From Candidatus Nomurabacteria bacterium (GTDB taxonomy: Bacteria; Patescibacteriota; Minisyncoccia; Phycocordibacterales; UBA9973), in the NCBI GenBank assembly GCA_023267195.1, contig JAHFNT010000003.1, positions 10,841 through 74,840 on the forward strand: a stretch of DNA of 64,000 nucleotides. The letters run 5' to 3'. The notes under the pieces were generated by a model that searched no databases, was not told the DNA's origin, and saw only the letters and a program-made list of their open reading frames with translations. The translations under genes were made by a program, and so were the position numbers. Below are positions 1-64,000 of the stretch, one piece after another (position 1 is the stretch's first letter; each line of letters begins with the position of its first letter).

Positions 1-10
1 AAGTAAAATT

Positions 11-1228
11 TTATTCTATACTGCCTAAAATGGAATACAGCGGTGAAATCATGGAAATCGCAAAAAAGCCGACTGCGCCGCCAATAATAATCATCAGCAC
101 AGGTTCAATAATTGTAGAAAGGTTTTTGGTTTTATTTTCCACTTCTTCTTCATAAAATGAAGCGACCTGTAGAAGCATATCTGATAATTTTCCGGTTTCT
201 TCTCCCACTTCAATCATCTCCGACATCATGATGGGATACAGTTTGGTATTTTCTTTGAAAGCCTCAGAAAAAGGAGCTCCCTTTTCTATGATTGTTCTAG
301 CGTTAACTAAAACCTTTTTATAATAAATATTTTGTACAACATCTTCAGTAATTTCGAGCGCTCTAGTAATGGAAACTCCCGACAAAAGAAGCGAGGAGAT
401 GGTGCGAGAAGTGCGCGCGGTATTCAATTCTTGCGCCAAATTGCCGATAATTGGGAATTTTATTATTGCAAAATCAATATATCTTGCCATGAATTTCGCG
501 GTAAAAATAAAATAAACACCAAGTCCAGCACAAATTACAATTACAAAAGTTAAGATCAGATTATTGGAAAAAAAGTTCCCAAAAAAGATGATGATCCTAG
601 TTGAAAGAGGCAAAGTAACTCCCAATTCTTTGAAAGTGGAAGCTAAGGTCGGCACCACAAAAGCAAACATCAAAACACCAATCACGATCATTGCCGAGAG
701 AATAACCCCTGGATAAATGAGCGCCCCGCGTATCTTCTTCGTTAAAGAATGGGATTTTTCCAAATTGAGCGCTATGTCAGACAGGGCGCCGGCCAGATTT
801 CCAGATTCTTCCCCAGCTTTTACCATCGACACGAAAAGTTTCGAAAAAACATTGGGAAATTTTGCTAGCGCGGAAGAAAAAGTGTCGCCTGCATTTATGT
901 CGTTCGACAGAGAGGTAAATATTTTATCCAATTTTGGATTTTTGGTCTGCTTTTTTAAAACTGACACTGCTCGATAAAGCGAAAGACCAGCTCTGATCAT
1001 GCCGCTTAAATTTTTGGTTAAAATAATTTGCTCCGCAACGCTTACCCTGGAAAAAATGTCCAGAAGGGTAGAAAATCTAGCAACAAAATCTTTATTTTTT
1101 TCCGTAATTGAAACAGGAACGTAGCCACGAGACCGAAGGTCACGCGCCAGGGAAATGCGATCTTTGGCTTCAAGCTCGCCCTCCGTCGTCTCCCCTGTTT
1201 TTAATTTTGCGCTGTAGGCAAAAAGCAT
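11..1228 (-). CDS. pilC: type IV pilus / T2SS inner-membrane platform protein PilC (GspF family)
   Basis: 405-aa ORF, polytopic membrane protein with duplicated GspF-type cytoplasmic domains; 13 nt downstream of PilB ATPase gene. Confidence 0.8.
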   Translation of the reverse strand: MLFAYSAKLKTGETTEGELEAKDRISLARDLRSRGYVPVSITEKNKDFVARFSTLLDIFSRVSVAEQIILTKNLSGMIRAGLSLYRAVSVLKKQTKNPKLDKIFTSLSNDINAGDTFSSALAKFPNVFSKLFVSMVKAGEESGNLAGALSDIALNLEKSHSLTKKIRGALIYPGVILSAMIVIGVLMFAFVVPTLASTFKELGVTLPLSTRIIIFFGNFFSNNLILTFVIVICAGLGVYFIFTAKFMARYIDFAIIKFPIIGNLAQELNTARTSRTISSLLLSGVSITRALEITEDVVQNIYYKKVLVNARTIIEKGAPFSEAFKENTKLYPIMMSEMIEVGEETGKLSDMLLQVASFYEEEVENKTKNLSTIIEPVLMIIIGGAVGFFAISMISPLYSILGSIE

Positions 1229-1241
1229 AATTAATTTTCGC

Positions 1242-3002
1242 TTATTCTGAAACTACTCGGAACACTTCTTCTAAAGTGGTCACGCCAAGCACCGCCTGGA
1301 AAACTCCGTCTTCAATCATCGTCATCATTCCCTCTTTTTTTGCCTGAATCTCTATTTCATCCTGCGAACTTCCGCCAATAATCATTTCTTTGATAGCGGG
1401 CGTCACTTTCAACACCTCATGCATGCCTATGCGATTTGAATAGCCATCTTCAAATTCAGTGCTTTTCTTTGCTTTATAAAATGGAATTTTCTCCCAAGTA
1501 TCATCGGCGCCGATTATATTTTCAGTTTTCAAAAATGAAAGTACGCGGTCTAAATCGACCACTTTACTGAGATTTTTTATTTCCGCCGGGGATAAAAAAT
1601 ACTTTTCCTTGGTGGGTGTGAGCTTGCGCACCAATCTTTGCGCAATAATTGTTTTTACGGTAGCAGTTATTAAAAAAGGTTCTACCCCCATATCGATCAT
1701 TCGGGGTATTGCCCCGGCGGCAGAGTTGGTATGAATCGTAGATAAAACCAAATGTCCGGTAAGCGAAGCATTGACCGCGAGCCCCGCTGTCTCTCCATCA
1801 CGAATCTCCCCCACCATTACAATATCCGGATCTTGGCGCAGTAAAGAACGAAGGCCGTTGGCAAAAGTGAGACCGATTTCTGGCTTGACCTGGGTTTGGT
1901 TAATTCTCGGCATTTGGTATTCAATCGGATCTTCCACAGTAGAAATATTTACTTCCGGCCTATTTAAAATATCAAGCATGGTATAGAGCGTAGTAGTCTT
2001 TCCACTGCCCGTTGGCCCGGTAGCCAAAATCATTCCAGTTTTTTGTTTTAGTGAATTATGGATTCTTTCTAGTCCCTCGCCATGGAAACCAAGCGTCTCT
2101 AGTGAAAATCCGTGCGAAGTTTCTTTTAAAATTCTGATAACCGTTTTTTCTCCAAAAAAGGTCGGTAGGGTGGAAACACGAAAAGAAATTTTCTCTCCGT
2201 TTTGCTCTATTTTAAACCTTCCATCTTGGGGCAATCTTTTTTCATCAAGTTTTAAGTTTGATAACACCTTTATACGAGCGGTGATTCCCAAACCTGCGCT
2301 TTTTTCCAACACCATCGCATCGTGCAATATGCCGTCTATCCGATAACGCACCGTGAGCTCATGTTCGCCTGGTTCAATATGGATATCAGACGCGTTTTGT
2401 AAAATCGCATGAAAAATTAAAGAGTCCACTATTTTTACCACCGGCAAATCCTCCGCCATCTCTTTTAATTCCGACTCAGATTTTTCTACTGGTTTATCGC
2501 CATCTTTTTTAGAAGAAACATCTATGGCATTTGATTCTTTTTGAATAATATCTTGGAATTCTGCTTTCAGACTTTGCCGATACTGCACCAATACGGCTTT
2601 AATAGAAGAATTATCGGTCAGACGCGGTAAAATTTTTAAGCCTGAACGTTTCTTGATAAAATCAATTACCGGCAAATCGTCTACATCTAGCATTGCCACC
2701 TCTAGACCATTTTCACTCTTTTTGTAGGCGACAATGTTGTAATTGCGAGCAATTGGTTCTGGAATAAGAGAAAGTACAGAAAAATCTATTTTTTGATTTT
2801 TTAAATCAATAAAAGGTATGCCAAGCACAAATGCCTCCATTCTTTTCAAGTCCGTCTCAGATATTTTCCCTTCTGAAAGCAAAACATTGCCGATCTTTTG
2901 CTTAGTATCTAGAGCCTTTTTGGCCACCTCTTCAAAATCTGTTTTAGATACAAGCCCTGCTTCTAAAATAAATTTTTTTAACTGATCCTCGTTGATTTGC
3001 AT
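1242..3002 (-). CDS. pilB: type IV pilus assembly ATPase PilB (GspE family)
   Basis: 586 aa; Walker A GPTGSGKTTT, GspE/PilB Asp/His boxes, N-terminal GSPII-type domain. Confidence 0.85.
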   Translation of the reverse strand: MQINEDQLKKFILEAGLVSKTDFEEVAKKALDTKQKIGNVLLSEGKISETDLKRMEAFVLGIPFIDLKNQKIDFSVLSLIPEPIARNYNIVAYKKSENGLEVAMLDVDDLPVIDFIKKRSGLKILPRLTDNSSIKAVLVQYRQSLKAEFQDIIQKESNAIDVSSKKDGDKPVEKSESELKEMAEDLPVVKIVDSLIFHAILQNASDIHIEPGEHELTVRYRIDGILHDAMVLEKSAGLGITARIKVLSNLKLDEKRLPQDGRFKIEQNGEKISFRVSTLPTFFGEKTVIRILKETSHGFSLETLGFHGEGLERIHNSLKQKTGMILATGPTGSGKTTTLYTMLDILNRPEVNISTVEDPIEYQMPRINQTQVKPEIGLTFANGLRSLLRQDPDIVMVGEIRDGETAGLAVNASLTGHLVLSTIHTNSAAGAIPRMIDMGVEPFLITATVKTIIAQRLVRKLTPTKEKYFLSPAEIKNLSKVVDLDRVLSFLKTENIIGADDTWEKIPFYKAKKSTEFEDGYSNRIGMHEVLKVTPAIKEMIIGGSSQDEIEIQAKKEGMMTMIEDGVFQAVLGVTTLEEVFRVVSE

Positions 3003-3076
3003 TGCTTATATTATAGCAAAAAATTCCCGCGAACGTTAGAGAGCGGGAATTTTTTGCTAACTTTTTTATTAATCTG

Positions 3077-6000
3077 CTAATCTTCTATAAAGATCGGTAT
3101 CTTTTTGAATTCCAAACACGATGCGCCTCCACAAGACCATGTCCAAGCGGAGACACCGCTCGCCGCATCACCATTGTAATTGCCTTTAGTACAATTATTG
3201 TGTTTCAGGGCGCAAACGCCTCCACCCCAAGTATTAAACTTGCAGGAAGTGCTACATCCAACTGGTTCAGAATCGCCATTTAAATCTCCATAATCACAAT
3301 CTTCACCCGATTCCACTATACCATTTCCACAAACACCATTTTTTAATTCAACGCACGAAGGAAAAGCATTTGATCCGCCATTTATACCATTGCAATCCCA
3401 AGTATAGTCAGTAGCACTTTCTCTGTTATTGACACTAGTACCAGATACGCAAGCCCAGTGGATAATATCACAAACGCCATCAATGGGAGTCGCTATGCAC
3501 TTGCCTGTACCCGGATCCCATTCGGTGCCAGATGCACAACTGGAGAACACATTACTTAAAGCAAGCTGAACTCCATCATTGTAGAGATAAAAAGTTTCAA
3601 AATTATACTTGACCGCAAAAGGAACATTTGTCCCATTATTACCAGTAGCTACAGTGACACTGGGGGCTTTAGTAACTTCTGAAGTGCCTACTGGATTAGT
3701 CGTAGTCCAGGAAAAATTTATATTGCAACTGCTTGCTCCGAGCGGAATCGTGCAGGAAGGAACGGCAGGAGTAAGCGTGCCGGACATGCTGACAGGAAGG
3801 TCTGTAACAATCACATCTGTCCAAGGTCCGCAGTTATTGCCTTCGTTTGATTCGGCAATTACTCCTTGGCTCGAGGAATCTGTTTTGTCGGCACATGCCC
3901 TAATAGGATATTTCCCATTAGTGGTAAAAGTATAAGTATAAGATTGGGTCGTCACATTACTTGCGCCAGCGCCGAGAGCTGGCATTGGTGTCGCAGGAAG
4001 ATCCTCAACATTTAAACCTCTATTAGTAATCGGTATCTGAACCTGAAAGAAATTGGAGAAACTTTGGCCAGTCGAGGTGTCACCAAGGTTAGAAATAGTC
4101 GAAGAATATATTTGAGGCACACCCACCGTAGCTGTAGTTGGAGTTGTTGCGGAGGCGGTAAGATCTATCCCCGGAGGTAAAGCCGCAGCAACATTCACCG
4201 CTGTCCAGGAAGATGAGCAGTTGTTTCCTTCATTCGATTCAGTCACTGTGCCGACAAATGAAGCATTGTTGTCAGCGCAGGCTCGCATGTATTTGGTACC
4301 GACAGAAGTAAAGGTGTGAGGAGTTGAAATCACTACACTGCCGCCGGATGCGGACAAGGTACTAGTAGTTTGAACAATACTTGTTGTTTCGTTGCCACTA
4401 GCATGATTAGCATCTTCGTCAAACTGGTATAAATGCGTGATTGTTCCGGTTGCCGAGGTAGTGCCAATATTGGAAATTGTGGCGGTATAATTTTGAGCGA
4501 CATTAACAACCCCGGTGTTAGGAGAAGTGACGGAAGCAGTGAGGTCGGGGGCAAGTGGCGCTGTGACCGTTACTGTTGCACTAGAAGGACCCCCAGTACC
4601 ATTAGTATTTGTACAAGTCATTGTATAGGTGTAAGTCTTTATTTGTGTAAGCACCCCTTGAGAAATATTTGTTCCACTCACCGCATCGCCATTAGTATTT
4701 GTCCAATCTCCTCCGGTAAATGCACAAGAGGTTGGGTTGTTGGTAGCCGACCAAGTAAGCGCCGGGTTGACCACATTCACCACTCCAGAAGCCGGGTTAG
4801 CTGAAATAGTCACCACCGGCACGGGAACGGTTGTGACCACAATTGGCGTCCAAGCATAACAATTATTATTTTCATTAAACTCATTAACTACACCAAAATC
4901 GTACGGTGGTAAATCCGCGCAGACACGTAGGTAGTAAGTGCCAGCCGAGGAGAAAGTAAGCGATTTAAATATGGTAGTTGAATTTGGGACAGAACCATAT
5001 GGATCCCCGAGAGCTGGCGTTGCTACTGAATAGTTTGTAGGGTTGCTACCGCTTGCAGAACTGGAGACCTGGAAAAGAGAAGTGGAAGCGCTAGCAGAAA
5101 CTTCCCCATTATTTTTAATCGAGGCAAAATAATTTTGGGCTACATTTACGGTTGCGGTAGTTGGAGAAAGCGAAAGAACAGTTAGATCCGGCAGGAGACA
5201 AAACGGCGGAGCAGTAGCTGAGGCTTGAGCAGAATTTGGAGAAGTTCCAACAGTGTTTACCGCTTGCACCACGTAATAATAGCCAGTACTTGGAGTCAGG
5301 GAATTGCTGTCAGTGTAGGAAGTGCCAACGATACCACTAGCAAGCAAGGTATAACCGCTACCAGAAGTGGTACTGCGAAGCACTTTGTAACTTTCTGCTC
5401 CTGTCGATGCATTCCAGGATAAGTTAATCATACCAGTTCCACAACTTCCTGCAGAAGCAGAAAGATTGGTCGGCGCTAACGGCGCAGTACCGGACACTGC
5501 TACATCTCTCCAGTCTGAACAATTATTATTTTCGTTCGTTTCACTAACTACTCCACTTGAAGCAGAATTTGTTTTGTCGGCACAAACACGAACATAAAAT
5601 GTTCCCGGATAATCAGCAGTTATGGCAGGAGAAACTGCAGCAGTTGTGCCCCCGGCCGCAAGTGCACTGACAGTACTTGATGGAAGATCATTTAGAGTTC
5701 CCCCGCCATTCGGCTCAGTGGATGTCTGGAAAAAATAGGAGAAGGAAGCATTAGTAGATTCGTTGCCAACATTTGAAATTGTTGAATTGTATGTTTGAGG
5801 AACTCCCACCTGCGCCGTAGCTGGAGTAGGTAAAGAAGCAGTTAGATCCGGACCAGTTGGCGGAGAGGCAACCACGTACGCGCTTCCCGCAGGGCCAGCG
5901 CCGCTAATATTTGAACAAGTTAAGGTGTAGGTGTATGTTCCGGCTGATGGCAATACTCCTTGAGATACGCTTGAACCACTGACTGGTTTTGAACCGTTCC

Positions 6001-9000
6001 AATCACCCGAGGCGGTACAGGAACTAGGATTATTGGTCGCACTCCAAGTGATAGCTGGGTTAATACTCCCTGTTGTACCAGTACTAGGGGTGGCTGAAAT
6101 AGTTACTATCGGTACAGGAATCGTGGCCACCACCATTGCAGTCGCTTCTGCGCTATCTCCGCCAGCGTTGGAACAAACTAAACTATAGTTATATATTTTT
6201 TGTATTGGGAGTACTCCTTGCGACACACTAGTACCACTAACTGCTCCTCCGTTGGTATTGGTCCAGTTCCCAGAAAAAGTACAGGAGGTCGGATTGTTTG
6301 TAGCGCTCCAGGTTATAGCTGGGTTAATAGTTTGTGCTGGACCAGAAGCTGGAGAAACAGAAATAGTTACTACTGGTACAGGAGGAAGGGGTGGCTGACA
6401 CATACCTCCAATCCAACTTGTTCCTGATACACAAGTTGCGTAAGCTGTAGCGCTGGCTAGCGTTTCGCCATTGTTATTTAAAAAGAAATCTCTTAGACCG
6501 AAAGATGTTTGAACGGGATAGAAAGTTACTGGAATAGATACAGTGCCAGAATTGCCATTCCCAACTACAGTATTTGGGTTTTCCCTGTTTGAAGTGACAT
6601 TCGAAATACCAACTGGGTTTGTCGTATTCCAAGCCAAAGTCGTATTACAAGAACTAGCGCCGGAGGCAATTGTGCAGTTTGAAGCGGTCAAACTTCCGGA
6701 CATAACAGGCTTATCTTCGGAACATGAGGGAGAGGTATTGGACCCACCATTTTCGCCATTACAATTCCACAGATATTGTGTCGCGGAGTCTGGAATATCA
6801 CTTAAAATTCCTGCCTGACAAGCATTCACACTGACTCCACAGACGCCATTTACTGGACTACCTGGTGTGGTTTGACACATATTTTTTACTGCATTCCAAG
6901 TCGTACCCGAAGCGCAATTGGCGCTGACAATTGTTGTAGCTAGGGTACTTGAGTTATTAACCAAGCTGCAATTAACTGTGGGACTACTGTGAGAAATAGT
7001 TATAGACTGTGAACCAGAATTGGCGGTTATTGAACTAGGCGTAGCCCCCGGACAGGAAACAGTGGAAGTGCCAACCGGATAACTTGTATTCCAAGTCAAA
7101 GTTGAAGTACAAGAGTTTGCCCCAGAATTAATAGAACAGTTGGCGGGTGAAGCACTCAAGGTTCCGGATGTGAAGTTTTCTTGAACAAAGCTTGCCAGAA
7201 CTGCACATTCGGCATTAATAGGCCCAGTAGTATAAGTATTGCCAGCAAGAGAACCCCCGCAACCTGAAACCAAAGAAGTATATCCGGTATTGGGAGTAAC
7301 GGTAAAGGTTGTCGTGTTGCCCGCCGTCACCGTCCTAGAAGCAGGTGAAATAGATCCATTGGGACCGGCTGTGGCGGCGACACTATATGAGATCGAAGAT
7401 TTTGGCGCAGTGCAGGAAACACTTACTCCTCCATTTGACCCGTTGCAATCCCATCTATATTGGGTTGAAGTATCGCCAGTAGTACCACTGCTGGTACCCG
7501 CATCACAAGTGTAAGCAACCGCTGGGACTGAACAAGCGCCATTTATTGGGGAAGATGACGTCGCGCAAATTGTTCCATTCCAAAAAGTACCCGTATCACA
7601 GGAAGAAGTAACAGTTATACCGGCACCATTTGGCGATGTTGGAACAAGTGATTTGGCGTTGTTGTATAAATAAAAAGTTCTACTGCTGTAAGGAACAGTT
7701 AAAGTTTGACTGCCTGATGTGCCAGATAAATTTATATTTGACATTCCAGTTGCAGTGATAGCTGAACTTGCTGATTCTGGACTTGCCACACTCCAAGTTG
7801 AACCGACAGTACAACTACTCTGCCCTAAGGCGATGGTGCAAGAAGAAGATGCAGGAACAAGAGTACCGGTCATAGAAGGACATGGACTGGTAGTAAATGT
7901 TACATCTGTTCCAGCTCCAGTACCCACGCTGTTTACGGCATACGCGCGAAAATGATAAGCGGTATTGCATGTCAACCCGCTTACGTTTTGTGTAAAGTTT
8001 CCTGTTCCAAAACTTCCAGACTGAGGATAAGGACTTCCATAACTCGTACTGGTACCAAAATCAAAACCTCTTTGAGTTGCATTTACTCCTCCAGTATTTG
8101 TTATATTTCCATTTAGAGCGGCAGAAGTTTGAGTTACATTTGTAGCTGAGTTGGTGGTGACAGAGGGATCTATGATCGAGGATGATGTAAACGAAAAAGA
8201 AATATTACAGTCTTGGGTAATAGCCCCTGTGGTATATACACTACCAGATGTAAATGATCCTTTAATTGGACAGTAGTCCTGCACAATACTAGACAATGAT
8301 GAATTAACGCTAAAGAATGTGGTATCCCCATACACTACTGATCTAGATCCTGGAGATACTGTACCACCAGACCCATAACTTGCAGTAACAGTATGCGGTT
8401 GGACAGTATACACAGGACTAGAACAACTAGCTGAATTGCCAGCTAGATCTGTAATAGTAACACTACAAGAACTTCCAGCTGAAGCTGTACAAGTTCCACC
8501 GGCTACGTTTATGCCACTCTGCCCGCTAATACCACTGGCAGGCGCATCGGTTGCGCCGGAAAGTGTGTATGTAGGCCCTGATCCACTCCAATTTGCACTG
8601 CTAGGACTAGGACAAATAGGATCAAGCGTATCTATTCTATTCACCGGACTTTGACATGTAGTAAAATTTTGGGTTACTGATGGACAAGGAGTGAAGTATT
8701 GATAACTGGTAGTATCAATACAAGAGGCAGTACATGTAGCGTCATTAGAAGTACCAGTAGTACAACTACTTGTATGGTTAAGCGTACTGCTCCCATCGGT
8801 ATAACTTTGATTTAAAGTAAAATATTGAGAGCTCGCAGTTGTTTTCCAAGGAATAGGAGAAGCTGGGGTCCAAGTGGCTGGGTATGCAACACATTCTGCA
8901 TTAGTAGTTGGCTGTAAAGAAATAGTAACAGTTTTAGTGGGGCCATCGTAAGGGTCTGGTTGACAATTTTGCGCGATAAAGACAGCAATTTGCGCATTGG

Positions 9001-9316
9001 TGGTTATCGGGCTTGTGGTATAAGTTCTCCCGGTCGCATTTGGCCCAACATAATTATTTGATCCGCCAGGATAAGTAATATTATTCTGCGATCCTGGCTC
9101 CGCAACTGTGTATACCGTAAAAGTAAGCGTGTTTCCGGAAGCAACTTGCACTGAGCTATCTGTTGTATAATTATTTCCGTTGATGCTGAATGTTACGCCT
9201 GGGTCACCCACCGCACTACAGAGCGCAATTGCTTGTGCTCTATTAGAATTAAAATTAAAAACTCCAGTTAGAATAAAAATCAAAAAGAAGATAATTCTTA
9301 AAAATTTATTTTTCAT
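3077..9316 (-). CDS. giant secreted modular cell-surface protein (Ig-like, CARDB-like, Fn3-like and Cys-containing tandem modules)
   Basis: ORF 3077..9358 begins with TTG; an in-frame ATG at 9316 preceded by GGAG gives a classic signal peptide MKNKFLRIIFFLIFILTGVFNFNSNRAQA. Ser/Thr/Gly-rich. Four copies of a ~100-aa module (SGTL..C.I..G.SSC...W.T..PVG ... C.SGT.W....C), each followed by a QY.W.CNG.NGG...SC module. Three Ig-like repeats (VTISA.P..G..NPA.TWSATNNP.SC). Four CARDB-like repeats ending CAD......G.V.ESNE.NNC. One Fn3-like domain (SYKVLRSTTSGSGYTLL...YYYVVQAVNTVG). Confidence 0.75.
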   Translation of the reverse strand: MKNKFLRIIFFLIFILTGVFNFNSNRAQAIALCSAVGDPGVTFSINGNNYTTDSSVQVASGNTLTFTVYTVAEPGSQNNITYPGGSNNYVGPNATGRTYTTSPITTNAQIAVFIAQNCQPDPYDGPTKTVTISLQPTTNAECVAYPATWTPASPIPWKTTASSQYFTLNQSYTDGSSTLNHTSSCTTGTSNDATCTASCIDTTSYQYFTPCPSVTQNFTTCQSPVNRIDTLDPICPSPSSANWSGSGPTYTLSGATDAPASGISGQSGINVAGGTCTASAGSSCSVTITDLAGNSASCSSPVYTVQPHTVTASYGSGGTVSPGSRSVVYGDTTFFSVNSSLSSIVQDYCPIKGSFTSGSVYTTGAITQDCNISFSFTSSSIIDPSVTTNSATNVTQTSAALNGNITNTGGVNATQRGFDFGTSTSYGSPYPQSGSFGTGNFTQNVSGLTCNTAYHFRAYAVNSVGTGAGTDVTFTTSPCPSMTGTLVPASSSCTIALGQSSCTVGSTWSVASPESASSAITATGMSNINLSGTSGSQTLTVPYSSRTFYLYNNAKSLVPTSPNGAGITVTSSCDTGTFWNGTICATSSSPINGACSVPAVAYTCDAGTSSGTTGDTSTQYRWDCNGSNGGVSVSCTAPKSSISYSVAATAGPNGSISPASRTVTAGNTTTFTVTPNTGYTSLVSGCGGSLAGNTYTTGPINAECAVLASFVQENFTSGTLSASPANCSINSGANSCTSTLTWNTSYPVGTSTVSCPGATPSSITANSGSQSITISHSSPTVNCSLVNNSSTLATTIVSANCASGTTWNAVKNMCQTTPGSPVNGVCGVSVNACQAGILSDIPDSATQYLWNCNGENGGSNTSPSCSEDKPVMSGSLTASNCTIASGASSCNTTLAWNTTNPVGISNVTSNRENPNTVVGNGNSGTVSIPVTFYPVQTSFGLRDFFLNNNGETLASATAYATCVSGTSWIGGMCQPPLPPVPVVTISVSPASGPAQTINPAITWSATNNPTSCTFSGNWTNTNGGAVSGTSVSQGVLPIQKIYNYSLVCSNAGGDSAEATAMVVATIPVPIVTISATPSTGTTGSINPAITWSATNNPSSCTASGDWNGSKPVSGSSVSQGVLPSAGTYTYTLTCSNISGAGPAGSAYVVASPPTGPDLTASLPTPATAQVGVPQTYNSTISNVGNESTNASFSYFFQTSTEPNGGGTLNDLPSSTVSALAAGGTTAAVSPAITADYPGTFYVRVCADKTNSASSGVVSETNENNNCSDWRDVAVSGTAPLAPTNLSASAGSCGTGMINLSWNASTGAESYKVLRSTTSGSGYTLLASGIVGTSYTDSNSLTPSTGYYYVVQAVNTVGTSPNSAQASATAPPFCLLPDLTVLSLSPTTATVNVAQNYFASIKNNGEVSASASTSLFQVSSSASGSNPTNYSVATPALGDPYGSVPNSTTIFKSLTFSSAGTYYLRVCADLPPYDFGVVNEFNENNNCYAWTPIVVTTVPVPVVTISANPASGVVNVVNPALTWSATNNPTSCAFTGGDWTNTNGDAVSGTNISQGVLTQIKTYTYTMTCTNTNGTGGPSSATVTVTAPLAPDLTASVTSPNTGVVNVAQNYTATISNIGTTSATGTITHLYQFDEDANHASGNETTSIVQTTSTLSASGGSVVISTPHTFTSVGTKYMRACADNNASFVGTVTESNEGNNCSSSWTAVNVAAALPPGIDLTASATTPTTATVGVPQIYSSTISNLGDTSTGQSFSNFFQVQIPITNRGLNVEDLPATPMPALGAGASNVTTQSYTYTFTTNGKYPIRACADKTDSSSQGVIAESNEGNNCGPWTDVIVTDLPVSMSGTLTPAVPSCTIPLGASSCNINFSWTTTNPVGTSEVTKAPSVTVATGNNGTNVPFAVKYNFETFYLYNDGVQLALSNVFSSCASGTEWDPGTGKCIATPIDGVCDIIHWACVSGTSVNNRESATDYTWDCNGINGGSNAFPSCVELKNGVCGNGIVESGEDCDYGDLNGDSEPVGCSTSCKFNTWGGGVCALKHNNCTKGNYNGDAASGVSAWTWSCGGASCLEFKKIPIFIED

Positions 9317-9441
9317 ATTTATTTTTTCTCCGCTCCCATGGTTTAATAATACTTTCAATTGTACTACAAAAAATGTAAAAAGTTATCTAAAAAGTTATCC
9401 ACATAATTTAAAAAATTTAAAATTATAAATTTAGGCAAATT

Positions 9442-9484
9442 AAAACGAGAAAGCGGCGTGGCCTCCAGAGGAAGCTCGCCGCTC
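9442..9484 (-). terminator. rho-independent terminator of the GC-rich cassette gene (minus strand)
   Basis: reverse strand reads AGCGGCG-loop-CGCCGCT followed by TTCTCGTTTT directly after the stop at 9568. Confidence 0.45.
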
Positions 9485-9567
9485 TCTCAACCGCGCGATT
9501 GTGCGCAGTCGAGTGATGTGAGGGGGAAGAAGGGCCCCCTCGATCCCTTGCTCTAACCTATCAGGGG

Positions 9568-10347
9568 CTAGTTAGTGGGTGGCCGATAAACGGCCACCAC
9601 CCGGCTGGAGCAACGACCTCCTTCGCAGTAGGTCATGACCCAGTCGTTGTTAGGAAGGCTCCCCATGGAGATCTTCCCGTTGACGATTGGGACTTTGTTC
9701 CCCCCGAGAGTTACCACGGGGGGGGTCACCGAGACCGTCGGTACAGAGACGTTGATTTCGGACCCGTCCTCAGAGGGCCAGGCCCGAACGAACGGCCCAC
9801 ACGCGGGGGCCGCCGCCATCCGCACAGGCACCTCGGCAGACACGAACGAAACAGCACCAGTGGTCCCGTCAGTGATCACCGCCTCGAAAGCCGTAACCCC
9901 AACCGGCCAGGGGTCAGGGAACTTGGAACCCCAGAGCTGGGACCACCAGGTCCCACCACCCGAACCCGCCGGCACAGTGAAGCTGTTAAGCGGGATTGTT
10001 GCCCTCGAGGGCAGCACGATGTTGAAAAGGATCGTGCTTCCCTCGGGAAGCGGGTCGAACTGGTAGAAGTTCACGTGGGTTATCCGGGCGAATCCCGGGG
10101 GACCCACGAAAGAGACCTCGATTGTGGCGTTAGCCGGCGTCATCGCCGGCTCTGCAGCCCTGATCGAGGACCGAGAGCCGATATGAGTGGTGATGATGCC
10201 ACTCGTACCGTCGGTCAGCATGTCACCGGCGAAGTCTTCTGTGCCCGAAGGCACCAACTCAGCCAGCGACCGCCGAGGAGCCGTGGGCTGCGTGGCGTCC
10301 ACAGAGGACGCCAGCAGAAAGAAGAGGGTAACGAGAGTGGCGCGCAT
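9568..10347 (-). CDS. hypothetical secreted protein encoded in a GC-rich (~60%) cassette
   Basis: 259 aa; signal peptide MRATLVTLFFLLASSVDA; strong SD AAGGAGGG 7 nt before ATG; codon usage/GC clearly unlike flanking genes; several long shadow ORFs on both strands typical of GC-rich DNA. Confidence 0.55.
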   Translation of the reverse strand: MRATLVTLFFLLASSVDATQPTAPRRSLAELVPSGTEDFAGDMLTDGTSGIITTHIGSRSSIRAAEPAMTPANATIEVSFVGPPGFARITHVNFYQFDPLPEGSTILFNIVLPSRATIPLNSFTVPAGSGGGTWWSQLWGSKFPDPWPVGVTAFEAVITDGTTGAVSFVSAEVPVRMAAAPACGPFVRAWPSEDGSEINVSVPTVSVTPPVVTLGGNKVPIVNGKISMGSLPNNDWVMTYCEGGRCSSRVVAVYRPPTN

Positions 10348-10537
10348 GGCGCCCTCCTTTCCGACCCGCCTTTCTTTGCGGATCTGTTGTTAGTCTACTC
10401 TTCTGTTGTCGACGAACCGACAACCGAAGAACCAGTAATTCCTTATGAGTATACCATAAAAAAGTAAAAAACACAATTGCAAGTGGATAACCTGTGGACA
10501 ATTTTTGCCGTATACTGTCAATGTTTTTGGCTCGAAT

Positions 10538-10586
10538 TCTCCCCTCTCCTTACTAAGGGGAGGGGTTTTGGGTAAGGTGAGTGGGG
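10538..10586 (+). repeat. G/C-rich palindromic repeat element, copy A (hairpin + G-tract tail)
   Basis: CTCCCCTCTCC-TTACTAA-GGGGAGGGG followed by TTTTGGGTAAGGTGAGTGGGG; same architecture as copies at 20331..20392 and 51797..51838. Confidence 0.5.
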
Positions 10587-10691
10587 CTATGGGAAAACAA
10601 TTTGCATTAAAACACACTCTGTGATAAACTTCTCTACGTACGAGTCCTGCGAAACAGGGCTTTATTTTTTACCAAAATTTAATAAAAATTT

Positions 10692-11858
10692 ATGTTAGAC
10701 ATCAAAACATTCAAATCAGCGCTGGAACAGTTAGAAGAAGAAAGGAAAATTCCAAAAGAAAAAATACTCGAAGCGATCGAGCAGGCGATGGCGGCGGCTT
10801 ACAAGAAGGATTACGGCAAAAAGGGGCAGATCATTCGCGCCAAGTTTGATATGGAAACCGGCAAGACGGATTTCTATCAAATCAAAATCGTCGTCGATGA
10901 AAGCATTGCGATTTTAGATGAAGAAAAAAAGGATGAGGGAGAATATTCAGTCAAAGAAGAAGGTGATGAACGCGTGCATTTTAATCCAGAACATCACATT
11001 CTGCTAGAAGATGCAAAGAAAATTAAAAAGGGAGTAGAACTCAATGACGAGATAGTTTTTCCGCTGGAAGCGAAAGATGATTACGGCCGTATCGCCGCAC
11101 AAACTGCCAAACAAGTTATCATTCAGAAAATTCGCGAAGCAGAACGCACCTCTATCATCGATGAATACGGCACCAAAGAAGGGGAAATCATTTCCGGCGT
11201 CGTGCAAAAAGTGGAAAGAGGCAATGTGTATGTTGATTTCAACCGCGCTACAGGCATTTTGCCAGCCGAAGAACAAATTCCAGGAGAATATTGGACCCGC
11301 GGACAAAGAGTACGAGCATACCTCTACAGTGTGGAAGACACGCCTAGAGGCATAAACTTGCGCCTCTCTCGCACTCATCCAAAATTTATCGAAAAACTTT
11401 TTGCCATGGAGGCGCCAGAAATAGAAAACGGGATTGTAGAAATAAAATCTGTCGCCCGCGAGGCTGGCGCACGTTCCAAGATTGCTGTTCATTCAAACGA
11501 TGAACACATTGACGCAGTCGGGTCTTGCGTCGGACAAAAAGGCACCCGAGTAAATACGATTACTGGAGAGCTTTCCGGAGAAAAAATTGATATAATTCCA
11601 TGGTCAGAAGATCCGAAACAGTTTGTTTCAAACTCAATTTCGCCAGCCAAAGTTATCTCAATTGAGATAGATGAAAAAGAGCACAAAGCAATAGTAGAGG
11701 TAGCAAATGATCAATTATCGCTCGCCATCGGCAAAGGTGGACAAAATGTGCGCCTAGCCGCCAAGCTTACCGGTTGGAGAATCGATATCAAAGGTGATGG
11801 AACAGAAGTCGCTAAATCAGACGGAGAAAAGGTGGAAATTTTAGAAGAGGAAAAATAA
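10692..11858 (+). CDS. nusA: transcription termination/antitermination factor NusA
   Basis: 388 aa; N-terminal domain, S1 domain and tandem KH domains (GKGGQNVRLAAKLTGWRIDIK). Confidence 0.9.
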   Translation: MLDIKTFKSALEQLEEERKIPKEKILEAIEQAMAAAYKKDYGKKGQIIRAKFDMETGKTDFYQIKIVVDESIAILDEEKKDEGEYSVKEEGDERVHFNPEHHILLEDAKKIKKGVELNDEIVFPLEAKDDYGRIAAQTAKQVIIQKIREAERTSIIDEYGTKEGEIISGVVQKVERGNVYVDFNRATGILPAEEQIPGEYWTRGQRVRAYLYSVEDTPRGINLRLSRTHPKFIEKLFAMEAPEIENGIVEIKSVAREAGARSKIAVHSNDEHIDAVGSCVGQKGTRVNTITGELSGEKIDIIPWSEDPKQFVSNSISPAKVISIEIDEKEHKAIVEVANDQLSLAIGKGGQNVRLAAKLTGWRIDIKGDGTEVAKSDGEKVEILEEEK

Positions 11859-11903
11859 ATTTATTATTAAATAATTTACCTCGCTCGGACGGGGAAAAAA
11901 CAT

Positions 11904-13925
11904 ATGAATCAATTTTTGTTGTTTGCAATTGTTAGCTCAGTTGTAGCTATTGTTTATGGTTTATTTTTAGCCAAATCAATTTTAAAAAAGAGCCCGGGCA
12001 ACGAGCGAATGCAAGAAATTGCTAAAGCGATTCAAGCAGGAGCCGGCGCTTACTTGAACAAACAATATAAGACTATCGGAATGATTGCGGTAGTGCTTTT
12101 CTTTGTTATTGGATTTAGTCTAGGCTGGACTATGGCTTTTGGATTTTTAGTGGGAGCGGTTTTTTCCGCACTCGCTGGATACATCGGCATGAATGTATCG
12201 GTGCGGGCTAATGTCCGCACTACGGAAGCGGCTAGGCAAGGTTTAAATAAAGCCCTTTCTCTCGCCTTTCAAGGCGGAACGGTTACTGGACTTTTAGTAG
12301 TAGGGCTTGCTCTCTTAGGAGTAACTTTATTTTATGCAATTACCAAGGACGTCAATGCGCTTATTGGGCTTGGTTTTGGCGCCTCTTTGATTTCAGTTTT
12401 TGCAAGACTTGGTGGAGGAATTTTTACCAAAGCAGCAGACGTGGGAGCAGATCTCGTCGGTAAATTGGAAGCTGGTATTCCAGAAGACGATCCGAGAAAT
12501 CCGGGGGTGATCGCGGACAATGTCGGAGACAATGTCGGAGATTGCGCTGGTATGGCCGCGGATTTATTTGAAACTTATGCTGTTACTTCAGTAGCCACCA
12601 TGCTTCTCGGCTCTTTGCTTTTTATTGGTTTTGAAAATGCAATTCTTTATCCGCTAGCTATTGGTGGCATAGCCATCTTCGCTTCCATCATCGGCACTTG
12701 GTTTGTGCGTTTAAGCAAACCAAAAAATGGAGAAAAGGCAAACATTATGGGCGCTTTGTATAAAGGCTTGATTGCTTCCGGTATCATTGCGGCAGCGGCG
12801 TTTTATCCCGTGACTAAATTATTAATGGCAGGCAATGGCAAATATGAAGTAATGGATTTATTTATTTGCTCGCTGGTCGGACTCTTGGTTACCGGCGCTC
12901 TCGTCGTTATTACCGAATATTTCACTTCTACCAAATACTCTCCCGTTAAATCAATAGCACTCGCTTCAGTCTCCGGCCACGGCACCAATGTGATTCAAGG
13001 TTTGGCAATTTCCATGAAATCTACCGCTCTTCCATTGATCACGATCGTTTCAGGAATATTGGTTAGTTATCAATATGGCGGACTTTATGGTATAGCAGTC
13101 GCGGCAATGTCTATGCTCTCCATGACTGGGATTATCGTAGCAATCGATGCTTACGGACCGATCACCGACAACGCCGGAGGCATCGCCGAGATGGCTGAAC
13201 TTCCAGAATCAGTGCGCAATGTTACAGATCCTCTCGATGCAGTCGGCAATACCACCAAAGCAGTAACGAAAGGTTATGCCATCGGTTCCGCGGGTTTAGC
13301 AGCTCTAGTACTTTTCGCTTCTTACACAGAAGAAATTATAAAAGCTGGTAAAAGCATAACTTTTGATTTAAGCAATCCATATGTAATCATTGGTTTATTT
13401 ATCGGGGGTCTTCTTCCCTACTATTTCGGAGCGCTTTGCATGGAAGCTGTAGGAAAAACTGCCGGAAAAGTCGTGGAAGAAATTCGCAGACAATTTAGAG
13501 AAATAAAAGGAATCATGGAAGGCAAAGCGAAACCAGATTACGCCAAAGCGGTTTCCATCATCACTGGCGCCGCGATCAAACAAATGATCTTGCCGGCCTT
13601 GATACCAGTTTTGGCACCGATTTTGGTAATTTTAATTTTTGGACAAGAGAATGGTTTGGTTGTTTTGGGAGGTCTGCTTGTCGGCTCTATTGTCACTGGC
13701 CTTTTTGTGGCAATTTCTATGACCTCTGGGGGAGGTGCCTGGGATAATGCCAAAAAATATATTGAACAAGGCAATCACGGAGGCAAGGGTGGAGATGCGC
13801 ACAAGGCCGCAGTAACTGGAGATACTGTCGGTGATCCATATAAAGACACAGCGGGCCCAGCTATAAACCCAATGATTAAAATACTAAATATCGTAGCTTT
13901 GCTTTTGGTAGCTTTCTTGGTATAA
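11904..13925 (+). CDS. hppA: membrane-bound proton/sodium-translocating pyrophosphatase
   Basis: 673 aa, ~15 TM helices, signature [21 protein letters not shown] and C-terminal [14 protein letters not shown]. Confidence 0.9.
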
Positions 13926-13969
13926 TCTATTTGGGTCCGATTATTAATCTAAATATAAGAAAAATACTT

Positions 13970-14893
13970 ATGAAAAAATACTTAAGTCTATTTATTGTTT
14001 TATTAATGGCATTTGCTATAAATGCCAACGTTTCAAGGGCAAGAGATGATGAATCTTTTGACGCTTCTGGTAAAGAAAAGGTCCAAGTTGAAACTAATTT
14101 AAAAATCGGGGTAAATGTTTCCGATGAAGATAGTCAAGATAACAGTAATGAAGATGAAGATAAGGATGGGGTTAATGATACTGAAGACAGGGATGACGAT
14201 GATGATGGCATATTAGACATCAAAGACCTCAAACCACTGGATCATGACAACGATGGTATTGATGATGCAAAGGACGAAGATGATGATAATGATGGCATAT
14301 TAGACATCAAGGATTTGAGTTTGTTTGACCGTAACAATGATGGCATCAAAGACAAAGAGGCTTTAGACATCGAAGCAAAAACAAGAACTGAGGCTGCTCG
14401 GGAAGAAGCCAAGAAAAAATTAGAAGCTTTGCGAGAAAATTTAAAAGAGGAGAAAGATGAAGCCAAAGCAAAAATCAAAGAATTAAGAATCACCGGGAGA
14501 GAGAAAGCGTTGGAGCGATTTGATAATGCAGTCGAAAGAATTAGTGAATTAAAAGACAAGGTAAACGAAAAAATTGTTAAATTGGAAGCAAAAGGGGTAG
14601 TTGTAGTGGAGGCAAAAGCTTTCGTTGCCTCAGCTGAAACAAAATTGAATGAGGCTAAAGCAAAAATTACTGAAATTAATACTGTACTGGCTGCGTCGAT
14701 TACTGAACTTTCTCTAGAGAGTAAAACAAAATTAAGAACTCTGGCGCAAGAAACTCAAACTCTCCTTGTGGAAGCGCATAAAGCATTAAGGGATGCGGTT
14801 AAGTCACTCAAGGATGCTGTAAAGGTAAAAATTGAAGCAAATGCAAACCTAAAGGTATCAGAAAACAATGATAAAAATGAAGGTAGTAATTAA
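13970..14893 (+). CDS. secreted protein with thrombospondin-type-3-like calcium-binding repeats and coiled-coil C-terminus
   Basis: ORF 13931 begins with TTG; ATG at 13970 gives signal peptide MKKYLSLFIVLLMAFAINA; repeated DxDxDGxxD motifs (DKDGVNDTEDRDDDDDGILD, DHDNDGIDDAKDEDDDNDGILD); Lys/Glu-rich coiled-coil tail. Confidence 0.55.
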   Translation: MKKYLSLFIVLLMAFAINANVSRARDDESFDASGKEKVQVETNLKIGVNVSDEDSQDNSNEDEDKDGVNDTEDRDDDDDGILDIKDLKPLDHDNDGIDDAKDEDDDNDGILDIKDLSLFDRNNDGIKDKEALDIEAKTRTEAAREEAKKKLEALRENLKEEKDEAKAKIKELRITGREKALERFDNAVERISELKDKVNEKIVKLEAKGVVVVEAKAFVASAETKLNEAKAKITEINTVLAASITELSLESKTKLRTLAQETQTLLVEAHKALRDAVKSLKDAVKVKIEANANLKVSENNDKNEGSN

Positions 14894-14921
14894 TATTTTA
14901 TAAATTAAATTATTCAACACT

Positions 14922-15140
14922 ATGGAACCAGATAAAAAATCAAATGGAGCGCTTGTGGGCTTAGTAGCAATAATAATCATTTTGGTGCTGGGTGGAGTAT
15001 ATATTTGGATGTCTAACAAAAATCAACCAGATAATTCTGGAGCTCTTTCAGATCAAGATTCTGCTGCTCTAGATGCTTTAGACCAAGATGCAGCCAGTGT
15101 AGATGTAAATACTGGAGTAGATGTAAACGCCTTGCAGTAA
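14922..15140 (+). CDS. small membrane protein (single TM, Asp-rich tail), hypothetical
   Basis: 72 aa, TM helix LVGLVAIIIILVLGGVYIW; position in gene-dense strand-consistent block. Confidence 0.4.
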   Translation: MEPDKKSNGALVGLVAIIIILVLGGVYIWMSNKNQPDNSGALSDQDSAALDALDQDAASVDVNTGVDVNALQ

Positions 15141-15229
15141 AAATATTTAGAGTTAACCTAAAAAATCCCATCATCAAAAATGATGGGATTTTTTGACAAA
15201 AAACCTAAATAAATATAAACTGAAAATCT

Positions 15230-16291
15230 ATGAAAATAACAGTAAAAAAATTGCCAAAAAGCGAAGTGGAGATTGAGGGCGAACTCGAGGCGGATAAGTT
15301 TGAGTCTTATTTTGCCCAAGCGTTAAAAAAGGTAGGGGAAAATCTGGAATTGGATGGATTCAGAAAAGGCAAGATACCGGAAAGTGTTTTGCTGTCCAAG
15401 GTACCTGAAATATCTATCTTGGAAGAAATGGCACAGCTGGCTCTGGGAGAACACTACCCCAAAATTCTAGAAGATGAAAAGATAGACGCGATCAGCCGGC
15501 CGGAAATCTCGATTACTAAATTAGCGCGCAAAAATCCGCTTGGTTTCAAAATCAAAACTGCCACCCTGCCCGCCATAAAACTTCCCGATTACAAAAAAAT
15601 TGCCAAGAATATAATTTCAAAAATAACTGACGCTGAAAAAAATGTAACAGTTACTGAGGAGGACCTAGAAAACATGATAATAGATATTAGGAAATCTCGC
15701 GCACCGAAAGTGCACATGGCGGAAGGAGCCGACCCTGTGCACAAAGAGGGAGAAACCCATCCAGAACCCGAGTTGCCAGAATTCAATGATGAATTTGTAA
15801 AAGCGCTTGGCCCTTTTAAGGATGTGGCAGACTTTAAAGAAAAACTTAAAATAAATTTAAAACTAGAAAAAGAAAACACACAGAAAGAGAAAACCAGGCT
15901 GAAGATAATTGACGAAATAATTGAAGGCAGCACGCTTGATTTACCTGAAATTTTAGTTGAAATTGAGCTGGATAAAATTTTATACCGAATGGAATCAGAT
16001 ATTGCTCAAATGGGTCTTCAGTTTGACGATTATTTAAAGCACCTGAACAAAACAAAGGATGATTTGCGAAAAGATTTTCGTAAAGACGCAGAGAAAAAAG
16101 CTAAACTCGCTCTGGTTTTGAATGAAATATCTAAAGTTGAAAAAATAGTTGCTGATTCGGAACAAGTAGCTAAAGAGGTGGCCGCTATTTTGGAACAATA
16201 CAAAGAAGCAGATCCGGAACGTGCTCGCATGCACGCCGAGCAAGTTCTAACCAACGAAAAAATCTTTCAGTTTTTAGAAACCCAACAATAG
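15230..16291 (+). CDS. tig: trigger factor (short form lacking recognizable PPIase domain)
   Basis: 353 aa; N-terminal ribosome-binding signature GFRKGKIP; C-terminal helical arm domain; no FKBP-like block. Confidence 0.7.
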   Translation: MKITVKKLPKSEVEIEGELEADKFESYFAQALKKVGENLELDGFRKGKIPESVLLSKVPEISILEEMAQLALGEHYPKILEDEKIDAISRPEISITKLARKNPLGFKIKTATLPAIKLPDYKKIAKNIISKITDAEKNVTVTEEDLENMIIDIRKSRAPKVHMAEGADPVHKEGETHPEPELPEFNDEFVKALGPFKDVADFKEKLKINLKLEKENTQKEKTRLKIIDEIIEGSTLDLPEILVEIELDKILYRMESDIAQMGLQFDDYLKHLNKTKDDLRKDFRKDAEKKAKLALVLNEISKVEKIVADSEQVAKEVAAILEQYKEADPERARMHAEQVLTNEKIFQFLETQQ

Positions 16292-16292
16292 G

Positions 16293-17015
16293 CTATTTTG
16301 GGAGATCTTTCTTCTTTGTATAGGCTTCTATGTCTATGAGCACTAGATGAAATTCTGTACCCCGTCTAACTATCATAAAACTGTTCCATTTTAAATCGTG
16401 CGGAATTATTCCATTCTCAAGAAAAAGTTTTCTTAATTCATCGGCTAGTCTTATAAAAATTTGTGGATTTTGGACGTCAACTCCTTTTATATTTTTATAC
16501 ACGGCATACTTCTGGGTAGATTCTTTGTCAACGAATGCCGCAATTGGCTCTGCAAGCTCAAGCCCAGCATAACCATACTTTTTTGCTAATTTCTGAAATA
16601 CGCCCTTGGAAATTATTTCTTTTATTTTTTCTGATAAAGTAATTTCATTTAATACACTGGCTCGAGCATAGATGGACTCCGTGTCAAAGTCGGAGCGAAA
16701 TGTTGGGTTGATGGGATTTATTTTAGACCGACCTCGAGCAAAATCTATATGTTCTTTTGTCCCACCTTTTTTATCTTTTACATAAAATCGCGCTCTTGTG
16801 TCAGAATCTTTAACCTGTCTAATTTTTTCTAATAAAACATCAAAGTCAACTGGATTCTTTTGCGCTATTTCGTGTTTAATAATCTCAAGAACAAGATCGC
16901 GATCTTTCGGCGATGGATAATCTAAATTAAGGACAACATCAACTCCCGGCAGGTGTTCAATTTTATAATTGCCTTTTAATTCCTTTTTAGGTGTGCTTAA
17001 TTCAAGTGTCTTCAT
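16293..17015 (-). CDS. small protein-kinase-like-fold phosphotransferase (APH/Kdo-kinase-like motifs), hypothetical
   Basis: 240 aa; catalytic-loop-like HDLKWNSF (HxDLKxxN) and LVLIDIE (IDxE) resembling aminoglycoside/Kdo kinase motifs. Confidence 0.35.
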   Translation of the reverse strand: MKTLELSTPKKELKGNYKIEHLPGVDVVLNLDYPSPKDRDLVLEIIKHEIAQKNPVDFDVLLEKIRQVKDSDTRARFYVKDKKGGTKEHIDFARGRSKINPINPTFRSDFDTESIYARASVLNEITLSEKIKEIISKGVFQKLAKKYGYAGLELAEPIAAFVDKESTQKYAVYKNIKGVDVQNPQIFIRLADELRKLFLENGIIPHDLKWNSFMIVRRGTEFHLVLIDIEAYTKKKDLPK

Positions 17016-17040
17016 ATATTAGACATACCAAAAACGTAAA

Positions 17041-17958
17041 TTATAATCCAAGTACATAAAGTAACAAGACCATGCGGATATAAAGTCCATTTTGGGCTTG
17101 GCGGAAATAGGCGGCGCGGGGATCAGAGTCAACTTCTAATTCTATTTCATTTATTTTTGGCAGTGGGTGCATAATAATCGCGTTTTTTTTCATATTTCTT
17201 AAATGCTCTTTTTTGAGTACAAACAAATCTTTCACCTTTTCATAATCTATCGGGTTGGTGAAACGCTCTTTTTGTACACGAGTCATGTATAAAACATCCA
17301 ATTCAGGCAATTTCTCTTCCAAACTTCTAAGTTCTTCCAATAAAACTCCCTGGTCTTTTAGATCTTTAACAAATTCTCTCGGAAGTTGCAATTCTTTCGG
17401 CGATATAAAATAAAATTTATTGCCCTCATATAATCGCAGGAGCGGAACCAGAGATTTAAGCGTACGGCTGTTTAATAAATCTCCCCCAAAACCAATATTT
17501 AAATTATCAAGCCTGCCGTGCTCCTTTTTTATCGTATAAAGATCAAGCAGTCCTTGAGTGGGATGTTGGTTATTTCCATCGCCAGCATTGATAAGTGGCT
17601 TGGTGGCAACTTTTGCCGCTTTTTCAAGTGTTCCTACTGCAGGATGGCGAATCACAACAACATCTGCATAGGAGCAAAGAATTTTTGTTGTATCTTCAAT
17701 GGTTTCACCCTTGTGGGCCGATGAATTTTCCATTGCGTTTTCAGCAGAAATAACTTGCGCCCCCAATTTGAGCGCCGCTGTTTCAAAAGAAAGCCGGGTT
17801 CTTGTGGAAGGCTCAAAAAAGACACAAGCGATTATTTTATTTTTTAATAATTGATTCACGTTACCATTCTGAACACTCTCTTCCACAGCCTTGGCACGAG
17901 ACAAAATTTTTTCAATTTCACTTTTATTAAATTGACTAGCAGAAATTATATTGGGCAT
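17041..17958 (-). CDS. pyrB: aspartate carbamoyltransferase catalytic subunit
   Basis: 305 aa; STRTR carbamoyl-phosphate motif, HPTQ, HPLP; last gene of pyrC-carA-carB-pyrB operon. Confidence 0.85.
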   Translation of the reverse strand: MPNIISASQFNKSEIEKILSRAKAVEESVQNGNVNQLLKNKIIACVFFEPSTRTRLSFETAALKLGAQVISAENAMENSSAHKGETIEDTTKILCSYADVVVIRHPAVGTLEKAAKVATKPLINAGDGNNQHPTQGLLDLYTIKKEHGRLDNLNIGFGGDLLNSRTLKSLVPLLRLYEGNKFYFISPKELQLPREFVKDLKDQGVLLEELRSLEEKLPELDVLYMTRVQKERFTNPIDYEKVKDLFVLKKEHLRNMKKNAIIMHPLPKINEIELEVDSDPRAAYFRQAQNGLYIRMVLLLYVLGL

Positions 17959-17962
17959 AATT

Positions 17963-20900
17963 TTAATTATTTAAATATTCTCTAAAAGATTTGATTTCCA
18001 AACTTTGGATCGGGTAACGAGCTAAAGCTTTGATAAAAGCTCGCGCCAAATGTAAATCAGTAAATAATGGAATTTGGCTATCGACCGCGGCCCGGCGAAT
18101 GCGAAACCCGTCGGTAACCACATGGTTCCTATCGCCAATACTTGTCTCCCCGGTAATTTCAGTCTTACTTAAATTTACCACAAAAGAAACTTTTTTGTTT
18201 TCAATAACATCGAGTGCATTGGGCGAATGCTCAAATGCTTTACGCACAACTGTGCATTTTATATTTTGTTTCTTGAAAAATTCTGCAGTCGTGTCGGTGG
18301 CAAAAATTTTATAATGGAGGGCAATCAATATTTGAGCTGTTTCTAAAAATTTAGCCTTGTTCAGCTCGCCTCCCAAGGAAAGCAAAACATTTTTATTTTT
18401 AAAATCAAATTTATTCGTGCTCAAGATTGACTTGAGAAGCGCTTCATCGTAATCTTTGCCAAAACAAGCCGCTTCTCCAGTGGAAGACATTTCTACTCGA
18501 AGCACCGGATCAGCCCCGAGCAATCTCCCAAAGGAAAACTGAGGAGATTTAACTAAGACACTTTTGGGATAAACAAAATTATGGATTTTAGCGCGGCCAA
18601 AAAAACTATCTACGGCTATCTCAGGAAAATTGGCATCCATCGCCTTAGAAAGAAATGGGAAAGTCCGGCTAGCTCTCGCATTGACTTCAATCACAAATGG
18701 TCTATTGTCCTTAACGAGAAATTGAATGTTGAATGGTCCGGTAATAGAAAGCTCGCGCGCGATTTTTTTAGAAATTTCACGCAATTGGAATTCTGTAGAA
18801 GCATAAACTCTCTGCGTGGGATATACGATAGTCGCATCGCCGGAATGAACTCCGGCATTTTCCACGTGTTCAGATATTCCATAAATCATCAGGTTGCCAT
18901 CTTGAGCCACAGCATCAAACTCAAGTTCTTTTGCGTTCTCAATATATTTGGAAATAGTTACAGGATGAAGCGGAGATAAAATAGCCGCTTTCCCTATAAA
19001 ATTATGGAGTTGTTTTTTGTTATAGCACACACGCATAGCCGAACCGGAAAGCACGTAAGAAGGACGAACTAAAACCGGGAATCCTTCTTTTTTTGTAAAT
19101 GAAAAAGCCTTTTCCATAGACGAAAAACTCTGCCACTTTGGCTGAAGTATGCCTAGTTTGTCCAATAGTGCCGAAAATTTATTGCGATCTTCTGCTCGGT
19201 CTATATTTTCAGCACTAGTTCCTAAAATATTAATACCAGACTGAGAAAGTTGTTTGGCTAAATTATTTGGTCTTTGTCCGCCGACAGAAATTATCAACCC
19301 TCCACTATTTTCAAATTCAAAAATATCAGCCACTGTTTCAAAAGACAAATTTTCAAAATACAATCGATCAGACATGTCATAATCAGTAGAAACAGTTTCA
19401 GGATTGCAATTCACGATAATAGATTTTTTGTTGTGTCGTTTAAGAGCCAACCCAGCATAAACAGAGGACCAATCAAATTCCACCGAAGAACCGATGTGAT
19501 ACGGACCGCTTCCTAACACAATAATTGCATTTTTCCCTAATGGAGATGTGTCATGGTGACTACCATGATAAGTCAGATATAAATAATTGGTTTTTGCCGG
19601 CACTTCTCCCGCCAAAGTATCAATGGCAAAAACAAAGGGTTTAATTCCTAACCGAATGCGCAATTGTCTAATTTCCAATTCTTTTTTATTGCACAAAAGG
19701 GCAATTTTCTTATCAGAAAAACCAACTCGTTTCAACTCCATCAAAGCAACTTTGTCTAAATTTTTATGTTTCAATAGCTTTTTTTCTGTATTTACAATAT
19801 TTTCTATGCGATATAAAAACCAAGGATCAATTCCGGTGATCTTATGAATTTCTTCTACACTCATCCCCCGCTTAATACTTTCGGCAACAGCGAATATTCT
19901 GTTCGGGGTAGCAGTATTTAAAAAATATTTCAGATCCTCGCCTGCTTTTGTTCTGGCAAACTTATCATCTCTAAAAAAGTTATCTGTAACGCTTTCCTGG
20001 AGACCAGACTGCATACGTACTGCTTTTTGAAAAGCTTCTTCAAAAGTTCTCCCGATAGCCATTACTTCACCCACTGATTTCATCGCGCTGCCGATATGCA
20101 GAAGCGCGCCATCGAATTTCACCAAATCCCATCTCGGCATCTTCACTACTATATAATCAAGCGCCGGTTCAAAGAAACTTTGAGTCACCTTGGTAACTTT
20201 ATTTTCTATTTCGAGTAAACTATATCCGAGAGCAAGTTTGGCGGCTACATAAGCAAGCGGATAACCAGTGGCCTTGGACGCAAGCGCGCTTGACCTAGAA
20301 AGACGCGCGTTGACTTCAATTACAAAAAAATCCACCCCACCCTTCTCCCTCCCCTGCGAAGGGGAGGGTTGGGGAGGGGTCGGGTTAAGCGCAAATTGCA
20401 CATTGCATTCCCCAACTATTTCCAAACTCTGCACTATTTTTATGCTTGCTTCTCGGAGCTTATGATATTCCTCGTTATTTAATGTTTGGCTGGGCGCTAC
20501 GACTATGGAATCCCCTGTGTGAATTCCAAGCGGATCTAAATTTTCCATATTGCATACTGTTACTATATTTCCAAATTGGTCGCGTACAACTTCGTATTCT
20601 ATTTCTTTAAAATGGTGCAGGTATTTTTCAATTAAAACTTGCGGAGATATTGAAAGGGCGCCTTTTACTATTTCCTCCAATTCTTTTAGAGAATTTACGA
20701 CGCCTGATTTCTGCCCTCCCAAAGCAAAAGCTGCCCTAACCATGAGCGGAAAACCAATTTTTTGGGCCACTATCTTTGCTTGCTTTAAATTGGTCGCGCT
20801 ACCAGACGGCGGAACCGGAATATTAATACTTTTCAAGTGCGTAGCAAACTTTTCTCTATCCTCCGTCAATAAAATTGAAGAAATCGGACTGCCAATAACT

Positions 20901-21238
20901 TTTACATTATATTTTTTTAAAATTCCCTTAGTATAAAGCGCCAATCCGCAATTGAGCGCTGTCTGCCCCCCAAAGGATAAACAAATAGCGTCGGGTTTTT
21001 CTTTGATGATTACTTTTTCAACAAAATATTCGTCCACCGGCAAGAAATAAACTTCATCGGCAAGGTTTTTGGATGTTTGAAATGTGGCAATATTTGGATT
21101 AACTAAAATAACTTTTATCTTTTCTTCTTTGAGCGCTTTGATCGCTTGACTGCCAGAATAGTCAAACTCCCCAGCCTCTCCGATCTTTAGGGCACCTGAA
21201 CCAAGTATTAAAATTTTTTTGTATTTATTTTTAGTCAT
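17963..21238 (-). CDS. carB: carbamoyl-phosphate synthase large subunit
   Basis: 1091 aa; duplicated ATP-grasp halves plus MGS-like domain; contains a ~15-aa Pro/Gly-rich insertion (TPPQPSPSQGREKGG) encoded by the repeat element at 20331..20392. Confidence 0.95.
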   Translation of the reverse strand: MTKNKYKKILILGSGALKIGEAGEFDYSGSQAIKALKEEKIKVILVNPNIATFQTSKNLADEVYFLPVDEYFVEKVIIKEKPDAICLSFGGQTALNCGLALYTKGILKKYNVKVIGSPISSILLTEDREKFATHLKSINIPVPPSGSATNLKQAKIVAQKIGFPLMVRAAFALGGQKSGVVNSLKELEEIVKGALSISPQVLIEKYLHHFKEIEYEVVRDQFGNIVTVCNMENLDPLGIHTGDSIVVAPSQTLNNEEYHKLREASIKIVQSLEIVGECNVQFALNPTPPQPSPSQGREKGGVDFFVIEVNARLSRSSALASKATGYPLAYVAAKLALGYSLLEIENKVTKVTQSFFEPALDYIVVKMPRWDLVKFDGALLHIGSAMKSVGEVMAIGRTFEEAFQKAVRMQSGLQESVTDNFFRDDKFARTKAGEDLKYFLNTATPNRIFAVAESIKRGMSVEEIHKITGIDPWFLYRIENIVNTEKKLLKHKNLDKVALMELKRVGFSDKKIALLCNKKELEIRQLRIRLGIKPFVFAIDTLAGEVPAKTNYLYLTYHGSHHDTSPLGKNAIIVLGSGPYHIGSSVEFDWSSVYAGLALKRHNKKSIIVNCNPETVSTDYDMSDRLYFENLSFETVADIFEFENSGGLIISVGGQRPNNLAKQLSQSGINILGTSAENIDRAEDRNKFSALLDKLGILQPKWQSFSSMEKAFSFTKKEGFPVLVRPSYVLSGSAMRVCYNKKQLHNFIGKAAILSPLHPVTISKYIENAKELEFDAVAQDGNLMIYGISEHVENAGVHSGDATIVYPTQRVYASTEFQLREISKKIARELSITGPFNIQFLVKDNRPFVIEVNARASRTFPFLSKAMDANFPEIAVDSFFGRAKIHNFVYPKSVLVKSPQFSFGRLLGADPVLRVEMSSTGEAACFGKDYDEALLKSILSTNKFDFKNKNVLLSLGGELNKAKFLETAQILIALHYKIFATDTTAEFFKKQNIKCTVVRKAFEHSPNALDVIENKKVSFVVNLSKTEITGETSIGDRNHVVTDGFRIRRAAVDSQIPLFTDLHLARAFIKALARYPIQSLEIKSFREYLNN
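20331..20392 (+). repeat. G/C-rich palindromic repeat element, copy B, inserted in-frame inside carB
   Basis: CCTTCTCCCTCCCC-TGCGAA-GGGGAGGG followed by TTGGGGAGGGGTCGGGTTAAGCGC; canonical G-quadruplex-capable G-runs; translated in carB as NPTPPQPSPSQGREKGG where E. coli CarB has NPKNGR. Confidence 0.55.
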
Positions 21239-22293
21239 TTTAAGAGTCCAGCTTTTTTAAAGAAATAATCAAATATCCAGTCAGTATCAAGCGGACCAGG
21301 AGAACTTTCTGGATGAAACTGCACTGACATAAAAGGCAAAGTTTTATGAATTATTCCCTCATTAGTATTGTCGTTCCCATTATGAAACCATTCCTGAAAA
21401 TCATCAGGGATTTGTTTAACAGCGAAACCATGATTTTGGGTTGTTAAATAGCACTTTTGGGTGCCATTTTCTACTACTGGCTGATTTTGGCTTCGATGTC
21501 CAAATTTCAATTTATATGTAGCGCCCCCTAGTGCTAGGGTCAAAATCTGATTTCCCAGACAAATGCCAAGCGTTGGTATTTTTTTCTCAATAATCTTTTT
21601 TACATTCTGAATCGTAGCCTTTACTTTGGCGGGATCTCCGGGACCATTTGAAATAACAACCGCAGAAAATGAAAATTTAAGTTTTAAAATATCCGTATCC
21701 CATGGCACCACTGCAACCTTAAAGCCCCGAGCAACAATCCTTCTTATGATATTATGTTTGACTCCGCAATCCAAAAGTATGATAGTTTTATCACCTTCAC
21801 CACAAAACAAAATTTCTTTTGTACTAACTTCCGCAACTAAATTTCTTAAATTTGGATCTTCAAATTTTATATCTTCCTTGCCAAAAATTATTTTACCCAA
21901 ACTCACTCCTTCGTCTCTTAATTTTTGCGTCAAAACTCTGATATCTTTGATTTCAATAAGCGGCACTCCTTCTTTTTTGAACCATTTTGCGAGAGTCGTT
22001 TGTGAGGCATGATGTGAAGGCGTATCAATATAATTAGAAACCACCAATCCTGCGACTTGAATTTTCTCCGACTCCCAAAATTCTTTTTTCGGAACGCCGT
22101 AATTGCCAATAATCGGATAAGTCATCACTAAAATCTGTCCCCGAAACGATGGATCAGTCAAGGCCTCGGGATACCCCACCATCCCAGTGGCAAAAACAAC
22201 TTCACCGGCTACTGATTTACAAGCGCCAAAATTAACACCCTCAAAAAAGGTACCGTCTTTCAAAATTAATTTTGTCTTTTTATCTTTTGCCAT
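21235..22293 (-). CDS. carA: carbamoyl-phosphate synthase small (glutamine amidotransferase) subunit
   Basis: 352 aa; class I GATase triad region GICLGNQIL; ATGA overlap with carB. Confidence 0.9.
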   Translation of the reverse strand: MAKDKKTKLILKDGTFFEGVNFGACKSVAGEVVFATGMVGYPEALTDPSFRGQILVMTYPIIGNYGVPKKEFWESEKIQVAGLVVSNYIDTPSHHASQTTLAKWFKKEGVPLIEIKDIRVLTQKLRDEGVSLGKIIFGKEDIKFEDPNLRNLVAEVSTKEILFCGEGDKTIILLDCGVKHNIIRRIVARGFKVAVVPWDTDILKLKFSFSAVVISNGPGDPAKVKATIQNVKKIIEKKIPTLGICLGNQILTLALGGATYKLKFGHRSQNQPVVENGTQKCYLTTQNHGFAVKQIPDDFQEWFHNGNDNTNEGIIHKTLPFMSVQFHPESSPGPLDTDWIFDYFFKKAGLLK

Positions 22294-23506
22294 AAGTTTT
22301 ACCTTTAATCACAGTCAGCACGACACTTCCGGGGAAAGTCACTCCTTCAAAAGGCGACCAGCCACATTTTGTTTTCAACATTTCCTTTTTTATAGTTATG
22401 GGGTTGTTCATATCAAGAACGGTAAGCGACCCAGCGTATCCTTCTTTTATTTCTCCATATTTCTCGCCAGTAAACTCCTCCAAGAATTTACCTGGATTAT
22501 ATGCACATACTCGCGCAATTTCCTCTCCGGCAAAACCATGCTCTTTTATAAGCCAAGAAACAAAAGGTCCGTAGGTATCAAGCTGCGGCGTGCCAGAAAT
22601 TCCCTTTAATTTTTCTTCTTTGGTATGAGGAGCGTGATCGGTCGCCAAAAAATCTATAGTGCCGTCTTTCAGGGCCTGTAATAAATATTTTTTATCGTTA
22701 GGGGTCCGAAGCGGCGGATTCATTTGCATTAAATTTCTGTTGTTTTCCGTAATCGCTTCTTGATCAAAATATAGATGATGCGGAGAAACTTCTACCACAA
22801 CGTTCACACCTCGCATTTTGGCACTTTTGATTTTTTCTATCCCTTCCTTGGTTGAACAATGGCAAATTTTCCCCTGCAAATTATATTTCTCAATCATCCC
22901 CAGGGCAAAATCTATGGCAGATATTTCAGCCTCTTCCGGGCGACGTTTCTCGTGAGTTAATTCATTTTTATTTTTCTCTAAAATTTCCGGATCTTCGCAG
23001 TGAAAGCTGATATTTTGTCCCTTATATAACTTTATCGTTTCTTCTAAATCCTTTTTTGAGTGAAAAAATAAATCCCCCACTGAGGGTCCCATAAAAACTT
23101 TGTAAGGAACTTTTCTGGACAGTGGTTTCGTCTGATTGCCAATTCCAGCATAAAGGAAAACTGGTACAGAAGATTTTTTGGCTAGCTCCTGTTTGCCTTC
23201 ATAACTTTCTTCATCTATTGGCGGAATTGGATTGTTGGGCATTTCCGCAAAGGCGACAACTCCCCCATTTATCGCCGCCTCTCCAGCTGTAATAAAATCT
23301 TCTTTATAATCTTGGGTATGGCTTGCATCTTCCCTCGCGTGTGCGTGTAAATCCACAAATCCTGGAAAAATTAATTCATCTTTAAAAATAAAATCGGCGG
23401 AACCTTTCGGTTCGCCGATTTTCGTAATTAATCCGCTTTCATCAATCTCTATCCGTCCGCGGAAAATTTTGTTTGTATTTACAATATTGCCTTCTAGGGT
23501 AAGCAT
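22280..23506 (-). CDS. pyrC: dihydroorotase (amidohydrolase superfamily)
   Basis: 408 aa; metal-binding DLHAH motif; first gene of pyrimidine operon; overlaps carA start by 14 nt. Confidence 0.75.
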   Translation of the reverse strand: MLTLEGNIVNTNKIFRGRIEIDESGLITKIGEPKGSADFIFKDELIFPGFVDLHAHAREDASHTQDYKEDFITAGEAAINGGVVAFAEMPNNPIPPIDEESYEGKQELAKKSSVPVFLYAGIGNQTKPLSRKVPYKVFMGPSVGDLFFHSKKDLEETIKLYKGQNISFHCEDPEILEKNKNELTHEKRRPEEAEISAIDFALGMIEKYNLQGKICHCSTKEGIEKIKSAKMRGVNVVVEVSPHHLYFDQEAITENNRNLMQMNPPLRTPNDKKYLLQALKDGTIDFLATDHAPHTKEEKLKGISGTPQLDTYGPFVSWLIKEHGFAGEEIARVCAYNPGKFLEEFTGEKYGEIKEGYAGSLTVLDMNNPITIKKEMLKTKCGWSPFEGVTFPGSVVLTVIKGKTYGKR

Positions 23507-23587
23507 TTTTAAATATAATTAATCTGACACATTGCCTAGAATCTTAACACAGCTTGAAAAAGTTCGCAATTCGTATATAATTGACGC

Positions 23588-24202
23588 ATGCTAATACCAA
23601 CAGTCATTGAAAAATCACAATTTGGAGAGCGGGCTTATGACATTTATTCTCGCCTTTTACGCGAGCGAATAATCTTTCTGGCTGGACCGATTGATGACCA
23701 TACTGCCAACATTGTCATTGCCCAACTTCTATTTTTGGAGTCTGAAGATTCGAAAAAGGACATTTATCTTTACGTCAATTCCCCTGGCGGATCTGTCACC
23801 TCTACAATGGCCATCGTAGATACCATGAATCACGTCCGGCCGGATGTTTCCACTTTCTGCGTTGGCCTGGCCGCTTCTGGCGCCGCTATAATTTTATCTT
23901 CCGGCAAAAAAGGCAAACGCTACATCTTGCCAAATGCGGAAGTGATGATTCACCAGCCACTCGGTGGCGTGGAAGGCCAAGCGACAGATATCGCCATTAC
24001 CGCGAAACACATCCTAAAAACGAGAGATAATTTAAATAAACTGCTAGCAAAAAATACTGGCAAATCTTTCGCTCAGATAGAAAAAGACGTGGAGCGAGAT
24101 TTCTTTATGGATGCCGAAGAAGCCAAGAAGTACGGCATCGTGGATGAAATAGTCACCAAATCCAAAACTACAGCTTCAAATTCCAAACCGGAAAGTCTAT
24201 AA
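23588..24202 (+). CDS. clpP: ATP-dependent Clp protease proteolytic subunit
   Basis: 204 aa; MLIPTVIE... start; Ser-His-Asp context ([19 protein letters not shown]). Confidence 0.95.
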
Positions 24203-24268
24203 AACAAGCTGTAATTGGTGGGTTGAATGTGGGATACTAGAATTAGAATGGGAATCTAGCCCCAACTA

Positions 24269-24298
24269 TTGACTTTTTATATAAATATGTGTTATAAT
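24269..24298 (+). promoter_or_regulatory. near-consensus sigma70-type promoter (TTGACT-18-TATAAT) upstream of GC-rich cassette gene
   Basis: TTGACT at 24269-24274, TATAAT at 24293-24298. Confidence 0.4.
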
Positions 24299-24320
24299 TG
24301 ATCAAGAAGTTCGTTAGTGC

Positions 24321-24370
24321 TTGATTGCAGTTTTGAGGGTGTTTATTAGTACTTTCAAAACCGCAATCAA
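24321..24370. promoter_or_regulatory. 16-bp near-perfect inverted repeat (candidate operator) between promoter and SD
   Basis: TTGATTGCAGTTTTGA ... TCAAAACCGCAATCAA (1 mismatch) separated by 18 bp; ends ~25 nt before the start codon. Confidence 0.45.
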
Positions 24371-24395
24371 GCGGAATTTAGAGAAGGAGGAGATC

Positions 24396-24920
24396 ATGAA
24401 GATCTCTCGTGTCATCGCTCTGTTCGTCTCTACCTTCGTCATGGGGTTCTCCCTATGTTTCGTGGGGCGTTGTCTCGACAGCGCCATGGAGGCGTTCGAA
24501 GAGGCCAAGACGTCTCTCGTTCAGGCTGGCGGAGCCGAGACCCACGGTTACTACCTGTGGCACCAGGCCGGCAACCGCGCCCTGATCATCGGGGCGATCC
24601 TGACTGTCGTAGCGGTGATCTCGTGGGTGGCAAGCTTCTTCCTGATCCGACGTCATGGGTGGGGAAAGCTCATCTCTCACACCGAACTCCGACCGGGTAT
24701 CTATCGTCTCGTGTGTGCGGGGCGACAGGTGGGACGCGCGACACCCCTGGCGATCATCGAGTACGAGGGCTCTCTGGTGGCGTGCAAACTCCCCGTCCTT
24801 GATGACGAGAGGATACTCCAGTCTGGAGAATACATCAGGGTGGAGTATTCCAAGACGAGCAACCGCTGGTACGCCAGCGTGCTGCCTGACGACACATCGG
24901 TCGCCAACGTGACCACCTAG
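24396..24920 (+). CDS. hypothetical two-TM membrane protein encoded in GC-rich (~60%) cassette
   Basis: 174 aa from ATG at 24396 with strong SD GAGAAGGAGGAG; TM helices ALFVSTFVMGFSLCFV and LIIGAILTVVAVISWVASFFLI; surrounding ORFs on other frames judged shadow ORFs. Confidence 0.55.
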   Translation: MKISRVIALFVSTFVMGFSLCFVGRCLDSAMEAFEEAKTSLVQAGGAETHGYYLWHQAGNRALIIGAILTVVAVISWVASFFLIRRHGWGKLISHTELRPGIYRLVCAGRQVGRATPLAIIEYEGSLVACKLPVLDDERILQSGEYIRVEYSKTSNRWYASVLPDDTSVANVTT

Positions 24921-25020
24921 CTCTTTCCCTTCTCCCCCACTTCCTCGCCGCGAACTGGTGATCTTCGCAATAACTAACCAAAGGGCCCGAGAGAGCCCCA
25001 TCAAATCTCTCGTATCGAAA

Positions 25021-25060
25021 AACGGCGTCGCCCACATCGGGCGCGCCGTTTCCTCGTTTT
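25021..25060 (+). terminator. GC-rich rho-independent terminator of cassette gene
   Basis: AACGGCGTCGCCC-ACATC-GGGCGCGCCGTT followed by TCCTCGTTTT. Confidence 0.5.
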
Positions 25061-25094
25061 AGGTTATATTTATATTTTACTTGGGCAAATAAAA

Positions 25095-26984
25095 CTAAAG
25101 TATTTTTATTGTACCGCCTGTGTTCCCGGCCATAATATATTCGGCGACTTTGTTTTCAACTATTTCTTCAATCGCTCGCTTGATGGGGCGAGCGCCAAAA
25201 TCAGGGTCAAAACCGGCCGCGGAAACTTTTTCCACTAGCGCGTCGGTGACAAGCAGGATAATTTGCTTATCTCCAAGGAGACGTGAAGCAAATTCATCTA
25301 GCAAAAGTTTAGTAATTTTCTTTACTTCATTTTGTCCAAGTGGTTTGAAAAGAATAATGCCATTCCACCGGTTCAAAAATTCCGGCGCAAACACCCCAGC
25401 CTGAATCAGATTATTTATTAATGTCTTTTTTTCTACGCTCGGATTATTTATTATCTCTTTACTCCCAGCGTTGGAAGTGGCAATAATGAGAGCATCGCGA
25501 AAACTTGCTTCTCTCCCAGAGCTCCGAGTCAAGCGTCCTTCATCGAGCACTTGCAAAAGTAAATTGCGAACCGAAACATTAGACTTTTCCAGCTCATCAA
25601 AAAATACCAAAGAGAGAGGCGCTTCTTCTATGGCACCTGAGAGCCTTTCGGTAAAAGTTTCAACTGAATCAGGGCCAGAAAACTCACTCATATCAAAACG
25701 AATCATTGCATTTTTGCGACCAAAATAACTTTCCGCTAAAATTTTTGCCGTGTAAGTCTTCCCCACTCCCGTCGGGCCCAAAAAAAGAAAACTACCGGCT
25801 GGCTTGGTGTGGTCGGCAATACCGGTGCGCAGACGAATGAGCGCCTGTGACACGTCGGAGACTGCCTCCTCCTGCCCGATTATTTTATGCTTCATTGACA
25901 TTTCCAATCCAGCCAAAACTTTCCTTTCATCCGCGCCGATTTCTCCTATTGGTACATTCGTCTTATCGGAAATTATTTGCCTGACGTCATCTATAGTTAT
26001 GGTCTTGTGCAGTGTCTCGAGTTCTTCTAAAATTCTAAGAGAGCGTGCGGGCTCTAATTCATTGCCAATTAAACGCTCCGCCAAACGCGCAATTTCTAAA
26101 AGAGCCTCCTGTTTGATAGACACCCCGAGCGACTGCGCGCTGTTTTCAAGTATTAGAATAGTATCTTCTTTGTTGGTAGGAGCCACATCTACTTTTTCAA
26201 ATTTGGAAAGAAACTCTGGATGTTTTTTTAGTACCCGATCATAATTAGAAAAATCAGTGGTAACGATAATTCCCAAATGGGGAATTTTTAGATACGGCAT
26301 CAGATTTTCAAAAAAGTTCTCATACCGATCTATATTTTCAATCACCAGCACCACATCGCCCGAGAGCGCCGCTTCCTCTAAACATTTCTCAAAATCAGAC
26401 AAGTTAATTCCTTCAGTAAAAAGTTCTACCACTCGGCGGTGGCGAATGCCCGGAAAAGAGAGACCCGACCGTCCCAACCTGCCTAAATAAGAAACCAGGG
26501 TTGACTTGCCAACGCCATTGTCCCCCACCAAAAGCACATTGTGATTGGTGTCTTTAGAAAGCGCGCGTTCGATCATCCGAAGCGCTTTCTCTTTACCATA
26601 AATCCTCTTTGAGGAATCACTTAGAACTTCGCGGCCATGCGCATTTAAAATATAAGTCTCGCTATAAGAGAGCGACGCGCCAATACTGCCTAGATTTTGC
26701 AAATAATCACGACTAATTTTTATGGGTAAAAGAAAAAATACCGGGAAAATTAAAATGACTAGAATAGTAAAAATCAAACCGATAATTATCAAAACCACCC
26801 GCGCCACAAAACCTAAAATTCTTGAGAAAATAAAAAAAACTGCCTTTTCTAAAAAGGAAACATTTTTCCCGGCGTCTTTATCCATTTTCCACGGCAAAAA
26901 AAGAGTTTTAAAGAGAAGCGGAATAGAAAAAGCATTAAAGGCATACAACACAAGATTTTTCCACGACTGTATTCCCGGGTGCAT
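25095..26984 (-). CDS. membrane-anchored double-AAA+ Clp/Hsp100-family ATPase (no N-domain or M-domain)
   Basis: 629 aa; ~95-aa N-terminal region with 3 predicted TM helices; D1 Walker A GDNGVGKST, D2 Walker A GPTGVGKTYTAK, sensor-2 GARPIKR; no obvious IG[FL] ClpP-docking loop. Confidence 0.7.
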   Translation of the reverse strand: MHPGIQSWKNLVLYAFNAFSIPLLFKTLFLPWKMDKDAGKNVSFLEKAVFFIFSRILGFVARVVLIIIGLIFTILVILIFPVFFLLPIKISRDYLQNLGSIGASLSYSETYILNAHGREVLSDSSKRIYGKEKALRMIERALSKDTNHNVLLVGDNGVGKSTLVSYLGRLGRSGLSFPGIRHRRVVELFTEGINLSDFEKCLEEAALSGDVVLVIENIDRYENFFENLMPYLKIPHLGIIVTTDFSNYDRVLKKHPEFLSKFEKVDVAPTNKEDTILILENSAQSLGVSIKQEALLEIARLAERLIGNELEPARSLRILEELETLHKTITIDDVRQIISDKTNVPIGEIGADERKVLAGLEMSMKHKIIGQEEAVSDVSQALIRLRTGIADHTKPAGSFLFLGPTGVGKTYTAKILAESYFGRKNAMIRFDMSEFSGPDSVETFTERLSGAIEEAPLSLVFFDELEKSNVSVRNLLLQVLDEGRLTRSSGREASFRDALIIATSNAGSKEIINNPSVEKKTLINNLIQAGVFAPEFLNRWNGIILFKPLGQNEVKKITKLLLDEFASRLLGDKQIILLVTDALVEKVSAAGFDPDFGARPIKRAIEEIVENKVAEYIMAGNTGGTIKIL

Positions 26985-27207
26985 CTTGTTATTCTACCAC
27001 AAATAGACAATTTATGAGTAATTTGTTATACTGCGGGTGTTGAATTTTACAAATTTATTGCGCTTAATTTATAGTTGGGTTCGCAGGAATATTCCATATA
27101 TTATGAAATTTAAAAAGGAAAATATTCAAATCTTTGAAAATTGTTTTACCGAGATGGGGATAGGGCTCTAATATAATGGTCTGTTCTTGTAAGCTCGCAC
27201 AAAGCTT

Positions 27208-28734
27208 ATGAGTATAATAATAATTTTGATGGGAGTCGGAGTACTCCTCTTAGGTATTGGGGTAGGATATTACCTCCGCGTGTTGGTCGCGCTCGGCAAA
27301 AGGAGATCCATAGAAATAGATATCAAGCAGATGATGGTCGGGGCTAAAGAAGAGGCCCAAAGAATTACCGATGAGGCCAAGAAAAAATCAGAAGAAACAC
27401 TCTCAAATTTAAAAGAAGAAGAGAAGAAAAAAGAGCAAGAATTCAGGGAAACGGAAAAACGACTTATCAAAAAAGATGAGTTCTTGGATGCACGGCAGGT
27501 TGAGGTGAATAAAGAAGCAGAAGGCATCAAGCAAAAAGCCGAGGAAGTTAAAAAAATTCAGGAAAAAGTTCTGAAAATAGAAGAAGAAAAAAGATCGGAA
27601 CTCGAAAGAGTATCCAAGCTCACTGAGGTTGAGGCTAAAGAAGAACTTCTGAAAGACGTTGAAAAAAAATATGAAGAGGATATCATGGTGCGAATCCAAA
27701 AATTGGAAAATAGCAATGAAGAGAAGCTGGACAGACGCGCGAAAGATATTTTAGCAACCTCCATCCAGCGCTTGGCTGCCAGCACCGCTTCTGAACTAAT
27801 GACCACGATAGTAACCATACCCAACAATGAAATTAAGGGCAAGATTATCGGGAAAGAAGGCCGAAACATCAGAGCCTTTGAGCGAGCAGCCGGAGTGGAA
27901 TTAATAGTGGATGATACTCCGGGCTCAATCATCATTTCCTCTTTTGACCCAATCCGCAGACAAGTGGCAAGATTGGCGCTGGAAAATCTTATCTTGGACG
28001 GACGCATTCAACCTGCCAAAATTGAAGAGCTGGTGGAAAAAGCCAAAGAGGAAATAAATAAAATTATTAAAGAAAAAGGCGAACAAGCAGTCTATGAATG
28101 TGGGATTTTCAATTTTGACCCACGTATTGTGTCAATCATCGGCCGATTATATTTCCGCACTAGCTATGGGCAAAATGTTCTCCAACACTCTATCGAAATG
28201 GCGCACATCGCTGGCATGATAGCAGAAGAATTGGGCGCAGATGTAGCCATAGCGAAAGCTGGGGCCTTAGTGCACGACATCGGTAAAGCGCTAGACCACG
28301 AAGTGCAAGGCACGCACGTCGAAATAGGCATGCGCATCTTGCAAAAATTTGGCGCCGATGAACGCATTGTGACTGCCATGAAATCTCACCACGAGGAATA
28401 TCCTTATGAGACCATAGAATCCATAATCGTGCAGACGGCCGACGCCATTTCCGGAGGCCGCCCAGGCGCGCGCCGAGATTCCGTAGAAAACTACTTGAAA
28501 CGCTTGCAAGAACTTGAAGCGCTAGTAAATGCTTTCCCGGGTGTAGAAAAATCATACGCATTGCAAGCCGGACGCGAAATTCGCATCTTCGTAACGCCAG
28601 AAAAAGTTTCTGACGCTGAAGCGAAGTTGATGGCCCGCGAAATTGCTATCAAAATTGAACAAGAACTCAAATACCCTGGCGAAATCAAAGTCACGATGAT
28701 CCGTGAGACCAGGATTATCGAATATGCTAGGTAA
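27208..28734 (+). CDS. rny: ribonuclease Y
   Basis: 508 aa; N-terminal TM anchor, long coiled coil, KH domain (GKIIGKEGRNIRAFE), HD domain (HSIEMAHIAGMIAEELG...HDIGKA). Confidence 0.9.
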   Translation: MSIIIILMGVGVLLLGIGVGYYLRVLVALGKRRSIEIDIKQMMVGAKEEAQRITDEAKKKSEETLSNLKEEEKKKEQEFRETEKRLIKKDEFLDARQVEVNKEAEGIKQKAEEVKKIQEKVLKIEEEKRSELERVSKLTEVEAKEELLKDVEKKYEEDIMVRIQKLENSNEEKLDRRAKDILATSIQRLAASTASELMTTIVTIPNNEIKGKIIGKEGRNIRAFERAAGVELIVDDTPGSIIISSFDPIRRQVARLALENLILDGRIQPAKIEELVEKAKEEINKIIKEKGEQAVYECGIFNFDPRIVSIIGRLYFRTSYGQNVLQHSIEMAHIAGMIAEELGADVAIAKAGALVHDIGKALDHEVQGTHVEIGMRILQKFGADERIVTAMKSHHEEYPYETIESIIVQTADAISGGRPGARRDSVENYLKRLQELEALVNAFPGVEKSYALQAGREIRIFVTPEKVSDAEAKLMAREIAIKIEQELKYPGEIKVTMIRETRIIEYAR

Positions 28735-28855
28735 CTTGCCTTAAAAAACCCTTGATATATAATGGAGGGGTATTAAAAATAAGGGTTAAATGCCACTCCG
28801 ATCTAGATCTGGAGGGCTAGGTCGAGAATAATTATAAAAATAACTAAAAAAATAT

Positions 28856-29128
28856 ATGAATAAACAAGCATTAGCAGAGTGGGTACATGGAAAACTAGGA
28901 GGAACCAAGGTTCAAGCAGAAGAAATCGTTGATGGATTGTTTGATGCTATAATCCAAACCTTGAAAAAGGGCGGTGAAGTATCAATCGCCGGCTTCGGAA
29001 TCTTTTCTGTAAAATCTCGCGCTGCTCGCATGGCTCGCAATCCAAAAACTGGGGAGCAGGTCAAGGTAGCTGCCAAGAAAGTGCCAAAATTCCGACCTGC
29101 AAAAGGTTTGAAGGATATGGTTGCCTAG
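28856..29128 (+). CDS. hup: HU-family nucleoid-associated DNA-binding protein
   Basis: 90 aa; HU/IHF fold signature GFGIFSVKSRAARMARNPKTGE. Confidence 0.9.
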   Translation: MNKQALAEWVHGKLGGTKVQAEEIVDGLFDAIIQTLKKGGEVSIAGFGIFSVKSRAARMARNPKTGEQVKVAAKKVPKFRPAKGLKDMVA

Positions 29129-29151
29129 TTTTTACTTCGAAGTAAAAATAA

Positions 29152-29177
29152 AAAGCCCCACAAGGGGTTTTTTATTT
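29152..29177. terminator. strong bidirectional rho-independent terminator
   Basis: AAAAGCCCC-ACAA-GGGGTTTTTTATTT; preceded by perfect palindrome TTTTTACTTCGAAGTAAAAA. Confidence 0.7.
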
Positions 29178-29196
29178 GGACAACAAATCAAATTTT

Positions 29197-29721
29197 TTAT
29201 TTTTGAGGTATTGGTAATCCAAGCTTTTGTAATGGTAAATATTTAAAATAATATTGACACCCAACAGATATTATATAATCACAAACATCTTTATAGGACG
29301 AGTGTTTGAACCAATCACTAAGTATATAAATGTATTCCACTTCTATGTTTAGAGGAGCCATTAACTTTGCATATTGTTTTCTTTTAAAATCACATGTTTG
29401 TAATTTTTCATCAACAGAACCTGCGACTTTTTGAAATTTTACTTCAATAATAAAAAGTGTGTTATTTACAATTACATAAATAGCTTCATCTGGCAATAAT
29501 TTCTTAGAAAGAATCTTTTTATAATCAATTTTTTTAGATTCGAGAAATTTATACAATGCGTTCTTCTTGAAACTCCTTGCAACTTCTTTCCCATTGTAAA
29601 GTATAATATTACCATTAATTTTGTAACCTTTCTGTTTTTTTAGTAACGCCAAAATATCACTTTCTTTTTCAAAATTTAACCCAGTTATTGTATTACCACC
29701 ACCCTTTCCTTTTTCAATCAT
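29197..29721 (-). CDS. Type II restriction endonuclease (PD-(D/E)xK fold), candidate
   Basis: 174 aa; D...IIEVKFQK PD-ExK-like core; start overlaps stop of the DNA methyltransferase; very AT-rich relative to neighbours. Confidence 0.5.
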   Translation of the reverse strand: MIEKGKGGGNTITGLNFEKESDILALLKKQKGYKINGNIILYNGKEVARSFKKNALYKFLESKKIDYKKILSKKLLPDEAIYVIVNNTLFIIEVKFQKVAGSVDEKLQTCDFKRKQYAKLMAPLNIEVEYIYILSDWFKHSSYKDVCDYIISVGCQYYFKYLPLQKLGLPIPQK

Positions 29722-29722
29722 A

Positions 29723-30544
29723 TTATTTTTTTAAATCATTAAATCGCTTTATTGATAAATCTAGATAATTTTTTTCCATATCAATACCAATGAATTTTCT
29801 ACCATTCATTACTGAAGCTATGCCAGTAGTAGAACTTCCCGCAAAAGGATCTAGAACAACGTCCCCTTTGTTTGTGCTGGATAGAACAATACGCTTCAAC
29901 AAATCTAAGGGCTTCTGAGTAGGGTGCTTTCCGTACTTCTTCTCCTCTGGTTTAGGTGTGCCCATAGACCAAACTGATCTCATTTGAAGTCCTGGTTTTT
30001 TTAATCTATCTTCCGGCCAATTTCCATCTTTCATTTCTCTATAATTAAAAGTGTGTTTTGCTCTTTTGTCTTTTCTGGCCCAAATGATTGTTTCATGACT
30101 TGCTGTAAAAAAACGACAACTCAAATTTGGTGAAGCATTAGGTTTAAACCAAGATATATCATTTAAGATATGGTAACTTAGGGACTGTAAGGCATGTCCA
30201 CATTGATAAATGGAATGGTATGTGCCGCTCACCCATAAGGTACCATTTGGTTTTAAAACACGTTTACATGCTTGAAGCCAACGATAATGGAAGGCATAAT
30301 CATCTAAAAAACCTTTACTGATGTCCCACTCACCTTTATTTACACTAACCATTTGTCCTGCGTGCACAGTAAAGCCTCCATTTGACAGATTATATGGCGG
30401 ATCTGCAAAAATCATATCAACTGAATCTTCTGGAAGTTGATTTAAAATATCTAGACAATCTCCATTGTATAAAACAAAATTATCCTTAGAAAAATAAGGC
30501 TTATTTTTAACTACCGAAAGAATTTTTTTATCTACAACTACCAT
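29723..30544 (-). CDS. DNA methyltransferase, beta-class N6-adenine/N4-cytosine (DPPY)
   Basis: 273 aa; motif IV DPPYNL near N-terminus and motif I LDPFAGSSTTG near C-terminus (beta-class order). Confidence 0.85.
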   Translation of the reverse strand: MVVVDKKILSVVKNKPYFSKDNFVLYNGDCLDILNQLPEDSVDMIFADPPYNLSNGGFTVHAGQMVSVNKGEWDISKGFLDDYAFHYRWLQACKRVLKPNGTLWVSGTYHSIYQCGHALQSLSYHILNDISWFKPNASPNLSCRFFTASHETIIWARKDKRAKHTFNYREMKDGNWPEDRLKKPGLQMRSVWSMGTPKPEEKKYGKHPTQKPLDLLKRIVLSSTNKGDVVLDPFAGSSTTGIASVMNGRKFIGIDMEKNYLDLSIKRFNDLKK

Positions 30545-30567
30545 ATACTTATATTAACATTTTTTGG

Positions 30568-31080
30568 CTAAAAACGAATTTCTTCATTGTATAACCTTTT
30601 ATAAACTTCCGTTGATTCTTTAATAAGGCGAATAATATGTCTCTTTAGGTAAATTTTGTACTCACCATAGAAAAAAGCTATATCATCTTCATAATCTGCT
30701 CCATGCGATACACCATCTATGCTTATTGCATTCGGAACTTTACCACTAATCATATTGAAAACAAATTTAATCTGATATTTCTTATCTAGTAGGTTTTCAG
30801 GAGAACTAAGATGAAAAGCGGAATTACGAACTTTATTTACTAAATCAGTAATATCGGAAATGTCTGTGTTAATAGAAACATCGTCCTTAAAATTTATACG
30901 CTCTCCTAATTTAACAAATTTCTGTAATAAATCATCAAGTTTTAGAATTATGGAAATAAAAACTGGCTCACGAAACACTCTAAGAACATCAGCCCCAAAT
31001 ATACCTGTGTTAATAAACTGGACTATGTCCCGAATGTTTGATTCTATTTGAGATTTTATAAAAAAATTATCTTTATCCAT
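30568..31080 (-). CDS. HEPN-like (Rx4H motif) protein, candidate abortive-infection/RNase toxin
   Basis: 170 aa, predicted all-alpha; motif RNSAFH matching HEPN Rx4-6H; ATG 2 nt after lexA stop with AGGAAA SD inside lexA 3' end. Confidence 0.35.
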   Translation of the reverse strand: MDKDNFFIKSQIESNIRDIVQFINTGIFGADVLRVFREPVFISIILKLDDLLQKFVKLGERINFKDDVSINTDISDITDLVNKVRNSAFHLSSPENLLDKKYQIKFVFNMISGKVPNAISIDGVSHGADYEDDIAFFYGEYKIYLKRHIIRLIKESTEVYKRLYNEEIRF

Positions 31081-31082
31081 TT

Positions 31083-31661
31083 TTAGTATTTCCTAATCAC
31101 CGCTTTTACCACTGCATTTATATTTAAAGAATGTTCTGGGTAAATGGGTTGATAATTTTTATTGGCAGGTTCAAGCCAGGCTTTGGCACCACTCTTTCTA
31201 AAATATTTCATCGTGAATTCCCCATCCACTTCGGCTATGACTATTTGCCCATCGTCGGCTTTATTCGTCTTCTCCACGAGCACCATATCTCCGGGTTCGA
31301 TGTGCGCCTCGATCATAGAATCGCCGTCAACTTCGAGCATATAGGTAAGCGGTTTATTTTTTATTAAAAGATCGTCGAGGTTTACAGTATCTGCCAGCTC
31401 TTCTTCGACTGTCGCGGGAAAACCGGCCGTGACAAAACCGAGCAATGGCACACCCCCAGCTTCCTCTCCAAAAGTTTCAGACGGAATTAATCTGCCAAGA
31501 TGATCCTTCGCCACAATTCCCGCCTCGATTAACTTTTCCACCACGCGAAACACCGCGTTCTTTGATTTAAAACCGAATAACTGCAGCATCTCCGAATACG
31601 ACGGCATGCGTTTATTGTCTCGGTAAAAGGATTCTAGTTTTATTTGATGCAAACTACGCAT
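31083..31661 (-). CDS. lexA: LexA-family repressor (wHTH + S24 self-cleaving peptidase)
   Basis: 192 aa; N-terminal wHTH, cleavage-site region, S24 Ser/Lys dyad context (DGDSM ... K). Confidence 0.85.
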   Translation of the reverse strand: MRSLHQIKLESFYRDNKRMPSYSEMLQLFGFKSKNAVFRVVEKLIEAGIVAKDHLGRLIPSETFGEEAGGVPLLGFVTAGFPATVEEELADTVNLDDLLIKNKPLTYMLEVDGDSMIEAHIEPGDMVLVEKTNKADDGQIVIAEVDGEFTMKYFRKSGAKAWLEPANKNYQPIYPEHSLNINAVVKAVIRKY

Positions 31662-31860
31662 AAATGTTCGTTCGGAAAAATAGAGTAACTAGTTTGTTGG
31701 TGAAACTTGTTCTCGTATTATAGCGAACTTTCTTCAAAAGCAATTTGTGATCCCTCGCCTCTTTGCGATAATCCAATCCTTGGAGAATTTTTAAGTCAAT
31801 TTTTTTATTGATCTTTTGAATCTCCCTCTCTAACATTTTTACATATTGTGATTGTGACAT
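31654..31860 (-). CDS. small basic coiled-coil protein overlapping lexA start, hypothetical
   Basis: 68 aa; ATGA-type 8-nt overlap with lexA; first ORF downstream of the LexA-box promoter. Confidence 0.35.
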   Translation of the reverse strand: MSQSQYVKMLEREIQKINKKIDLKILQGLDYRKEARDHKLLLKKVRYNTRTSFTNKLVTLFFRTNIYA

Positions 31861-31900
31861 AAAATTTATAAATTAAATTGCTAAACGACCTGCCTATATA

Positions 31901-31929
31901 GTATAAGTGAACGAGCGTTCACCTGTCAA
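31901..31929 (-). promoter_or_regulatory. sigma70-type promoter for the lexA operon (minus strand TTGACA-17-TTATAC)
   Basis: minus strand reads TTGACAggtgaacgctcgttcacTTATACtatata; LexA box lies in the spacer. Confidence 0.5.
31907..31922. promoter_or_regulatory. LexA operator (Cheo-box type GAAC-N4-GTTC), perfect palindrome
   Basis: GTGAACGAGCGTTCAC, 6-bp perfect arms; located between divergent lexA operon and ORF 31989. Confidence 0.65.
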
Positions 31930-31988
31930 TAAGCAAACTGTGGATAACTTCTAGGCCCTATAAAATATAAATATATTATACTTAAATT

Positions 31989-32303
31989 ATGAAACCCGAA
32001 GGTCCATCAAAATTACAAGATATAAGTTTAGATGGGAGAAAAAGGAATAAAGAATATCAAGAGTTTATTCTTGTATTTTTACGAGAGAAATTGTTTGAGA
32101 TTTTACTCCCCGGAAAATCAAAAATATTATGGACACTTGGATTAACTGGCTCTTCAAAAAACAAAGAAGGGGTAACGGAAGATGACATAAAAACATTTAA
32201 AGAGATATTAAAATTGGGAAATATAAAAGAAATAGAAAGTTATTGCAAAACAAAAGGAATAGACTTTGAAAAAATTTTAAAGGAGGCAGAGGAGGAGAAA
32301 TGA
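31989..32303 (+). CDS. hypothetical protein
   Basis: 104 aa ORF divergent from lexA operon; no recognizable motifs. Confidence 0.35.
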   Translation: MKPEGPSKLQDISLDGRKRNKEYQEFILVFLREKLFEILLPGKSKILWTLGLTGSSKNKEGVTEDDIKTFKEILKLGNIKEIESYCKTKGIDFEKILKEAEEEK

Positions 32304-32564
32304 AATATAAACTTTAAAGAAGGGGACGAGTGTCTCGTTGCCCCTCCTAGAGCTCGACGAATTGGTTACGGGTTTGGGGCCTTTCTCCCCTCTCCCCATA
32401 ACACCTGGAGTGACATCGGCGCCGAGACTTTTCGTCCCAGCAGTCGTACTCCCAGGTGTGGATTTCGTTGTTGCAGATGGAACAGATTTCTATTTCGACG
32501 TAGATCTCAGCAGACTCTTCCACGGTACACCTCTTCGTTTATTATACTAGCACAAAAACAAAAG

Positions 32565-34154
32565 CTAGCTATTCACCTTTGGCCTGTATTGTAGAGCTTC
32601 CAGGATGTGATTCGCTTCTATATTTTCTTTGTTTTCTAGGTCCGCAATCGTGCGGGCGATTTTGATAACGCGGTGATAAGCGCGAGCAGAGAGAGCTAGG
32701 CGTTCGGCGCTGTTATTTAGAAGCTGTTTGACTTCAGGCGCAAGTGGAGCAAAAATTCCCAGCTCTTTCACATTCATGTCGCTGTTAGTTTTCACTTTTC
32801 TGCTTTTGTTGTCATTTTTCTGAAATGTTTTGAATCTTTTCTCTTGAATGAGCCGCGCATTTTTCACTCGTTCTTTGATGGTCGCAGTTTTCTCCCCTGT
32901 TCCGGCCGTATCACTCAATTTTTTATAATCAACGTTTGCCACCGTCACCCATAGATCAATGCGATCAATAATCGGTCCAGAAATCCTCCGCGCATATCTA
33001 TCCAAATCATTCTGCCGGCAAATGCAACTCTTATCTTTGTTCCCCTTATTGCCACATGGACAAGGATTCATCGCCGCCACTAAAATAAAATTGGAGGGAA
33101 AAATAGCCGAACCTCGCGCCCGCGAAATTGAAACGATGTTATCTTCGAGCGGCTGGCGCAATGCCTCTAAAACTCTTTTTTCAAATTCAGGAAATTCATC
33201 CAGAAACAACACGCCTTTGTGCGCCAGAGTTACTTCCCCGGGCTTGGGGTTTGATCCTCCGCCAATCATAGACACATAACTCGCAGTGTGGTGCGGGGCG
33301 CGGAATGGAGGTTCGGTCACTAGAGAATCCTCGAGCAAACCCACGATAGAATGAATGCCAGTAATTTCTAAAATATCATCATTGGGTAGTTCCGGTAAGA
33401 TATGAGAGAAAACTCTCGCGAGCATTGTCTTGCCAGTGCCAGGTGGCCCAGAAAGAGCAATGTTGTGCCCTCCCGCAGCTGCGATTTCGAGCCCGCGCTT
33501 TGCGCTCTCTTGCCCCCGGATATCCGAAAAGTCTATATCATGAATCGCATTTCGGCGGATTATTTCTGTGTCTTTTTGCGGTAAAATTTTTGGTCGCGTT
33601 TTTTCTATCCCATTTCCATTTTTATCCAAAGGTATTTTTGAAACATGATCAATAACTTCTTTAAGCGTCCTTGCGCCGTAGATCGTGATGCCGTGAACGA
33701 GCGCCGCTTCCTCAGCATTCGCGATCGGCACAAATATTTCTTTATATCCCAAACGCATTGCTTGTTCGGTGAGAGGCAATACGCCTTTGATCGGCTGAAG
33801 CTCCCCATTTAACGAAAGTTCTCCCAAAAATATTTTTCCTTTTGGATCAAAATCTATTTCTTCAGCGGAAAGCAAATAAGCAAGCGCAATCGCCAAATCA
33901 AAATACGGGCCTTCTTTCTTTAAATCTGCTGGGGATAAGGAAATGACAATTTTTTGATTCTGGTTTTTGGGAGACTTGAAACCGGAATTTTTTAAAGCCG
34001 AACTCATGCGATCTTTCGATTCATCGACAGCTTTGTCGGGAAGACCAACCAAGGTAAAAGCATGCAAAGTATTTTTAGTAATATCAACTTCAACGGTAAC
34101 AATTTTCCCTTTTAATAGGTGGGTTTGCGCAGAATATACTCTGGAGAAGCTCAT
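32565..34154 (-). CDS. comM: Mg-chelatase-like AAA+ protein ComM/YifB
   Basis: ORF extends to 34223 but ComM-like start MSFSRVYS at 34154; Lon-like N-domain, Walker A GPPGTGKT, ChlI-type motifs, C-terminal zinc-finger-like CPCG. Confidence 0.85.
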   Translation of the reverse strand: MSFSRVYSAQTHLLKGKIVTVEVDITKNTLHAFTLVGLPDKAVDESKDRMSSALKNSGFKSPKNQNQKIVISLSPADLKKEGPYFDLAIALAYLLSAEEIDFDPKGKIFLGELSLNGELQPIKGVLPLTEQAMRLGYKEIFVPIANAEEAALVHGITIYGARTLKEVIDHVSKIPLDKNGNGIEKTRPKILPQKDTEIIRRNAIHDIDFSDIRGQESAKRGLEIAAAGGHNIALSGPPGTGKTMLARVFSHILPELPNDDILEITGIHSIVGLLEDSLVTEPPFRAPHHTASYVSMIGGGSNPKPGEVTLAHKGVLFLDEFPEFEKRVLEALRQPLEDNIVSISRARGSAIFPSNFILVAAMNPCPCGNKGNKDKSCICRQNDLDRYARRISGPIIDRIDLWVTVANVDYKKLSDTAGTGEKTATIKERVKNARLIQEKRFKTFQKNDNKSRKVKTNSDMNVKELGIFAPLAPEVKQLLNNSAERLALSARAYHRVIKIARTIADLENKENIEANHILEALQYRPKVNS

Positions 34155-34158
34155 AAAA

Positions 34159-34563
34159 TTAGCTCTCCAAGTGTTTCTTGCAGGTTCGAGCCGCTCCATT
34201 TGCCTCAAGCCTGCTCGTTTCAATATCTTTTTTGCAAACTTCGCACTTACCGAAAGATTCTCTATTTAACCCTTTTAATGCTTTTAAAATATTGTTCAAT
34301 CTAGGCTCTAAGGTTTTCATCATAGAACTTCGCGCTTCAAAATCTTCAAACCGGTCGGCCTTATCATTTTCATCCGATTCAGGGAACTCCAACTCTTCTG
34401 GGATAGCCTCCCACTCTCCGGTTTCATTATTTAACTTGCCCATATCTTTCATCTGTTCAAGCATGGCGTCTCGTTCTTTTTCCAATTTCTCTTTAATTTT
34501 TTTCTTGTCCAACATGTGAGTATCATAACATGTACATTTTTCATAGCAAGAGCGCCAACTCAT
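34159..34563 (-). CDS. DksA/TraR-family C4 zinc-finger protein
   Basis: C-terminal CEVCKKDIETSRLEANGAARTCKKH C4 finger, coiled-coil before it; alternative start MLDKKK at 34515; stop overlaps comM start. Confidence 0.65.
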   Translation of the reverse strand: MSWRSCYEKCTCYDTHMLDKKKIKEKLEKERDAMLEQMKDMGKLNNETGEWEAIPEELEFPESDENDKADRFEDFEARSSMMKTLEPRLNNILKALKGLNRESFGKCEVCKKDIETSRLEANGAARTCKKHLES

Positions 34564-34618
34564 TGAAAATAGGAAAAATAAGATTTACTTTTCTACATTT
34601 TTGTGTTAGAATATCTGC

Positions 34619-35881
34619 ATGCAATATAAAATCAAAGATATTGATTTGGCAAAACGAGGAATGACAAAAATCGAATGGGCCAAGAAAGACATGCCGGTGC
34701 TCTCTCTCCTGGCTGAAAATGTTAAAAGGAAAAAATTGTTCAAAAATATTGTCATCGGAGCTTGCATGCACGTGACCGCAGAAACCGCCAATTTAATGAT
34801 CGCGCTTAAAAACGGCGGAGCAAAAGTGACTCTTTGCGCTTCCAACCCCCTCTCTACAGATGACAGCGTAGCCGCAGCTTTGGTAAAAAATTTTAATATA
34901 CCTGTTTTTGCCAAAAAAAACGAAAACAAAAAAGAATACTTTACGCATTTAAAAAATGTGCTAAATACAAAGCCAAATATTGTGATGGATGACGGCGCTG
35001 ATTTAATTGGAGAACTTCATTCAAAAAGAAAGAGTCAGGCGAAAAAAATCCTTGGGGGGACAGAAGAAACAACCACTGGAGTCTCTCGCCTAAAATCGAT
35101 GGAAAAAGAAGGTACGCTCTTTTTCCCAGTTATTGCGGTAAATGATTCTATGACCAAACATTTTTTTGACAACCGCTACGGAACCGGACAGTCCACGCTC
35201 GATGGGATAATCAGAGCGACAAATAAATTGATTGCCGGCTACGTGTTTGTGGTCGCTGGCTATGGCTGGTGCGGAAAAGGACTCGCTATGCGCGCCAGAG
35301 GGATGGGGGCAAATGTTATCATTACGGAAATTGATTCCGTAAAAGCCATTGAAGCCTTGATGGACGGTTTTCGTGTCATGCCGATGATGGAGGCGGCAAA
35401 AATTGCTGATTTCATTTGCACGGTAACTGGAAATATAAATGTGATTGGTGGAGAAGTATTTAAAAAAATAAAAGATGGTTGTATTATTTCAAATTCAGGA
35501 CATTTTGATGTAGAAATTGATCTGGTGGCTCTTCGGAAAATAACCAAAAACAGAAAGACACTCCGAGATTCCGTGGAATCTTATACTTTAAAAAATGGCA
35601 AGACTGTGTTTGTGCTCTCCGGAGGAAGACTGGTAAATTTGGGAAGCGCGGAAGGCCATCCGGCATCGGTGATGGATATGAGTTTTGCCAATCAACTATT
35701 GGCCGTAGAATTTATTCTCAAAAATAAAAGTCATTTGCCTCATTCGGTCCACGTTTTACCGGAAATTTTAGACAGAAAAATAGCAACTTTAAAATTGCAT
35801 AGTTTAGGCACAAAAATAGACACACTCACTGAACGCCAGAGGAAATATATGGCTGGCTGGCGAGATGGCACAAATGCGTAG
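34619..35881 (+). CDS. ahcY: adenosylhomocysteinase
   Basis: 420 aa; NAD-binding GYGWCGKG and SAHH signature blocks. Confidence 0.9.
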   Translation: MQYKIKDIDLAKRGMTKIEWAKKDMPVLSLLAENVKRKKLFKNIVIGACMHVTAETANLMIALKNGGAKVTLCASNPLSTDDSVAAALVKNFNIPVFAKKNENKKEYFTHLKNVLNTKPNIVMDDGADLIGELHSKRKSQAKKILGGTEETTTGVSRLKSMEKEGTLFFPVIAVNDSMTKHFFDNRYGTGQSTLDGIIRATNKLIAGYVFVVAGYGWCGKGLAMRARGMGANVIITEIDSVKAIEALMDGFRVMPMMEAAKIADFICTVTGNINVIGGEVFKKIKDGCIISNSGHFDVEIDLVALRKITKNRKTLRDSVESYTLKNGKTVFVLSGGRLVNLGSAEGHPASVMDMSFANQLLAVEFILKNKSHLPHSVHVLPEILDRKIATLKLHSLGTKIDTLTERQRKYMAGWRDGTNA

Positions 35882-35896
35882 CATTTGTGAGCCGGA

Positions 35897-35930
35897 GCGC
35901 GACGGCGCGAGGTGGGGTCGCGAGATTTTT
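35897..35930 (+). terminator. GC-rich rho-independent terminator after ahcY
   Basis: GCGCGAC-loop-GTCGCGAG followed by ATTTTT. Confidence 0.55.
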
Positions 35931-35965
35931 CAGCAGAAAAAGACTTGTGACCAAAATAAACATTT

Positions 35966-36487
35966 ATGAAGATTGCAATCACTGGAGCTCAGGGAGTCGG
36001 CAAGACCACCTTAGCAAAACAAATAAATAGAGATTTTCCAGATTTTAAAATATTACCAGAAGCAGCACGACTGGCTAAAGAGGCAGGATATAATCTTGAT
36101 CAAACCGCTACAATAGAAACAGAATTTTGGCTAATCACAAAACAAATTGAGCTAGAAAGTGAGGGAGGCAAATGGGTGGCTGATCGATGTGGGATAGATT
36201 TGCTTGCGTATATACACCATTTATTTCCGCAAGAGTCAGCTCTGATTGAATTCGCCCAAAAAACATTGGTGCCGAGATTTGAGAACTATGATTTGGTTTT
36301 ATATTTACCTAGTGGAGAATTTCCTATCGAAAATGATGGCTTACGGGCAACTGATTTAAAATTTCAACAAGACATTGATCAAAAAGTTAGAGATATTTTA
36401 AGAAAACATAAAATTCCATTTGTGGAAGTGGTGGGTTCGCCAAAAGAACGGTTGGCAAAAATTAAAGGCTTGTTTAAAGGCACCTAA
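35966..36487 (+). CDS. P-loop NTPase (AAA_28/NadR-like small ATPase), hypothetical
   Basis: 173 aa; Walker A GAQGVGKTT at N-terminus. Confidence 0.5.
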   Translation: MKIAITGAQGVGKTTLAKQINRDFPDFKILPEAARLAKEAGYNLDQTATIETEFWLITKQIELESEGGKWVADRCGIDLLAYIHHLFPQESALIEFAQKTLVPRFENYDLVLYLPSGEFPIENDGLRATDLKFQQDIDQKVRDILRKHKIPFVEVVGSPKERLAKIKGLFKGT

Positions 36488-36530
36488 TCTTCTCATTTGC
36501 TATTTTTAAAATTCGCGCTAGGATAAAAAG

Positions 36531-39500
36531 ATGCAATCGGGCCAAGCAACCACTTTGTCGGGCACTTACTCCAAAGTAACATTTCTTCACAAATTGCTAG
36601 CGTTTTCGCTGGCTTTTTTGTTTTTAGTAGTTCCGCTTGCTCCAGTTTGGGCAGAAAAAGTTACCGAGGACCCATCTGCGATTTCTAAAGTTGAATCAAC
36701 CACCACAGAACCGGAAATTGTTACTGAGAATAGCGAGGACGCAGATGTTTCAACAAAAGTAGACATGGATAAACAACCACCGGCACCACAGTCGTTTACC
36801 GTAAATAATATATCTGGGGATAATCGCGATAAACCAAATTTGAGTTTTCCTCAAGTGGATCAGGCCTCTGGCGGGTTAGCTTATAGTTATCCCTTAAATA
36901 TACCGCCCGGTAGAAATGGTTTTAATCCAAATTTAACTTTGCAATATTCAAGCCAAGATACAGATCAAGCATCGGTTTTTGGTTATGGATGGTCAATCAA
37001 TATACCTTACATAAAACGTTTGAATAAAACTGGAGTAGAAAAATTATATACAACCAATTACTTTACCTCTTCACTCTCCGGTGAATTGGTAAATGTTTCT
37101 GGTTCTACCTATGCGCCTAAGGTGGAAAATGGGGATTTTCTAAAATATAACTACGATGGCACCTCTTGGATCGTAACCGATAAAAAAGGAACAGTCTACA
37201 AATTTGGGACAAGCACACCAGCCAGACAAGACGACACCACTGGAACGAAAATTTACAAATGGATGCTCGAGGAAGCAAGAGATACAAATAATAATTTCAT
37301 CAAATATGAATATTACAAAGACACTGGGCAAATTTATCCTGAAACTATAAAATACACCGGCAACGACACGACCAATGGAGTGTTTTCAGTAAGTTTGATT
37401 CGTTCTGGAAGAAATGACAACATTACACAAAACTCAACGCTCTTTAGTATAACTACCAATTATAAAATATCTGAAATACAAACAATAACCAATGGGACTT
37501 GGAATAAAAAATATATTTTGGGTTATTCAAATGGTGACAATGGTTATAAATCATTAATAACTAGCATCACGGAGTCAGGACAGGATGAAAATGCAAATGT
37601 TGTCACATTGCCACCTGTGCAATTTACTTATCAAGTAGCGACAACGCCAGGAAGTGATTTTGTTTCTGATTTTGCCTGGTCTAATCCTGTTTCTCCAACA
37701 ATTTCTACCAATCCATCTTATGGAGCGGTGGTAGCAGATGTTAATAGTGATGGTCTGCCGGATATTATGGAATCATATAGAAGTTCCGGAACTCTTATTT
37801 GGTACAAAGGAACTTACTTAAATAACGGCAACGGAACCTGGACCCAAAATCCAAATCTTGAACCGCCAACAATTTTTGGAGATAATAATCCAGTAACGGA
37901 ACAAGGGATAAGGGCAGTTGACTTGAATGCGGATGGATTTGTAGATCTGGTTCAAAGTTCTGGGTCTCTGTCGAAAGTTTATATAAACACAGGAACTTCA
38001 TGGGTTTTGAATAATAACTGGATTCCCAAATGTGCCTTTGCTAGCCCAATATATGGAGACATTGGTTGTAGATTAGATGATATAAATGGTGACGATTTGC
38101 CAGATTTTTTCATAGCGAGAGGTGATAACACCGGCAACCCACCAATCAATACCGAAGTATATTTAAATAATGGGAACGGTTGGAGTGAAAATCCTGAACC
38201 AGGCTGGAGTATACCTGCAGACTTAAGATTTGGCACAGTACCCGTAGATTATAATGGTGACGGACTTTTGGATTTTTTACAAGGCTACAAAAATACTTTG
38301 AGCAACCCAACAGTTGAAATAAAAAAGGCATATAAAAATAACGGGGACAAAACTTGGTCTTTGGATGGTGCATATACATCTCCAGTAATTTTCGCAACTC
38401 AAACAAACTTAGCTTCATTGCCGTTTACTACCGGAGCTTTAGTAGCGGATGTGAATGGAGATGGTTTAGTTGACATATTACATGGCACCGAAACAACTGA
38501 TGGTGGACATCTAAATAAGGGCACAGGCTGGAGTTTTACACCAAACTGGGACTTTGGTCATGGTTCTATTCCAATCGAAGCACCACTCCGGGCTAGATTA
38601 GGAGATTTTGATGGAGATGGAATGATTGATTATTATGAAAGTGGAAGTGGTAGCGCAACTTTTTCTAAAAATCAAAACATAAAGGCGGATCTAATCAAAA
38701 CCATAAAGAATCAATATGGTGGAATTTCAACCATTACTTACAAAGGCTCAACTCAATACAAAAATGGCAATAGCTTAGCAAACCCAAATCTGCCATTCAA
38801 TATAATAACTGTAAGCAGTATTTCCTCTAACCCCAGCCTTGGAGGAACAAGTGTTGTGAAAAATTACACTTATGAACAAGGAGATTATTATTACAACACA
38901 ATACTGGATAGAAAATACGCCGGTTTTGGAAAGATAATTGACCTTGATTCTTCTGGCGCCAAAACCGCCAGCTATTTTCATCAAGGCAATGAGACAAATT
39001 CTAGCTTAGGTGAATACGATGATCATCCGTCAAAAATCGGCAAAATTTACCGCACCGAAATTAGAGACAGCTCCGGGAATTTATATGAGAGCGTGATCAA
39101 TAAATGGGAAAAACAAAATTTGGGCCCGGGTAGAGATTTTGCCAAACTGGCACGAACAATGGTCATGTCTTTTGACGGCAATAGCGACAACAGAAGCAAG
39201 GCGGAAGAATACTCATACGATAGTTATGGCAATCTAACGCAAAAAATTTCCTGGGGAGAAGTGATAGGCGCAACTGACGGAACATTCACCGACCTGGGGA
39301 ACGACAAATTTACGGAAAATATTTCTTATGTTTCAAATACTGGCAATTATGTCGTGGGTTTACCATCTCAAGATATAGTACTCGATCAAAATTCAGACAA
39401 AGTTCGTGAGACAAAAATGTATTATGATGGACTCGCTTTTGGTTCGGTCGGCACGGGCAATGAAACCAAACTGGAAAAATGGAAATCTGGCAGTTCGTAT

Positions 39501-42500
39501 GTAAATACTCAAAAATCTTACAATATAACTTACGGGATTTTGACTTCCTCCACCGATGAACGAGGCAAGGTTACAACTTACTCTTATGATTCTTATAATC
39601 TATACCCAATTTCAGTAACTAATCCTGCCCTGCAGATAGTACGATATCTTTATGATTATTCTCTCGGCAAACCAAAACAATTGATTGATCAAAACAGCTT
39701 CACTTATCAAACAATTTTTGATGGACTGGATAGAGTATTGCAAGAAAAAGTTCCGGACTTATCTTCACCTGATACTTTAGTAGTCAAAACAGCCTACACC
39801 TATGCTGACACCTCTCTCGCGGTAGGTGTTTTGAAAACAGATTATTTAGATAGCACAAATTCTGTAAATACCTACCAATATTTTGACGGCCTGAATCGTT
39901 TGATCCAAGAACGCAAAGAGGCCGAGCAGAGCAACTCCTACAATACTCGCGATATTGTGTACAATAATTTCGGTTTAATCCAAAAAGAATCTTTACCTTA
40001 TGCGTCAAATGGGTATGCCAGGACAAATCCAACTACCGACAATGCCCTTTACACTTCCTATTCTTATGACGCGCAAAAGAGAATCAGCAATGTCGCAAAT
40101 GCAGTGGGTAACACCTCGACCAATTACGATGACTGGAAAACTTCCATTACTGATCCGAATGGTAAAATCAAACATTTCTTGAGCGATGGGTATGATAATC
40201 TAGTAAAGGTGGAGGAAATAAATGCTGGCAATACTTACAACACTTACTACGAATGGGATGGTAACAAATTTCTGACTAAAATCACCGATGCTCTCGCCAA
40301 TGTTCGCAATTTCACTTACGACGGGCTGGGCAGGAGGCTCACTGCAGAAGATTTGCATGCCATGGGAGACAGTACTTATGGCACTTGGGCTTATACCTAT
40401 GACGATGCAGGCAATCTGACGCGAAGTATAAGCCCAGAAACAAAAATTATAAATTATTCTTATGACGACATTAATAGATTGCAAACTGAAGATTATGTGG
40501 GAGGTAGCGGAATGGAAATATCCTATGTTTATGATAATTGCACAAACGGCATAGGAAAATTATGCTCTTCAACAGTTTTGGGCGGAGGAGACAATGTCTA
40601 CACTTATGATAGTGTAGGTAATATTGCTTCTGATCAAGCCACTATCAACGAAAATATTTATCTCACGTCGTATTCATACGATCGACAAAATAATTTGTCA
40701 CTCATAACCTATCCAGATAATGCACAAGTGAAATATATCTACAATGCTGCCGGCTTGCTTGAAAAAGTTGAAAGAAAAGAAAATAGTGGAACATTTGTAG
40801 ATGTAATTTCAAATTTTGATTATAATCCAACAGAACAAGTGGCCGTGCAAGCAGATGCAAATGGCATCACTACGACAAATACTTATGATTCAGGAAAATT
40901 ATACCGTTTGACAAATAAGAAAACTTTGAATTCTACCCCCATTTCTCCTTGGAAAGATCCTAACCCCGCTATCACCCCCATAGATCCATATGTAACAAAT
41001 TTTGGGAACATAAATATTACCCCTAAAACAAATCTATCGATTGCCTTGCAAGATTTATCTTATATTTATGATAATGTCGGTAATATTATTAAAATCATTG
41101 ATTCATCAAATACTACCACTGCCAAAACTGCTGATTATGTCTACGACGATCTATACCGCTTAGTTTCTGCTACTATCACTGGCGTACCATCTCCCCAAAC
41201 TCCCTACATTCAAACCTTCACCTATGACGCTATTGGTAACATCACTTCCGGCCCGCTTGGCACTTATCTTTATCAAGGTAACACCGGAGTAAACTACGCC
41301 AACCCCCACGCTACCACCTCTATTGGTGGAGTAGAACAAACTTACGACAAAGATGGCAATCTAATTTCTGCTGGAGATATTACTTACTCTTGGAATTACA
41401 AAGGGAAACTTGCTGAAACTCTTTCAGTATACAACTATTACAACGCCAAAGGAGACAGAGTACAAACCAATGCTTTCTCTTCTATCAATACCTATTATCC
41501 CAATAAATTCTATAGCACCTCCTGCCCCAATTGTTCCGACAGGCAACCTCCAGATCAAGAACGTCAAATCAAATTAACCAAACAAATCTACATTGGAGAT
41601 ACACTGGTAGCCACCACTGAAACTCTAAGCGCCGTTGTCACCCCATATTATGATCACACCGATCAATTAGGTTCCATTACCATTGTCTCTGATGCCAACA
41701 AGAATATTGCGCAAACTTTAGATTACTATCCTTATGGCAAGAAAAGAGTCGTTGCCCCTCCTGGAGACTATGATTCACAGCGCCAATACATCGGACAAAT
41801 CTATGATCTAGATACTGGACTAAACTATCTAAATGCGAGATACTATGATGGAAACAAGGGGCAGTTTATTTCGCAGGATCCGATGTTTTGGAACTTTGAC
41901 AATTCCTGGTTGCTTGATCCACAGAACATGAATGCGTATAGCTATGCAAGGGGGAATCCGATGAATAGGTCGGATCCGGGTGGTATGGCTAGTAAAGAAT
42001 TTAATTTTCCTACGTTTACGATGATAAAATCGTTTTTCAATTCTTTGGTGGGGAAAACAAATACGCAGAGGGAGACAACGCAAATTCCATTTATAAATCA
42101 AAATAATTCTCAAAAAAAGACCGACAATTCTGGCCAAAATAAAAATACTTCTGGTTATATAAGAAGCAATGATGTTAATATCACCTTTAGCCCGGGAGCT
42201 GATAATGTTGTTAACCAAAAAATGGTTGATGGATATAAAAATGTATTTAAAGAAGCAGGACATTATGGTATAATTTCTGTTAATTTTTATTCAACCACAA
42301 ACCATGTATCAGAACCACCCGGCAGTTTTTCTTGGCATGACTTTGCGCTTGCTGGTGATATTAATATGGTCAATGGCATGAAAGCAACCGAAGATAATTT
42401 TTATGCAAAAACTTTGCAGGAAGTTATAAACCGGACACAAGGAGTAAGAGAGAATTTTGGTCCATTTATGATTACACATTCCAGTAAAATATATTCTCAA

Positions 42501-42563
42501 GAAGAATATTCAAGGTTAAGCAAACAGCACCAAGATCATCTTCATACTTCTTTTAATCAATGA
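36531..42563 (+). CDS. RHS/YD-repeat polymorphic toxin, Tc-toxin TcB-TcC fusion-like (SpvB N-domain + FG-GAP propeller + RHS shell + variable C-terminal toxin domain)
   Basis: 2010 aa; signal peptide; SpvB-type N-domain (GGLAYSYPLNIPPGRNGFNPNLTLQYSS); six FG-GAP/VCBS-like DxNxDGxxD repeats; many YD repeats (YSYDSYGNL, YTYDDAGNL, YVYDDLYRL); RHS core end RYYDGNKGQFISQDP...YSYARGNPMNRSDPGG; ~190-aa C-terminal domain with H-x6-D and HxH. Confidence 0.85.
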   Translation: MQSGQATTLSGTYSKVTFLHKLLAFSLAFLFLVVPLAPVWAEKVTEDPSAISKVESTTTEPEIVTENSEDADVSTKVDMDKQPPAPQSFTVNNISGDNRDKPNLSFPQVDQASGGLAYSYPLNIPPGRNGFNPNLTLQYSSQDTDQASVFGYGWSINIPYIKRLNKTGVEKLYTTNYFTSSLSGELVNVSGSTYAPKVENGDFLKYNYDGTSWIVTDKKGTVYKFGTSTPARQDDTTGTKIYKWMLEEARDTNNNFIKYEYYKDTGQIYPETIKYTGNDTTNGVFSVSLIRSGRNDNITQNSTLFSITTNYKISEIQTITNGTWNKKYILGYSNGDNGYKSLITSITESGQDENANVVTLPPVQFTYQVATTPGSDFVSDFAWSNPVSPTISTNPSYGAVVADVNSDGLPDIMESYRSSGTLIWYKGTYLNNGNGTWTQNPNLEPPTIFGDNNPVTEQGIRAVDLNADGFVDLVQSSGSLSKVYINTGTSWVLNNNWIPKCAFASPIYGDIGCRLDDINGDDLPDFFIARGDNTGNPPINTEVYLNNGNGWSENPEPGWSIPADLRFGTVPVDYNGDGLLDFLQGYKNTLSNPTVEIKKAYKNNGDKTWSLDGAYTSPVIFATQTNLASLPFTTGALVADVNGDGLVDILHGTETTDGGHLNKGTGWSFTPNWDFGHGSIPIEAPLRARLGDFDGDGMIDYYESGSGSATFSKNQNIKADLIKTIKNQYGGISTITYKGSTQYKNGNSLANPNLPFNIITVSSISSNPSLGGTSVVKNYTYEQGDYYYNTILDRKYAGFGKIIDLDSSGAKTASYFHQGNETNSSLGEYDDHPSKIGKIYRTEIRDSSGNLYESVINKWEKQNLGPGRDFAKLARTMVMSFDGNSDNRSKAEEYSYDSYGNLTQKISWGEVIGATDGTFTDLGNDKFTENISYVSNTGNYVVGLPSQDIVLDQNSDKVRETKMYYDGLAFGSVGTGNETKLEKWKSGSSYVNTQKSYNITYGILTSSTDERGKVTTYSYDSYNLYPISVTNPALQIVRYLYDYSLGKPKQLIDQNSFTYQTIFDGLDRVLQEKVPDLSSPDTLVVKTAYTYADTSLAVGVLKTDYLDSTNSVNTYQYFDGLNRLIQERKEAEQSNSYNTRDIVYNNFGLIQKESLPYASNGYARTNPTTDNALYTSYSYDAQKRISNVANAVGNTSTNYDDWKTSITDPNGKIKHFLSDGYDNLVKVEEINAGNTYNTYYEWDGNKFLTKITDALANVRNFTYDGLGRRLTAEDLHAMGDSTYGTWAYTYDDAGNLTRSISPETKIINYSYDDINRLQTEDYVGGSGMEISYVYDNCTNGIGKLCSSTVLGGGDNVYTYDSVGNIASDQATINENIYLTSYSYDRQNNLSLITYPDNAQVKYIYNAAGLLEKVERKENSGTFVDVISNFDYNPTEQVAVQADANGITTTNTYDSGKLYRLTNKKTLNSTPISPWKDPNPAITPIDPYVTNFGNINITPKTNLSIALQDLSYIYDNVGNIIKIIDSSNTTTAKTADYVYDDLYRLVSATITGVPSPQTPYIQTFTYDAIGNITSGPLGTYLYQGNTGVNYANPHATTSIGGVEQTYDKDGNLISAGDITYSWNYKGKLAETLSVYNYYNAKGDRVQTNAFSSINTYYPNKFYSTSCPNCSDRQPPDQERQIKLTKQIYIGDTLVATTETLSAVVTPYYDHTDQLGSITIVSDANKNIAQTLDYYPYGKKRVVAPPGDYDSQRQYIGQIYDLDTGLNYLNARYYDGNKGQFISQDPMFWNFDNSWLLDPQNMNAYSYARGNPMNRSDPGGMASKEFNFPTFTMIKSFFNSLVGKTNTQRETTQIPFINQNNSQKKTDNSGQNKNTSGYIRSNDVNITFSPGADNVVNQKMVDGYKNVFKEAGHYGIISVNFYSTTNHVSEPPGSFSWHDFALAGDINMVNGMKATEDNFYAKTLQEVINRTQGVRENFGPFMITHSSKIYSQEEYSRLSKQHQDHLHTSFNQ

Positions 42564-42576
42564 TTATAAAAAATTT

Positions 42577-43020
42577 ATGAAAAAAATAGGGAAAATCATT
42601 ATACTTACTGGTATTGTATTAATAACATTTTTTATATTCTATAAAAATACATCCCGTATAGTATTAGGAACCTTTTTAGAAGTTCCAGAAAATTTGATGG
42701 ATTCCGGTTGTACTTTTTATTGGAGCCAAGAAGATAGTGTTAATAAAAAATATGCTTTTGTATCTACCTTTGGATCCAATAAAGATTTAACTCCAAATGC
42801 TTTGATTGTTATCAACAATAATCCAGAAAAATTAAACGAAACAAATTCAGGTAGCAACAATTTATATAAATATTCAAATAGTAAATTTGATGTCGTAATA
42901 AAAATTACAAGCAGTATTCCGTCTGGCAACGAAGGCTCCTCTGAAAAAGGTATTTTAACTGTTGAGGATAAAAGTGGGAAAAGTACTTCAAAGGAAGTGA
43001 CGGGATATTGTGGAACCTAG
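42577..43020 (+). CDS. candidate cognate immunity protein (membrane-anchored, periplasmic-facing)
   Basis: 147 aa; 13 nt after toxin stop; N-terminal signal-anchor MKKIGKIIILTGIVLITFFIF then soluble domain. Confidence 0.4.
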   Translation: MKKIGKIIILTGIVLITFFIFYKNTSRIVLGTFLEVPENLMDSGCTFYWSQEDSVNKKYAFVSTFGSNKDLTPNALIVINNNPEKLNETNSGSNNLYKYSNSKFDVVIKITSSIPSGNEGSSEKGILTVEDKSGKSTSKEVTGYCGT

Positions 43021-43057
43021 GTAAAAATAAAAGCGAATACTTTTTATCAAAAATTAA

Positions 43058-43936
43058 ATGAAGGATAAATTAATACAATTAAAAAATTCAAAATTATTTA
43101 ATGTATTAATTGTTATTTTTGTGTTTATTTTTGTTGGTTTTTTGTTAGTTAATCAGCAAAATCTTAAAGTAAAAGGTATTGATGAAAAAGTTGCCGCGAT
43201 TGAAAAAGACAATAGTCTTAGAAAAAGAACATTCACGAATGACCAATTTATTGAAATTGACTCGGTAACAGATAATGGCCAAGAGCTAATTGTATATTAT
43301 AAAGATAATCAAATTAAAAAATTGGAATATTCATTGGGGCTTTCTTTTGGCGTAAAAAAATTGGCTTCTTATTTTGACACAGGAAAAGTATTTTATGTTC
43401 ATGAAACAGAACAGGACTTTCCTGTACTAAATAACGCTGAGGGACTTAATTATGAAAAACTAAATCTTGCCTTCGAGGGATGGTATTACTTTGATAACAA
43501 TAAACTAATAAAGCAAAAAACCATTGGGAAGAAAAGATTTGAAGATGATAACAAGATAGATGCTGTACTGAAACTTTCGGCTGGAGCAGAAGAAAGTCTA
43601 AAATTGTTATTAGATAATGAGAATAAATCTAAAGAAGAAAAACTCTCATCCTGTTTAATGTTATTAGAGCAAGTCAATGCATCATTAATCGATGAAAGCG
43701 AATGGGAGGCAGTAGAAATAGATAAAGTTAATGAGGAAAAGGTGTCTCTTAATAACTTGGCAGCAAAAAAGTTTCAGGAGGCATCTAGGAATAAGGAAGA
43801 AATTCAAGCAAATTATGGACCCTTCATCATGGAAAAAACTAAGACCAGAGGAGGTGAGATTATACAAGAAACTAATCCTGAGTTGATAAAATGTGCTCAA
43901 GACAGAATTATTATATCAATTTGGCAACCTAAATAA
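43058..43936 (+). CDS. hypothetical membrane-anchored protein
   Basis: 292 aa; single N-terminal TM; same strand in toxin/immunity neighbourhood. Confidence 0.4.
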   Translation: MKDKLIQLKNSKLFNVLIVIFVFIFVGFLLVNQQNLKVKGIDEKVAAIEKDNSLRKRTFTNDQFIEIDSVTDNGQELIVYYKDNQIKKLEYSLGLSFGVKKLASYFDTGKVFYVHETEQDFPVLNNAEGLNYEKLNLAFEGWYYFDNNKLIKQKTIGKKRFEDDNKIDAVLKLSAGAEESLKLLLDNENKSKEEKLSSCLMLLEQVNASLIDESEWEAVEIDKVNEEKVSLNNLAAKKFQEASRNKEEIQANYGPFIMEKTKTRGGEIIQETNPELIKCAQDRIIISIWQPK

Positions 43937-44078
43937 TGCAAAAGACAGCTGATAAAGCAAATCAGGTAAAAAATTATGTTAAAAATTTTGTTAGATCTAT
44001 TACTAATTAATGAATACTATATATGGAACAGAAAACAATAAATGTATGGGTGGTTAGGTTTATTAAAAATATAGTTAA

Positions 44079-44432
44079 AATTTTTATTGGGGGAGGAGGA
44101 GTCGCGATAATTCTTGCAATGTTGCTGGAATATTTTTTGCTTATTCAGAAGGATTAGGGTGGAGTAATGGATTACAGGATTACTTATTCGCCTTTTATCT
44201 TATTGGTATCACTTCAATTTTTACTTCTGCTATTTTTGCTTCATCTTTTTTTATAGTTACACTAAATAAGCAGGATGCAAAGTGGTATATCCTCGCAGTT
44301 TTGTCTGGTTTCTTTAATTTCCTATTCTATTTTATCCTTAAGGATTTAACTTCAGGGTTAAAAGGCATAATCATGCTGTTCGTTATTGGATTAGTAGTAA
44401 ATATTATCTCATTCCGGAGAAGTGTAATATAA
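44079..44432 (+). pseudogene. start-less open frame encoding multi-TM membrane-protein fragment (possible decayed immunity/orphan gene)
   Basis: 118 sense codons after a TAA with no ATG/GTG/TTG at its 5' end; encodes hydrophobic helices (LFAFYLIGITSIFTSAIFASSFFIV); surrounding 1.1 kb lacks intact ORFs. Confidence 0.25.
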
Positions 44433-44539
44433 TCCATGTAGAAACAATAGTGGCTATCCCCGTTATTCTTTCAGTTTGGTCATTTTTGGACAAAAAAATT
44501 ACAAAAACTAAGGAAAATTAATAACATAATTATAACATA

Positions 44540-44902
44540 ATGGACATATTTATATTCTTTGGTTTCGTGTTGTTTATGGTGGGTATTATTTTAATGTTTT
44601 ATTTCCCACCAATGAGAAAAATTGAAGTAAAGTATTGGGTGAGTATAGTCATATCTTTAATATGTCTACTAGAGATTATTGGTGTTTCAACTTCTTCTGA
44701 TGATCTATATGCCATTTTTATGTATCAAATTATAACTGCCCCCTTAGGCATCATTTCTTTTCTGGTTTCACTTATTATTCAGAGAATGGAAAAAAGTAAA
44801 GAAAAATGGAAAACATATACTACAATAGGAGGAATTATATTAGGACTAATTACTGCCATATTGCCAATAGTCTTATTCAAGATGGGTATGATGCTCAGAT
44901 AA
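44540..44902 (+). CDS. small 4-TM membrane protein, hypothetical
   Basis: 120 aa, four hydrophobic helices. Confidence 0.35.
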   Translation: MDIFIFFGFVLFMVGIILMFYFPPMRKIEVKYWVSIVISLICLLEIIGVSTSSDDLYAIFMYQIITAPLGIISFLVSLIIQRMEKSKEKWKTYTTIGGIILGLITAILPIVLFKMGMMLR

Positions 44903-45107
44903 ATACCGTTTTTGATAAATAAAGATAGATAGGCGCAGCCACCATTTCTACTCTCCCCATTCTGGTTTTCTAATACCCAATTTTTCTTTTACAAAAAAGT
45001 CTACTCCATCTGATAAAACTTTCCCCCAACCTCCCTGCCTGAATGCTCCTTCACTCAAAATTTTTACAATTCCCAATTTAAAATTTTTGCGGTATAATTA
45101 ACCAACA

Positions 45108-45737
45108 ATGCCATTCAATTTCAGTTTTGAAGATGCGAAGGTTGTTTTAGGTATCGTCGCTGGAATTATTGCCTTGTTTGCTTATATAGTTTATGTAATA
45201 TCTATATTTCGGGGTGGTTCAAAACCAAACCGCGCCACTTGGTGGATCTGGGCTTTTATGGGCTTAGTGCTAGCGCTAAGTTATCAATTTTCTGGTGCTG
45301 GAAATACTATCTGGGTACCATACGTTGAATTTTTAGGACCATTCACCATCGCACTGCTATCTTTAAAATATGGAGAGGGTGGATTGAGTGATAAAACAGA
45401 TTTGTTTTGTCTGTTTGGCGCAATTTTCAGCGTCATACTTTGGATTATTTTTGATAATCCGACAATCGCGTTAGTAACAAATCTAGCTATTGATTCTTTT
45501 GCCATAGTTCCAACAATTAAGAAATCGTATTTGCGTCCAGAGGGAGAAGATTTTTGGGCATGGTTTGGCACTGGCGTGGCAGATAGCCTCAATATGTTCG
45601 CGGTTGAGAAATTTACTTTTGCAATACTTGTATACCCTATCTATATGCTTGTTTCTGATCTTATAATAATTTTTATACTTCTTTTACGAAAAAAAGGTAT
45701 AATGAAAGACGTAAGTTTTCTCACCAAGCATGATTAA
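45108..45737 (+). CDS. polytopic membrane protein, hypothetical
   Basis: 209 aa, ~6 TM helices; 3 nt before SET-domain gene. Confidence 0.4.
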   Translation: MPFNFSFEDAKVVLGIVAGIIALFAYIVYVISIFRGGSKPNRATWWIWAFMGLVLALSYQFSGAGNTIWVPYVEFLGPFTIALLSLKYGEGGLSDKTDLFCLFGAIFSVILWIIFDNPTIALVTNLAIDSFAIVPTIKKSYLRPEGEDFWAWFGTGVADSLNMFAVEKFTFAILVYPIYMLVSDLIIIFILLLRKKGIMKDVSFLTKHD

Positions 45738-45740
45738 TTT

Positions 45741-46283
45741 ATGAAAATATATATCGGGAAAAGTAAGCTAGATGGAAAAGGATTGTTTGCGGCAAGAAAA
45801 ATAAAAAAGGGAGAAATTGTTTTTATAATAAAAGGAAAAAAGGTTAAATTTTTAATAGATGGTGAAAAACAAGCTAGAATTGCTGGATTGAATTGGGTTG
45901 GCATAGGAAAAAATGAATGGATAGATCCCATTAATCATTGTATTTACTTTAACCACTCCTGTAATCCAAATTCAGGGATAAAAGGAACAGTTACAGTGGT
46001 AGCACTTCGAGACATAAAGAAAAACGAAGAAGTAACTTTTGACTACTCTTTGGATGAAGCAGATATTTTTTGGCATTTAAAATGTAATTGTAATAACACA
46101 AATTGCAGAAAAATAATTAGATCGATACAATTTTTACCCCACAAAATTTTTAACCAACGTATAAATTCTATACCAAAATACTTTCAACAAGTCTATAAAA
46201 AATATAAGATATCTAATTTTGCAAACGAGCAAGAACTTCAGGAAAAGTGGGTAAATTTTCTTAAAAAAGATTTTAATGTATAA
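45741..46283 (+). CDS. SET-domain protein (putative protein lysine methyltransferase)
   Basis: 180 aa; GKGLFA...GE.V N-SET region, NHSCNPN, EEVTFDY, post-SET Cys cluster CNCNNTNC. Confidence 0.7.
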   Translation: MKIYIGKSKLDGKGLFAARKIKKGEIVFIIKGKKVKFLIDGEKQARIAGLNWVGIGKNEWIDPINHCIYFNHSCNPNSGIKGTVTVVALRDIKKNEEVTFDYSLDEADIFWHLKCNCNNTNCRKIIRSIQFLPHKIFNQRINSIPKYFQQVYKKYKISNFANEQELQEKWVNFLKKDFNV

Positions 46284-46448
46284 TATGTATTGTATGATTA
46301 ATAAGGGGTCTAAAATTTTTTTCACAATCTTTTTTATTCTCGTAATAAGTTCAGTTATATTTACCTATTATCGATATGTAGTATTAAAAGATTTTGACTT
46401 TTTTACCGACAAAGAGGCTTTTGATGCTTCACTATCCGAAGAATAAAT

Positions 46449-48104
46449 ATGGAAACCTCCATTCAAACATTTATAGACATGTGCCAATGGGATACTACAA
46501 AGTTTTTAATCTTTTCAAATAATGTTTTTGGTATGTTAATATACTATTCCCATCTTTCTGCTCTAGTTTTATCGCTAGCAATTGGCATTTTTATATTTTT
46601 TAGGGATAAAAAATCACTTATTAACAAACTACTTTTTTTTATAACACTAACATTTTCATTGTGGGTGTTTCTTGACTTGTTTTTGTGGGCTAATGAAAAA
46701 CCTGATTTACAAATGTTTGCCTGGTCGATGATCATATTGGTGGAACTCTTAATATATATATTAAGCCTTTATTTTATAGATGTTTTTATAAACAAACAAG
46801 ATATAAGTCTTAAAAAAAAATTTGGGATATTTTTACCATTATTACCAGTAATAATTTTACTCCCTACCAAGTTTTTATTACAAGGTTTTGATCTAACTAA
46901 CTGCTACAGAGACACATCTGAAGGATTTTTAGCTATATATTACGTATATCTAATAGAAATATTCTATGCTTTTTGGATATTATTATTTTTGTTTAAAGAA
47001 TATAAGAAGGCGTTACCAGATATAAAAAAACAGATAATACTTATATCAACAGGAATAATTTTGTTTCTAATCAGTTTTGTTTCAGGAAATATTATAGGAA
47101 GCTTGACGGACAGTTGGACTACGGCGCAGATTGGCCTTTTTGGTATGCCGATTTTTGTTGGGTTTTTGGCATACATGATCGTAAAATTTAAAACTTTCAA
47201 TATAAAAATGATCGGGGCGCAGGCACTTGTTTTTGCTTTGGGGTTTTCTGTGCTTGGAATTATTTTTATTAGAACGGTTGAAAATGTGCGTCTTGTAGCA
47301 ATTGCCACCTTACTTCTAATAATTATAGTTGGATACCTTCTCATAAAAGGGGTCAAACGGGAAGTTGCGCAGAAAGAGCAACTGGCAGCGCTGAATGAGA
47401 GTTTGAAGAATTTGATCAAGCAAAGGGAGAGCTTGGTGCACCTTATTACCCATAAAGTTAAAGGATCTTTCACTCGCACAAAGTTTCTTTTTGCTGGAAT
47501 GCTCGATGGCACTTTTGGAGAAATATCGCCGGAGATCAGAAAAAGAGCAGAGCAAGGTCTAGAATTTGACAATGGAGGAATACAGACAGTTGATCTCGTG
47601 TTAAACGCCGCCAATCTGGAAAATGGCATTATTAAATACGATATGAAAAAGGTTAATTTCAAAGATGTGGTCAGTGAGACCATCAATGATAAAAAGTTGG
47701 CCGCCGAGGCAAAGAGTCTGCAGATAGAAACAAAAATGGAAGATGGATTTTACAATGTGGAAGGCGATGCTTTTTGGTTGAAAGAAGTAGTAAATAATTT
47801 AATTGATAATTCAATAAAATATACCAGGGAGGGCAAGATCCTGGTGGAGCTCAAAGATGGAGATGGAAAAGTGAGGCTTTCTATTACCGATACCGGCATC
47901 GGCATCACCGAAGAAGATAAGACAAATCTGTTTAAAGAAGGTGGCCGGGGGAAAGATTCCGTCAAGATAAACGTGGATTCGACCGGCTATGGACTCTATA
48001 CAGTTAAATTGGTCGTAGAAGCACATAAAGGCCGCGTCTGGGCCGAATCTGAAGGATCGAATAAAGGCTCCAAATTCTTTGTAGAATTGCCAGCGATAAA
48101 ATAA
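46449..48104 (+). CDS. sensor histidine kinase with ~8-TM N-terminal sensor domain (orphan)
   Basis: 551 aa; phospho-acceptor HKVKGSF; HATPase_c N/G1/G2 boxes (NLIDNSIKYT, DTGIGI, GYGLY); no adjacent response regulator. Confidence 0.8.
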   Translation: METSIQTFIDMCQWDTTKFLIFSNNVFGMLIYYSHLSALVLSLAIGIFIFFRDKKSLINKLLFFITLTFSLWVFLDLFLWANEKPDLQMFAWSMIILVELLIYILSLYFIDVFINKQDISLKKKFGIFLPLLPVIILLPTKFLLQGFDLTNCYRDTSEGFLAIYYVYLIEIFYAFWILLFLFKEYKKALPDIKKQIILISTGIILFLISFVSGNIIGSLTDSWTTAQIGLFGMPIFVGFLAYMIVKFKTFNIKMIGAQALVFALGFSVLGIIFIRTVENVRLVAIATLLLIIIVGYLLIKGVKREVAQKEQLAALNESLKNLIKQRESLVHLITHKVKGSFTRTKFLFAGMLDGTFGEISPEIRKRAEQGLEFDNGGIQTVDLVLNAANLENGIIKYDMKKVNFKDVVSETINDKKLAAEAKSLQIETKMEDGFYNVEGDAFWLKEVVNNLIDNSIKYTREGKILVELKDGDGKVRLSITDTGIGITEEDKTNLFKEGGRGKDSVKINVDSTGYGLYTVKLVVEAHKGRVWAESEGSNKGSKFFVELPAIK

Positions 48105-48106
48105 AT

Positions 48107-48979
48107 CTATTTCTTCTTCTGGCTTCCTGTCAAACGCAGCATTATTTCGTGTGCGGTGTTGGCTGAGTTGGTGATGAGTACAGAATTTTCATCTGTAAAA
48201 ATATACATCAATACTATTTTCCCGTCTTTATCATAGAGGATACGCGCGTTCTTATTTTCTACTATCCCATCCTCAAAATCTTTCGTGAAGAGGTAATTGG
48301 TGCTACTAGACAGATTGACATTCACTAAACCCCCAATGTCAGAGAGCATTTTCCCTTCCCACTCGCGCAAAGCATTAAAAATATCTGCAGTTGAACGAAC
48401 TTTTATTAAAACAAAGAATCCATTTGGCTCCTCCGCCAAAGAATCAGGCTTATTATTTACTACACCCATCAGAAAATTATCACTTACTAGAAAAGTGTCT
48501 TTAGCCAAAGAAAGCCTTGCCTTGATAAGGGAAATAAATTCCCGCAGTCCGATGATACGTTTATTTTTCGTAAGGTAAATGCCTTCCAGTCCGCCAGTTT
48601 TTACCGAGGTATTATTTACTTGATTCAGAATAGTTTGCACTATTTCTTCTTTCTTCAGCCCCAAAACTTCAAAATACGAAATTTTGTCGTTAAAAATAAT
48701 TGGGGTAAACTGTTGCTCTACTGGAATTGAGTTATCTTTTTTATTAAAAGATAAAAAAGATATAATTGCCAAACCTGAAATTATCAGCAAAATGCTAACT
48801 GCCACAAAAACTTTATTCTTCTTTGATTCGGGCGATAAATTCCTTTTTTCCGCTTCGTGCTGTTCTTCCCCATGAATTATTTTTTTAACCAAACCCGCTG
48901 TATCATTTTCAAGAATCTTCGCCATATCCTCGGCATAAGTTTCAGCAATTATATTTTTTATTTTTTTATCTTGCTCCAT
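48107..48979 (-). CDS. hypothetical membrane-anchored protein
   Basis: 290 aa; one TM (VFVAVSILLIISGLAIISFLSF); stop 3 nt from HK stop (convergent), start overlaps pnp stop. Confidence 0.4.
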   Translation of the reverse strand: MEQDKKIKNIIAETYAEDMAKILENDTAGLVKKIIHGEEQHEAEKRNLSPESKKNKVFVAVSILLIISGLAIISFLSFNKKDNSIPVEQQFTPIIFNDKISYFEVLGLKKEEIVQTILNQVNNTSVKTGGLEGIYLTKNKRIIGLREFISLIKARLSLAKDTFLVSDNFLMGVVNNKPDSLAEEPNGFFVLIKVRSTADIFNALREWEGKMLSDIGGLVNVNLSSSTNYLFTKDFEDGIVENKNARILYDKDGKIVLMYIFTDENSVLITNSANTAHEIMLRLTGSQKKK

Positions 48980-51095
48980 TCTTCTGGTGATTAAAAAAAT
49001 CTTTATCAGCTTCTTTAATAGACAAGCCTATCCTACTTTTTTCTATATCAATATTTATAACCTTAACTGGCACAATCATTCCTTCTTTAATTATATCGCT
49101 AACTCTTTCCACGCGAAATGGCGCCATTTCAGAAATATGCACCATCCCATCGGTAAAATCATTCAATCGGACAAAAGCTCCAAAATCAGCAATTTTTACA
49201 ACTTCCCCTTTCAGCGTCTCACCGACTTTAAATTCATGGGTCATTTCTTCAACTATGGTTTTCGCTTTTTCGGCAGAACCATCTTTGCCGGTCAGGTACA
49301 CTGTACCATCATCCTCAATCGTTATTTCAGCCCCAGTGCGTTCTTTGATATCTTTAATTGTTTTGCCTCCGCCCCCGATGACTAATCCGATTTTGTCCGG
49401 ATTAATTTTAATAATCAAGATTTTGGGCGCATTAGCAGAAATATTCGCGCGCGGCCCCGCAATTTCTTTTTCAATCACATCTAAAATTTGCAGTCGCGCA
49501 GCTTTAGATTGCCTCATTGCTTCTCCTAAAATCTTCACTGGCACACCTTCGACTTTCACATCGAGCTGGATCGCCGTAACCCCGCTCCTCGTTCCCGCAA
49601 TTTTAAAATCCATATCTCCATGATGATCTTCCGGTCCTTGGATATCGGTCAAGATTTTATATTTTTCATCAGTCGCGTGCATAAGTCCCATGGCGATACC
49701 AGCCACTGGAGCTTTAATTGGAACTCCCCCATCCATAAGCGCTAAGCTTGAAGCACAAATCGAGGCCTGAGAAGTGGAACCATTTGAAGCCATAGATTCG
49801 GAAACTAAACGCATTGTGTACGGAAATTCTGATACTGTTGGCAAGACCATCGCAAGCGCTTTTTCTGCCAGCGCCCCGTGTCCGATCTCTCGGCGATTAG
49901 TAAACCCTGCTCTACCCACCTCTCCGCCAGAATAAGGAGGAAAATTATAGTGGTGCATAAATCTTTTTTCTACTTTCAACTGTAGCCCATCGACTAAATT
50001 TCTCTCTTCTGGACCACCCAAGGTTAAAACCGAAAGCACATGCGTGCCCCCGCGATAAAAAATTCCAGAACCATGGAGCTGGCTGGAGAGACCGCCGGCT
50101 TGAGCATACAGCCCACGAAGCTCATCCATTTTTCTGCCATCCGCGCGCCTGTTTTCTTCTATCGCTTTTTTATGCAAAATTTCATTCTCCGTCTCATCAA
50201 ACAAATTGTCTTCCAGAGAAAAATCTTCTCTTTCGGTAAATTTATCTTTTACTAAGTCATTCCAGGTAGTATGAAGCGCATCTATTTTTGCCTTGCCCGC
50301 GCCAGAGAAAATAGCCTCTTCCATTTTAGGTAAAATATTTTCATTGAAAAGCTTCGCTGATTCTTCTGAAATTTTTTCTTTTTCAATAATTCTTTTCTCT
50401 TTGCCTATTTCTTTAACAATTTTTTTCTGGAAATCTTCCAACTTGGTTATCTCTTCGCTCGCCTTTGTAAGCGCAACTTCCAATTCTTCCTCCGCTATTT
50501 GGCGCGCTGAAGCCTCAATCATATTTATATTCCCATTTTTCCCGCAAACAGTCAGGTCAAATTTATATGGCGCGTCTTCATCTAGGCGCAAATTTTGCGC
50601 AGGATTGATAGCCAATTCGTCCTTATCATACTTGCCAATTCGCACACAACCGACTGGCCCAGCCCAAGGAATGTCGGAAACCGCCAAAGCGAGAGAAGCC
50701 GCGTTCACCGCGAGAATCGTCGGATCATTTTCATCCACAGACAATACTGTTACAATCACTTGCACTGCATGACGGATGGATTGATCAAAGAGTGGACGAA
50801 GCGTTCGGTCTATCACCCTGCTTGCCAAGATCGCCTCTTCAGAAGGCTTGCCTTCACGCCTGACAAAGCGTGAACCAAGGATTTTTCCGGCCGCGTAAAA
50901 TTTTTCTGTATAATCCACTGTTAAATTAAAAAATCCCAAACCAGCGTGGCTGTCTTTAGACATGCAGGCCGTCGCGAGAACAATTGTTTCACCGTATTTT
51001 AACATCACGGAACCATGTGCCTGCTCTGCTAAATCAGTAAACATGGCAGTCATTGTTTTGCCACCAATCTCTACACTATATTCTTTTTTTTGCAT
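48966..51095 (-). CDS. pnp: polyribonucleotide nucleotidyltransferase (PNPase)
   Basis: 709 aa; two RNase PH domains, KH (GGGGKTIKDIKERTGAEI) and S1 domains. Confidence 0.95.
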   Translation of the reverse strand: MQKKEYSVEIGGKTMTAMFTDLAEQAHGSVMLKYGETIVLATACMSKDSHAGLGFFNLTVDYTEKFYAAGKILGSRFVRREGKPSEEAILASRVIDRTLRPLFDQSIRHAVQVIVTVLSVDENDPTILAVNAASLALAVSDIPWAGPVGCVRIGKYDKDELAINPAQNLRLDEDAPYKFDLTVCGKNGNINMIEASARQIAEEELEVALTKASEEITKLEDFQKKIVKEIGKEKRIIEKEKISEESAKLFNENILPKMEEAIFSGAGKAKIDALHTTWNDLVKDKFTEREDFSLEDNLFDETENEILHKKAIEENRRADGRKMDELRGLYAQAGGLSSQLHGSGIFYRGGTHVLSVLTLGGPEERNLVDGLQLKVEKRFMHHYNFPPYSGGEVGRAGFTNRREIGHGALAEKALAMVLPTVSEFPYTMRLVSESMASNGSTSQASICASSLALMDGGVPIKAPVAGIAMGLMHATDEKYKILTDIQGPEDHHGDMDFKIAGTRSGVTAIQLDVKVEGVPVKILGEAMRQSKAARLQILDVIEKEIAGPRANISANAPKILIIKINPDKIGLVIGGGGKTIKDIKERTGAEITIEDDGTVYLTGKDGSAEKAKTIVEEMTHEFKVGETLKGEVVKIADFGAFVRLNDFTDGMVHISEMAPFRVERVSDIIKEGMIVPVKVINIDIEKSRIGLSIKEADKDFFNHQKNGAR

Positions 51096-51253
51096 TATAG
51101 CCCATTTAACATGGGTGAGCTCTCCTTCAGAATAAAGTATTGTTTCACACTGCTAAATGCAAAATGTGAGACATTATCTCTATCTGAAGGCGAACCTGAT
51201 TAACTAATAAATTATTTGTTCATTCTAGCACTTTTAGGGTAAAAAGCAAAAAT

Positions 51254-51763
51254 TTATTTCGCGCCCATTAAATATTTTCTAGGATTTTCTGATAGATCTA
51301 CAAAATCATCCACCGCTTCGCGTAGTTTCCCGGAGGTTGATTTACCGAAGGAAACAACTTCTACTTGCACGCCGATAGTCTGTAAATATTCTACAAGCGG
51401 AACAAAGTCTCCATCACCGGAAACGATCACGACAGAGTCTAGACGTGGAGACATTTTAATTGCGTCCACTGCCAACCCTACATCCCAATCCGCCTTTTTC
51501 GCGCCTCCGGCAAAAATTTGTAAATCTTTTGTCTTGGTCTCAATGCCAAGTTTGGAAAGCGCTTCAAAAAAATTCTTCTCATCCCCTGCTTCGGTAGTGA
51601 TCACATAAGCGACCGCGCGCACGAGCTTGCGTCCAGCCACCGCGTCTTTCAAAACTGCGCCGAAATTCACTCGTGCCTGGTATAAATTGCGAGCAGAGTG
51701 ATATAAATTTTGCGTATCAATAAAAACCCCAACTCTTTGTTCTTTATGTTTTATGACTGTCAT
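51254..51763 (-). CDS. NYN/LabA-like (PIN-like) domain protein, putative RNase
   Basis: ORF to 51799 but likely start MTVIKHK at 51763; VGVFIDTQNLYHSAR and SGDGDF motifs typical of NYN/DUF88. Confidence 0.6.
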   Translation of the reverse strand: MTVIKHKEQRVGVFIDTQNLYHSARNLYQARVNFGAVLKDAVAGRKLVRAVAYVITTEAGDEKNFFEALSKLGIETKTKDLQIFAGGAKKADWDVGLAVDAIKMSPRLDSVVIVSGDGDFVPLVEYLQTIGVQVEVVSFGKSTSGKLREAVDDFVDLSENPRKYLMGAK

Positions 51764-51796
51764 ATAAATAGTGTACCACCTCACCCGGCTTTCAGC

Positions 51797-51838
51797 CACC
51801 CTCTCCTGTCAGGAGAGGGTCTGGGGGTAAGGTTAAGC
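51797..51838 (+). repeat. G/C-rich palindromic repeat element, copy C (overlaps rpsO stop codon)
   Basis: CACCCTCTCC-TGTCA-GGAGAGGG followed by TCTGGGGGTAAGGTTAAGC; the rpsO TAA lies in the GGTTAAGC tail. Confidence 0.5.
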
Positions 51839-52096
51839 AAGCTCCATCTTCTTCATGAGCGCAGCGTAACGAGACTTGTCTTTCCTCTCTAAATATTTCA
51901 AATGAGTGCGTCTATCAGCCACCATCTTAATCAGACCGCGGCGTGAGTGATTATCCTTTTTGTGTTTCTTTAAGTGCTTGGCAAGCGCATCAATTTGCGT
52001 AGACAATACTGCCACCTGCACCTCCGGAGAGCCTGTGTCCTTATCGTGAATTTGATGTTTTTTGATAACTGCCTGTTTTTTCTTGGTTGCTAACAT
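51833..52096 (-). CDS. rpsO: 30S ribosomal protein S15
   Basis: 87 aa from MLATKKK (ORF extends to 52150); HSRRGL and conserved S15 helices. Confidence 0.9.
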
Positions 52097-52172
52097 ACTT
52101 AATATATTAGCATAAACTGGATAAAATTGCAACTCCTCATAATGTCGCACAATATTGTGCTAAAATAACTTT

Positions 52173-53129
52173 ATGGCCTCAGAAATTGACCAATTGCAAA
52201 GAGAATTTTTAGAATACCTTGAGATAGAGAAGGGCTCGGCTAGCCGCACTATTGAAAATTACGAACACTATCTATCGCGATTCTTTGAATTTGCAAAAAC
52301 CAAACAAGTGAAAAGTGTAGGGCAAATTACAACTGATCTGGTGCGAGAATTTAGATTGTGGCTAAACAAACAACCCGCCTCCTTAAAAGCAAAGCGTGGC
52401 AAACCTGTGCTAGTGGAAACTTTGTCCAAGAAAACCCAAAATTATTATTTAATCGCCCTGCGGGTATTTCTGAAATATTTAGGTAAAAGAGGAATAAAGT
52501 CTATCTCCGCGGATCAGATAGAATTGGCAAAAATTCCTGAACGTCCCATTGATCTTATTACTCCACTAGAACTCTCTCACCTGCTTGATGCTCCGTCAGG
52601 CAACGACCTGAAGGCCCTGAGAGACAAAGCAATTTTAGAACTTCTTTTTTCCACCGGACTTAGAGTTTCTGAACTTTGTTCTTTATCCAGAGAAATCGGC
52701 ACCAATCATGAAGAGTTGTCTATTAGAGGCAAGGGCGGTAAAGTGCGAGTAGTATTTTTATCCGAACAAGCGAGAACCGCCCTAAAGAAATATTTAGATG
52801 CCCGAAAAGATATGGAAGATGGACTTTTTGTGCAAGTGGAAAATGAAATTTCAAAAAACAAAGAACAGAAGAAAGAAATCAAACACCTCACCAAAAGATC
52901 AGTTGAGCGAATTGTAAAATATTATGCGATTAAAGCTGGTATTTCGAAAAAGGTGACTCCACATGTGATCCGCCACTGTTTTGCCACCGATCTGCTTTCC
53001 AATGGCGCCGACATCCGCAGTGTACAAATGATGCTAGGGCATGCCAACATCGGCACTACGCAAATTTATACGCACGTCACCGACAAACACTTGCACGATA
53101 TACATAAAAAATTCCATAATAAGGGATAA
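52173..53129 (+). CDS. xerC: tyrosine recombinase XerC/XerD family
   Basis: 318 aa; SAM-like N-domain; catalytic R...HxxR...Y (HVIRHCFAT ... GHANIGTTQIYTHV). Confidence 0.85.
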   Translation: MASEIDQLQREFLEYLEIEKGSASRTIENYEHYLSRFFEFAKTKQVKSVGQITTDLVREFRLWLNKQPASLKAKRGKPVLVETLSKKTQNYYLIALRVFLKYLGKRGIKSISADQIELAKIPERPIDLITPLELSHLLDAPSGNDLKALRDKAILELLFSTGLRVSELCSLSREIGTNHEELSIRGKGGKVRVVFLSEQARTALKKYLDARKDMEDGLFVQVENEISKNKEQKKEIKHLTKRSVERIVKYYAIKAGISKKVTPHVIRHCFATDLLSNGADIRSVQMMLGHANIGTTQIYTHVTDKHLHDIHKKFHNKG

Positions 53130-53141
53130 CAAATAAAATAC

Positions 53142-53915
53142 ATGAAAATAATTTCTTGGAACACAAATGGATTGCGCGCCACAGCCAAACAAGGCTTCTT
53201 TGCTCCCCTCTTTCAAGAACAAGCTCCAGATATTTTATGTTTACAAGAAACCAAAGCAGAACCAGCACAATTGCCAGAAAACGTGCGAGAGATTCCGGGA
53301 TATTTTTCCTATTTTTCGCATCCTAAAACCAAAAAGGGGTATTCCGGAGTCGCGATTTACACCAAAGAAAAACCACAAGAAGTTTTTTATGGTCTAGGTG
53401 TTGAAGAATTAGATAACGAAGGCAGACTGATCGGAATGAAATTTAAAAAATTTACTTTGATCAACTGTTATTTTCCAAATGGCGGTCAAGGGCCAGATAG
53501 ATTGAAATACAAACTTGAGTTTTATGAGGCTTTTTTGAAATTTATTTTAAAATTAAGAAAAGCGGGTGAAAATGTGATTTTTTGCGGAGACATAAACACT
53601 GCCCATGAGGCAATAGACCTCGCTCGACCGAAAGAAAATGAAGAAAATACAGGGTTTTTACCGATCGAGCGCGCTTGGCTCGATAAAGTGGTAAAAAATA
53701 ATTTTGTCGATGTCTGGCGCAATCTGAATCCAAATAAAAAAGATGTTTACACCTACTGGGATCAAAAAACTCGTGCCCGAGACCGCAATGTCGGCTGGCG
53801 CATTGATTATTTCTTTGTGGACGCCAAAATTTTAAACAAAATAAAAGATACAGGCGTCTTAGGAGATTATTACGGCTCCGACCACTGCCCAATTTGGCTA
53901 GAAATTTCTAATTAA
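53142..53915 (+). CDS. xth: exodeoxyribonuclease III (AP endonuclease)
   Basis: 257 aa; WNTNGLR, LCLQETK, GSDHCPIWLEI. Confidence 0.9.
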   Translation: MKIISWNTNGLRATAKQGFFAPLFQEQAPDILCLQETKAEPAQLPENVREIPGYFSYFSHPKTKKGYSGVAIYTKEKPQEVFYGLGVEELDNEGRLIGMKFKKFTLINCYFPNGGQGPDRLKYKLEFYEAFLKFILKLRKAGENVIFCGDINTAHEAIDLARPKENEENTGFLPIERAWLDKVVKNNFVDVWRNLNPNKKDVYTYWDQKTRARDRNVGWRIDYFFVDAKILNKIKDTGVLGDYYGSDHCPIWLEISN

Positions 53916-54835
53916 TTTGATCGAACACAACGGATGTTTAAGATTCCACCACCTAGTTTTAACCTACCATCATATTCAGTGCCATCGTCAAAATCGACAT
54001 ATAAAGCATAATCATCATAATCAGGATCTTGATATGAAGTACTTGACCAATACTGAACGCCACCCCCCGAACTAAAATCAAATACGGGATTTGCTGCTGG
54101 ATAAATTCTACCAAAATCAACTATAGAAAATAACTCCTTTATGTTTGGCAATCTCCAGTCCGTATATCCTCCAGTAGTATCGGCTTCACAAGACGCTAGG
54201 GCAGTTCTTTGGTTTACAAAAGACAAAGCTCCTGTAGCGCAAGTAGCACCAGTTTTTCCTTGAGAACATTTTTTCCACATCAAGCCAGTAGTGTTGTCTG
54301 TAACAGTGCCGTCTCCATTGTCGGTATAAGAAAGCGCTGTACCTGCAAGGTAATATGCATCTTGTCCACCATCAGTATTGCTTCCGTCCAAACAAGGGCT
54401 CTGAGCGGAACCATCAGCATTAGAACACGCCGTCTGCCCTGTGGCTGGCAACCCTCCCGCCGTCGCCGTCCCAGGATAAGTAGCAGTCGTTAAGACTTTG
54501 GAAGCATCCGTGTCACCATAGAGGGTACCAGTGAAACCAAAAGCCGAGATGCCGCTCGCTATTCTACCATTGGTTAGATTATCGATTTCTCCGGCAATAG
54601 CCGTGTAAACTTCTGTGAGAGATTTACCAGAAGCTGTGACAGTACCGGGGGTGGAAGGAATAGTGCCTGAATCTTCGGTGGTGGTGGTGCCAGTGGATAA
54701 ATTAAAGATGTCAGTGAGACTGTACATGGTATCAGCTACAGAACCGGGTGGTGTAAGGGAGCCGGCGTAGGAGATAGTATAACCGACGAGGACGGCAACT
54801 GCGAGGTAGGAGAGAATGTTGAGGAGTTTTTGCAT
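53912..54835 (-). CDS. secreted DUF1566 (Lcl C-terminal-like) domain protein
   Basis: 307 aa; signal peptide; Thr/Gly-rich linker; TGLMWKK...GYTDWRLPNIKELFSIV...RCVR matches DUF1566 signature. Confidence 0.6.
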   Translation of the reverse strand: MQKLLNILSYLAVAVLVGYTISYAGSLTPPGSVADTMYSLTDIFNLSTGTTTTEDSGTIPSTPGTVTASGKSLTEVYTAIAGEIDNLTNGRIASGISAFGFTGTLYGDTDASKVLTTATYPGTATAGGLPATGQTACSNADGSAQSPCLDGSNTDGGQDAYYLAGTALSYTDNGDGTVTDNTTGLMWKKCSQGKTGATCATGALSFVNQRTALASCEADTTGGYTDWRLPNIKELFSIVDFGRIYPAANPVFDFSSGGGVQYWSSTSYQDPDYDDYALYVDFDDGTEYDGRLKLGGGILNIRCVRSN

Positions 54836-54927
54836 AAAAAAATTATGTATTTACTTGCTAATACAGTAAAGTATACCCTCACCTGAACACTGTTAGCAAG
54901 AAAATTGAGGGGATAAGTTAAACTATC

Positions 54928-55722
54928 TCAAAGCTGAACTAATTCTGGTTTTGTTTTTGTTCCAAACCATTTTTTGGAAAGTATTTCTATGTTTTTAGTT
55001 ATATCGGTCACTAAAATTTTTGCAGTTTTATTTTTAGAAAGTTTTTGGGCAATTTCTGGGTGTCTTTCCAAATATTTTTTCAATTTTTTCGGGATTATTT
55101 CATCTTGAGAAATTATTCGCACATTTTTAGGCAATAATTTTCTAATTTGCTTCTTGAAAATTGGATAATGCGTACAACCGAGAACTAAGACCTCTAATTT
55201 TTTATTAAAAAAAGGCTTTAAATACTTAACTAAAAATGGCGAAGCGTTCTTCGTCTCCCCTTCTTCGGCGAGCGGCACAAGCATCGGCGCAGCCTTTTGA
55301 AAAATTTTAGATTTTTGATTAAATTTATTTATCTCTGTCGGAAAAGTATGAGAATCCACTGTTCCTTTTGTTCCCAAAACTCCGATTCTCTTAAATTTGG
55401 CGCATTCTTCGGCAGCTGGAATCAAAACACCTAATACTTTTCTATCTGCAAAATTTTTGGGCAAATATTCTTGTTGGATTTTTCGCAAAGCACGCGCCGA
55501 AGCGGTATTGCAAGCGACGATAACAATCGAGCAATTTTCTTTCTGCAAAAGATGCTCGACACCTTCTTTAGTAAACTCAAATACTGTGTCGGGTGAACGA
55601 TTGCCATAAGGCACCCGTTTCGTATCCCCTAAATACACATAATCATATTCTGGCATTGCTTTTACTATTGATTTTGCGATCAAAAGCCCCCTTAGTCCCG
55701 AATCAAAAATCCCAATCTTCAT
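54928..55722 (-). CDS. murI: glutamate racemase
   Basis: 264 aa; FDSGLRG, CNTAS and GCTHYP motifs. Confidence 0.9.
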   Translation of the reverse strand: MKIGIFDSGLRGLLIAKSIVKAMPEYDYVYLGDTKRVPYGNRSPDTVFEFTKEGVEHLLQKENCSIVIVACNTASARALRKIQQEYLPKNFADRKVLGVLIPAAEECAKFKRIGVLGTKGTVDSHTFPTEINKFNQKSKIFQKAAPMLVPLAEEGETKNASPFLVKYLKPFFNKKLEVLVLGCTHYPIFKKQIRKLLPKNVRIISQDEIIPKKLKKYLERHPEIAQKLSKNKTAKILVTDITKNIEILSKKWFGTKTKPELVQL

Positions 55723-55753
55723 GTTTTTATTCTAGCATGTTATACTCTCAGAT

Positions 55754-56416
55754 ATGAATCATACAAGACTAGACCAGCTCTCAGATGGTATCTTCGCCAT
55801 AGTTATGACTATTCTGGTTTTTGAAATAAAGGTTCCGCCCGTTTGGGGACCCATCAGCAATCTGGACCTGTGGCTCAAAATTGAAAACATGCTGCCTCTC
55901 CTTCTTAGTTATGTTTTGAGTTTTGCCTTGCTTTTTACTTACTGGCGCGCACATCATTTTTTCATTTCAATTTATGCCAAGAATATTGATTCGCGACTCA
56001 CCAACATAAATGCCTTGTTTTTCATGCTGATCAGTTTGGTACCATTTTCCACAAGTATTTTGGGCGGTTTTAGCAACAACGAGCTTTCCATAATTATCTT
56101 CGGCTCTCACATAATATTAATTGCATTGTCCTTGTACTGGATGCGACGCTATGTTTTATATTCTCCGCATATTCAAAATCCAGAAATTACCAAACGAGAA
56201 ATACGCGGAAGTACTATCCGCACCCTGGTTCCGGTGGTTATCGCACTTATCGCCATACCTTTGTCTTTTTTTAGTATAAAAGTTTCTCTCGCTTTGTTCA
56301 CCTTGGCTGTAATTTTCAACCTTTCTTCTTACAGCACTCGCTTGTTTGAAAAAATCATGAAAACTATCCACGCTTCCCTTTTCGGCGCTGACGTTAAAGG
56401 ACATTTTGCGGATTAA
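55754..56416 (+). CDS. TMEM175/DUF1211-family putative K+ channel
   Basis: 220 aa; signature RLDQLSDGIFAIVMTILVFEI at TM1, 6 TM. Confidence 0.65.
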   Translation: MNHTRLDQLSDGIFAIVMTILVFEIKVPPVWGPISNLDLWLKIENMLPLLLSYVLSFALLFTYWRAHHFFISIYAKNIDSRLTNINALFFMLISLVPFSTSILGGFSNNELSIIIFGSHIILIALSLYWMRRYVLYSPHIQNPEITKREIRGSTIRTLVPVVIALIAIPLSFFSIKVSLALFTLAVIFNLSSYSTRLFEKIMKTIHASLFGADVKGHFAD

Positions 56417-56422
56417 ATAGCC

Positions 56423-58102
56423 ATGCAGAAATTTTGCAAAACATGCAATAAAAAATTTGAAATAAGGGAAGAAGATCTTATTTTCTATGAACAAGTAAAA
56501 ACCACTCCCCCGCTCTTCTGCCCTGATTGCCGCATGATGCAACGTTTGGCATTTAGAAATGAAAGAACTTTTTATAAAAGAACATGCGACCTTTGTAAGA
56601 AAAATATAATTTCTATATATACGGGGAGTGCGCCCTTCCCGATTTATTGTCATGAATGTTGGTGGAGCGATGCCTGGGATCCAAAAAGTTTTGCCCAAGA
56701 TTACGATTTAAATAAAACTTTTTTTGAACAATACAAAAAGTTACAGAGCAAGGTTCCCAGACTAGCCCTTATGATTGTTAACTCGGTCAGAAGTGAGTAC
56801 ACAAACGGCGCCGCGGAAAACAAAGATTGTTATTTAATTTTCGCGGCAGACTATAATCAGGATTGTCTGTATGGGAGATTGGTCCAAAGATCTCGAAGTT
56901 GCGTCGATTGTGCTTTTATCTATGATTCTGAGCTTTGTTATGAATGCATAGATGTACATAAATGCTTTAAATGTATGTATTCGGAGCAATGTGAAGGATC
57001 AAGCGATCTCATTTTTTGTTACAATATGCGTGATTCTAACAATTGTATTTTTTGCACCAATGGAAGACATATATCAAATGCAATTCTGAATGTTAAATAT
57101 ACGAAGGAAGAATACGAAAAAAAGAAAACAGAAATTTTCTCTAATTACGAAAATATTGAAAAAGCAAAAAAAGAATTTGAGGAATTAAAAAAGAAAACTA
57201 TTGTAAAGTACGCCCTACAAACAAAATGTCATAAAGTCACGGGTGATTATATCTATAATTGTTATGACGGGGAAAGTGTTTTTGATAGTTCAGATTTAAA
57301 AAATTGTTCATATATGGCAGATGCGGAAAGTGGAATTGATAGTATGGATTGTAATAATTATTACCATAAAAATGAATTATGCTATAACATCATGGGTGTT
57401 TTGCAAAGTAGTAAATCAAAAAATTGTGCGTTCGTCTTTTACAGTAATGAAGCGGAGTATTGTGAAAATTGTTATCATATGACAAATGCTTTTGGTTGCA
57501 TTGCTATTCGTAAGGGACAGTACATGATATTAAATAAAGAATACTCCAAAGAAAAGTATTTCGAACTACGAAAAGAAATTGATGAACAAATGAAAAAGGA
57601 TGATACCTTTGGTCAGTTTTTTCCACCAGAAATTGCCCCTTTTGGATTTAACGAAACTCTTGGCTATGACTATTACCCAATTACCAAAGAGGAAAGCATA
57701 AAAAGAGGTTTTAATTGGCAAAATCAAACCACCGGCACTTATGGCAAAGAAACAATTAAAGAAAAAGATATGCCAAAGACTATTGGAGAAGTTACCGAAA
57801 ATATTTTGAACGAGATTTTGGTTTGTAAAGATTGCAAAAAAAATTTTCGCATCACTAAGTCGGAATTAGATTTTTACAAAAGAATGAATATCCCTCTTCC
57901 GCATAAAGATTTTGAATGCCGCCACCAGGACAGGATGAAAAAGCGTAATCCGCGCAAACTCTGGCATCGTTCCTGCATGTGTGAAGTAAAAAACCACCAA
58001 CATGGCACAGAAAAATGCGAAAATGAATTTGAAACTAGTTACTCCCCTGATCGGCCAGAGATAGTCTATTGCGAAACTTGTTATCAACAGGAAGTGTACT
58101 AA
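56423..58102 (+). CDS. cysteine-rich repeat protein with duplicated terminal zinc-ribbon-like modules, hypothetical
   Basis: 559 aa; N-terminal C.TC.KKF.I.E.DL.FY...P..C..CR...R...RN.R..YKR.C..C mirrored at C-terminus (CKDCKKNFRITKSELDFYKRMN...CRHQDRMKKRNPRKLWHRSC); central region of ~12 CxxC-containing short repeats; 6 nt after TMEM175-like gene. Confidence 0.5.
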   Translation: MQKFCKTCNKKFEIREEDLIFYEQVKTTPPLFCPDCRMMQRLAFRNERTFYKRTCDLCKKNIISIYTGSAPFPIYCHECWWSDAWDPKSFAQDYDLNKTFFEQYKKLQSKVPRLALMIVNSVRSEYTNGAAENKDCYLIFAADYNQDCLYGRLVQRSRSCVDCAFIYDSELCYECIDVHKCFKCMYSEQCEGSSDLIFCYNMRDSNNCIFCTNGRHISNAILNVKYTKEEYEKKKTEIFSNYENIEKAKKEFEELKKKTIVKYALQTKCHKVTGDYIYNCYDGESVFDSSDLKNCSYMADAESGIDSMDCNNYYHKNELCYNIMGVLQSSKSKNCAFVFYSNEAEYCENCYHMTNAFGCIAIRKGQYMILNKEYSKEKYFELRKEIDEQMKKDDTFGQFFPPEIAPFGFNETLGYDYYPITKEESIKRGFNWQNQTTGTYGKETIKEKDMPKTIGEVTENILNEILVCKDCKKNFRITKSELDFYKRMNIPLPHKDFECRHQDRMKKRNPRKLWHRSCMCEVKNHQHGTEKCENEFETSYSPDRPEIVYCETCYQQEVY

Positions 58103-58125
58103 GTAAACTAATACTAAACCGCAAG

Positions 58126-59664
58126 TTATTTCTTTACCCCGTGTTTTTGGTGCAATTTAGCAACCTCATCTTCTTCTAGTTCTTCTTTTTTTTCTTTTCC
58201 TCTATCCCCTAACGTTTTCAATTCCGCATCGCCGAGCATATTTAGAGATTTTGTAAGTTCAGACAAATGTTCCACAGTATTTTTCTCCGGCGCATCGAGC
58301 ACTTCTTCGAGCAACGCATTCAAAATCCATCCCATGCGAGGCCCAGGGGCAATTCCCAATTCTTTTATCATAAACTCTCCATTAATTTTTAACTGCCCGA
58401 CAGAAATCGGATCTCGAAGTGCTTCTTCAATCATGGCAAAATACTTGCGCAAGCGATATGGCGCTTCCTTTTTCTTCATCCCCGCTCGGTCACACGCGCG
58501 GATATCCATGAGAAGCCAAATATTTTCCTTTCCGACTTTGGCAATAATTCTCCGTACTGCGGAGAGAGTAATTTTTTCTGTATCAGAAAAAAACATATGA
58601 TTACGCACCAGACTTTCTACTAAATTAATTTCTTTACTTGGAAATTTCAATCGCTCCATTATTTTTCTTGACATTCTTGCGCCGACCACTTCATGCCCAT
58701 AAAAGGTATACATTTTCTTGGCAGGATTGGTGCCGACCCTGCGAGTTTTGGGTTTTCCAATATCATGGAAAAGCGCTGCCAACCTTATTTCTGTTGGCCA
58801 ATCTTTATCTGCCGCATATTGCATAGCTAGAAGCGCATGATTCCAAACATCATAAAAATGCTCGCCGGACTGATCACACCCTATCCCCTCTTCGAGCTCT
58901 GGAATTATGTTTTTAAGCAAGCCAAATTTTTGCAACATCATAATTCCACTTGCGGGATTTTTAGAAGAAATTATTTTTACTAATTCATCATGAATTCTTT
59001 CTGCAGAAATTTTTTTTATTAATTCAGAATTTTTTAAAATACTTTCTGTTGTTTCATACGACACAGAAAAATTTAATTGGCAAGCAAAACGTATTGCCCG
59101 CAACATCCGCAAGGCATCTTCCTTAAATCTATCATTTGGATCCCCAACTGATCTGAGTGTTTTGTTTTTAATGTCCTTTATACCTTCAAACAAATCTACC
59201 AGCTGTCCTTTAGGACTTAAGGCGAGCGCATTGACTGTGAAATCACGTCTTTTAAGATCATCTTCGAGTTTAGAACTGAATTTAACCTCATCGGGATGTC
59301 TAAAATCACTATATTTTGCCTCAGTTCTATAGGGAGTCACCTCAACTTGTATATATTTTGTTTCTTGTGAAACCTCTCCTTCTTGTGTTTCACATGGAAC
59401 CATCACTGCCACAGTCCCAAAGGTATTCTCATAAACTGTTTTTTCAAACATAGCAATGATTTCTTCAGGTTTAGCATTGGTTGTAATATCCCAATCTTTT
59501 GGTTCCCTCTCTCCTTCGGCTTTGCTCAGGATCTGCGACATTAAAAGATCTCGCACACATCCCCCGACTAAATACGCTTCAAAACCAGCTTTTTCTAGGG
59601 TGTTAGTTACATGTGAAACTTCTTTGGGTATTTTTTGTATTAAATTTTGAGTATATTGTTCCAC
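58126..59664 (-). CDS. cca: CCA tRNA nucleotidyltransferase / poly(A) polymerase family with C-terminal HD domain
   Basis: 512 aa; LVGGCVRDLL head motif, DxD region, HD motif LAALFHDIGKP. Confidence 0.85.
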   Translation of the reverse strand: MEQYTQNLIQKIPKEVSHVTNTLEKAGFEAYLVGGCVRDLLMSQILSKAEGEREPKDWDITTNAKPEEIIAMFEKTVYENTFGTVAVMVPCETQEGEVSQETKYIQVEVTPYRTEAKYSDFRHPDEVKFSSKLEDDLKRRDFTVNALALSPKGQLVDLFEGIKDIKNKTLRSVGDPNDRFKEDALRMLRAIRFACQLNFSVSYETTESILKNSELIKKISAERIHDELVKIISSKNPASGIMMLQKFGLLKNIIPELEEGIGCDQSGEHFYDVWNHALLAMQYAADKDWPTEIRLAALFHDIGKPKTRRVGTNPAKKMYTFYGHEVVGARMSRKIMERLKFPSKEINLVESLVRNHMFFSDTEKITLSAVRRIIAKVGKENIWLLMDIRACDRAGMKKKEAPYRLRKYFAMIEEALRDPISVGQLKINGEFMIKELGIAPGPRMGWILNALLEEVLDAPEKNTVEHLSELTKSLNMLGDAELKTLGDRGKEKKEELEEDEVAKLHQKHGVKK

Positions 59665-59675
59665 CTTGGAATCTG

Positions 59676-59746
59676 TGCGGCCAGAGAGAATCGAACTCTC
59701 GTCTCATCCTTGGCAAGGACGTGTTCTACCACTAAACCATGACCGC
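59676..59746 (-). tRNA. tRNA-Gly (anticodon GCC)
   Basis: manual cloverleaf fold of reverse strand: acceptor GCGGTCA/TGGCCGC, anticodon loop TTGCCAA, T-arm GAGAG-TTCGATT-CTCTC, discriminator A, no encoded CCA. Confidence 0.8.
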
Positions 59747-59875
59747 TAATTAAATTATTAATATTTTAACCAGTAAATTATAGTATTTTATTTACTATAA
59801 TGCAATTATATTTTTTAAGCTTGTAAAATATGAATATTTTGATTATTTTATAAATAATGTATAATTAACTAGATT

Positions 59876-59947
59876 GCACCCGTAGTGAAATGGATATCAC
59901 AACAGTCTTCGGAACTGTCGTTGGGGGTTCGAGTCCCTCCGGGTGCA
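59876..59947 (+). tRNA. tRNA-Arg (anticodon TCG)
   Basis: acceptor GCACCCG/CGGGTGC, anticodon stem ACAGT/ACTGT with loop CTTCGGA, T-arm GGGGG-TTCGAGT-CCCTC. Confidence 0.75.
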
Positions 59948-59981
59948 CACCAAAAAGCAATTTAAAGAATAAATTATTTGT

Positions 59982-60016
59982 CCTTTACTTAAAGCTTTGT
60001 CAGTAAAGGGTTTTAT
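59982..60016 (+). terminator. rho-independent terminator after tRNA-Arg
   Basis: CCTTTACT-TAAAGCTTTGTC-AGTAAAGG followed by GTTTTATT. Confidence 0.5.
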
Positions 60017-60214
60017 TAACTTATGTGGATAACTATGTTAGTAATGTTTATAAAGGACATATTTAAAAATTGTTTTTTAATGCCATTTTTAACTAAAATA
60101 CATTGTTAAATAAAGATATTTTGATAAAAGACACAAAAAATTTCTATTTTGTTTCATGTGAAACATGTTTCTTGTGAAACATCAGAATTACTTGCAAAAT
60201 AAGGATAGAATAGA

Positions 60215-60625
60215 ATGCCAAAAATATTTACATCAAAAAGCCAAAAAATAGGGGAAATTGGGGAAAATATAGCTGTAAAGTTTCTCATGAAACATAATTT
60301 CATTATAAAAGGCAGAAATTATACTAAAAAATGGGGAGAAATAGATATAATTGCTGAAAAGGCCAATAAATTATATTTTATTGAGGTAAAAAGTGTTTCT
60401 CGTGTAACATTAATTAATGTTACTCATGAAACTCTTGATCTTTATCACCCTGAAGACAATATGCATCCATGGAAATTGAAAAGATTATCACGGACAATTC
60501 AAACGTATCTTTTATCCCAAAAAATAGACGGCGATAAAGAATGGCAGGTAGATTTATTGGTTGTATTTCTTGACATAAACAACAAAAAGGCAAGGATAAA
60601 AGTAGTCAGTGGTATTATTTTGTGA
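60215..60625 (+). CDS. yraN: YraN-family (UPF0102) PD-(D/E)xK endonuclease
   Basis: 136 aa; GEIDIIA ... FIEVKS signature of UPF0102. Confidence 0.7.
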   Translation: MPKIFTSKSQKIGEIGENIAVKFLMKHNFIIKGRNYTKKWGEIDIIAEKANKLYFIEVKSVSRVTLINVTHETLDLYHPEDNMHPWKLKRLSRTIQTYLLSQKIDGDKEWQVDLLVVFLDINNKKARIKVVSGIIL

Positions 60626-60708
60626 CTCTTCGCTCTGAGGCTCAGCTCGAAGAGGTCATGGTGGAAAAAATTAAATCATGATATACTCTTTTTGTTTTAA
60701 ATCGCAAA

Positions 60709-60779
60709 CGGGCCGTAGTATATCGGTTGTACAAGTGCTTTGGGAGCATTTAGGCTGGGTTCGACTCCCAGCGGCCCGA
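60709..60779 (+). tRNA. tRNA-Pro (anticodon TGG)
   Basis: acceptor CGGGCCG/CGGCCCG, D-arm GTAT-ATCGGTT-GTAC, anticodon loop TTTGGGA, T-arm CTGGG-TTCGACT-CCCAG. Confidence 0.8.
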
Positions 60780-60828
60780 CCCTTCGACAAGCTCAGGGTC
60801 TTCGACCAGGAGCACAATTAAATAATTT

Positions 60829-60899
60829 GCGGGATTAGTTTAATGGTAAAACGTCAGTTTTCCAAACTGAGGTTGGGAGTTCGATTCTCCCATCCCGCA
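60829..60899 (+). tRNA. tRNA-Gly (anticodon TCC)
   Basis: acceptor GCGGGAT/ATCCCGC, anticodon stem TCAGT/ACTGA loop TTTCCAA, T-arm GGGAG-TTCGATT-CTCCC. Confidence 0.8.
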
Positions 60900-60959
60900 C
60901 ACTAAAATGTTTGACTAAAATTTCAATAGTTGTAGTGTTAAAGATGGAAGGAGAACACT

Positions 60960-61082
60960 ATGACCAACTTGGTGGCTACGACTACCAAGGTGGTGGTCGT
61001 GGTTATGTTTAGAGTCGTTCTCTTCGCGGTGCTTGGAAGCATCGCGATCTGGAACGCGGCAACGGCTCCCTCGGGCCGTTAA
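60960..61082 (+). CDS. 40-aa hydrophobic micro-protein in a GC-rich mini-cassette, hypothetical
   Basis: MTNLVATTTKVVVVVMFRVVLFAVLGSIAIWNAATAPSGR; SD GGAAGGAG 6 nt upstream; followed by perfect terminator; local GC far above background. Confidence 0.35.
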   Translation: MTNLVATTTKVVVVVMFRVVLFAVLGSIAIWNAATAPSGR

Positions 61083-61105
61083 CTGCACCGTGCCTGCGCA
61101 TCGTA

Positions 61106-61148
61106 GGGCGGGTCGTCGAGGCAACTCGACGACCCGCCCTTTCAAATT
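61106..61148 (+). terminator. perfect GC-rich rho-independent terminator
   Basis: GGGCGGGTCGTCGAG-GCAA-CTCGACGACCCGCCC followed by TTTCAAATTT. Confidence 0.7.
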
Positions 61149-61199
61149 TAAAAAAGTTTTTGCAAATAAATCTTATTTAGTATACGATAAACGCATCTT

Positions 61200-61949
61200 A
61201 TGATAACAACTTATATATATTCTTTCCTTGGAGTTTTGATAGTAAGTTTGGTTTCTTTTGTTGGGTTATTATCGCTTTCGATTAAAGAAGAATTCTTAAA
61301 AAAATATATTTTTATTTTTATTTCTCTCGCTGTTGGAGCGCTTTTGGGAGATGCTTTCATTCATCTTATACCAGGTGCTTTTGAAAGTTCTACAAATAGT
61401 ATGCTGATAAGTATTTTAATAATTGTTGGGGTTTTGATATTTTTTGTTTTGGAAAAGTTCTTGCATTGGCATCACCATGGAGAAGACACTGCGGAGCCCA
61501 ACATACACCCAATGGGAAAGCTAATTCTCTTTTCTGACGGAGTTCATAATTTCATAGACGGCATCATCATAGGGGCAAGTTTCCTAGTGAGCATACCGGT
61601 TGGAATAGCCACCACCATAGCTGTTGTTCTTCATGAAATACCCCAAGAAATAGGGGATTTTGCGGTATTACTGCATTCTGGATATGCCAAATCGCGCGCG
61701 CTCTGGCTCAACTTTTTGTCGGCACTTTCAGCTTTTCTTGGATTATTGATAGCCTTAGCATTTGGAGGCACAGGAGAAACATTTACTTTCTGGATTCTGC
61801 CAATCGCAGCCGGAGGATTTATTTATATTGCTGTCGCTGATTTGATACCCGAACTTCATAAAACAAAAAAAATACAGCATTCTGTATTTCAAATTTTCGC
61901 AGTCATCGTCGGAATTCTTGCTATGATTGCGCTAGCCTATTTAGAATAA
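61200..61949 (+). CDS. zupT: ZIP-family zinc transporter
   Basis: 249 aa; 8 TM; HEIPQEIGDFAVLL and HNFIDGIIIG signature motifs. Confidence 0.85.
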   Translation: MITTYIYSFLGVLIVSLVSFVGLLSLSIKEEFLKKYIFIFISLAVGALLGDAFIHLIPGAFESSTNSMLISILIIVGVLIFFVLEKFLHWHHHGEDTAEPNIHPMGKLILFSDGVHNFIDGIIIGASFLVSIPVGIATTIAVVLHEIPQEIGDFAVLLHSGYAKSRALWLNFLSALSAFLGLLIALAFGGTGETFTFWILPIAAGGFIYIAVADLIPELHKTKKIQHSVFQIFAVIVGILAMIALAYLE

Positions 61950-61961
61950 AATTTCTTAAAT

Positions 61962-63101
61962 TTAATTTGCCCAAGACCAATCTGCTCCCGGATTTCTGGC
62001 ATTGAATACTTCAAAATGAACGTGTGGACCAGTTGAGCGTCCAGTGGAGCCGACTAGCCCAACAACTTCACCTCGAGCGACTGAGGCCCCGGTATGCGTG
62101 ATTACCTTAGACATATGAGCATAAAGAGTTTTGGTACCGTTTGGGTGTTCAATAATTACCATATTGCCGTAACCTCCACCACATCTTGGTTTTCCAACGG
62201 TACAACCTGTCTTAACGATAGTTACTATTCCGGGAGCGGACGCATAAAGATTTGTGCCGGTCGGCGCTCCTATATCTATGCCTCGATGACCTGGACCATG
62301 TAATCCCTGAGTTTTGTGCCCTGTAGGCAATGGATTTATAAAATAGCCCAAAATATTTTGGATCGGATTAAGCGCGTAGTAATTTTTATCTTTAGTTTGA
62401 ACTGTTCCAAGATTTGCTGCCGGCTTGTCACCCCCTTCATCAAACATTTCTCCGTCTGGAATAAGAAGCTTATCACCTACAGCAAGTTTCGCATCTTGAG
62501 TAATATCGTTGTAAAGAATAATATCGTTCACATCTGCTTTATAAAGCTTCGCTATGCTTTGCAGGGTTTGTCCTTTAGCTACAGTGTGCTCAACACCAGA
62601 GACAGGCAGAATGAAAAGGACATCGCCCTCCTTGAGCTTATCGCCCTTCTTCATATCATTCGCCCACAGAATAGTATTGACCGAAATGCCAAAGATGTCC
62701 GCTATTTGAGAAACTGAATCGCCCTTTCTGACCACATAAACGCTTATCGTCTGATCTGATGAAGAATTTACATCTGGACCACCCTCAGAAACACCCAATG
62801 GGCCAGTCGCAGGCAAAAGAGAGTTTTCGGAAATAATATTAATATTTTGATTGGCATCTATGCTGTCTTTTTTACTATCTTTAGTATCTTTTTCTTTTAA
62901 AATCGAGGAGGAAGAAACATTCGCTTCCAAAAGCGCAATATTTTGGGAATTATCGCCGGGAAGTGGAGGTTTTATAATATTTACATTCGTTTCTTCTTCA
63001 GCATAGGCCTGATCTCCAGCGCCAAAAAGAGAAGAAAAGAACCCTGCTTGAACAGAGCGTGCTGGCACAAAAAGAACCCCAAATAGAAGGGAATATGACA
63101 A
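61962..63101 (-). CDS. M23-family peptidoglycan DD-endopeptidase with two LysM domains
   Basis: 379 aa; signal peptide; LysM x2 (YVVRKGDSVSQIADIFG, HTVAKGQTLQSIAKLYK); M23 motifs HRGIDIGAPTGT and GSTGRSTGPHVHFEV. Confidence 0.85.
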   Translation of the reverse strand: MSYSLLFGVLFVPARSVQAGFFSSLFGAGDQAYAEEETNVNIIKPPLPGDNSQNIALLEANVSSSSILKEKDTKDSKKDSIDANQNINIISENSLLPATGPLGVSEGGPDVNSSSDQTISVYVVRKGDSVSQIADIFGISVNTILWANDMKKGDKLKEGDVLFILPVSGVEHTVAKGQTLQSIAKLYKADVNDIILYNDITQDAKLAVGDKLLIPDGEMFDEGGDKPAANLGTVQTKDKNYYALNPIQNILGYFINPLPTGHKTQGLHGPGHRGIDIGAPTGTNLYASAPGIVTIVKTGCTVGKPRCGGGYGNMVIIEHPNGTKTLYAHMSKVITHTGASVARGEVVGLVGSTGRSTGPHVHFEVFNARNPGADWSWAN

Positions 63102-63470
63102 GATAGATCTTAATATTTTTATTTTAGATTTTATAAAACAAACTAAATGTCGCGAGATTTCCTTTCCAACCCCAATTTAGACTAATGAAAATAAGGGTAG
63201 AATCACAGGACGACCAATAGGTTCTGCAAACAAAGGTTCTCACGATGGTTACTGTCGTTTCTGGTCTTTCGGTCAGCTCATACCCAACTCCCATTCGGAA
63301 CTACAATTGCAATGATAGCTCAAAAAGGGTCAAAAGTCAATCTGGCAAGGTTTAGCTGTGGATAAGTATTTTTGGTCAAAATTTGACAAAGTTGGGTAAA
63401 AATATGCCTAATTATAAAGGACATGGGATTGAAAATTAGACGAGAATTTTAAAGGGTATATAATACTACC

Positions 63471-64000
63471 ATGAAAGAAGAACTAGGAACCATTAGCATT
63501 CAAAAATTTAGTACTAGCACTGTCGAGCAAATTAATTTAGAATTGGAAAAACTTCTCTTGTCCGCAGACGACAATGATACAGAATATAAAAATAGGGCAA
63601 TTAGTCAGTTGAGAAGCAACCCCCTGGCTTTTTTTGAGGATAAATTAAGAACCGAAAGAAAATCACTGGAACTTCTGAAGGATAAAGACTATGGGACACC
63701 AAAACAAATAGCAAACTCTGAAAAAGGTATTGAAATTACCGAAGAAGTTATTGCTGACATTAAAGAATTAAAGGAAAAGGTATTATCCGCACAAAATTTA
63801 GAAGAATTTTTTAGTGCTATTCGTTTGGTTGAATTTATTCCATCATCAAAAGGAGAAATACCATCTGTTTATATCGTTAATACAATAAAAGAGATAAAAC
63901 AGACAATAGCTGAATCGCCTATTAAATCCAAAAAGGACCTCGCGCGTCTTTTGGGCCGTAGACGCATAACTAATAATTTCGGAATTCGGGATAAAGCAGT
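63471..64000 (+). CDS. hypothetical protein, 3'-truncated by window edge
   Basis: open from ATG at 63471 to window end (at least 176 codons), not in ORF track because no stop; preceded by TATAAT-like box. Confidence 0.4.
   Translation, partial: MKEELGTISIQKFSTSTVEQINLELEKLLLSADDNDTEYKNRAISQLRSNPLAFFEDKLRTERKSLELLKDKDYGTPKQIANSEKGIEITEEVIADIKELKEKVLSAQNLEEFFSAIRLVEFIPSSKGEIPSVYIVNTIKEIKQTIAESPIKSKKDLARLLGRRRITNNFGIRDKA

Follow-up and report, generated by a model that had tools for sequence, protein, structure and literature searches.

The CPR/Patescibacteria have tiny genomes, mostly without CRISPR, and are thought to be reliant on restriction-modification (R-M) systems. By what route do accessory defence genes reach them, and how is the expression of such genes governed? 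Several known systems can be set beside the locus described here, which bears on this question. In E. coli, LexA-regulated toxin genes lie in SOS operons, namely dinB-yafN-yafO-yafP, tisB and dinJ-yafQ. Another LexA-regulated toxin gene of that species is symE (PMC1891008). HEPN proteins are four-helix up-and-down bundles defined by an Rx4-6H motif that closes helix 3, with a polar residue behind the R, together with an acidic residue in helix 2, typically within Ex3[KR], and at least 16 HEPN clades are linked to R-M systems (PMC3710099). The HEPN RNase gene of PrrC stands beside the R-M system EcoprrI as a proposed second line of defence (PMC3710099), and an 'Integron cassette HEPN' family is represented by PDB 3jrt (PMC3710099, Table 1). 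Finally, core-genome defence hotspots and integron platforms carry variable, defence-rich cargo between conserved core genes (PMC10250203, PMC10121019).

The locus lies in a 64-kb window, by which we mean the whole stretch of DNA that was analysed. As with the SOS toxins of E. coli, which sometimes ride as the last genes of an SOS operon, a nuclease-type gene of presumably growth-arresting effect is found under a putative LexA operator. Unlike them, the passenger here belongs to lexA's own operon, in which it adjoins the stop codon of lexA; its fold is of the HEPN type, neither an antitoxin nor an antisense RNA is evident, and its host belongs to the CPR. It shares with PrrC its place next to an R-M system, but the protein has no ABC-ATPase or other regulatory domain, the R-M linkage is inconstant in its family, and the gene may precede or follow the R-M pair. 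Its family is at best a distant sister of the 3jrt family, since a PDB search with the family profile gives no sequence match at E<=10, and its CPR members stand outside integrons. It differs from the HEPN-MNT (type VII) toxins (7ae2, 5yep, 8xdj) in having an extra beta insert from helix 3 to helix 4 and no MNT nucleotidyltransferase neighbour, either at the locus or in about 45 homologue contexts. The R-M pair itself is of the CcrM/HinfI-type Type II kind, with a beta-class methyltransferase and a small PD-(D/E)XK endonuclease. Like hotspots and integron platforms, the site behind lexA holds variable cargo with co-oriented cassettes behind one promoter and occasional att-like repeats. Unlike them, it is a gap of 50-90 nt from stop codon to terminator and has no integrase, and the promoter upstream of the cargo would be under LexA control because it is lexA's own.

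Genes and control signals at the locus

The coordinates are collected in Table 1. The initial annotation had described five co-directional minus-strand ORFs behind a near-consensus promoter, and the ORF list bears this out: a 68-aa gene (small68), lexA, a HEPN-like gene (170 aa), a DNA methyltransferase of the beta class and a PD-(D/E)XK nuclease (174 aa) follow one another behind the top-scoring promoter site of a 3.9-kb scan. A scan between lexA and the nuclease found no strong terminator, and an Rfam search of 28700-32600 found no RNA families. The host is an ultra-small bacterium that resembles Nomurabacteria among the CPR, and the nearest named relative is Candidatus Nomurabacteria GW2011_GWB1_43_19.

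Table 1. Positions of genes and signals in the 64-kb window
Feature	Position	Strand	Remarks
hup (HU)	28856..29128	+	convergent; conserved gene that bounds the insertion site distally
Bidirectional intrinsic terminator AAAAAACCCC-TTGT-GGGGCTTTTT	29144..29177	.	-18.1 kcal/mol; common to lexA operon and hup
PD-(D/E)XK nuclease (174 aa), presumed restriction endonuclease partner	29197..29721	-	ATG 1 nt past methyltransferase stop
Beta-class N6/N4 DNA methyltransferase (273 aa), CcrM/HinfI-like	29723..30544	-	DPPY
Candidate extended -10 of the R-M cassette, TGTTAATAT	30551..30559	-	6 nt before methyltransferase ATG
Stand-alone HEPN-like protein (170 aa)	30568..31080	-	own promoter not visible; SD-like AGGAAA from the last codons of lexA
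lexA (192 aa)	31083..31661	-	S24 peptidase; GDSM Ser, Lys152, Ala-Gly cleavage site; putative, divergent N-terminal wHTH
small68 (68 aa)	31654..31860	-	first gene of the operon; 8-nt overlap with lexA start
Sigma-70-type promoter TTGACA-18-TATACT	31900..31929	-	11/12 match
Putative LexA operator GTGAACGCTCGTTCAC (GAAC-N4-GTTC core)	31907..31922	-	inside the promoter spacer
DnaA-box consensus TTATCCACA	31939..31947	-	about 10 nt upstream of the -35; kept in relatives

Is the second gene a genuine lexA? Its product passes the LexA equivalog TIGR00498 (126.8 bits against a cutoff of 110.95, over residues 13-191) and matches Peptidase_S24 at 2.4e-28; judged by the TIGR00498 score, it is a true LexA. 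The GDSM serine and K152 are invariant in four divergent LexAs, and VTAGFP supplies the Ala-Gly, while the N-terminus matches LexA_DNA_bind only under its cutoff (E=0.12, 12.7 bits). The gene before it, small68, is found upstream of lexA in 78 of 80 related loci, and in the other two the contig begins too near lexA. It has 517 homologues, none with an assigned name, and its 68-aa product has no match in Pfam, NCBIfam, PADLOC or PHROGs.

The LexA box that had been noticed in the promoter spacer, GTGAACGCTCGTTCAC, is a perfect 16-nt palindrome (GTGAAC-N4-GTTCAC). Its presence is more than chance: of 69 related loci, 66 keep the promoter/operator block between flanks that have diverged. The LexAs of Patescibacteria-type hosts such as this one presumably recognise a box of the Gram-positive type. 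From this box type and the conservation we infer that LexA would bind the palindrome, and its place in lexA's own promoter points to autoregulation. The GAAC-N4-GTTC core alone is not rare, with 2 copies in the window against 0.83 expected; the second copy (28902-28913) lies inside hup and is probably a chance occurrence.

The junctions between the genes are tight. The lexA TAA and the HEPN-like ATG are 2 nt apart (AGGAAATACTAAAAATG), as had been stated together with the Shine-Dalgarno sequence inside lexA. The stop of the methyltransferase, which had been thought to overlap the nuclease start, is in fact separated from it by 1 nt (TAATATG). The cargo is AT-rich as claimed: GC content is 44.0% in lexA against 29.4% in the HEPN-like gene, 34.7% in the methyltransferase and 26.9% in the nuclease (39.6% in the whole window), and GC3 is 46% in lexA against 19-25% across the three cargo genes.

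The gap behind lexA in related genomes

Are these genes a regular part of the lexA operon? To answer this, relatives were compared: synteny was read in 80 related loci, and among 76 dereplicated relatives 67 are informative for the empty or filled state of the site. The core in the 80 relatives is small68-lexA convergent with hup, with ComM on the side of small68-lexA and HU plus RNase Y on the other. Between them the 3' site of lexA is empty in 27 of the 67 and filled in 40 (about 60%). It is a specific and recurrent micro-hotspot in the lexA transcription unit. In empty loci a hairpin equivalent to the terminator of Table 1 comes straight after lexA. In filled loci the terminator stands at the far end of the cargo, and 0.5-5 kb of variable sequence lies directly past the lexA stop and upstream of it. 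The cargo begins 2-92 nt past that stop in 30 of 31 co-oriented cases. Its orientation is strongly biased: the first cargo gene is co-oriented with lexA in 31 of 34 loci, and cargo ORFs of at least 100 aa number 65 on the lexA strand against 4 on the opposite one. The content is mostly R-M systems and nucleases and is otherwise varied, with at least 6 different R-M systems, HNH, NYN, Bro-N, a trypsin-like protease, MOSC, HAD and a Liv ABC transporter.

The initial annotation had proposed an acquired defence island inserted into the lexA unit. Acquisition stands, as shown by the empty relatives and by those with different cargo, while the single module does not: the cargo of the locus is two independently placed cassettes, the HEPN-like gene and the R-M pair. 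The order here is lexA-HEPN-M-R, and in L001/L087 it is lexA-M-R-HEPN; in these two loci, 42 nt left over from the 3' end of lexA stand before the HEPN ATG, and their junction is identical to the one in the window.

The R-M cassette is well defined. The methyltransferase has the DPPY motif and matches N6_N4_Mtase at 7.9e-59 and PADLOC MTase_II at 1.8e-98; it matches the CcrM model at 3.5e-74, but with 250 bits it is far under the equivalog cutoff of 830. The adjacent nuclease belongs to an unannotated family in which D78, E93 and K95 of the PD...EVK motif are all invariant, and its fold resembles those of N.BspD6I, EcoO109I, NgoMIV and BstEII. An adjacent endonuclease with nuclease fold and catalytic motif agrees with the Type II R-M pair that had been suggested, and the two genes travel as a unit, being found together in L001, L051, L067 and L119 as well. 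A recurring R-M-type pair is therefore supported. As to the specificity of the methyltransferase, GANTC is only mildly depleted in the window, at 0.71 of expectation; this is mid-range among similar palindromes and unremarkable. The linkage to lexA is looser than the initial annotation would have it: the pair is very widespread in CPR, also unlinked to lexA, and follows parAB in L147-L150, and the majority of HEPN-family members are not adjacent to lexA.

Expression of the two cassettes

The two cassettes differ in their signals. The extended -10 before the methyltransferase is conserved as TGATATAAT, TGGTAGAAT and TGTTAAAAT in L001, L051 and L119, and TGnTAnAAT stands 6-7 nt before the methyltransferase ATG wherever the R-M cassette is placed behind lexA. 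The same motif precedes 15 of 31 first cargo genes at the site, against 3.4% expected. A single promoter for all five genes, as first proposed, is thus not supported. The explanation we favour, and hold to be moderately probable, is an autoregulated small68-lexA operon whose 3' gap, from the lexA stop to the terminator shared with hup, is a recurrent landing site for accessory cassettes; two cassettes have landed here, and the HEPN-like gene is tied to the SOS response. Since this gene has no visible promoter and lies 2 nt from lexA, it would depend on the lexA transcript, with its ribosome-binding site provided by the last lexA codons. If it is made only from that transcript, its level should follow LexA autoregulation, and would rise once RecA-stimulated self-cleavage of LexA frees the operator. 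The R-M cassette, a compact Type II system common in CPR, would be expressed constitutively because it has its own extended -10, probably from a leaderless or near-leaderless mRNA, and read-through from lexA would add to this, as there is no terminator between. SOS-linked expression of the HEPN-like gene is thus plausible on these signals, and LexA/SOS control of the R-M pair is likely to be additive only, by read-through. Three points count against this explanation. A promoter within the 3' end of lexA may drive the HEPN-like gene. A toxin that shows neither an antitoxin nor a sensor domain would have to be held in check by other means. Thirdly, HEPN-like genes lie downstream of lexA in three CPR LexA lineages that share only 27-28% identity, and in two of these cases an R-M system stands between; this exceeds what a passive hotspot would predict and points to a functional tie for which the explanation does not account.

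Could the five genes instead be one selected unit, served by the LexA promoter alone, in which damage or phage induces RNase and restriction together? The uninterrupted stretch from lexA to the nuclease, the strong co-orientation of the cargo and the dominance of R-M systems and nucleases in it would fit such an integrated SOS-defence operon; a lexA-(R-M)-HEPN trio recurs in L006 with a non-homologous Type IIG R-M system and a LexA 28% identical, and the pairing of HEPN genes with R-M systems is familiar from other defence loci (PMC3710099). However, 27 of the 67 relatives do without any cargo, and Liv transporter, MOSC and HAD genes also enter the site. The HEPN gene can stand before or after the R-M pair, the R-M cassette works elsewhere without lexA and has its own conserved extended -10, and a LexA-repressed methylase in an R-M system would risk self-restriction. 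We consider an operon of this kind unlikely.

A little less probable still is the opposite case, that the arrangement is purely a by-product of the insertion site, arising by directional recombination or tolerance of the gap, that the mechanism sets the orientation, and that adjacency to lexA has no regulatory meaning. The heterogeneous content and the promoters carried by half of the cargo would suit it, and so would att-like direct repeats, copies of the final 27-42 nt of lexA, which flank the cargo in three independent loci (L001/L087, L051 and L086). Yet a stricter local-alignment test leaves such repeats in just three of the roughly 27 filled loci, and around the cassettes of this locus the search for direct repeats gave AT-rich noise only; a fuzzy search of all cargo for short lexA-3' remnants gave 102 matches against 95 in shuffles and was uninformative, and every cargo examined is free of integrase or recombinase. 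The HEPN-like gene, which has no visible promoter, lies 2 nt from lexA and so would depend on the lexA transcript, also speaks against it. Moreover, lexA-HEPN adjacency recurs where the 3' sequences of lexA are unrelated, so a single att sequence is no explanation for it.

A bolder extension of the favoured explanation, to which we give only a small chance, is that the lexA 3' end in CPR is an integron-like platform without integrase, at which the HEPN family has been recruited repeatedly and an RNase is tied to LexA in stoichiometry or time. Cassettes in sense orientation, with or without promoters, would be captured between the lexA stop and the terminator, the SOS promoter would read into them, and LexA synthesis or cleavage, for example, might restrain the HEPN-like RNase in place of an antitoxin.

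Returning to the autoregulated operon with two landed cassettes, what would it mean? If the SOS coupling is true, the locus would be a simple natural wiring of a potentially suicidal RNase to the sensing of DNA damage without an antitoxin, and the site could in practice be mined for new small defence genes of uncultured bacteria. Should the coupling prove false, the locus remains a clear example of an insertion site between a stop codon and a terminator.

The HEPN-like protein and its family

The 170-aa protein had been called HEPN-like, and its features agree with the definition of that superfamily. It is a four-helix up-and-down bundle with residue 89 as the last of helix 3. R85 and H90 do not vary across 35 sequences, and the polar residue after the arginine, N86, is at least 90% conserved. 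Helix 2 carries D50-x3-K54, also at least 90% conserved, with D instead of E in Ex3[KR]. In addition, a beta insert that is unusual but conserved separates helix 3 from helix 4 and bears an acidic YEDD motif, and R147-H148 show no variation. The Pfam check proposed for this protein placed it in no known family, nor did NCBIfam, PADLOC or PHROGs. PDB sequence searches with the single sequence and the family profile were empty, and Foldseek against PDB gave nothing significant. By its fold and motifs, the protein is predicted to be a metal-independent endoRNase acting as a growth-arresting or abortive-infection effector. Co-transcription, RNase activity and a defence role are what we infer for the locus. 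That the protein is instead a non-catalytic or other four-helix protein, such as an accessory of SOS or R-M that binds RNA or nucleotides, would agree with the empty family and structure searches, the missing antitoxin partner, the heterogeneous neighbours and the conserved insert and R147-H148, but it is improbable, as R-N-x3-H is invariant at the exact catalytic position of HEPN together with the acidic/basic motif of helix 2, and HEPN domains without catalysis usually lose that motif (PMC3710099).

The locus leads to a HEPN-like family without annotation, comprising about 570 clusters at 50% identity, which is repeatedly found behind lexA in CPR and occurs as an integron cassette in Proteobacteria. 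For example, in Frateuria (L020) a homologue lies between two attC sites, with 18 attC-like copies in 8.6 kb; no attC was found around the HEPN-like gene of the window. The family has no conserved partner, and no Pfam family recurs among 110 neighbours. In several CPR genomes the HEPN-like gene stands 0-8 nt behind unrelated genes, and members of the family are found in 14 viral contigs.

The lexA operon, its promoter and its putative operator

The five minus-strand ORFs of the initial annotation are all present as described, and their coordinates are collected in the table. The 192-aa protein is indeed LexA: it scores 126.8 bits against the equivalog TIGR00498 (cutoff 110.95), it has an S24 peptidase domain, and both the Ser/Lys dyad and the Ala-Gly site are in place. 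The 273-aa protein belongs to the beta-class N6/N4 methyltransferases (MTases), has a DPPY motif and comes nearest to CcrM/HinfI-type enzymes. The first gene, small68, is a real conserved gene, lying directly 5' of lexA in 78 of 80 related loci, that is, wherever the contig reaches that far. A family search gave no match for it, and its 517 homologues are all unnamed. Its product is basic and probably helical; one speculation is that it serves as an SOS effector, for instance by inhibiting division.

Features of the lexA operon and of other parts of the window
Feature	Position	Strand	Remark
small68	31654-31860	-	ORF
lexA	31083-31661	-	ORF, 192 aa
HEPN-like	30568-31080	-	ORF, 170 aa
MTase	29723-30544	-	ORF, 273 aa
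Nuclease	29197-29721	-	ORF, 174 aa
Promoter-like site	31929..31900		TTGACA-18-TATACT
Terminator	~29144-29177		hairpin + T-run between nuclease gene and convergent hup, -18.1 kcal/mol
TGnTATAAT	30551-30559
DnaA-box consensus TTATCCACA	31939-31947	-	perfect match
DnaA-box consensus TTATCCACA	9395-9403	+	perfect match
DnaA-box consensus TTATCCACA	60024-60032	-	perfect match
DnaA-box consensus TTATCCACA	63357-63365	-	perfect match
104-aa ORF	31989-32303	+	divergent, AT-rich, GC 29.8%
GC-rich island	24300-25050		between clpP and a ClpB/ClpC-like gene

The promoter upstream of small68 matches 11 of 12 consensus positions and is the top promoter-like site of a 3.9-kb scan. Its spacer holds the LexA-box-like element noted earlier, a perfect 16-nt palindrome, GTGAACGCTCGTTCAC. 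Is this palindrome a real operator? The main evidence is that the promoter block, TTATCCACA-N9-10-TTGACA-(A/G)GTGAACGnnCGTTCAC-TTATACT, is kept in 66 of 69 related loci while its flanks diverge. The core, GAAC-N4-GTTC, is that of Gram-positive-type LexA boxes. The first part of the block is a perfect DnaA-box consensus, found four times in AT-rich intergenic DNA of the window, where about 0.5 copies would be expected; the one that lies some 10 nt 5' of the -35 is kept in nearly all 69 relatives, which suggests a second regulatory input on lexA, perhaps DnaA. Seven relatives (L040, L080, L113, L044, L066, L086, L092) carry short GC-rich palindromic insertions between the -10 and small68, such as ...CCCCTACCCAACCTCCCCCTACGTAGGGGGAGG... 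and ...GCGTCGCGC...GCGCGACG..., which look like miniature repeat elements.

Behind lexA the genes are tightly packed. Just 2 nt separate the stop codon of lexA from the ATG that follows, as first noted, and a possible ribosome-binding site of the HEPN-like gene, AGGAAA, is made by Arg-Lys codons of lexA. A single nucleotide separates the MTase stop from the nuclease ATG (TAATATG), so the overlap stated earlier is absent, the sole factual slip in that observation. The GC contrast also holds: 44.0% for lexA versus 29.4%, 34.7% and 26.9% for the HEPN-like, MTase and nuclease genes (window 39.6%), with a still larger difference in GC3. A terminator scan of the operon revealed nothing between lexA and the nuclease stop comparable to the hairpin beyond it, and an Rfam search of the region gave no match. 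The locus is an autoregulated-type lexA operon with an insertion site running from stop to terminator and no internal terminator.

The lexA 3' end as an insertion site in relatives

We compared 80 metagenomic loci with LexA 77-87% identical to that of the window (76 after dereplication). They share the order ComM ... small68-lexA, convergent with hup (HU) and RNase Y. In 27 of the 76 the site is empty: the hup stop lies 50-88 nt past lexA, and nothing but a bidirectional terminator separates the two. In another 40 it is filled by 0.47-5 kb of cargo right behind the lexA stop and 5' of the terminator, and the content varies from locus to locus. Among the contents are the window's own restriction-modification (R-M) pair of MTase and nuclease, an MTase with RE_EcoO109I, a 524-aa MTase with RE_TdeIII, two further MTases (one Dcm-type, one Dam-type) paired with a 366-aa and a 185-aa protein respectively, a pair of 339 and 182 aa, HNH nucleases, NYN, a Bro-N/DinD-like protein, a trypsin-like protease, MOSC, HAD and a Liv-type ABC transporter. 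The cargo shows a strong orientation bias: of its ORFs with 100 aa or more, 65 lie on the lexA strand and 4 on the other, and the first cargo gene runs in the direction of lexA in 31 of 34 loci (binomial 8e-7, the loci being phylogenetically non-independent).

An extended -10, TGnTAnWWT, occurs within 40 nt 5' of the ATG in 15 of 31 first cargo genes (3.4% expected), typically 6-10 nt upstream. TGnTATAAT at this spacing, seen in many cargo genes, including the first gene after lexA in L039-L118 and a copy in the window, suggests leaderless or near-leaderless mRNAs, including those of R-M methyltransferases, in these CPR genomes.

In L001/L087, L051 and L086 the cargo lies between direct repeats of the final 27-42 nt of lexA; the window lacks them, and none of the cargo carries a recombinase gene. 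A small ORF family, C12 (64-68 aa), ends at the duplicated lexA 3' remnant in L051 (~8560-8650) and L086 (~6330-6410), which hold different cargo, and may be a chimeric reading frame made by insertion. Variation extends to a second region, 5' of the operon, where the ComM-small68 distance ranges from ~100 to ~2900 nt; the divergent 104-aa ORF of the window has no counterpart in any related locus.

Two cassettes and a HEPN-like family

The window's cargo is two independent cassettes, the HEPN-like gene and the R-M pair. Their order is lexA-HEPN-M-R in the window and in L119-L122, and lexA-M-R-HEPN in L087 and L001 (Candidatus Nomurabacteria GW2011_GWB1_43_19). In L001 a 42-nt stretch that repeats the lexA 3' end and closes with ...AAGGAAATACTAAAAATG stands before the HEPN ATG; the true lexA-HEPN junction of the window is ...TAGGAAATACTAAAAATG, and its last 17 nt are identical to the remnant junction. 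The lexA-HEPN fusion is thus the older state, and the R-M pair came in later, at differing points. Its cassette spans some 1.37 kb, from ~20 nt before the MTase ATG through the nuclease stop. TGTTAATAT, TGATATAAT, TGGTAGAAT or TGTTAAAAT lies 6-7 nt 5' of the MTase ATG in four of five R-M copies at the lexA site; this conserved extended -10-like element makes a promoter of the cassette's own likely, and counters the initial reading of a single promoter for all five genes. The HEPN-like gene has neither such an element nor space for one, so it probably depends on the lexA transcript.

What is the 170-aa protein? Searches of Pfam, NCBIfam, PADLOC, PHROGs and PDB sequences gave no match. Its close homologues number 70, and at 50% identity there are about 571 clusters; nearly all members stand alone and measure 150-210 aa, and a few reach ~280 aa. 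The Rx4H residues proposed earlier are conserved: R85 and H90 are invariant in 35 aligned sequences (motif R-N-x3-H), and D50-x3-K54 is conserved in at least 90%. In the AF2 model (pLDDT 92.5) four helices form a bundle, and a beta insert lies between helix 3 and helix 4, matching the terms in which the HEPN fold is defined (HEPN superfamily paper, PMC3710099). Support for a HEPN-like protein is good but not conclusive.

Three lineages, with LexA proteins that share no more than 27-28% identity, have the gene downstream of lexA: the window clade; L124 (223-aa LexA, 27 nt, then a HEPN-like copy 65% identical); and L006 (213-aa LexA, 2 nt, a Type IIG R-M fusion, then the HEPN-like gene). With three independent matches among about two dozen CPR contexts and genomes of ~1000 genes, this appears far above random placement (~1e-5, a rough estimate rather than a formal test). 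A single att site cannot explain it, because the lexA 3' sequences differ between lineages. Elsewhere the family has no constant neighbour, as no Pfam family recurs among 110 flanking proteins; nuclease and R-M genes are frequent beside it (DpnI twice, Vsr + Dcm, DUF559, NYN, UvrD-like helicase). In several CPR genomes it begins 0-8 nt past the stop of an unrelated co-directional gene, in Frateuria sp. GZRR35 (L020) it forms a genuine integron cassette within an array of 18 attC sites, other proteobacterial copies have attC-like ends upstream, and 14 viral contigs carry it. It thus behaves as a mobile single-gene cassette, often promoterless. The Frateuria array (L020 1-8619) is dense and chromosomal, with ~18 attC sites in 8.6 kb and duplicated cassettes (300 nt at 1831 and 6508, 99% identical). 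Two distant CPR genomes encode a 271-aa protein ~105 nt before the HEPN-like gene (L129 2575-3390, L130 2580-3395); in one it matches DUF5677 just over Pfam's cutoff (30.7 vs 27.1 bits), and it may be a subclade-specific partner.

Proposed working and precedents

How might the locus work? LexA would bind the spacer palindrome and repress the promoter. Upon DNA damage, RecA-dependent self-cleavage of LexA would raise the transcription of small68 and lexA together with that of the HEPN-like gene fused to lexA, and read-through would reach the R-M pair, whose own extended -10 would drive it otherwise. The 170-aa protein, for which no antitoxin is evident, would be a metal-independent RNase whose dose tracks LexA synthesis. 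It could be a growth brake triggered by damage or infection, and possibly a second line behind restriction, the role suggested for HEPN proteins linked to R-M systems (PMC3710099). A further reading, in which an SOS-driven and integron-like platform for cassettes holds an RNase tethered to LexA, we consider rather unlikely.

Each element of the locus has precedents: PrrC for HEPN-R-M linkage, 3jrt for integron-borne HEPN cassettes, and core-gene defence hotspots for this kind of site. LexA-controlled toxins are known as well, for example in the dinB-yafNOP operon and symE. What differs here is that the cargo has its place in the operon of lexA itself, at the stop codon and in tight sense orientation, and that one unannotated HEPN-like family was repeatedly recruited to lexA in divergent CPR lineages.

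Away from the operon, the GC-rich island reaches 0.54-0.63 in a 40% GC window; Pfam (both ORFs) and Rfam gave no match, and it holds two overlapping ORFs on opposite strands.

Follow-up and report, generated by a model that had tools for sequence, protein, structure and literature searches.

Genes and features at the lexA locus

The lexA gene of the 64-kb window, by which we mean the whole stretch of DNA analysed here, is the second cistron of a minus-strand operon that opens with a gene for a 68-aa orphan protein, referred to below as the small gene. The features of the operon and its promoter region are collected in Table 1. The arrangement is part of a conserved synteny that runs from a dksA-like gene and comM through the promoter region (DnaA box, −35 hexamer, LexA box and −10 hexamer) to the small gene, lexA and a convergent HU gene.

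Table 1. Features of the lexA operon and its promoter region, with positions in the window
Feature	Position	Strand	Remarks
Insertion after lexA (Type II R-M cassette)	29197..31080	-	170-aa ORF, Type II N6/N4 DNA methyltransferase, PD-(D/E)XK-like nuclease
lexA, 192 aa	31083..31661	-	predicted wHTH; S24 peptidase; cleavage site Ala79-Gly80, Ser115, Lys152
Small gene, 68-aa orphan protein	31654..31860	-	first cistron; stop overlaps lexA ATG by 8 nt
Transcription start, predicted	31893..31895	-	placed by its spacing of 6-7 nt from the −10 and by leaderless orthologues
−10 hexamer TATACT	31900..31905	-	1 base (31906) from the operator; 18-nt spacer to the −35
LexA operator (SOS box), predicted	31907..31922	.	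GTGAACG-NN-CGTTCAC; about −29 to −14 from the predicted transcription start
−35 hexamer TTGACA	31924..31929	-	1 base (31923) between hexamer and operator
DnaA-box consensus TTATCCACA, candidate DnaA site	31939..31947	-	9 nt upstream of the −35; about −54 to −46

To judge by its sequence, the lexA product is a true LexA. It scores 126.8 bits against the NCBIfam equivalog TIGR00498 (cutoff 110.95), covering profile positions 19-201 of 203, and it matches Pfam Peptidase_S24 at 2.4e-28. Residues 19-189 align to crystal structures of E. coli LexA, winged-helix domain included, and with phmmer residues 19-65 align to the wHTH of these structures. A79-G80, S115 and K152 correspond to A84-G85, S119 and K156 of the E. 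coli protein, and these residues show no variation in 27 homologues. Proteins with 80-100% identity occur in MAGs of Candidatus Paceibacterota, Nomurabacteria and Minisyncoccia, which places the window in a CPR/Patescibacteria genome.

Elsewhere the window encodes the ATPase and platform proteins of a type IV pilus/T2SS, NusA, an H+-pyrophosphatase, trigger factor and pyrimidine-synthesis enzymes, as well as ClpP, RNase Y, HU, ComM, a DksA-like protein, adenosylhomocysteinase and PNPase, and, among others, a Xer-type recombinase, an ExoIII-like nuclease and a CCA-adding enzyme. Two giant ORFs of 2093 aa (3077-9358, minus strand) and 2010 aa (36531-42563, plus strand) probably encode surface proteins; the former shows weak CARDB/fn3 matches and adjoins the type IV pilus/T2SS genes.

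Two elements beside the operon are peculiar to the window or nearly so. The Type II restriction-modification (R-M) cassette follows the lexA stop codon after a gap of 2 nt and is found in one of 80 related loci (L016, in a different gene order). A simple scan of the gap between lexA and the cassette found no minus-strand terminator and no good promoter there, so that the cassette may be read through from the SOS promoter; conceivably, it may then be co-transcribed with lexA and hence damage-inducible. On the other side, between comM and the promoter, the plus strand holds a divergent 104-aa ORF (31989-32303) without a family match, which is probably either a recent insertion or not a gene. A TATACT stands 6 nt before its ATG, in a leaderless-like arrangement. 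Because this ORF is absent from all 80 related loci, control of it was rejected as a conserved function.

A palindrome of the LexA-box type fills the spacer of the operon promoter

Direct reading of the sequence gives a 16-bp palindrome, GTGAACGAGCGTTCAC, with the structure GTGAAC-GAGC-GTTCAC; on the plus strand its surroundings read ...agtataaGTGAACGAGCGTTCACctgtcaa.... The palindrome contains the GAAC-N4-GTTC core of a Cheo box. An initial annotation of this DNA had described it as a perfect box of this type, and this description holds: GTGAAC-N4-GTTCAC has a single match in the 64-kb window and none in 100 dinucleotide-preserving shuffles. The bare core GAAC-N4-GTTC is not rare, with two matches in the window against 0.83 expected, and 20 of 100 shuffles reach two. 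Its second match, GAACCAAGGTTC at 28902-28913 (plus strand), lies within the HU coding sequence, shows no conservation across the 60 HU-bearing loci, and is most likely due to chance. When the window was scanned for intergenic sites with at most 2 mismatches to the extended motif, no other site was found, in agreement with the initial annotation, which had seen no second copy in the intergenic regions it scanned.

The palindrome lies inside a near-consensus sigma-70 promoter. In a consensus scan, TTGACA-18-TATACT was the best promoter of the region, with 11 of 12 matches and a spacer within the usual 16-18 nt. The initial annotation had given this promoter as TTGACA-17-TTATAC and had assigned it to the lexA operon. 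Both of its hexamers are present (TTGACA at 31929-31924, TTATAC at 31906-31901) at the spacing of 17 nt that was given, but the conserved −10 is TATACT, one base further on (31905-31900) and with an 18-nt spacer, as indicated by the promoter scan and by 80 orthologous promoters. Strand and operon were assigned correctly, with the amendment that the first cistron is the conserved 68-aa orphan gene and that lexA comes second, which is why the promoter is 230 bp away from lexA. Transcription from the predicted start would yield a leader of ~33 nt ahead of the small gene. An Rfam scan of the window returned only four tRNAs, and no known RNA family in the leader.

The box is invariant, and its promoter geometry fixed, among 80 related loci

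For comparison we used 80 lexA loci from different species-level Paceibacterota/Nomurabacteria genomes, with LexA proteins of 69-87% identity. GTGAACG-NN-CGTTCAC is found upstream of lexA in every one of them, and its 14 specified bases are invariant. When the loci are aligned on the box, variation is confined to the central 2 nt, which are mostly CT or its complement AG, as predicted for a site that binds a symmetric dimer. Two further matches to GAAC-N4-GTTC are all that the 410 kb of these loci contain.

The position of the box is fixed as well. In all 80 orthologous loci it sits between the −35 and the −10 of the promoter of the small gene and lexA. All 80 have TTGACA, directly next to the box in 44 and at a distance of 1 nt in 36, the window being among the latter; TATACT begins one base after the box (column counts T80 A80 T80 A79 C75 T80). 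The resulting spacer measures 17 nt in 44 of the 80 loci and 17 or 18 nt overall, with 18 nt in the window. Outside these promoter elements the leader and the upstream sequence are unalignable and decay to noise, and neither the length nor the sequence of the leader is conserved. In four loci (L025, L043, L052 and L078) the ATG of the small gene follows TATACT after exactly 6 nt (box end +13), in a leaderless arrangement. These loci independently mark TATACT as a working −10 and point to a transcription start near 31893 in the window. These data support the autoregulatory arrangement proposed in the initial annotation, with a bona fide LexA and a box whose place in the promoter is the same in each of the 80 loci.

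Some leaders contain inserts. Different hairpin-forming inserts lie between the promoter and the small gene in L001, L006, L028, L040, L045 and L075, and also in L005, L011-L013, L047 and L073. Examples are cccctacccagcctcccccta...tagggggagg and palindromes of the type gcgtcgcgc...gcgcgacg; these inserts look like small mobile repeat elements. In L071 a 91-aa GIY-YIG nuclease ORF (Pfam 6.3e-16) is located between the SOS promoter and the small gene, which puts the box at −619 from lexA.

The layout recurs in distant lineages

We scanned metagenome contigs for perfect boxes whose flanks have a context other than that of Nomurabacteria. The scan gave at least 120 loci, with a GC content from 0.26 to 0.76, and in at least 19 of them a LexA homologue adjoins the box. 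At least 12 of these 19 have TTGACA-(0-2 nt)-box-TATA(A/C)T immediately before lexA, in several cases apparently leaderless. In the distant lineages of L102 and L197 it is the ATG of lexA that follows the −10 hexamer after 6 nt, again without a leader. Contigs with this layout ahead of lexA are unrelated and range in GC content from 0.26 to 0.70, which indicates that an operator in the spacer of the lexA promoter is ancient and widespread; the recurrence of the box-in-spacer layout is a further point in favour of the autoregulatory arrangement.

Among the matches listed, perfect boxes outside the lexA context of our loci were mostly lexA promoters of other lineages. Some of the others lie beside genes for TetR/XRE-type regulators (L092 and L094) or inside coding regions. 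The scattered matches away from lexA are probably fortuitous, but the regulator genes next to some of them, in unrelated contigs, indicate that the palindrome is not exclusive to LexA. Five non-CPR contigs (L092, L124, L147, L153 and L173) carry two tandem boxes around the −10, as in TTGACAA-GTGAACGACCGTTCAC-TATGCTGGG-GTGAACGGTCGTTCAC, and some of these adjoin TetR/XRE-type regulator genes; other regulators elsewhere probably use the same palindrome.

These contigs raise the question of whether the palindrome might be the operator of another factor that controls the lexA operon, such as a TetR/XRE-type regulator or the small protein itself. The 16-mer beside the TetR- and XRE-family genes is identical to that of the window, and the N-terminal domain of LexA matches Pfam LexA_DNA_bind (PF01726) only weakly (E = 0.026; 14.7 bits, cutoff 23.7), which speaks against the reading as a LexA operator. 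However, the site fits the established LexA consensus of Gram-positive-type lineages, and it is tied to lexA in all 80 related loci and in at least 19 metagenome loci, 12 of which are without the small gene. Moreover, there is no other regulator gene among the conserved neighbours, and the small protein, predicted to form a simple helical hairpin, has no match to a DNA-binding fold. Control by another factor is therefore improbable in our view.

An even smaller probability attaches to a function in RNA, with the inverted repeat forming a terminator or attenuator of comM or a 5′ structure. An 8-bp hairpin can indeed be folded (−14.3 kcal/mol, z = −2.5 against shuffles), and comM ends a few bases upstream in most of the related genomes. 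Yet no U-tract follows the stem, and a terminator scan called none there. Whereas structural hairpins tolerate covariation, the arms show neither substitutions nor compensatory changes in 80 species. Transcription, moreover, is predicted to start downstream of the element, which is situated between the −35 and the −10, and in the window the palindrome has remained at the promoter although the end of comM is 640 bp distant. Finally, a chance palindrome, or a recognition or controller site of the R-M cassette directly downstream of lexA (Type II systems recognise palindromes), is effectively refuted by the comparative data, with the 16-mer in 0 of 100 shuffles and the palindrome in 80 of 80 loci against the cassette in one.

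We regard it as highly likely, on the strength of sequence and conservation, that the palindrome is the operator by which LexA would repress its own operon.

A single LexA box in ~82 kb of the same genome

Regulon-level support for the motif as a LexA motif is missing here, which counts against this reading: in ~82 kb of this genome no second LexA box was found beside any other gene. The ~18 kb examined in addition to the window encode RecJ, RNase H, ComEC and a UvrD-like helicase, none of them with a box. The window itself encodes none of recA, uvrABC, dinB/umuC, ruvAB and nrd, and recA is likewise absent from the ~82 kb. Because the canonical SOS genes are absent from the window, and the UvrD-like helicase gene is the only one in the ~82 kb, the missing second site is only mildly informative on the size of the regulon and does not suffice for the suggestion of the initial annotation that the local SOS regulon may be very small. 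No further CPR SOS gene with a perfect box was present among the metagenome matches listed, a weak negative given that the scan covered perfect sites.

The first cistron encodes a conserved small protein

The small gene is present in all 81 sequences (the window and the 80 loci) and is a genuine coding sequence. Pairwise differences at the first, second and third codon positions amount to 0.195, 0.14 and 0.50, a pattern that indicates purifying selection on the protein. The N-terminal 50 residues are conserved (MSQxQYLKMLEREIQKINKKIDLKILQGExYxKEARDHKLLLKKVRYH) and are followed by a variable basic/aromatic tail. In L013 the small ORF is broken after 14 codons, perhaps by a sequencing error or because it is a pseudogene.

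Clustering divides the family into 517 groups at 90% identity and ~270 at 50%, all of them short, stand-alone and 'hypothetical', and all in Patescibacteria-like contigs. No match was found in Pfam, NCBIfam or PADLOC, and a profile search against 1.8 billion representatives returned only short stand-alone relatives. AlphaFold2 predicts a two-helix hairpin (residues 3-27 and 32-49; pLDDT 82.9) and a third helix of low confidence. When this model was compared with the PDB by Foldseek, it matched only generic hairpins, none better than E = 2.9.

In distant contigs the small gene still adjoins lexA, and in L102 the order is reversed, with a leaderless lexA followed by the small gene. Its retention next to lexA, even in reversed order, argues for a functional link between both genes. 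We hypothesize that the small protein is an SOS-induced checkpoint effector.

A DnaA-box consensus accompanies the small gene

The sequence TTATCCACA upstream of the −35 matches the canonical DnaA box (PMC8203912) and is a candidate site for the DnaA of this lineage. It is exact in 74 of the 79 loci that were readable at this position and has one mismatch in the other five. In all 79 it keeps the same orientation and a distance of 7-10 nt to the −35, and the 410 kb of flanks contain only one other exact copy. A recurrent ggccgaaggtgaat further upstream was dismissed as a separate element, as it represents the last codons of comM (RPKVN).

The distant lexA loci separate the box from lexA. None of the 12 listed without the small gene has a DnaA box, whereas 5 of the 6 readable ones listed with the small gene have it at no more than one mismatch (Fisher exact test, about 7e-4 by our own estimate). 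The DnaA box thus goes with the small gene and not with lexA alone. DnaA probably modulates the promoter of the lexA operon through this predicted box. A search of the literature turned up no report of a DnaA box paired with a lexA promoter.

The window contains three more exact copies of TTATCCACA, at 9395-9403 (plus strand), 60024-60032 (minus strand) and 63357-63365 (minus strand), and a near-tandem pair, TTGTCCACAggTTATCCACT, at 10482-10501 (minus strand). All of these are intergenic, and 0.75 exact copies would be expected; they may belong to a small DnaA regulon or to other DnaA-binding regions. An origin of replication at or near the lexA locus was considered and rejected: there is a single box at the locus, no origin-like turn of the GC skew and no dnaA gene.

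Proposed regulation of the operon

We propose that TTGACA-18-TATACT drives transcription of the operon on the minus strand, to give the 68-aa protein and then LexA, with translational overlap between the two. A LexA dimer bound to GTGAACG-NN-CGTTCAC would fill nearly the whole spacer between the −35 and the −10 and so exclude RNA polymerase. Upon DNA damage, RecA-ssDNA filaments would trigger self-cleavage of LexA at Ala79-Gly80 by means of Ser115 and Lys152. With the operator emptied, the strong promoter would fire, and synthesis of the small protein and of fresh LexA would follow; once the damage has been cleared, the new LexA would shut the promoter again in a negative autoregulation. DnaA at TTATCCACA would modulate the same promoter and thereby couple the operon to replication status.

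More tentatively, and with clearly less confidence than we have in the operator itself, the SOS master operon of Paceibacterota/Nomurabacteria might be seen as a module in which one promoter is under the control of both a DnaA box and a LexA box, and a lineage-specific small hairpin checkpoint effector is placed before lexA. The small protein could then be, for example, an inhibitor of division or of replication initiation, by analogy with Sda, SulA, YneA and SidA. Across hundreds of CPR lineages the small orphan protein is the first product of a predicted SOS operon and goes along with a consensus DnaA box; if confirmed, these observations would make it a candidate cell-cycle checkpoint effector and would show that DnaA acts directly on the SOS master operon. 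The motif GTGAACG-NN-CGTTCAC, with its fixed promoter geometry, can also serve as a seed for genome-wide searches for SOS regulons in uncultured bacteria with reduced genomes.

Comparison with known systems

That LexA controls its own gene by way of a GAAC-N4-GTTC box is textbook knowledge; in Bacillus the consensus is CGAAC-RNRY-GTTCG. The arms in the window are instead fixed as GTGAACG and CGTTCAC, with T in place of C before GAAC and a centre flanked by G and C. The core GAAC-N4-GTTC is the same as in the SOS-box consensus of B. subtilis (PMC4234289). The LexA (DinR) of B. subtilis and other Gram-positive bacteria also resembles the protein described here, for which a wHTH is predicted, and which has an S24 domain for self-cleavage with its Ala-Gly site and Ser/Lys dyad; its operator overlaps the core promoter of its own lexA. 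The window differs from Bacillus in that the spacer is filled exactly by one site, an orphan small gene precedes lexA as the first cistron, and the promoter has a DnaA-box consensus upstream of the −35.

Closer in phylogeny, the SOS network of Patescibacteria has been analysed (Sanchez-Osuna, Barbe & Erill, 2017, Environ Microbiol 19:3465, as given in ref 9 of PMC8565304). That network concerns the same superphylum and the same regulator as lexA in the window, and the operator described here very probably falls within what was reported there. In that study the LexA regulon of Patescibacteria was reportedly reconstructed by comparative genomics. The LexA operator itself, a known arrangement, therefore adds little; the combination of a small gene and a DnaA box is less ordinary.

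For this combination there are two partial parallels. In B. subtilis, DnaA binds directly to the promoter of sda, the gene of a small checkpoint protein, Sda, that forms a helical hairpin (PMC8203912). Likewise, the protein encoded ahead of lexA is small (<80 aa) and predicted to be a two-helix hairpin, and its promoter carries a consensus DnaA box, with a putative link to replication/DNA-damage signalling; the likeness is one of analogy, as neither sequence similarity nor significant fold similarity to Sda was found. We know of no CPR bacterium that sporulates. The second parallel is E. coli, where uvrB and recN are co-regulated by DnaA and LexA (Wurihan et al., 2018, reviewed in PMC8203912), so that DnaA and LexA boxes on one SOS promoter bring together signals from the replication initiator and from DNA damage; the promoter described here likewise holds both kinds of box. 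The E. coli examples are repair genes and not the lexA operon, whereas at the locus described here a predicted single DnaA site at about −50 lies on the promoter of the lexA operon and tracks the small gene.

Follow-up and report, generated by a model that had tools for sequence, protein, structure and literature searches.

A probable Sec-exported RHS toxin with a predicted LAS-type wall-peptidase tip and a linked candidate immunity protein

What does the C-terminal tail of a very large RHS protein do, and why is a small membrane-anchored protein encoded directly behind it? This question is raised by a locus in the 64,000-nucleotide stretch of DNA analysed here (the window). The larger gene (36531..42563; all features described are on the plus strand) starts with ATG, ends with TGA and encodes a protein of 2010 aa, which ORF translation together with Pfam and NCBIfam matches identifies as a TcB-TcC-fusion-like RHS polymorphic toxin. 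An identical protein is present on ENA contig ERZ27279942 k141_3815836.

At the N-terminus, sequence features predict a Sec signal peptide (aa 1-41; 36531..36653). A hydrophobic segment (aa 22-40, mean Kyte-Doolittle value 2.33) is followed by VWA/EK, with the predicted cleavage after VWA; the equivalent segments in the two closest homologues, P0001 and P0002, end in IFA/QE and IFA/EE. An SpvB-type, TcB-like domain follows at approximately aa 112-400 (36864..37730; PF03534, E=3.5e-16, best stretch aa 112-199), the C-terminal limit of which is approximate. The next region contains the six FG-GAP blades of a beta-propeller (aa 403-700; 37737..38630; PF13517 FG-GAP_3, E=6.9e-19, and PF01839), and a regular expression for D-x-[ND]-x-D-[GD]-x-x-D finds exactly six motifs, at aa 403, 464, 517, 573, 640 and 692. 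The TcdB_toxin_midN region (aa 688-813; 38592..38969; PF12256, E=7.4e-14) leads into a YD/RHS-repeat shell of approximately aa 814-1731 (38970..41723), which is matched by PF05593 RHS_repeat (E=7.1e-23), TIGR01643 YD_repeat, YD_repeat_2x (NCBIfam) and, in the precomputed Pfam calls, PF25023 TEN_YD-shell. The shell is followed by the Rhs-associated core, the putative autoprotease plug (aa 1732-1819; 41724..41987), over which TIGR03696 Rhs_assc_core aligns in full length (1-76/76, E=2.8e-14). The core contains RYYD at 1770-1773 and DPGG at 1815-1818 and ends with DPGG-M. By analogy with known Rhs and TcC proteins, its aspartyl protease would cleave behind this motif, after about residue M1819, and the tail would thus be free within the shell. 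Pfam and NCBIfam agree on the BC-fusion-like architecture of SpvB domain, six FG-GAP blades, YD shell and DPGG core that had been proposed in a sequence-only reading of this DNA, and the signal peptide of that proposal is likewise predicted here.

The tail behind the Rhs core comprises 191 aa. Its first part is a linker (aa 1820-1871; 41988..42143), recognised in the translation and by its low identity to homologues, with a short helix-like FTMIKSFFNSL and then an N/Q/K-rich low-complexity stretch. Identity to the closest homologues is 15-18% in the linker versus 60% in the C-terminal toxin domain after it (aa 1872-2010; 42144..42560), which resembles a divergent LAS (Hedgehog/DD-peptidase fold) zinc peptidase. 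Direct comparison of the tail with Pfam and with PDB sequences, and a word-indexed search, gave no match; for Pfam this holds even at E<=10. A full HMMER scan of 1.84e9 proteins revealed 63 homologues at E<1e-3, almost all of which carry the domain at the C-terminus or up to about 30 residues from it. These proteins span 94-2271 aa and their carriers vary (SpvB-FG-GAP-RHS, RHS only, DUF6443-RHS, Peptidase_C70). Compared with P0001, the tail is 60% and the shell 35-44% identical, and the shell is no closer to that of P0001 than to shells bearing other tails. The GC content falls at the core/tail junction from about 0.41 to 0.26-0.33. Judged by its sequence relatives, the tail is a previously unclassified family of putative toxin tips on varied carriers.

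The sequence-only reading had seen an S-x-H-x6-D motif and a terminal HLH in the tail and had proposed a LAS/M15-type zinc peptidase. In an alignment of 59 sequences (A1), H1936, D1943, H2000, H2003 and H2005 are invariant, and S1934 and the alanine of the SxH...A.D signature are at least 90% conserved. The first motif, SWHDFALAGD (S1934, H1936, D1943; aa 1934-1943; 42330..42359), corresponds to the M15-type SxHxxGxAxD signature and is predicted to provide the first two zinc ligands, H1936 and D1943. The second, HQDHLH (aa 2000-2005; 42528..42545), contains the LAS H-x-H, with H2003 as predicted catalytic residue and H2005 as predicted third ligand, plus the extra invariant H2000. In many family members the H-to-D spacing reaches x9-10, which is longer than the classical x3-x6. 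Among PDB sequences the best match of the family profile, a weak one, is the Sonic hedgehog N-domain (E=0.009), the alignment pairing both ligand motifs (SWHDFALAGD with SLHYEGRAVD, HiHiS with HIHCS); a VanY-like carboxypeptidase is also among the matches. Members of the family match Peptidase_M15_4 (23/59), Extensin-like_C (9/59), Peptidase_M15_3 (7/59), VanY (3/59), HH_signal (1/59) and M74 (1/59), which we take to form one Pfam clan; all these matches are below the curated thresholds (best E 2e-4), and the tail domain belongs to no curated M15 Pfam family. The AlphaFold model of the toxin domain (pLDDT 96.6) was compared to the PDB with Foldseek. The matches are of modest strength (best E 2e-3, TM up to 0.59), and the best 47 are all LAS enzymes, most with a probability of 0.8-1.0, including MepA, ShhN, VldE, Ply500, DD-peptidase, VanXYc, LdcB and ChiX. 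Identity to solved LAS structures is 8-18%. Among the viral matches are cell-wall hydrolases of phages, M15 peptidases and tape-measure proteins. Remote homology and fold point to LAS/M15-type zinc peptidases only. Together, the profile match, the weak M15 matches of family members and the modelled fold support a place in the LAS superfamily, and the tail most likely cuts the bacterial cell wall.

The neighbouring gene (42577..43020) begins 13 nt past the toxin stop codon and encodes a 147-aa protein with a predicted N-terminal signal anchor and an all-beta extracytoplasmic domain. The ORF list and a hydrophobic helix at aa 4-22 (helix 2-23 in the AlphaFold model, pLDDT 87) bear out the earlier description of this neighbour. 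Invariant residues in its family are F33, P37, C45, G125 and C145; the structures that best match its model are uninformative (lipocalin-like, TM about 0.3). A homologue is located directly downstream of the tail in all 7 related loci whose sequence continues beyond the toxin gene (L002, L003 and L005-L009; two from CPR and five Bacteroidales or unassigned). The homologues in the two CPR loci (about 150 aa) are 55% and 49% identical and the flanking genes are unrelated. In the other five loci, four of them Bacteroidales MAGs, the tails are 30-40% identical and reside on other carriers. L009 has three paralogues, reminiscent of immunity arrays, with orphan copies without toxin at 6409-6882 and 6939-7412. 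In 41 loci whose RHS shell is related, neither the LAS tail nor the 147-aa ORF was found, and their tails are diverse. The ORF thus accompanies the tail across carriers and phyla, which favours the immunity role proposed in the sequence-only reading over conservation of the ORF independently of the toxin tail. Every homologue bears an export signal, either a signal anchor (CPR) or a lipoprotein-type signal (Bacteroidales), and thus faces outward; the export signals and the two invariant cysteines fit with extracytoplasmic action. From these sequence data, the 147-aa protein is a candidate membrane-anchored antidote to the tail.

Neither the Pfam-scanned ORFs of the window nor the Pfam calls precomputed for the locus include a TcA-like domain, as the sequence-only reading had stated for the window, and TcA, T6SS and T7SS genes are absent from the 64 kb and from the L002 and L003 flanks. 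The surroundings of the locus resemble a CPR chromosome and include type IV pilus genes (PilB/PilC) and a gene for a giant CARDB/fn3 surface protein. Behind the gene pair, a 292-aa membrane-anchored protein is encoded (43058..43936), possibly an accessory or relic: the family HMM detects at aa 217-287 a degenerate counterpart of the LAS toxin domain's second half (38 bits, E=6e-14, single-sequence search) that has lost all catalytic His. Its aa 38-190 are homologous to L003 13291-14235 (E=9e-10).

The Tc BC cocoon of Photorhabdus and Yersinia (e.g., TcdB2-TccC3) has the same order of SpvB domain, FG-GAP propeller, TcdB mid region and RHS/YD shell, and its Rhs core likewise has a DPxG autoprotease motif ahead of a C-terminal cargo that varies. 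The window protein differs from TcB-TcC in being a single chain with a predicted Sec signal peptide, and TcA is absent from the window and from the neighbourhood of the two closest homologues. Its cargo is wall-peptidase-like with a linked immunity gene instead of an insect-cell ADP-ribosyltransferase, and it probably stems from a CPR bacterium. Signal peptide, RHS repeats, variable toxin and adjacent immunity gene are also found in the WapA type of Bacillus subtilis (Sec-exported RHS toxins, no outer membrane); WapA has a nuclease tip acting in the cytoplasm and wall-binding repeats. With the LAS superfamily (MepA M74; VanX/VanY/LdcB M15; Ply500 and T5 L-Ala-D-Glu peptidases; VldE, ChiX and the Sonic hedgehog N-domain) the tail has in common the predicted fold, the H...D and H-x-H metal/catalytic motifs and the SxHxxGxAxD-type signature. 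It differs in being below threshold for every curated family, in its own motifs (ISSTTNH, RENFGP, the extra His at -3 from HxH), in the varying length of the H-D loop and in its role as a polymorphic toxin tip. RHS proteins with a peptidoglycan-directed peptidase tip and linked immunity have been described (Zhang et al., 2012; PMC3482391); in the examined part of that paper the tips directed at the wall belong to the L,D-peptidase (thiol) or NlpC/P60 type and not to LAS, and the terms M15, VanY and carboxypeptidase do not occur in it. A. baumannii Tpe14 (PMC6833914) and S. rhizophila Tse2b, which pairs with the Tsi2b immunity protein (PMC13340143), are examples of T6SS effectors that cleave peptidoglycan by means of M15 or Zn DD-peptidase domains. 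They likewise combine a LAS-type antibacterial peptidase with an exported immunity protein, but are VgrG-associated cargoes with LysM or SH3 domains that standard M15 models recognise, whereas the window toxin is predicted to lie inside an RHS cocoon and to be Sec-exported, and is missed by M15 models.

We consider it probable (about 0.72) that the locus encodes a Sec-exported RHS cocoon with a LAS wall-peptidase tip and a linked immunity protein. The 2010-aa protein would leave the cell by Sec, and SpvB domain, six-bladed propeller and YD/RHS cocoon would form a closed shell of the TcB-TcC type, which would have to open without TcA. Once freed at the target cell, the tail would act outside the cytoplasmic membrane and hydrolyse a peptide bond in the peptidoglycan, and the outward-facing, beta-rich 147-aa protein would bind and block the peptidase in the wall compartment of the producer. 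Since the producer probably belongs to the CPR/Patescibacteria, the "target periplasm" of the sequence-only reading is better taken to mean the wall compartment beyond the cytoplasmic membrane.

The 147-aa protein might instead assist the toxin, for example as a chaperone in export or folding, as a surface tether or as a receptor-like partner, and inhibit nothing; its function is deduced solely from position and co-occurrence, and its fold matched no known immunity protein. However, the ORF tracks the tail, not the carrier or a secretion module, across unrelated carriers, orphan copies exist in L009, and the protein is exported to the presumed compartment of the toxin. Immunity proteins typically behave in this way and chaperones do not, which leaves a small chance for an accessory role. 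The outward orientation also places the activity of the tail in the wall compartment, which bears on its substrate. A non-catalytic, Hedgehog-like ligand binder, or a metallopeptidase acting on a protein or lipid-linked substrate, would agree with the best profile match, a domain whose own peptidase activity is disputed, with the position of the family outside every curated M15 model and with H2000 and the conserved RENFGP, both atypical of M15. Yet none of the predicted metal and catalytic residues varies among the 59 diverse sequences, which argues for catalysis, and the solved bacterial and phage structures among the fold matches are all cell-wall peptidases; we regard such a tip as improbable. 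For most Rhs and Tc cargoes characterised so far the site of action is the cytoplasm, to which cocoons of this kind classically deliver their toxins, and VanX and VanXY enzymes have the same fold, so that a VanX- or VanY-like destroyer of D-Ala-D-Ala or UDP-MurNAc-pentapeptide precursors is conceivable. Protection against such a toxin would have to come from an immunity protein in the cytoplasm, however, and all immunity homologues carry export signals, which makes this reading very improbable.

The target could also be other than a relative. A CPR episymbiont or parasite might use the toxin mainly to attack the wall of the bacterium it lives on, whether to attach to it, to release nutrients or to lyse it, and the 147-aa protein would then just shield the wall of the producer. 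MAGs of Candidatus Nomurabacteria and Candidatus Paceibacterota contain the closest homologues, the CPR-like context includes the pilus genes and the giant surface protein, and Sec export without a contact-dependent secretion system would suit attack on an exposed wall. Diverse tails on related shells are, on the other hand, a hallmark of antagonism between kin or competitors, as are a tightly linked immunity gene and the Bacteroidales immunity arrays. We therefore think a principal role in host attack unlikely, although both uses can hold and are not mutually exclusive.

The preferred reading remains the Sec-exported cocoon with a wall-peptidase tip and its immunity protein. The locus is most likely a typical toxin/immunity pair, that is, a polymorphic toxin module, and the toxin tail and the downstream protein represent two families that are so far in no domain database.

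The toxin candidate is an ORF of 2010 aa (36531..42563, + strand; ORF list and translation), followed 13 nt downstream by the candidate immunity ORF of 147 aa (42577..43020, +) and, 37 nt after the latter, by a 292-aa ORF (43058..43936, +). Pfam identified in the 2010-aa protein an SpvB domain (PF03534, E=3.5e-16), FG-GAP_3 and FG-GAP repeats behind it (PF13517 and PF01839), a TcdB_toxin_midN domain (PF12256, aa 688-813) and RHS repeats (PF05593, E=7e-23). NCBIfam added YD_repeat and a full-length match to Rhs_assc_core (TIGR03696, aa 1732-1819). Regular expressions found exactly six DxNxDGxxD blades (aa 403-700), RYYD at 1770, DPGG at 1815-1818, SWHDFALAGD at 1934-1943 and HQDHLH at 2000-2005. 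The N-terminus carries a Sec-type signal whose hydrophobic core spans aa 22-40 and precedes VWA|EK, and the two closest homologues of the toxin have an equivalent core and a cleavage-type site. What the sequence-only reading had described at this locus, namely the ORFs, the domains and the motifs, was correct throughout. Right behind the predicted cleavage site lies a short, amphipathic-looking segment, FTMIKSFFNSLVGK (window 41988-42050, aa 1820-1840). The segment recurs as IDMIKSFWNSWFKK in the fragmentary homologue P0007, and less exact equivalents are present in P0001 and P0002, the two closest homologues. Conservation of a pre-toxin helix may be the reason.

The 191-aa tail behind the Rhs core did not match any Pfam family even at E<=10, gave chance-level matches only against PDB sequences and had zero matches in a word-indexed search of 5.8 billion proteins; a model for its family was not found in NCBIfam. 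Among the direct searches with the tail, relatives were detected by an exhaustive HMMER scan alone, which returned 63 proteins at E<1e-3 from 1.84 billion representatives, 21 of them at E<1e-10. These proteins are 94 to 2271 aa long, and in almost all of them the match is located at the C-terminus or at most about 30 residues away from it. The tip was found on at least four types of carrier: SpvB-FG-GAP-RHS proteins resembling the one studied here, RHS proteins without SpvB, a DUF6443 protein and a protein with a Peptidase_C70 releasing protease; several further carriers contain no recognisable domain. Such a distribution is as expected for a polymorphic-toxin tip, and we predict that the tail represents a genuine, unclassified family of toxin tips.

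An alignment of 59 members of the tail family showed that H1936, D1943, P1978, H2000, H2003 and H2005 are invariant (residue numbers refer to the 2010-aa protein), and S1934, A1941, E1974, N1975 and G1977 are conserved in at least 90% of the sequences. The tail residues that had been picked out by eye as metal ligands are thus the invariant core of the family. Both metal-binding motifs of LAS enzymes can be recognised: the first, H-x(3-6)-D, as H1936-x6-D1943, with a longer spacing of up to x9-10 in many other members, and the second, H-x-H, as H2003-L-H2005. Many members read exactly S-x-H-x-x-G-x-A-x-D, which we take to be the M15 signature. When the family profile was compared with PDB sequences, the best match was the Sonic hedgehog N-domain (E=0.009), in which SaHsvGrAvDI aligned to SLHYEGRAVDI and HiHiSv to HIHCSVK, segments that presumably carry the zinc ligands of the Hedgehog N-domain; a VanY-like carboxypeptidase was also among the matches. 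Scanned singly against Pfam, 23 of the 59 members matched Peptidase_M15_4 weakly, and weak matches were likewise obtained to Extensin-like_C (9 members), Peptidase_M15_3 (7), VanY (3), HH_signal (1) and Peptidase_M74 (1), all six of which belong, as we assume, to one clan. Any other Pfam family was matched by at most four members.

The AlphaFold model of the tail, built on the same alignment, has a pLDDT of 96.6. Its best 47 Foldseek matches in the PDB are LAS enzymes without exception, so that the predicted fold is common to solved LAS structures. They include MepA, Hedgehog N-domains, the VldE C-domain, Ply500, the Streptomyces albus DD-peptidase, VanXYc and LdcB; ChiX comes slightly lower, at rank 50. 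Most PDB matches have a probability of 0.8-1.0, the highest TM being 0.59, and in a viral library phage wall hydrolases, M15 peptidases and tape-measure proteins are among the matches. Each link to the LAS superfamily is weak when taken singly (E 1e-2 to 1e-4, all under curated thresholds), but because the profile, member and fold tests agree, the case for the tail as a predicted LAS superfamily member is convincing. The curated thresholds of Peptidase_M15_3, M15_4 and VanY were not reached, the best E-values of members being 2e-4 to 3e-4; by score, the domain is therefore placed outside every curated family, as a probable relative of M15 and M74 rather than a member of them. A special kinship with Hedgehog was rejected, since M15 and M74 match equally well both by fold and in the Pfam matches of the members. 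LAS enzymes cut D-Ala-D-Ala, L-Ala-D-Glu, D-Ala-mDAP, LD or Gly-Gly bonds.

The sequence-only reading had taken the ORF behind the toxin for a membrane-anchored immunity protein, a view at odds with any conservation of this ORF independent of the tail. No such conservation was found. The tails of the two closest toxins are 60% identical to the tail studied here and lie in unrelated genomic neighbourhoods; directly behind each toxin is an ORF of 148 or 144 aa that shares 55% or 49% identity with the 147-aa ORF. Five distant loci, four of them from Bacteroidales MAGs, were retrieved with a Bacteroidales-type sub-alignment of the tail family and carry tails of 30-40% identity on different carriers. 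In all five, an ORF of about 150-170 aa from the immunity family follows the tail directly (HMM E 1e-47 to 1e-58). Shared motifs of this family, which was not found in Pfam, are F-x2-IP-x5-GC-x-F/Y and a terminal G-x-C-G/E-C. The immunity homologue thus tracks the tail in 7/7 related loci with sequence past the toxin gene. Related shell and core are encoded in 41 metagenomic loci (identity of up to 43-67% in the segment that matched), and neither the tail nor the immunity ORF occurs in any of these; their tails after the DPxG motif are mutually diverse and fall into several unrelated groups. This linkage supports the assignment of the 147-aa ORF as the putative cognate immunity gene. One Bacteroidales MAG locus, L009, contains three immunity paralogues, one directly after the toxin (4392-4877) and two about 1.5-2 kb downstream (6409-6882 and 6939-7412), which resemble an orphan immunity array.

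The CPR copies of the immunity protein have an N-terminal signal anchor, and AlphaFold predicts a helix (residues 2-23) followed by an all-beta domain (pLDDT 87). The Bacteroidales copies carry lipoprotein-type signals with a Cys behind the hydrophobic stretch; two Cys are invariant in the family. Structural matches of the model were lipocalin-like only and, with a TM of about 0.3, uninformative. Export of the immunity protein implies that the site of toxin action would lie beyond the cytoplasmic membrane, in keeping with a substrate in the cell wall.

The tip is more strongly conserved than the shell. The LAS domain is 60% identical to that of P0001, whereas the shell of P0001 is only 35-44% identical and no closer to the one studied here than shells with other tips; the linker between core and domain shows 15-18% identity to homologues. 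The RHS shell has a GC content of about 0.41, whereas from the core/tail junction near 41.9 kb to about 47.1 kb the value is 0.26-0.33. The identity contrast and the GC drop are consistent with an exchange of tip-plus-immunity cassettes between shells. A conserved shell with interchangeable tips behind a processing motif is the hallmark of polymorphic toxins, among which the protein can be counted on sequence grounds.

The low-GC region (41900-47100) spans the immunity gene, the 292-aa ORF, several small membrane-protein ORFs and a SET-domain gene, and reaches the 5' part of a histidine kinase gene, which suggests that the variable or acquired part is larger than the toxin tip. The product of the 292-aa ORF is membrane-anchored and contains a C-terminal segment of 71 aa (aa 217-287) that shares homology with the latter half of the LAS domain (38 bits), but Glu stands in place of the ligand Asp and none of the three His remains (AQDRIIIS versus HxDHxHxS). 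Another part of the product, aa 38-190, has a homologue in an ORF at 13291-14235 of L003, the Paceibacterota locus of one of the closest homologues. The 292-aa ORF could have arisen by fusion of what is left of a displaced tip with another gene, or it could encode an inactive decoy or accessory protein. L003 also encodes, three genes after the immunity gene, a 433-aa ORF (14320-15621) with a weak Hint_2 match; in other polymorphic toxins, Hint domains serve as modules for processing. Among the CPR-type shell relatives, the tails of L016, L019, L021 and L024 contain GHSxG-type motifs (VGHSEGG, CHSHGC, VGHSHGG), which suggests that they are alpha/beta-hydrolase (lipase or esterase) tips, and those of L012, L013 and L025-L027 are Gly/Ala-rich and hydrophobic, with a membrane-active look.

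The window encodes the housekeeping proteins NusA, H+-pyrophosphatase, trigger factor, CarAB, PNPase, S15 and adenosylhomocysteinase, and Rfam identified four tRNAs and no rRNA. An identical copy of the 2010-aa protein is encoded on a metagenome contig of 65 kb in ENA (ERZ27279942, k141_3815836). The closest relatives of both the toxin and the downstream ORF come from Candidatus Nomurabacteria and Candidatus Paceibacterota MAGs, which makes a CPR/Patescibacteria bacterium the probable producer. A 2093-aa surface protein with four CARDB domains and fn3 (3077-9358, -) adjoins type IV pilus genes for PilB-like (T2SSE) and PilC-like (T2SSF) proteins (11-3002, -). A mobile-element- or defence-like block (29197-31860, -) contains genes for a PD-(D/E)XK-like protein, an N6/N4 DNA methyltransferase, an unknown 170-aa ORF, a Peptidase_S24 (LexA/CI-like) repressor and a 68-aa ORF. 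Elsewhere in the window are the gene for a tyrosine recombinase (52173-53129) and, at 59.7-60.9 kb, a cluster of tRNA genes.

The Pfam scan of the window's ORFs bore out the earlier remark that the window lacks a TcA-like translocator; TcA-type domains were likewise not found in the 6-kb flanks of L002 and L003, the CPR loci of the two closest homologues. T6SS or T7SS domains were not seen in the window or beside these two homologues, and a T6SS Rhs effector was rejected on the basis that no PAAR or related Pfam match was obtained and a Sec-type signal is present. The protein has the same domains in the same order as the BC subcomplex of Tc toxins (SpvB, propeller, TcdB mid, RHS shell, Rhs core) and presumably functions in a similar way. 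Unlike that subcomplex it has no TcA partner nearby, carries a Sec signal, and bears a cargo of antibacterial type together with an immunity gene.

The interpretation given in the sequence-only reading is thus supported. Under the mechanism that we propose, the 2010-aa protein would be exported by Sec and fold into a closed cocoon of the TcB-TcC type, in which the Rhs core would cleave itself after DPGG-M and the free 191-aa tail would be stored within the shell. Released at a neighbouring cell, the tail would hydrolyse a peptide bond of peptidoglycan with a zinc site formed by H1936, D1943 and H2005 and with H2003 as the catalytic His; the membrane-anchored 147-aa inhibitor would give self-protection. 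The same pair may instead be used for attack on a host bacterium rather than for competition among relatives, and the two roles do not exclude each other. The 147-aa ORF may also encode an accessory factor and not an inhibitor, against which speak the orphan copies and the tail-linked distribution of its family. Similarly, the tip may be non-catalytic or have a substrate other than the cell wall, a view that is hard to combine with the invariant catalytic set. A VanX-like toxin acting in the cytoplasm was set aside, since the immunity protein is exported. Beyond the wall-lytic toxin with its exported inhibitor, a bolder and in our estimate unlikely idea is that ultrasmall CPR/Patescibacteria have a TcA-independent BC cocoon, Sec-secreted and self-contained, which opens at the surface of a neighbour or host and releases a wall-lytic LAS peptidase. 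If producer and targets are without an outer membrane, the cargo would have no membrane to cross, which would make such a cocoon plausible.

Wall-directed tips of the L,D-peptidase or NlpC/P60 type have already been described on RHS proteins, together with linked immunity (Zhang et al., 2012, PMC3482391); in the parts of that paper covered here, M15, VanY or carboxypeptidase terms do not occur. M15 or Zn DD-peptidase domains are known from T6SS effectors with immunity partners (PMC6833914; PMC13340143). The kind of system is therefore already known; new are two unlisted families, their occurrence in a cocoon of the BC type, and a producer that is probably a CPR bacterium. The two families, one of toxin tips with a LAS fold and one of exported immunity partners, are absent from Pfam and NCBIfam and are common to CPR/Patescibacteria and Bacteroidales. 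With the invariant residues and the linked immunity gene as a guide, dozens of toxin tips now called "hypothetical" can be annotated better, and the cell-wall cargoes of RHS cocoons gain a predicted zinc DD-peptidase-like enzyme. The data also point to Tc-BC-like shells that would work without a TcA partner in CPR bacteria; little is known of how these bacteria attack hosts or rivals. Should the TcA-independent cocoon prove true, it would show that the cargo of an RHS cocoon need not enter the cytoplasm, and episymbionts without T6SS or T7SS could breach the walls of hosts or competitors.
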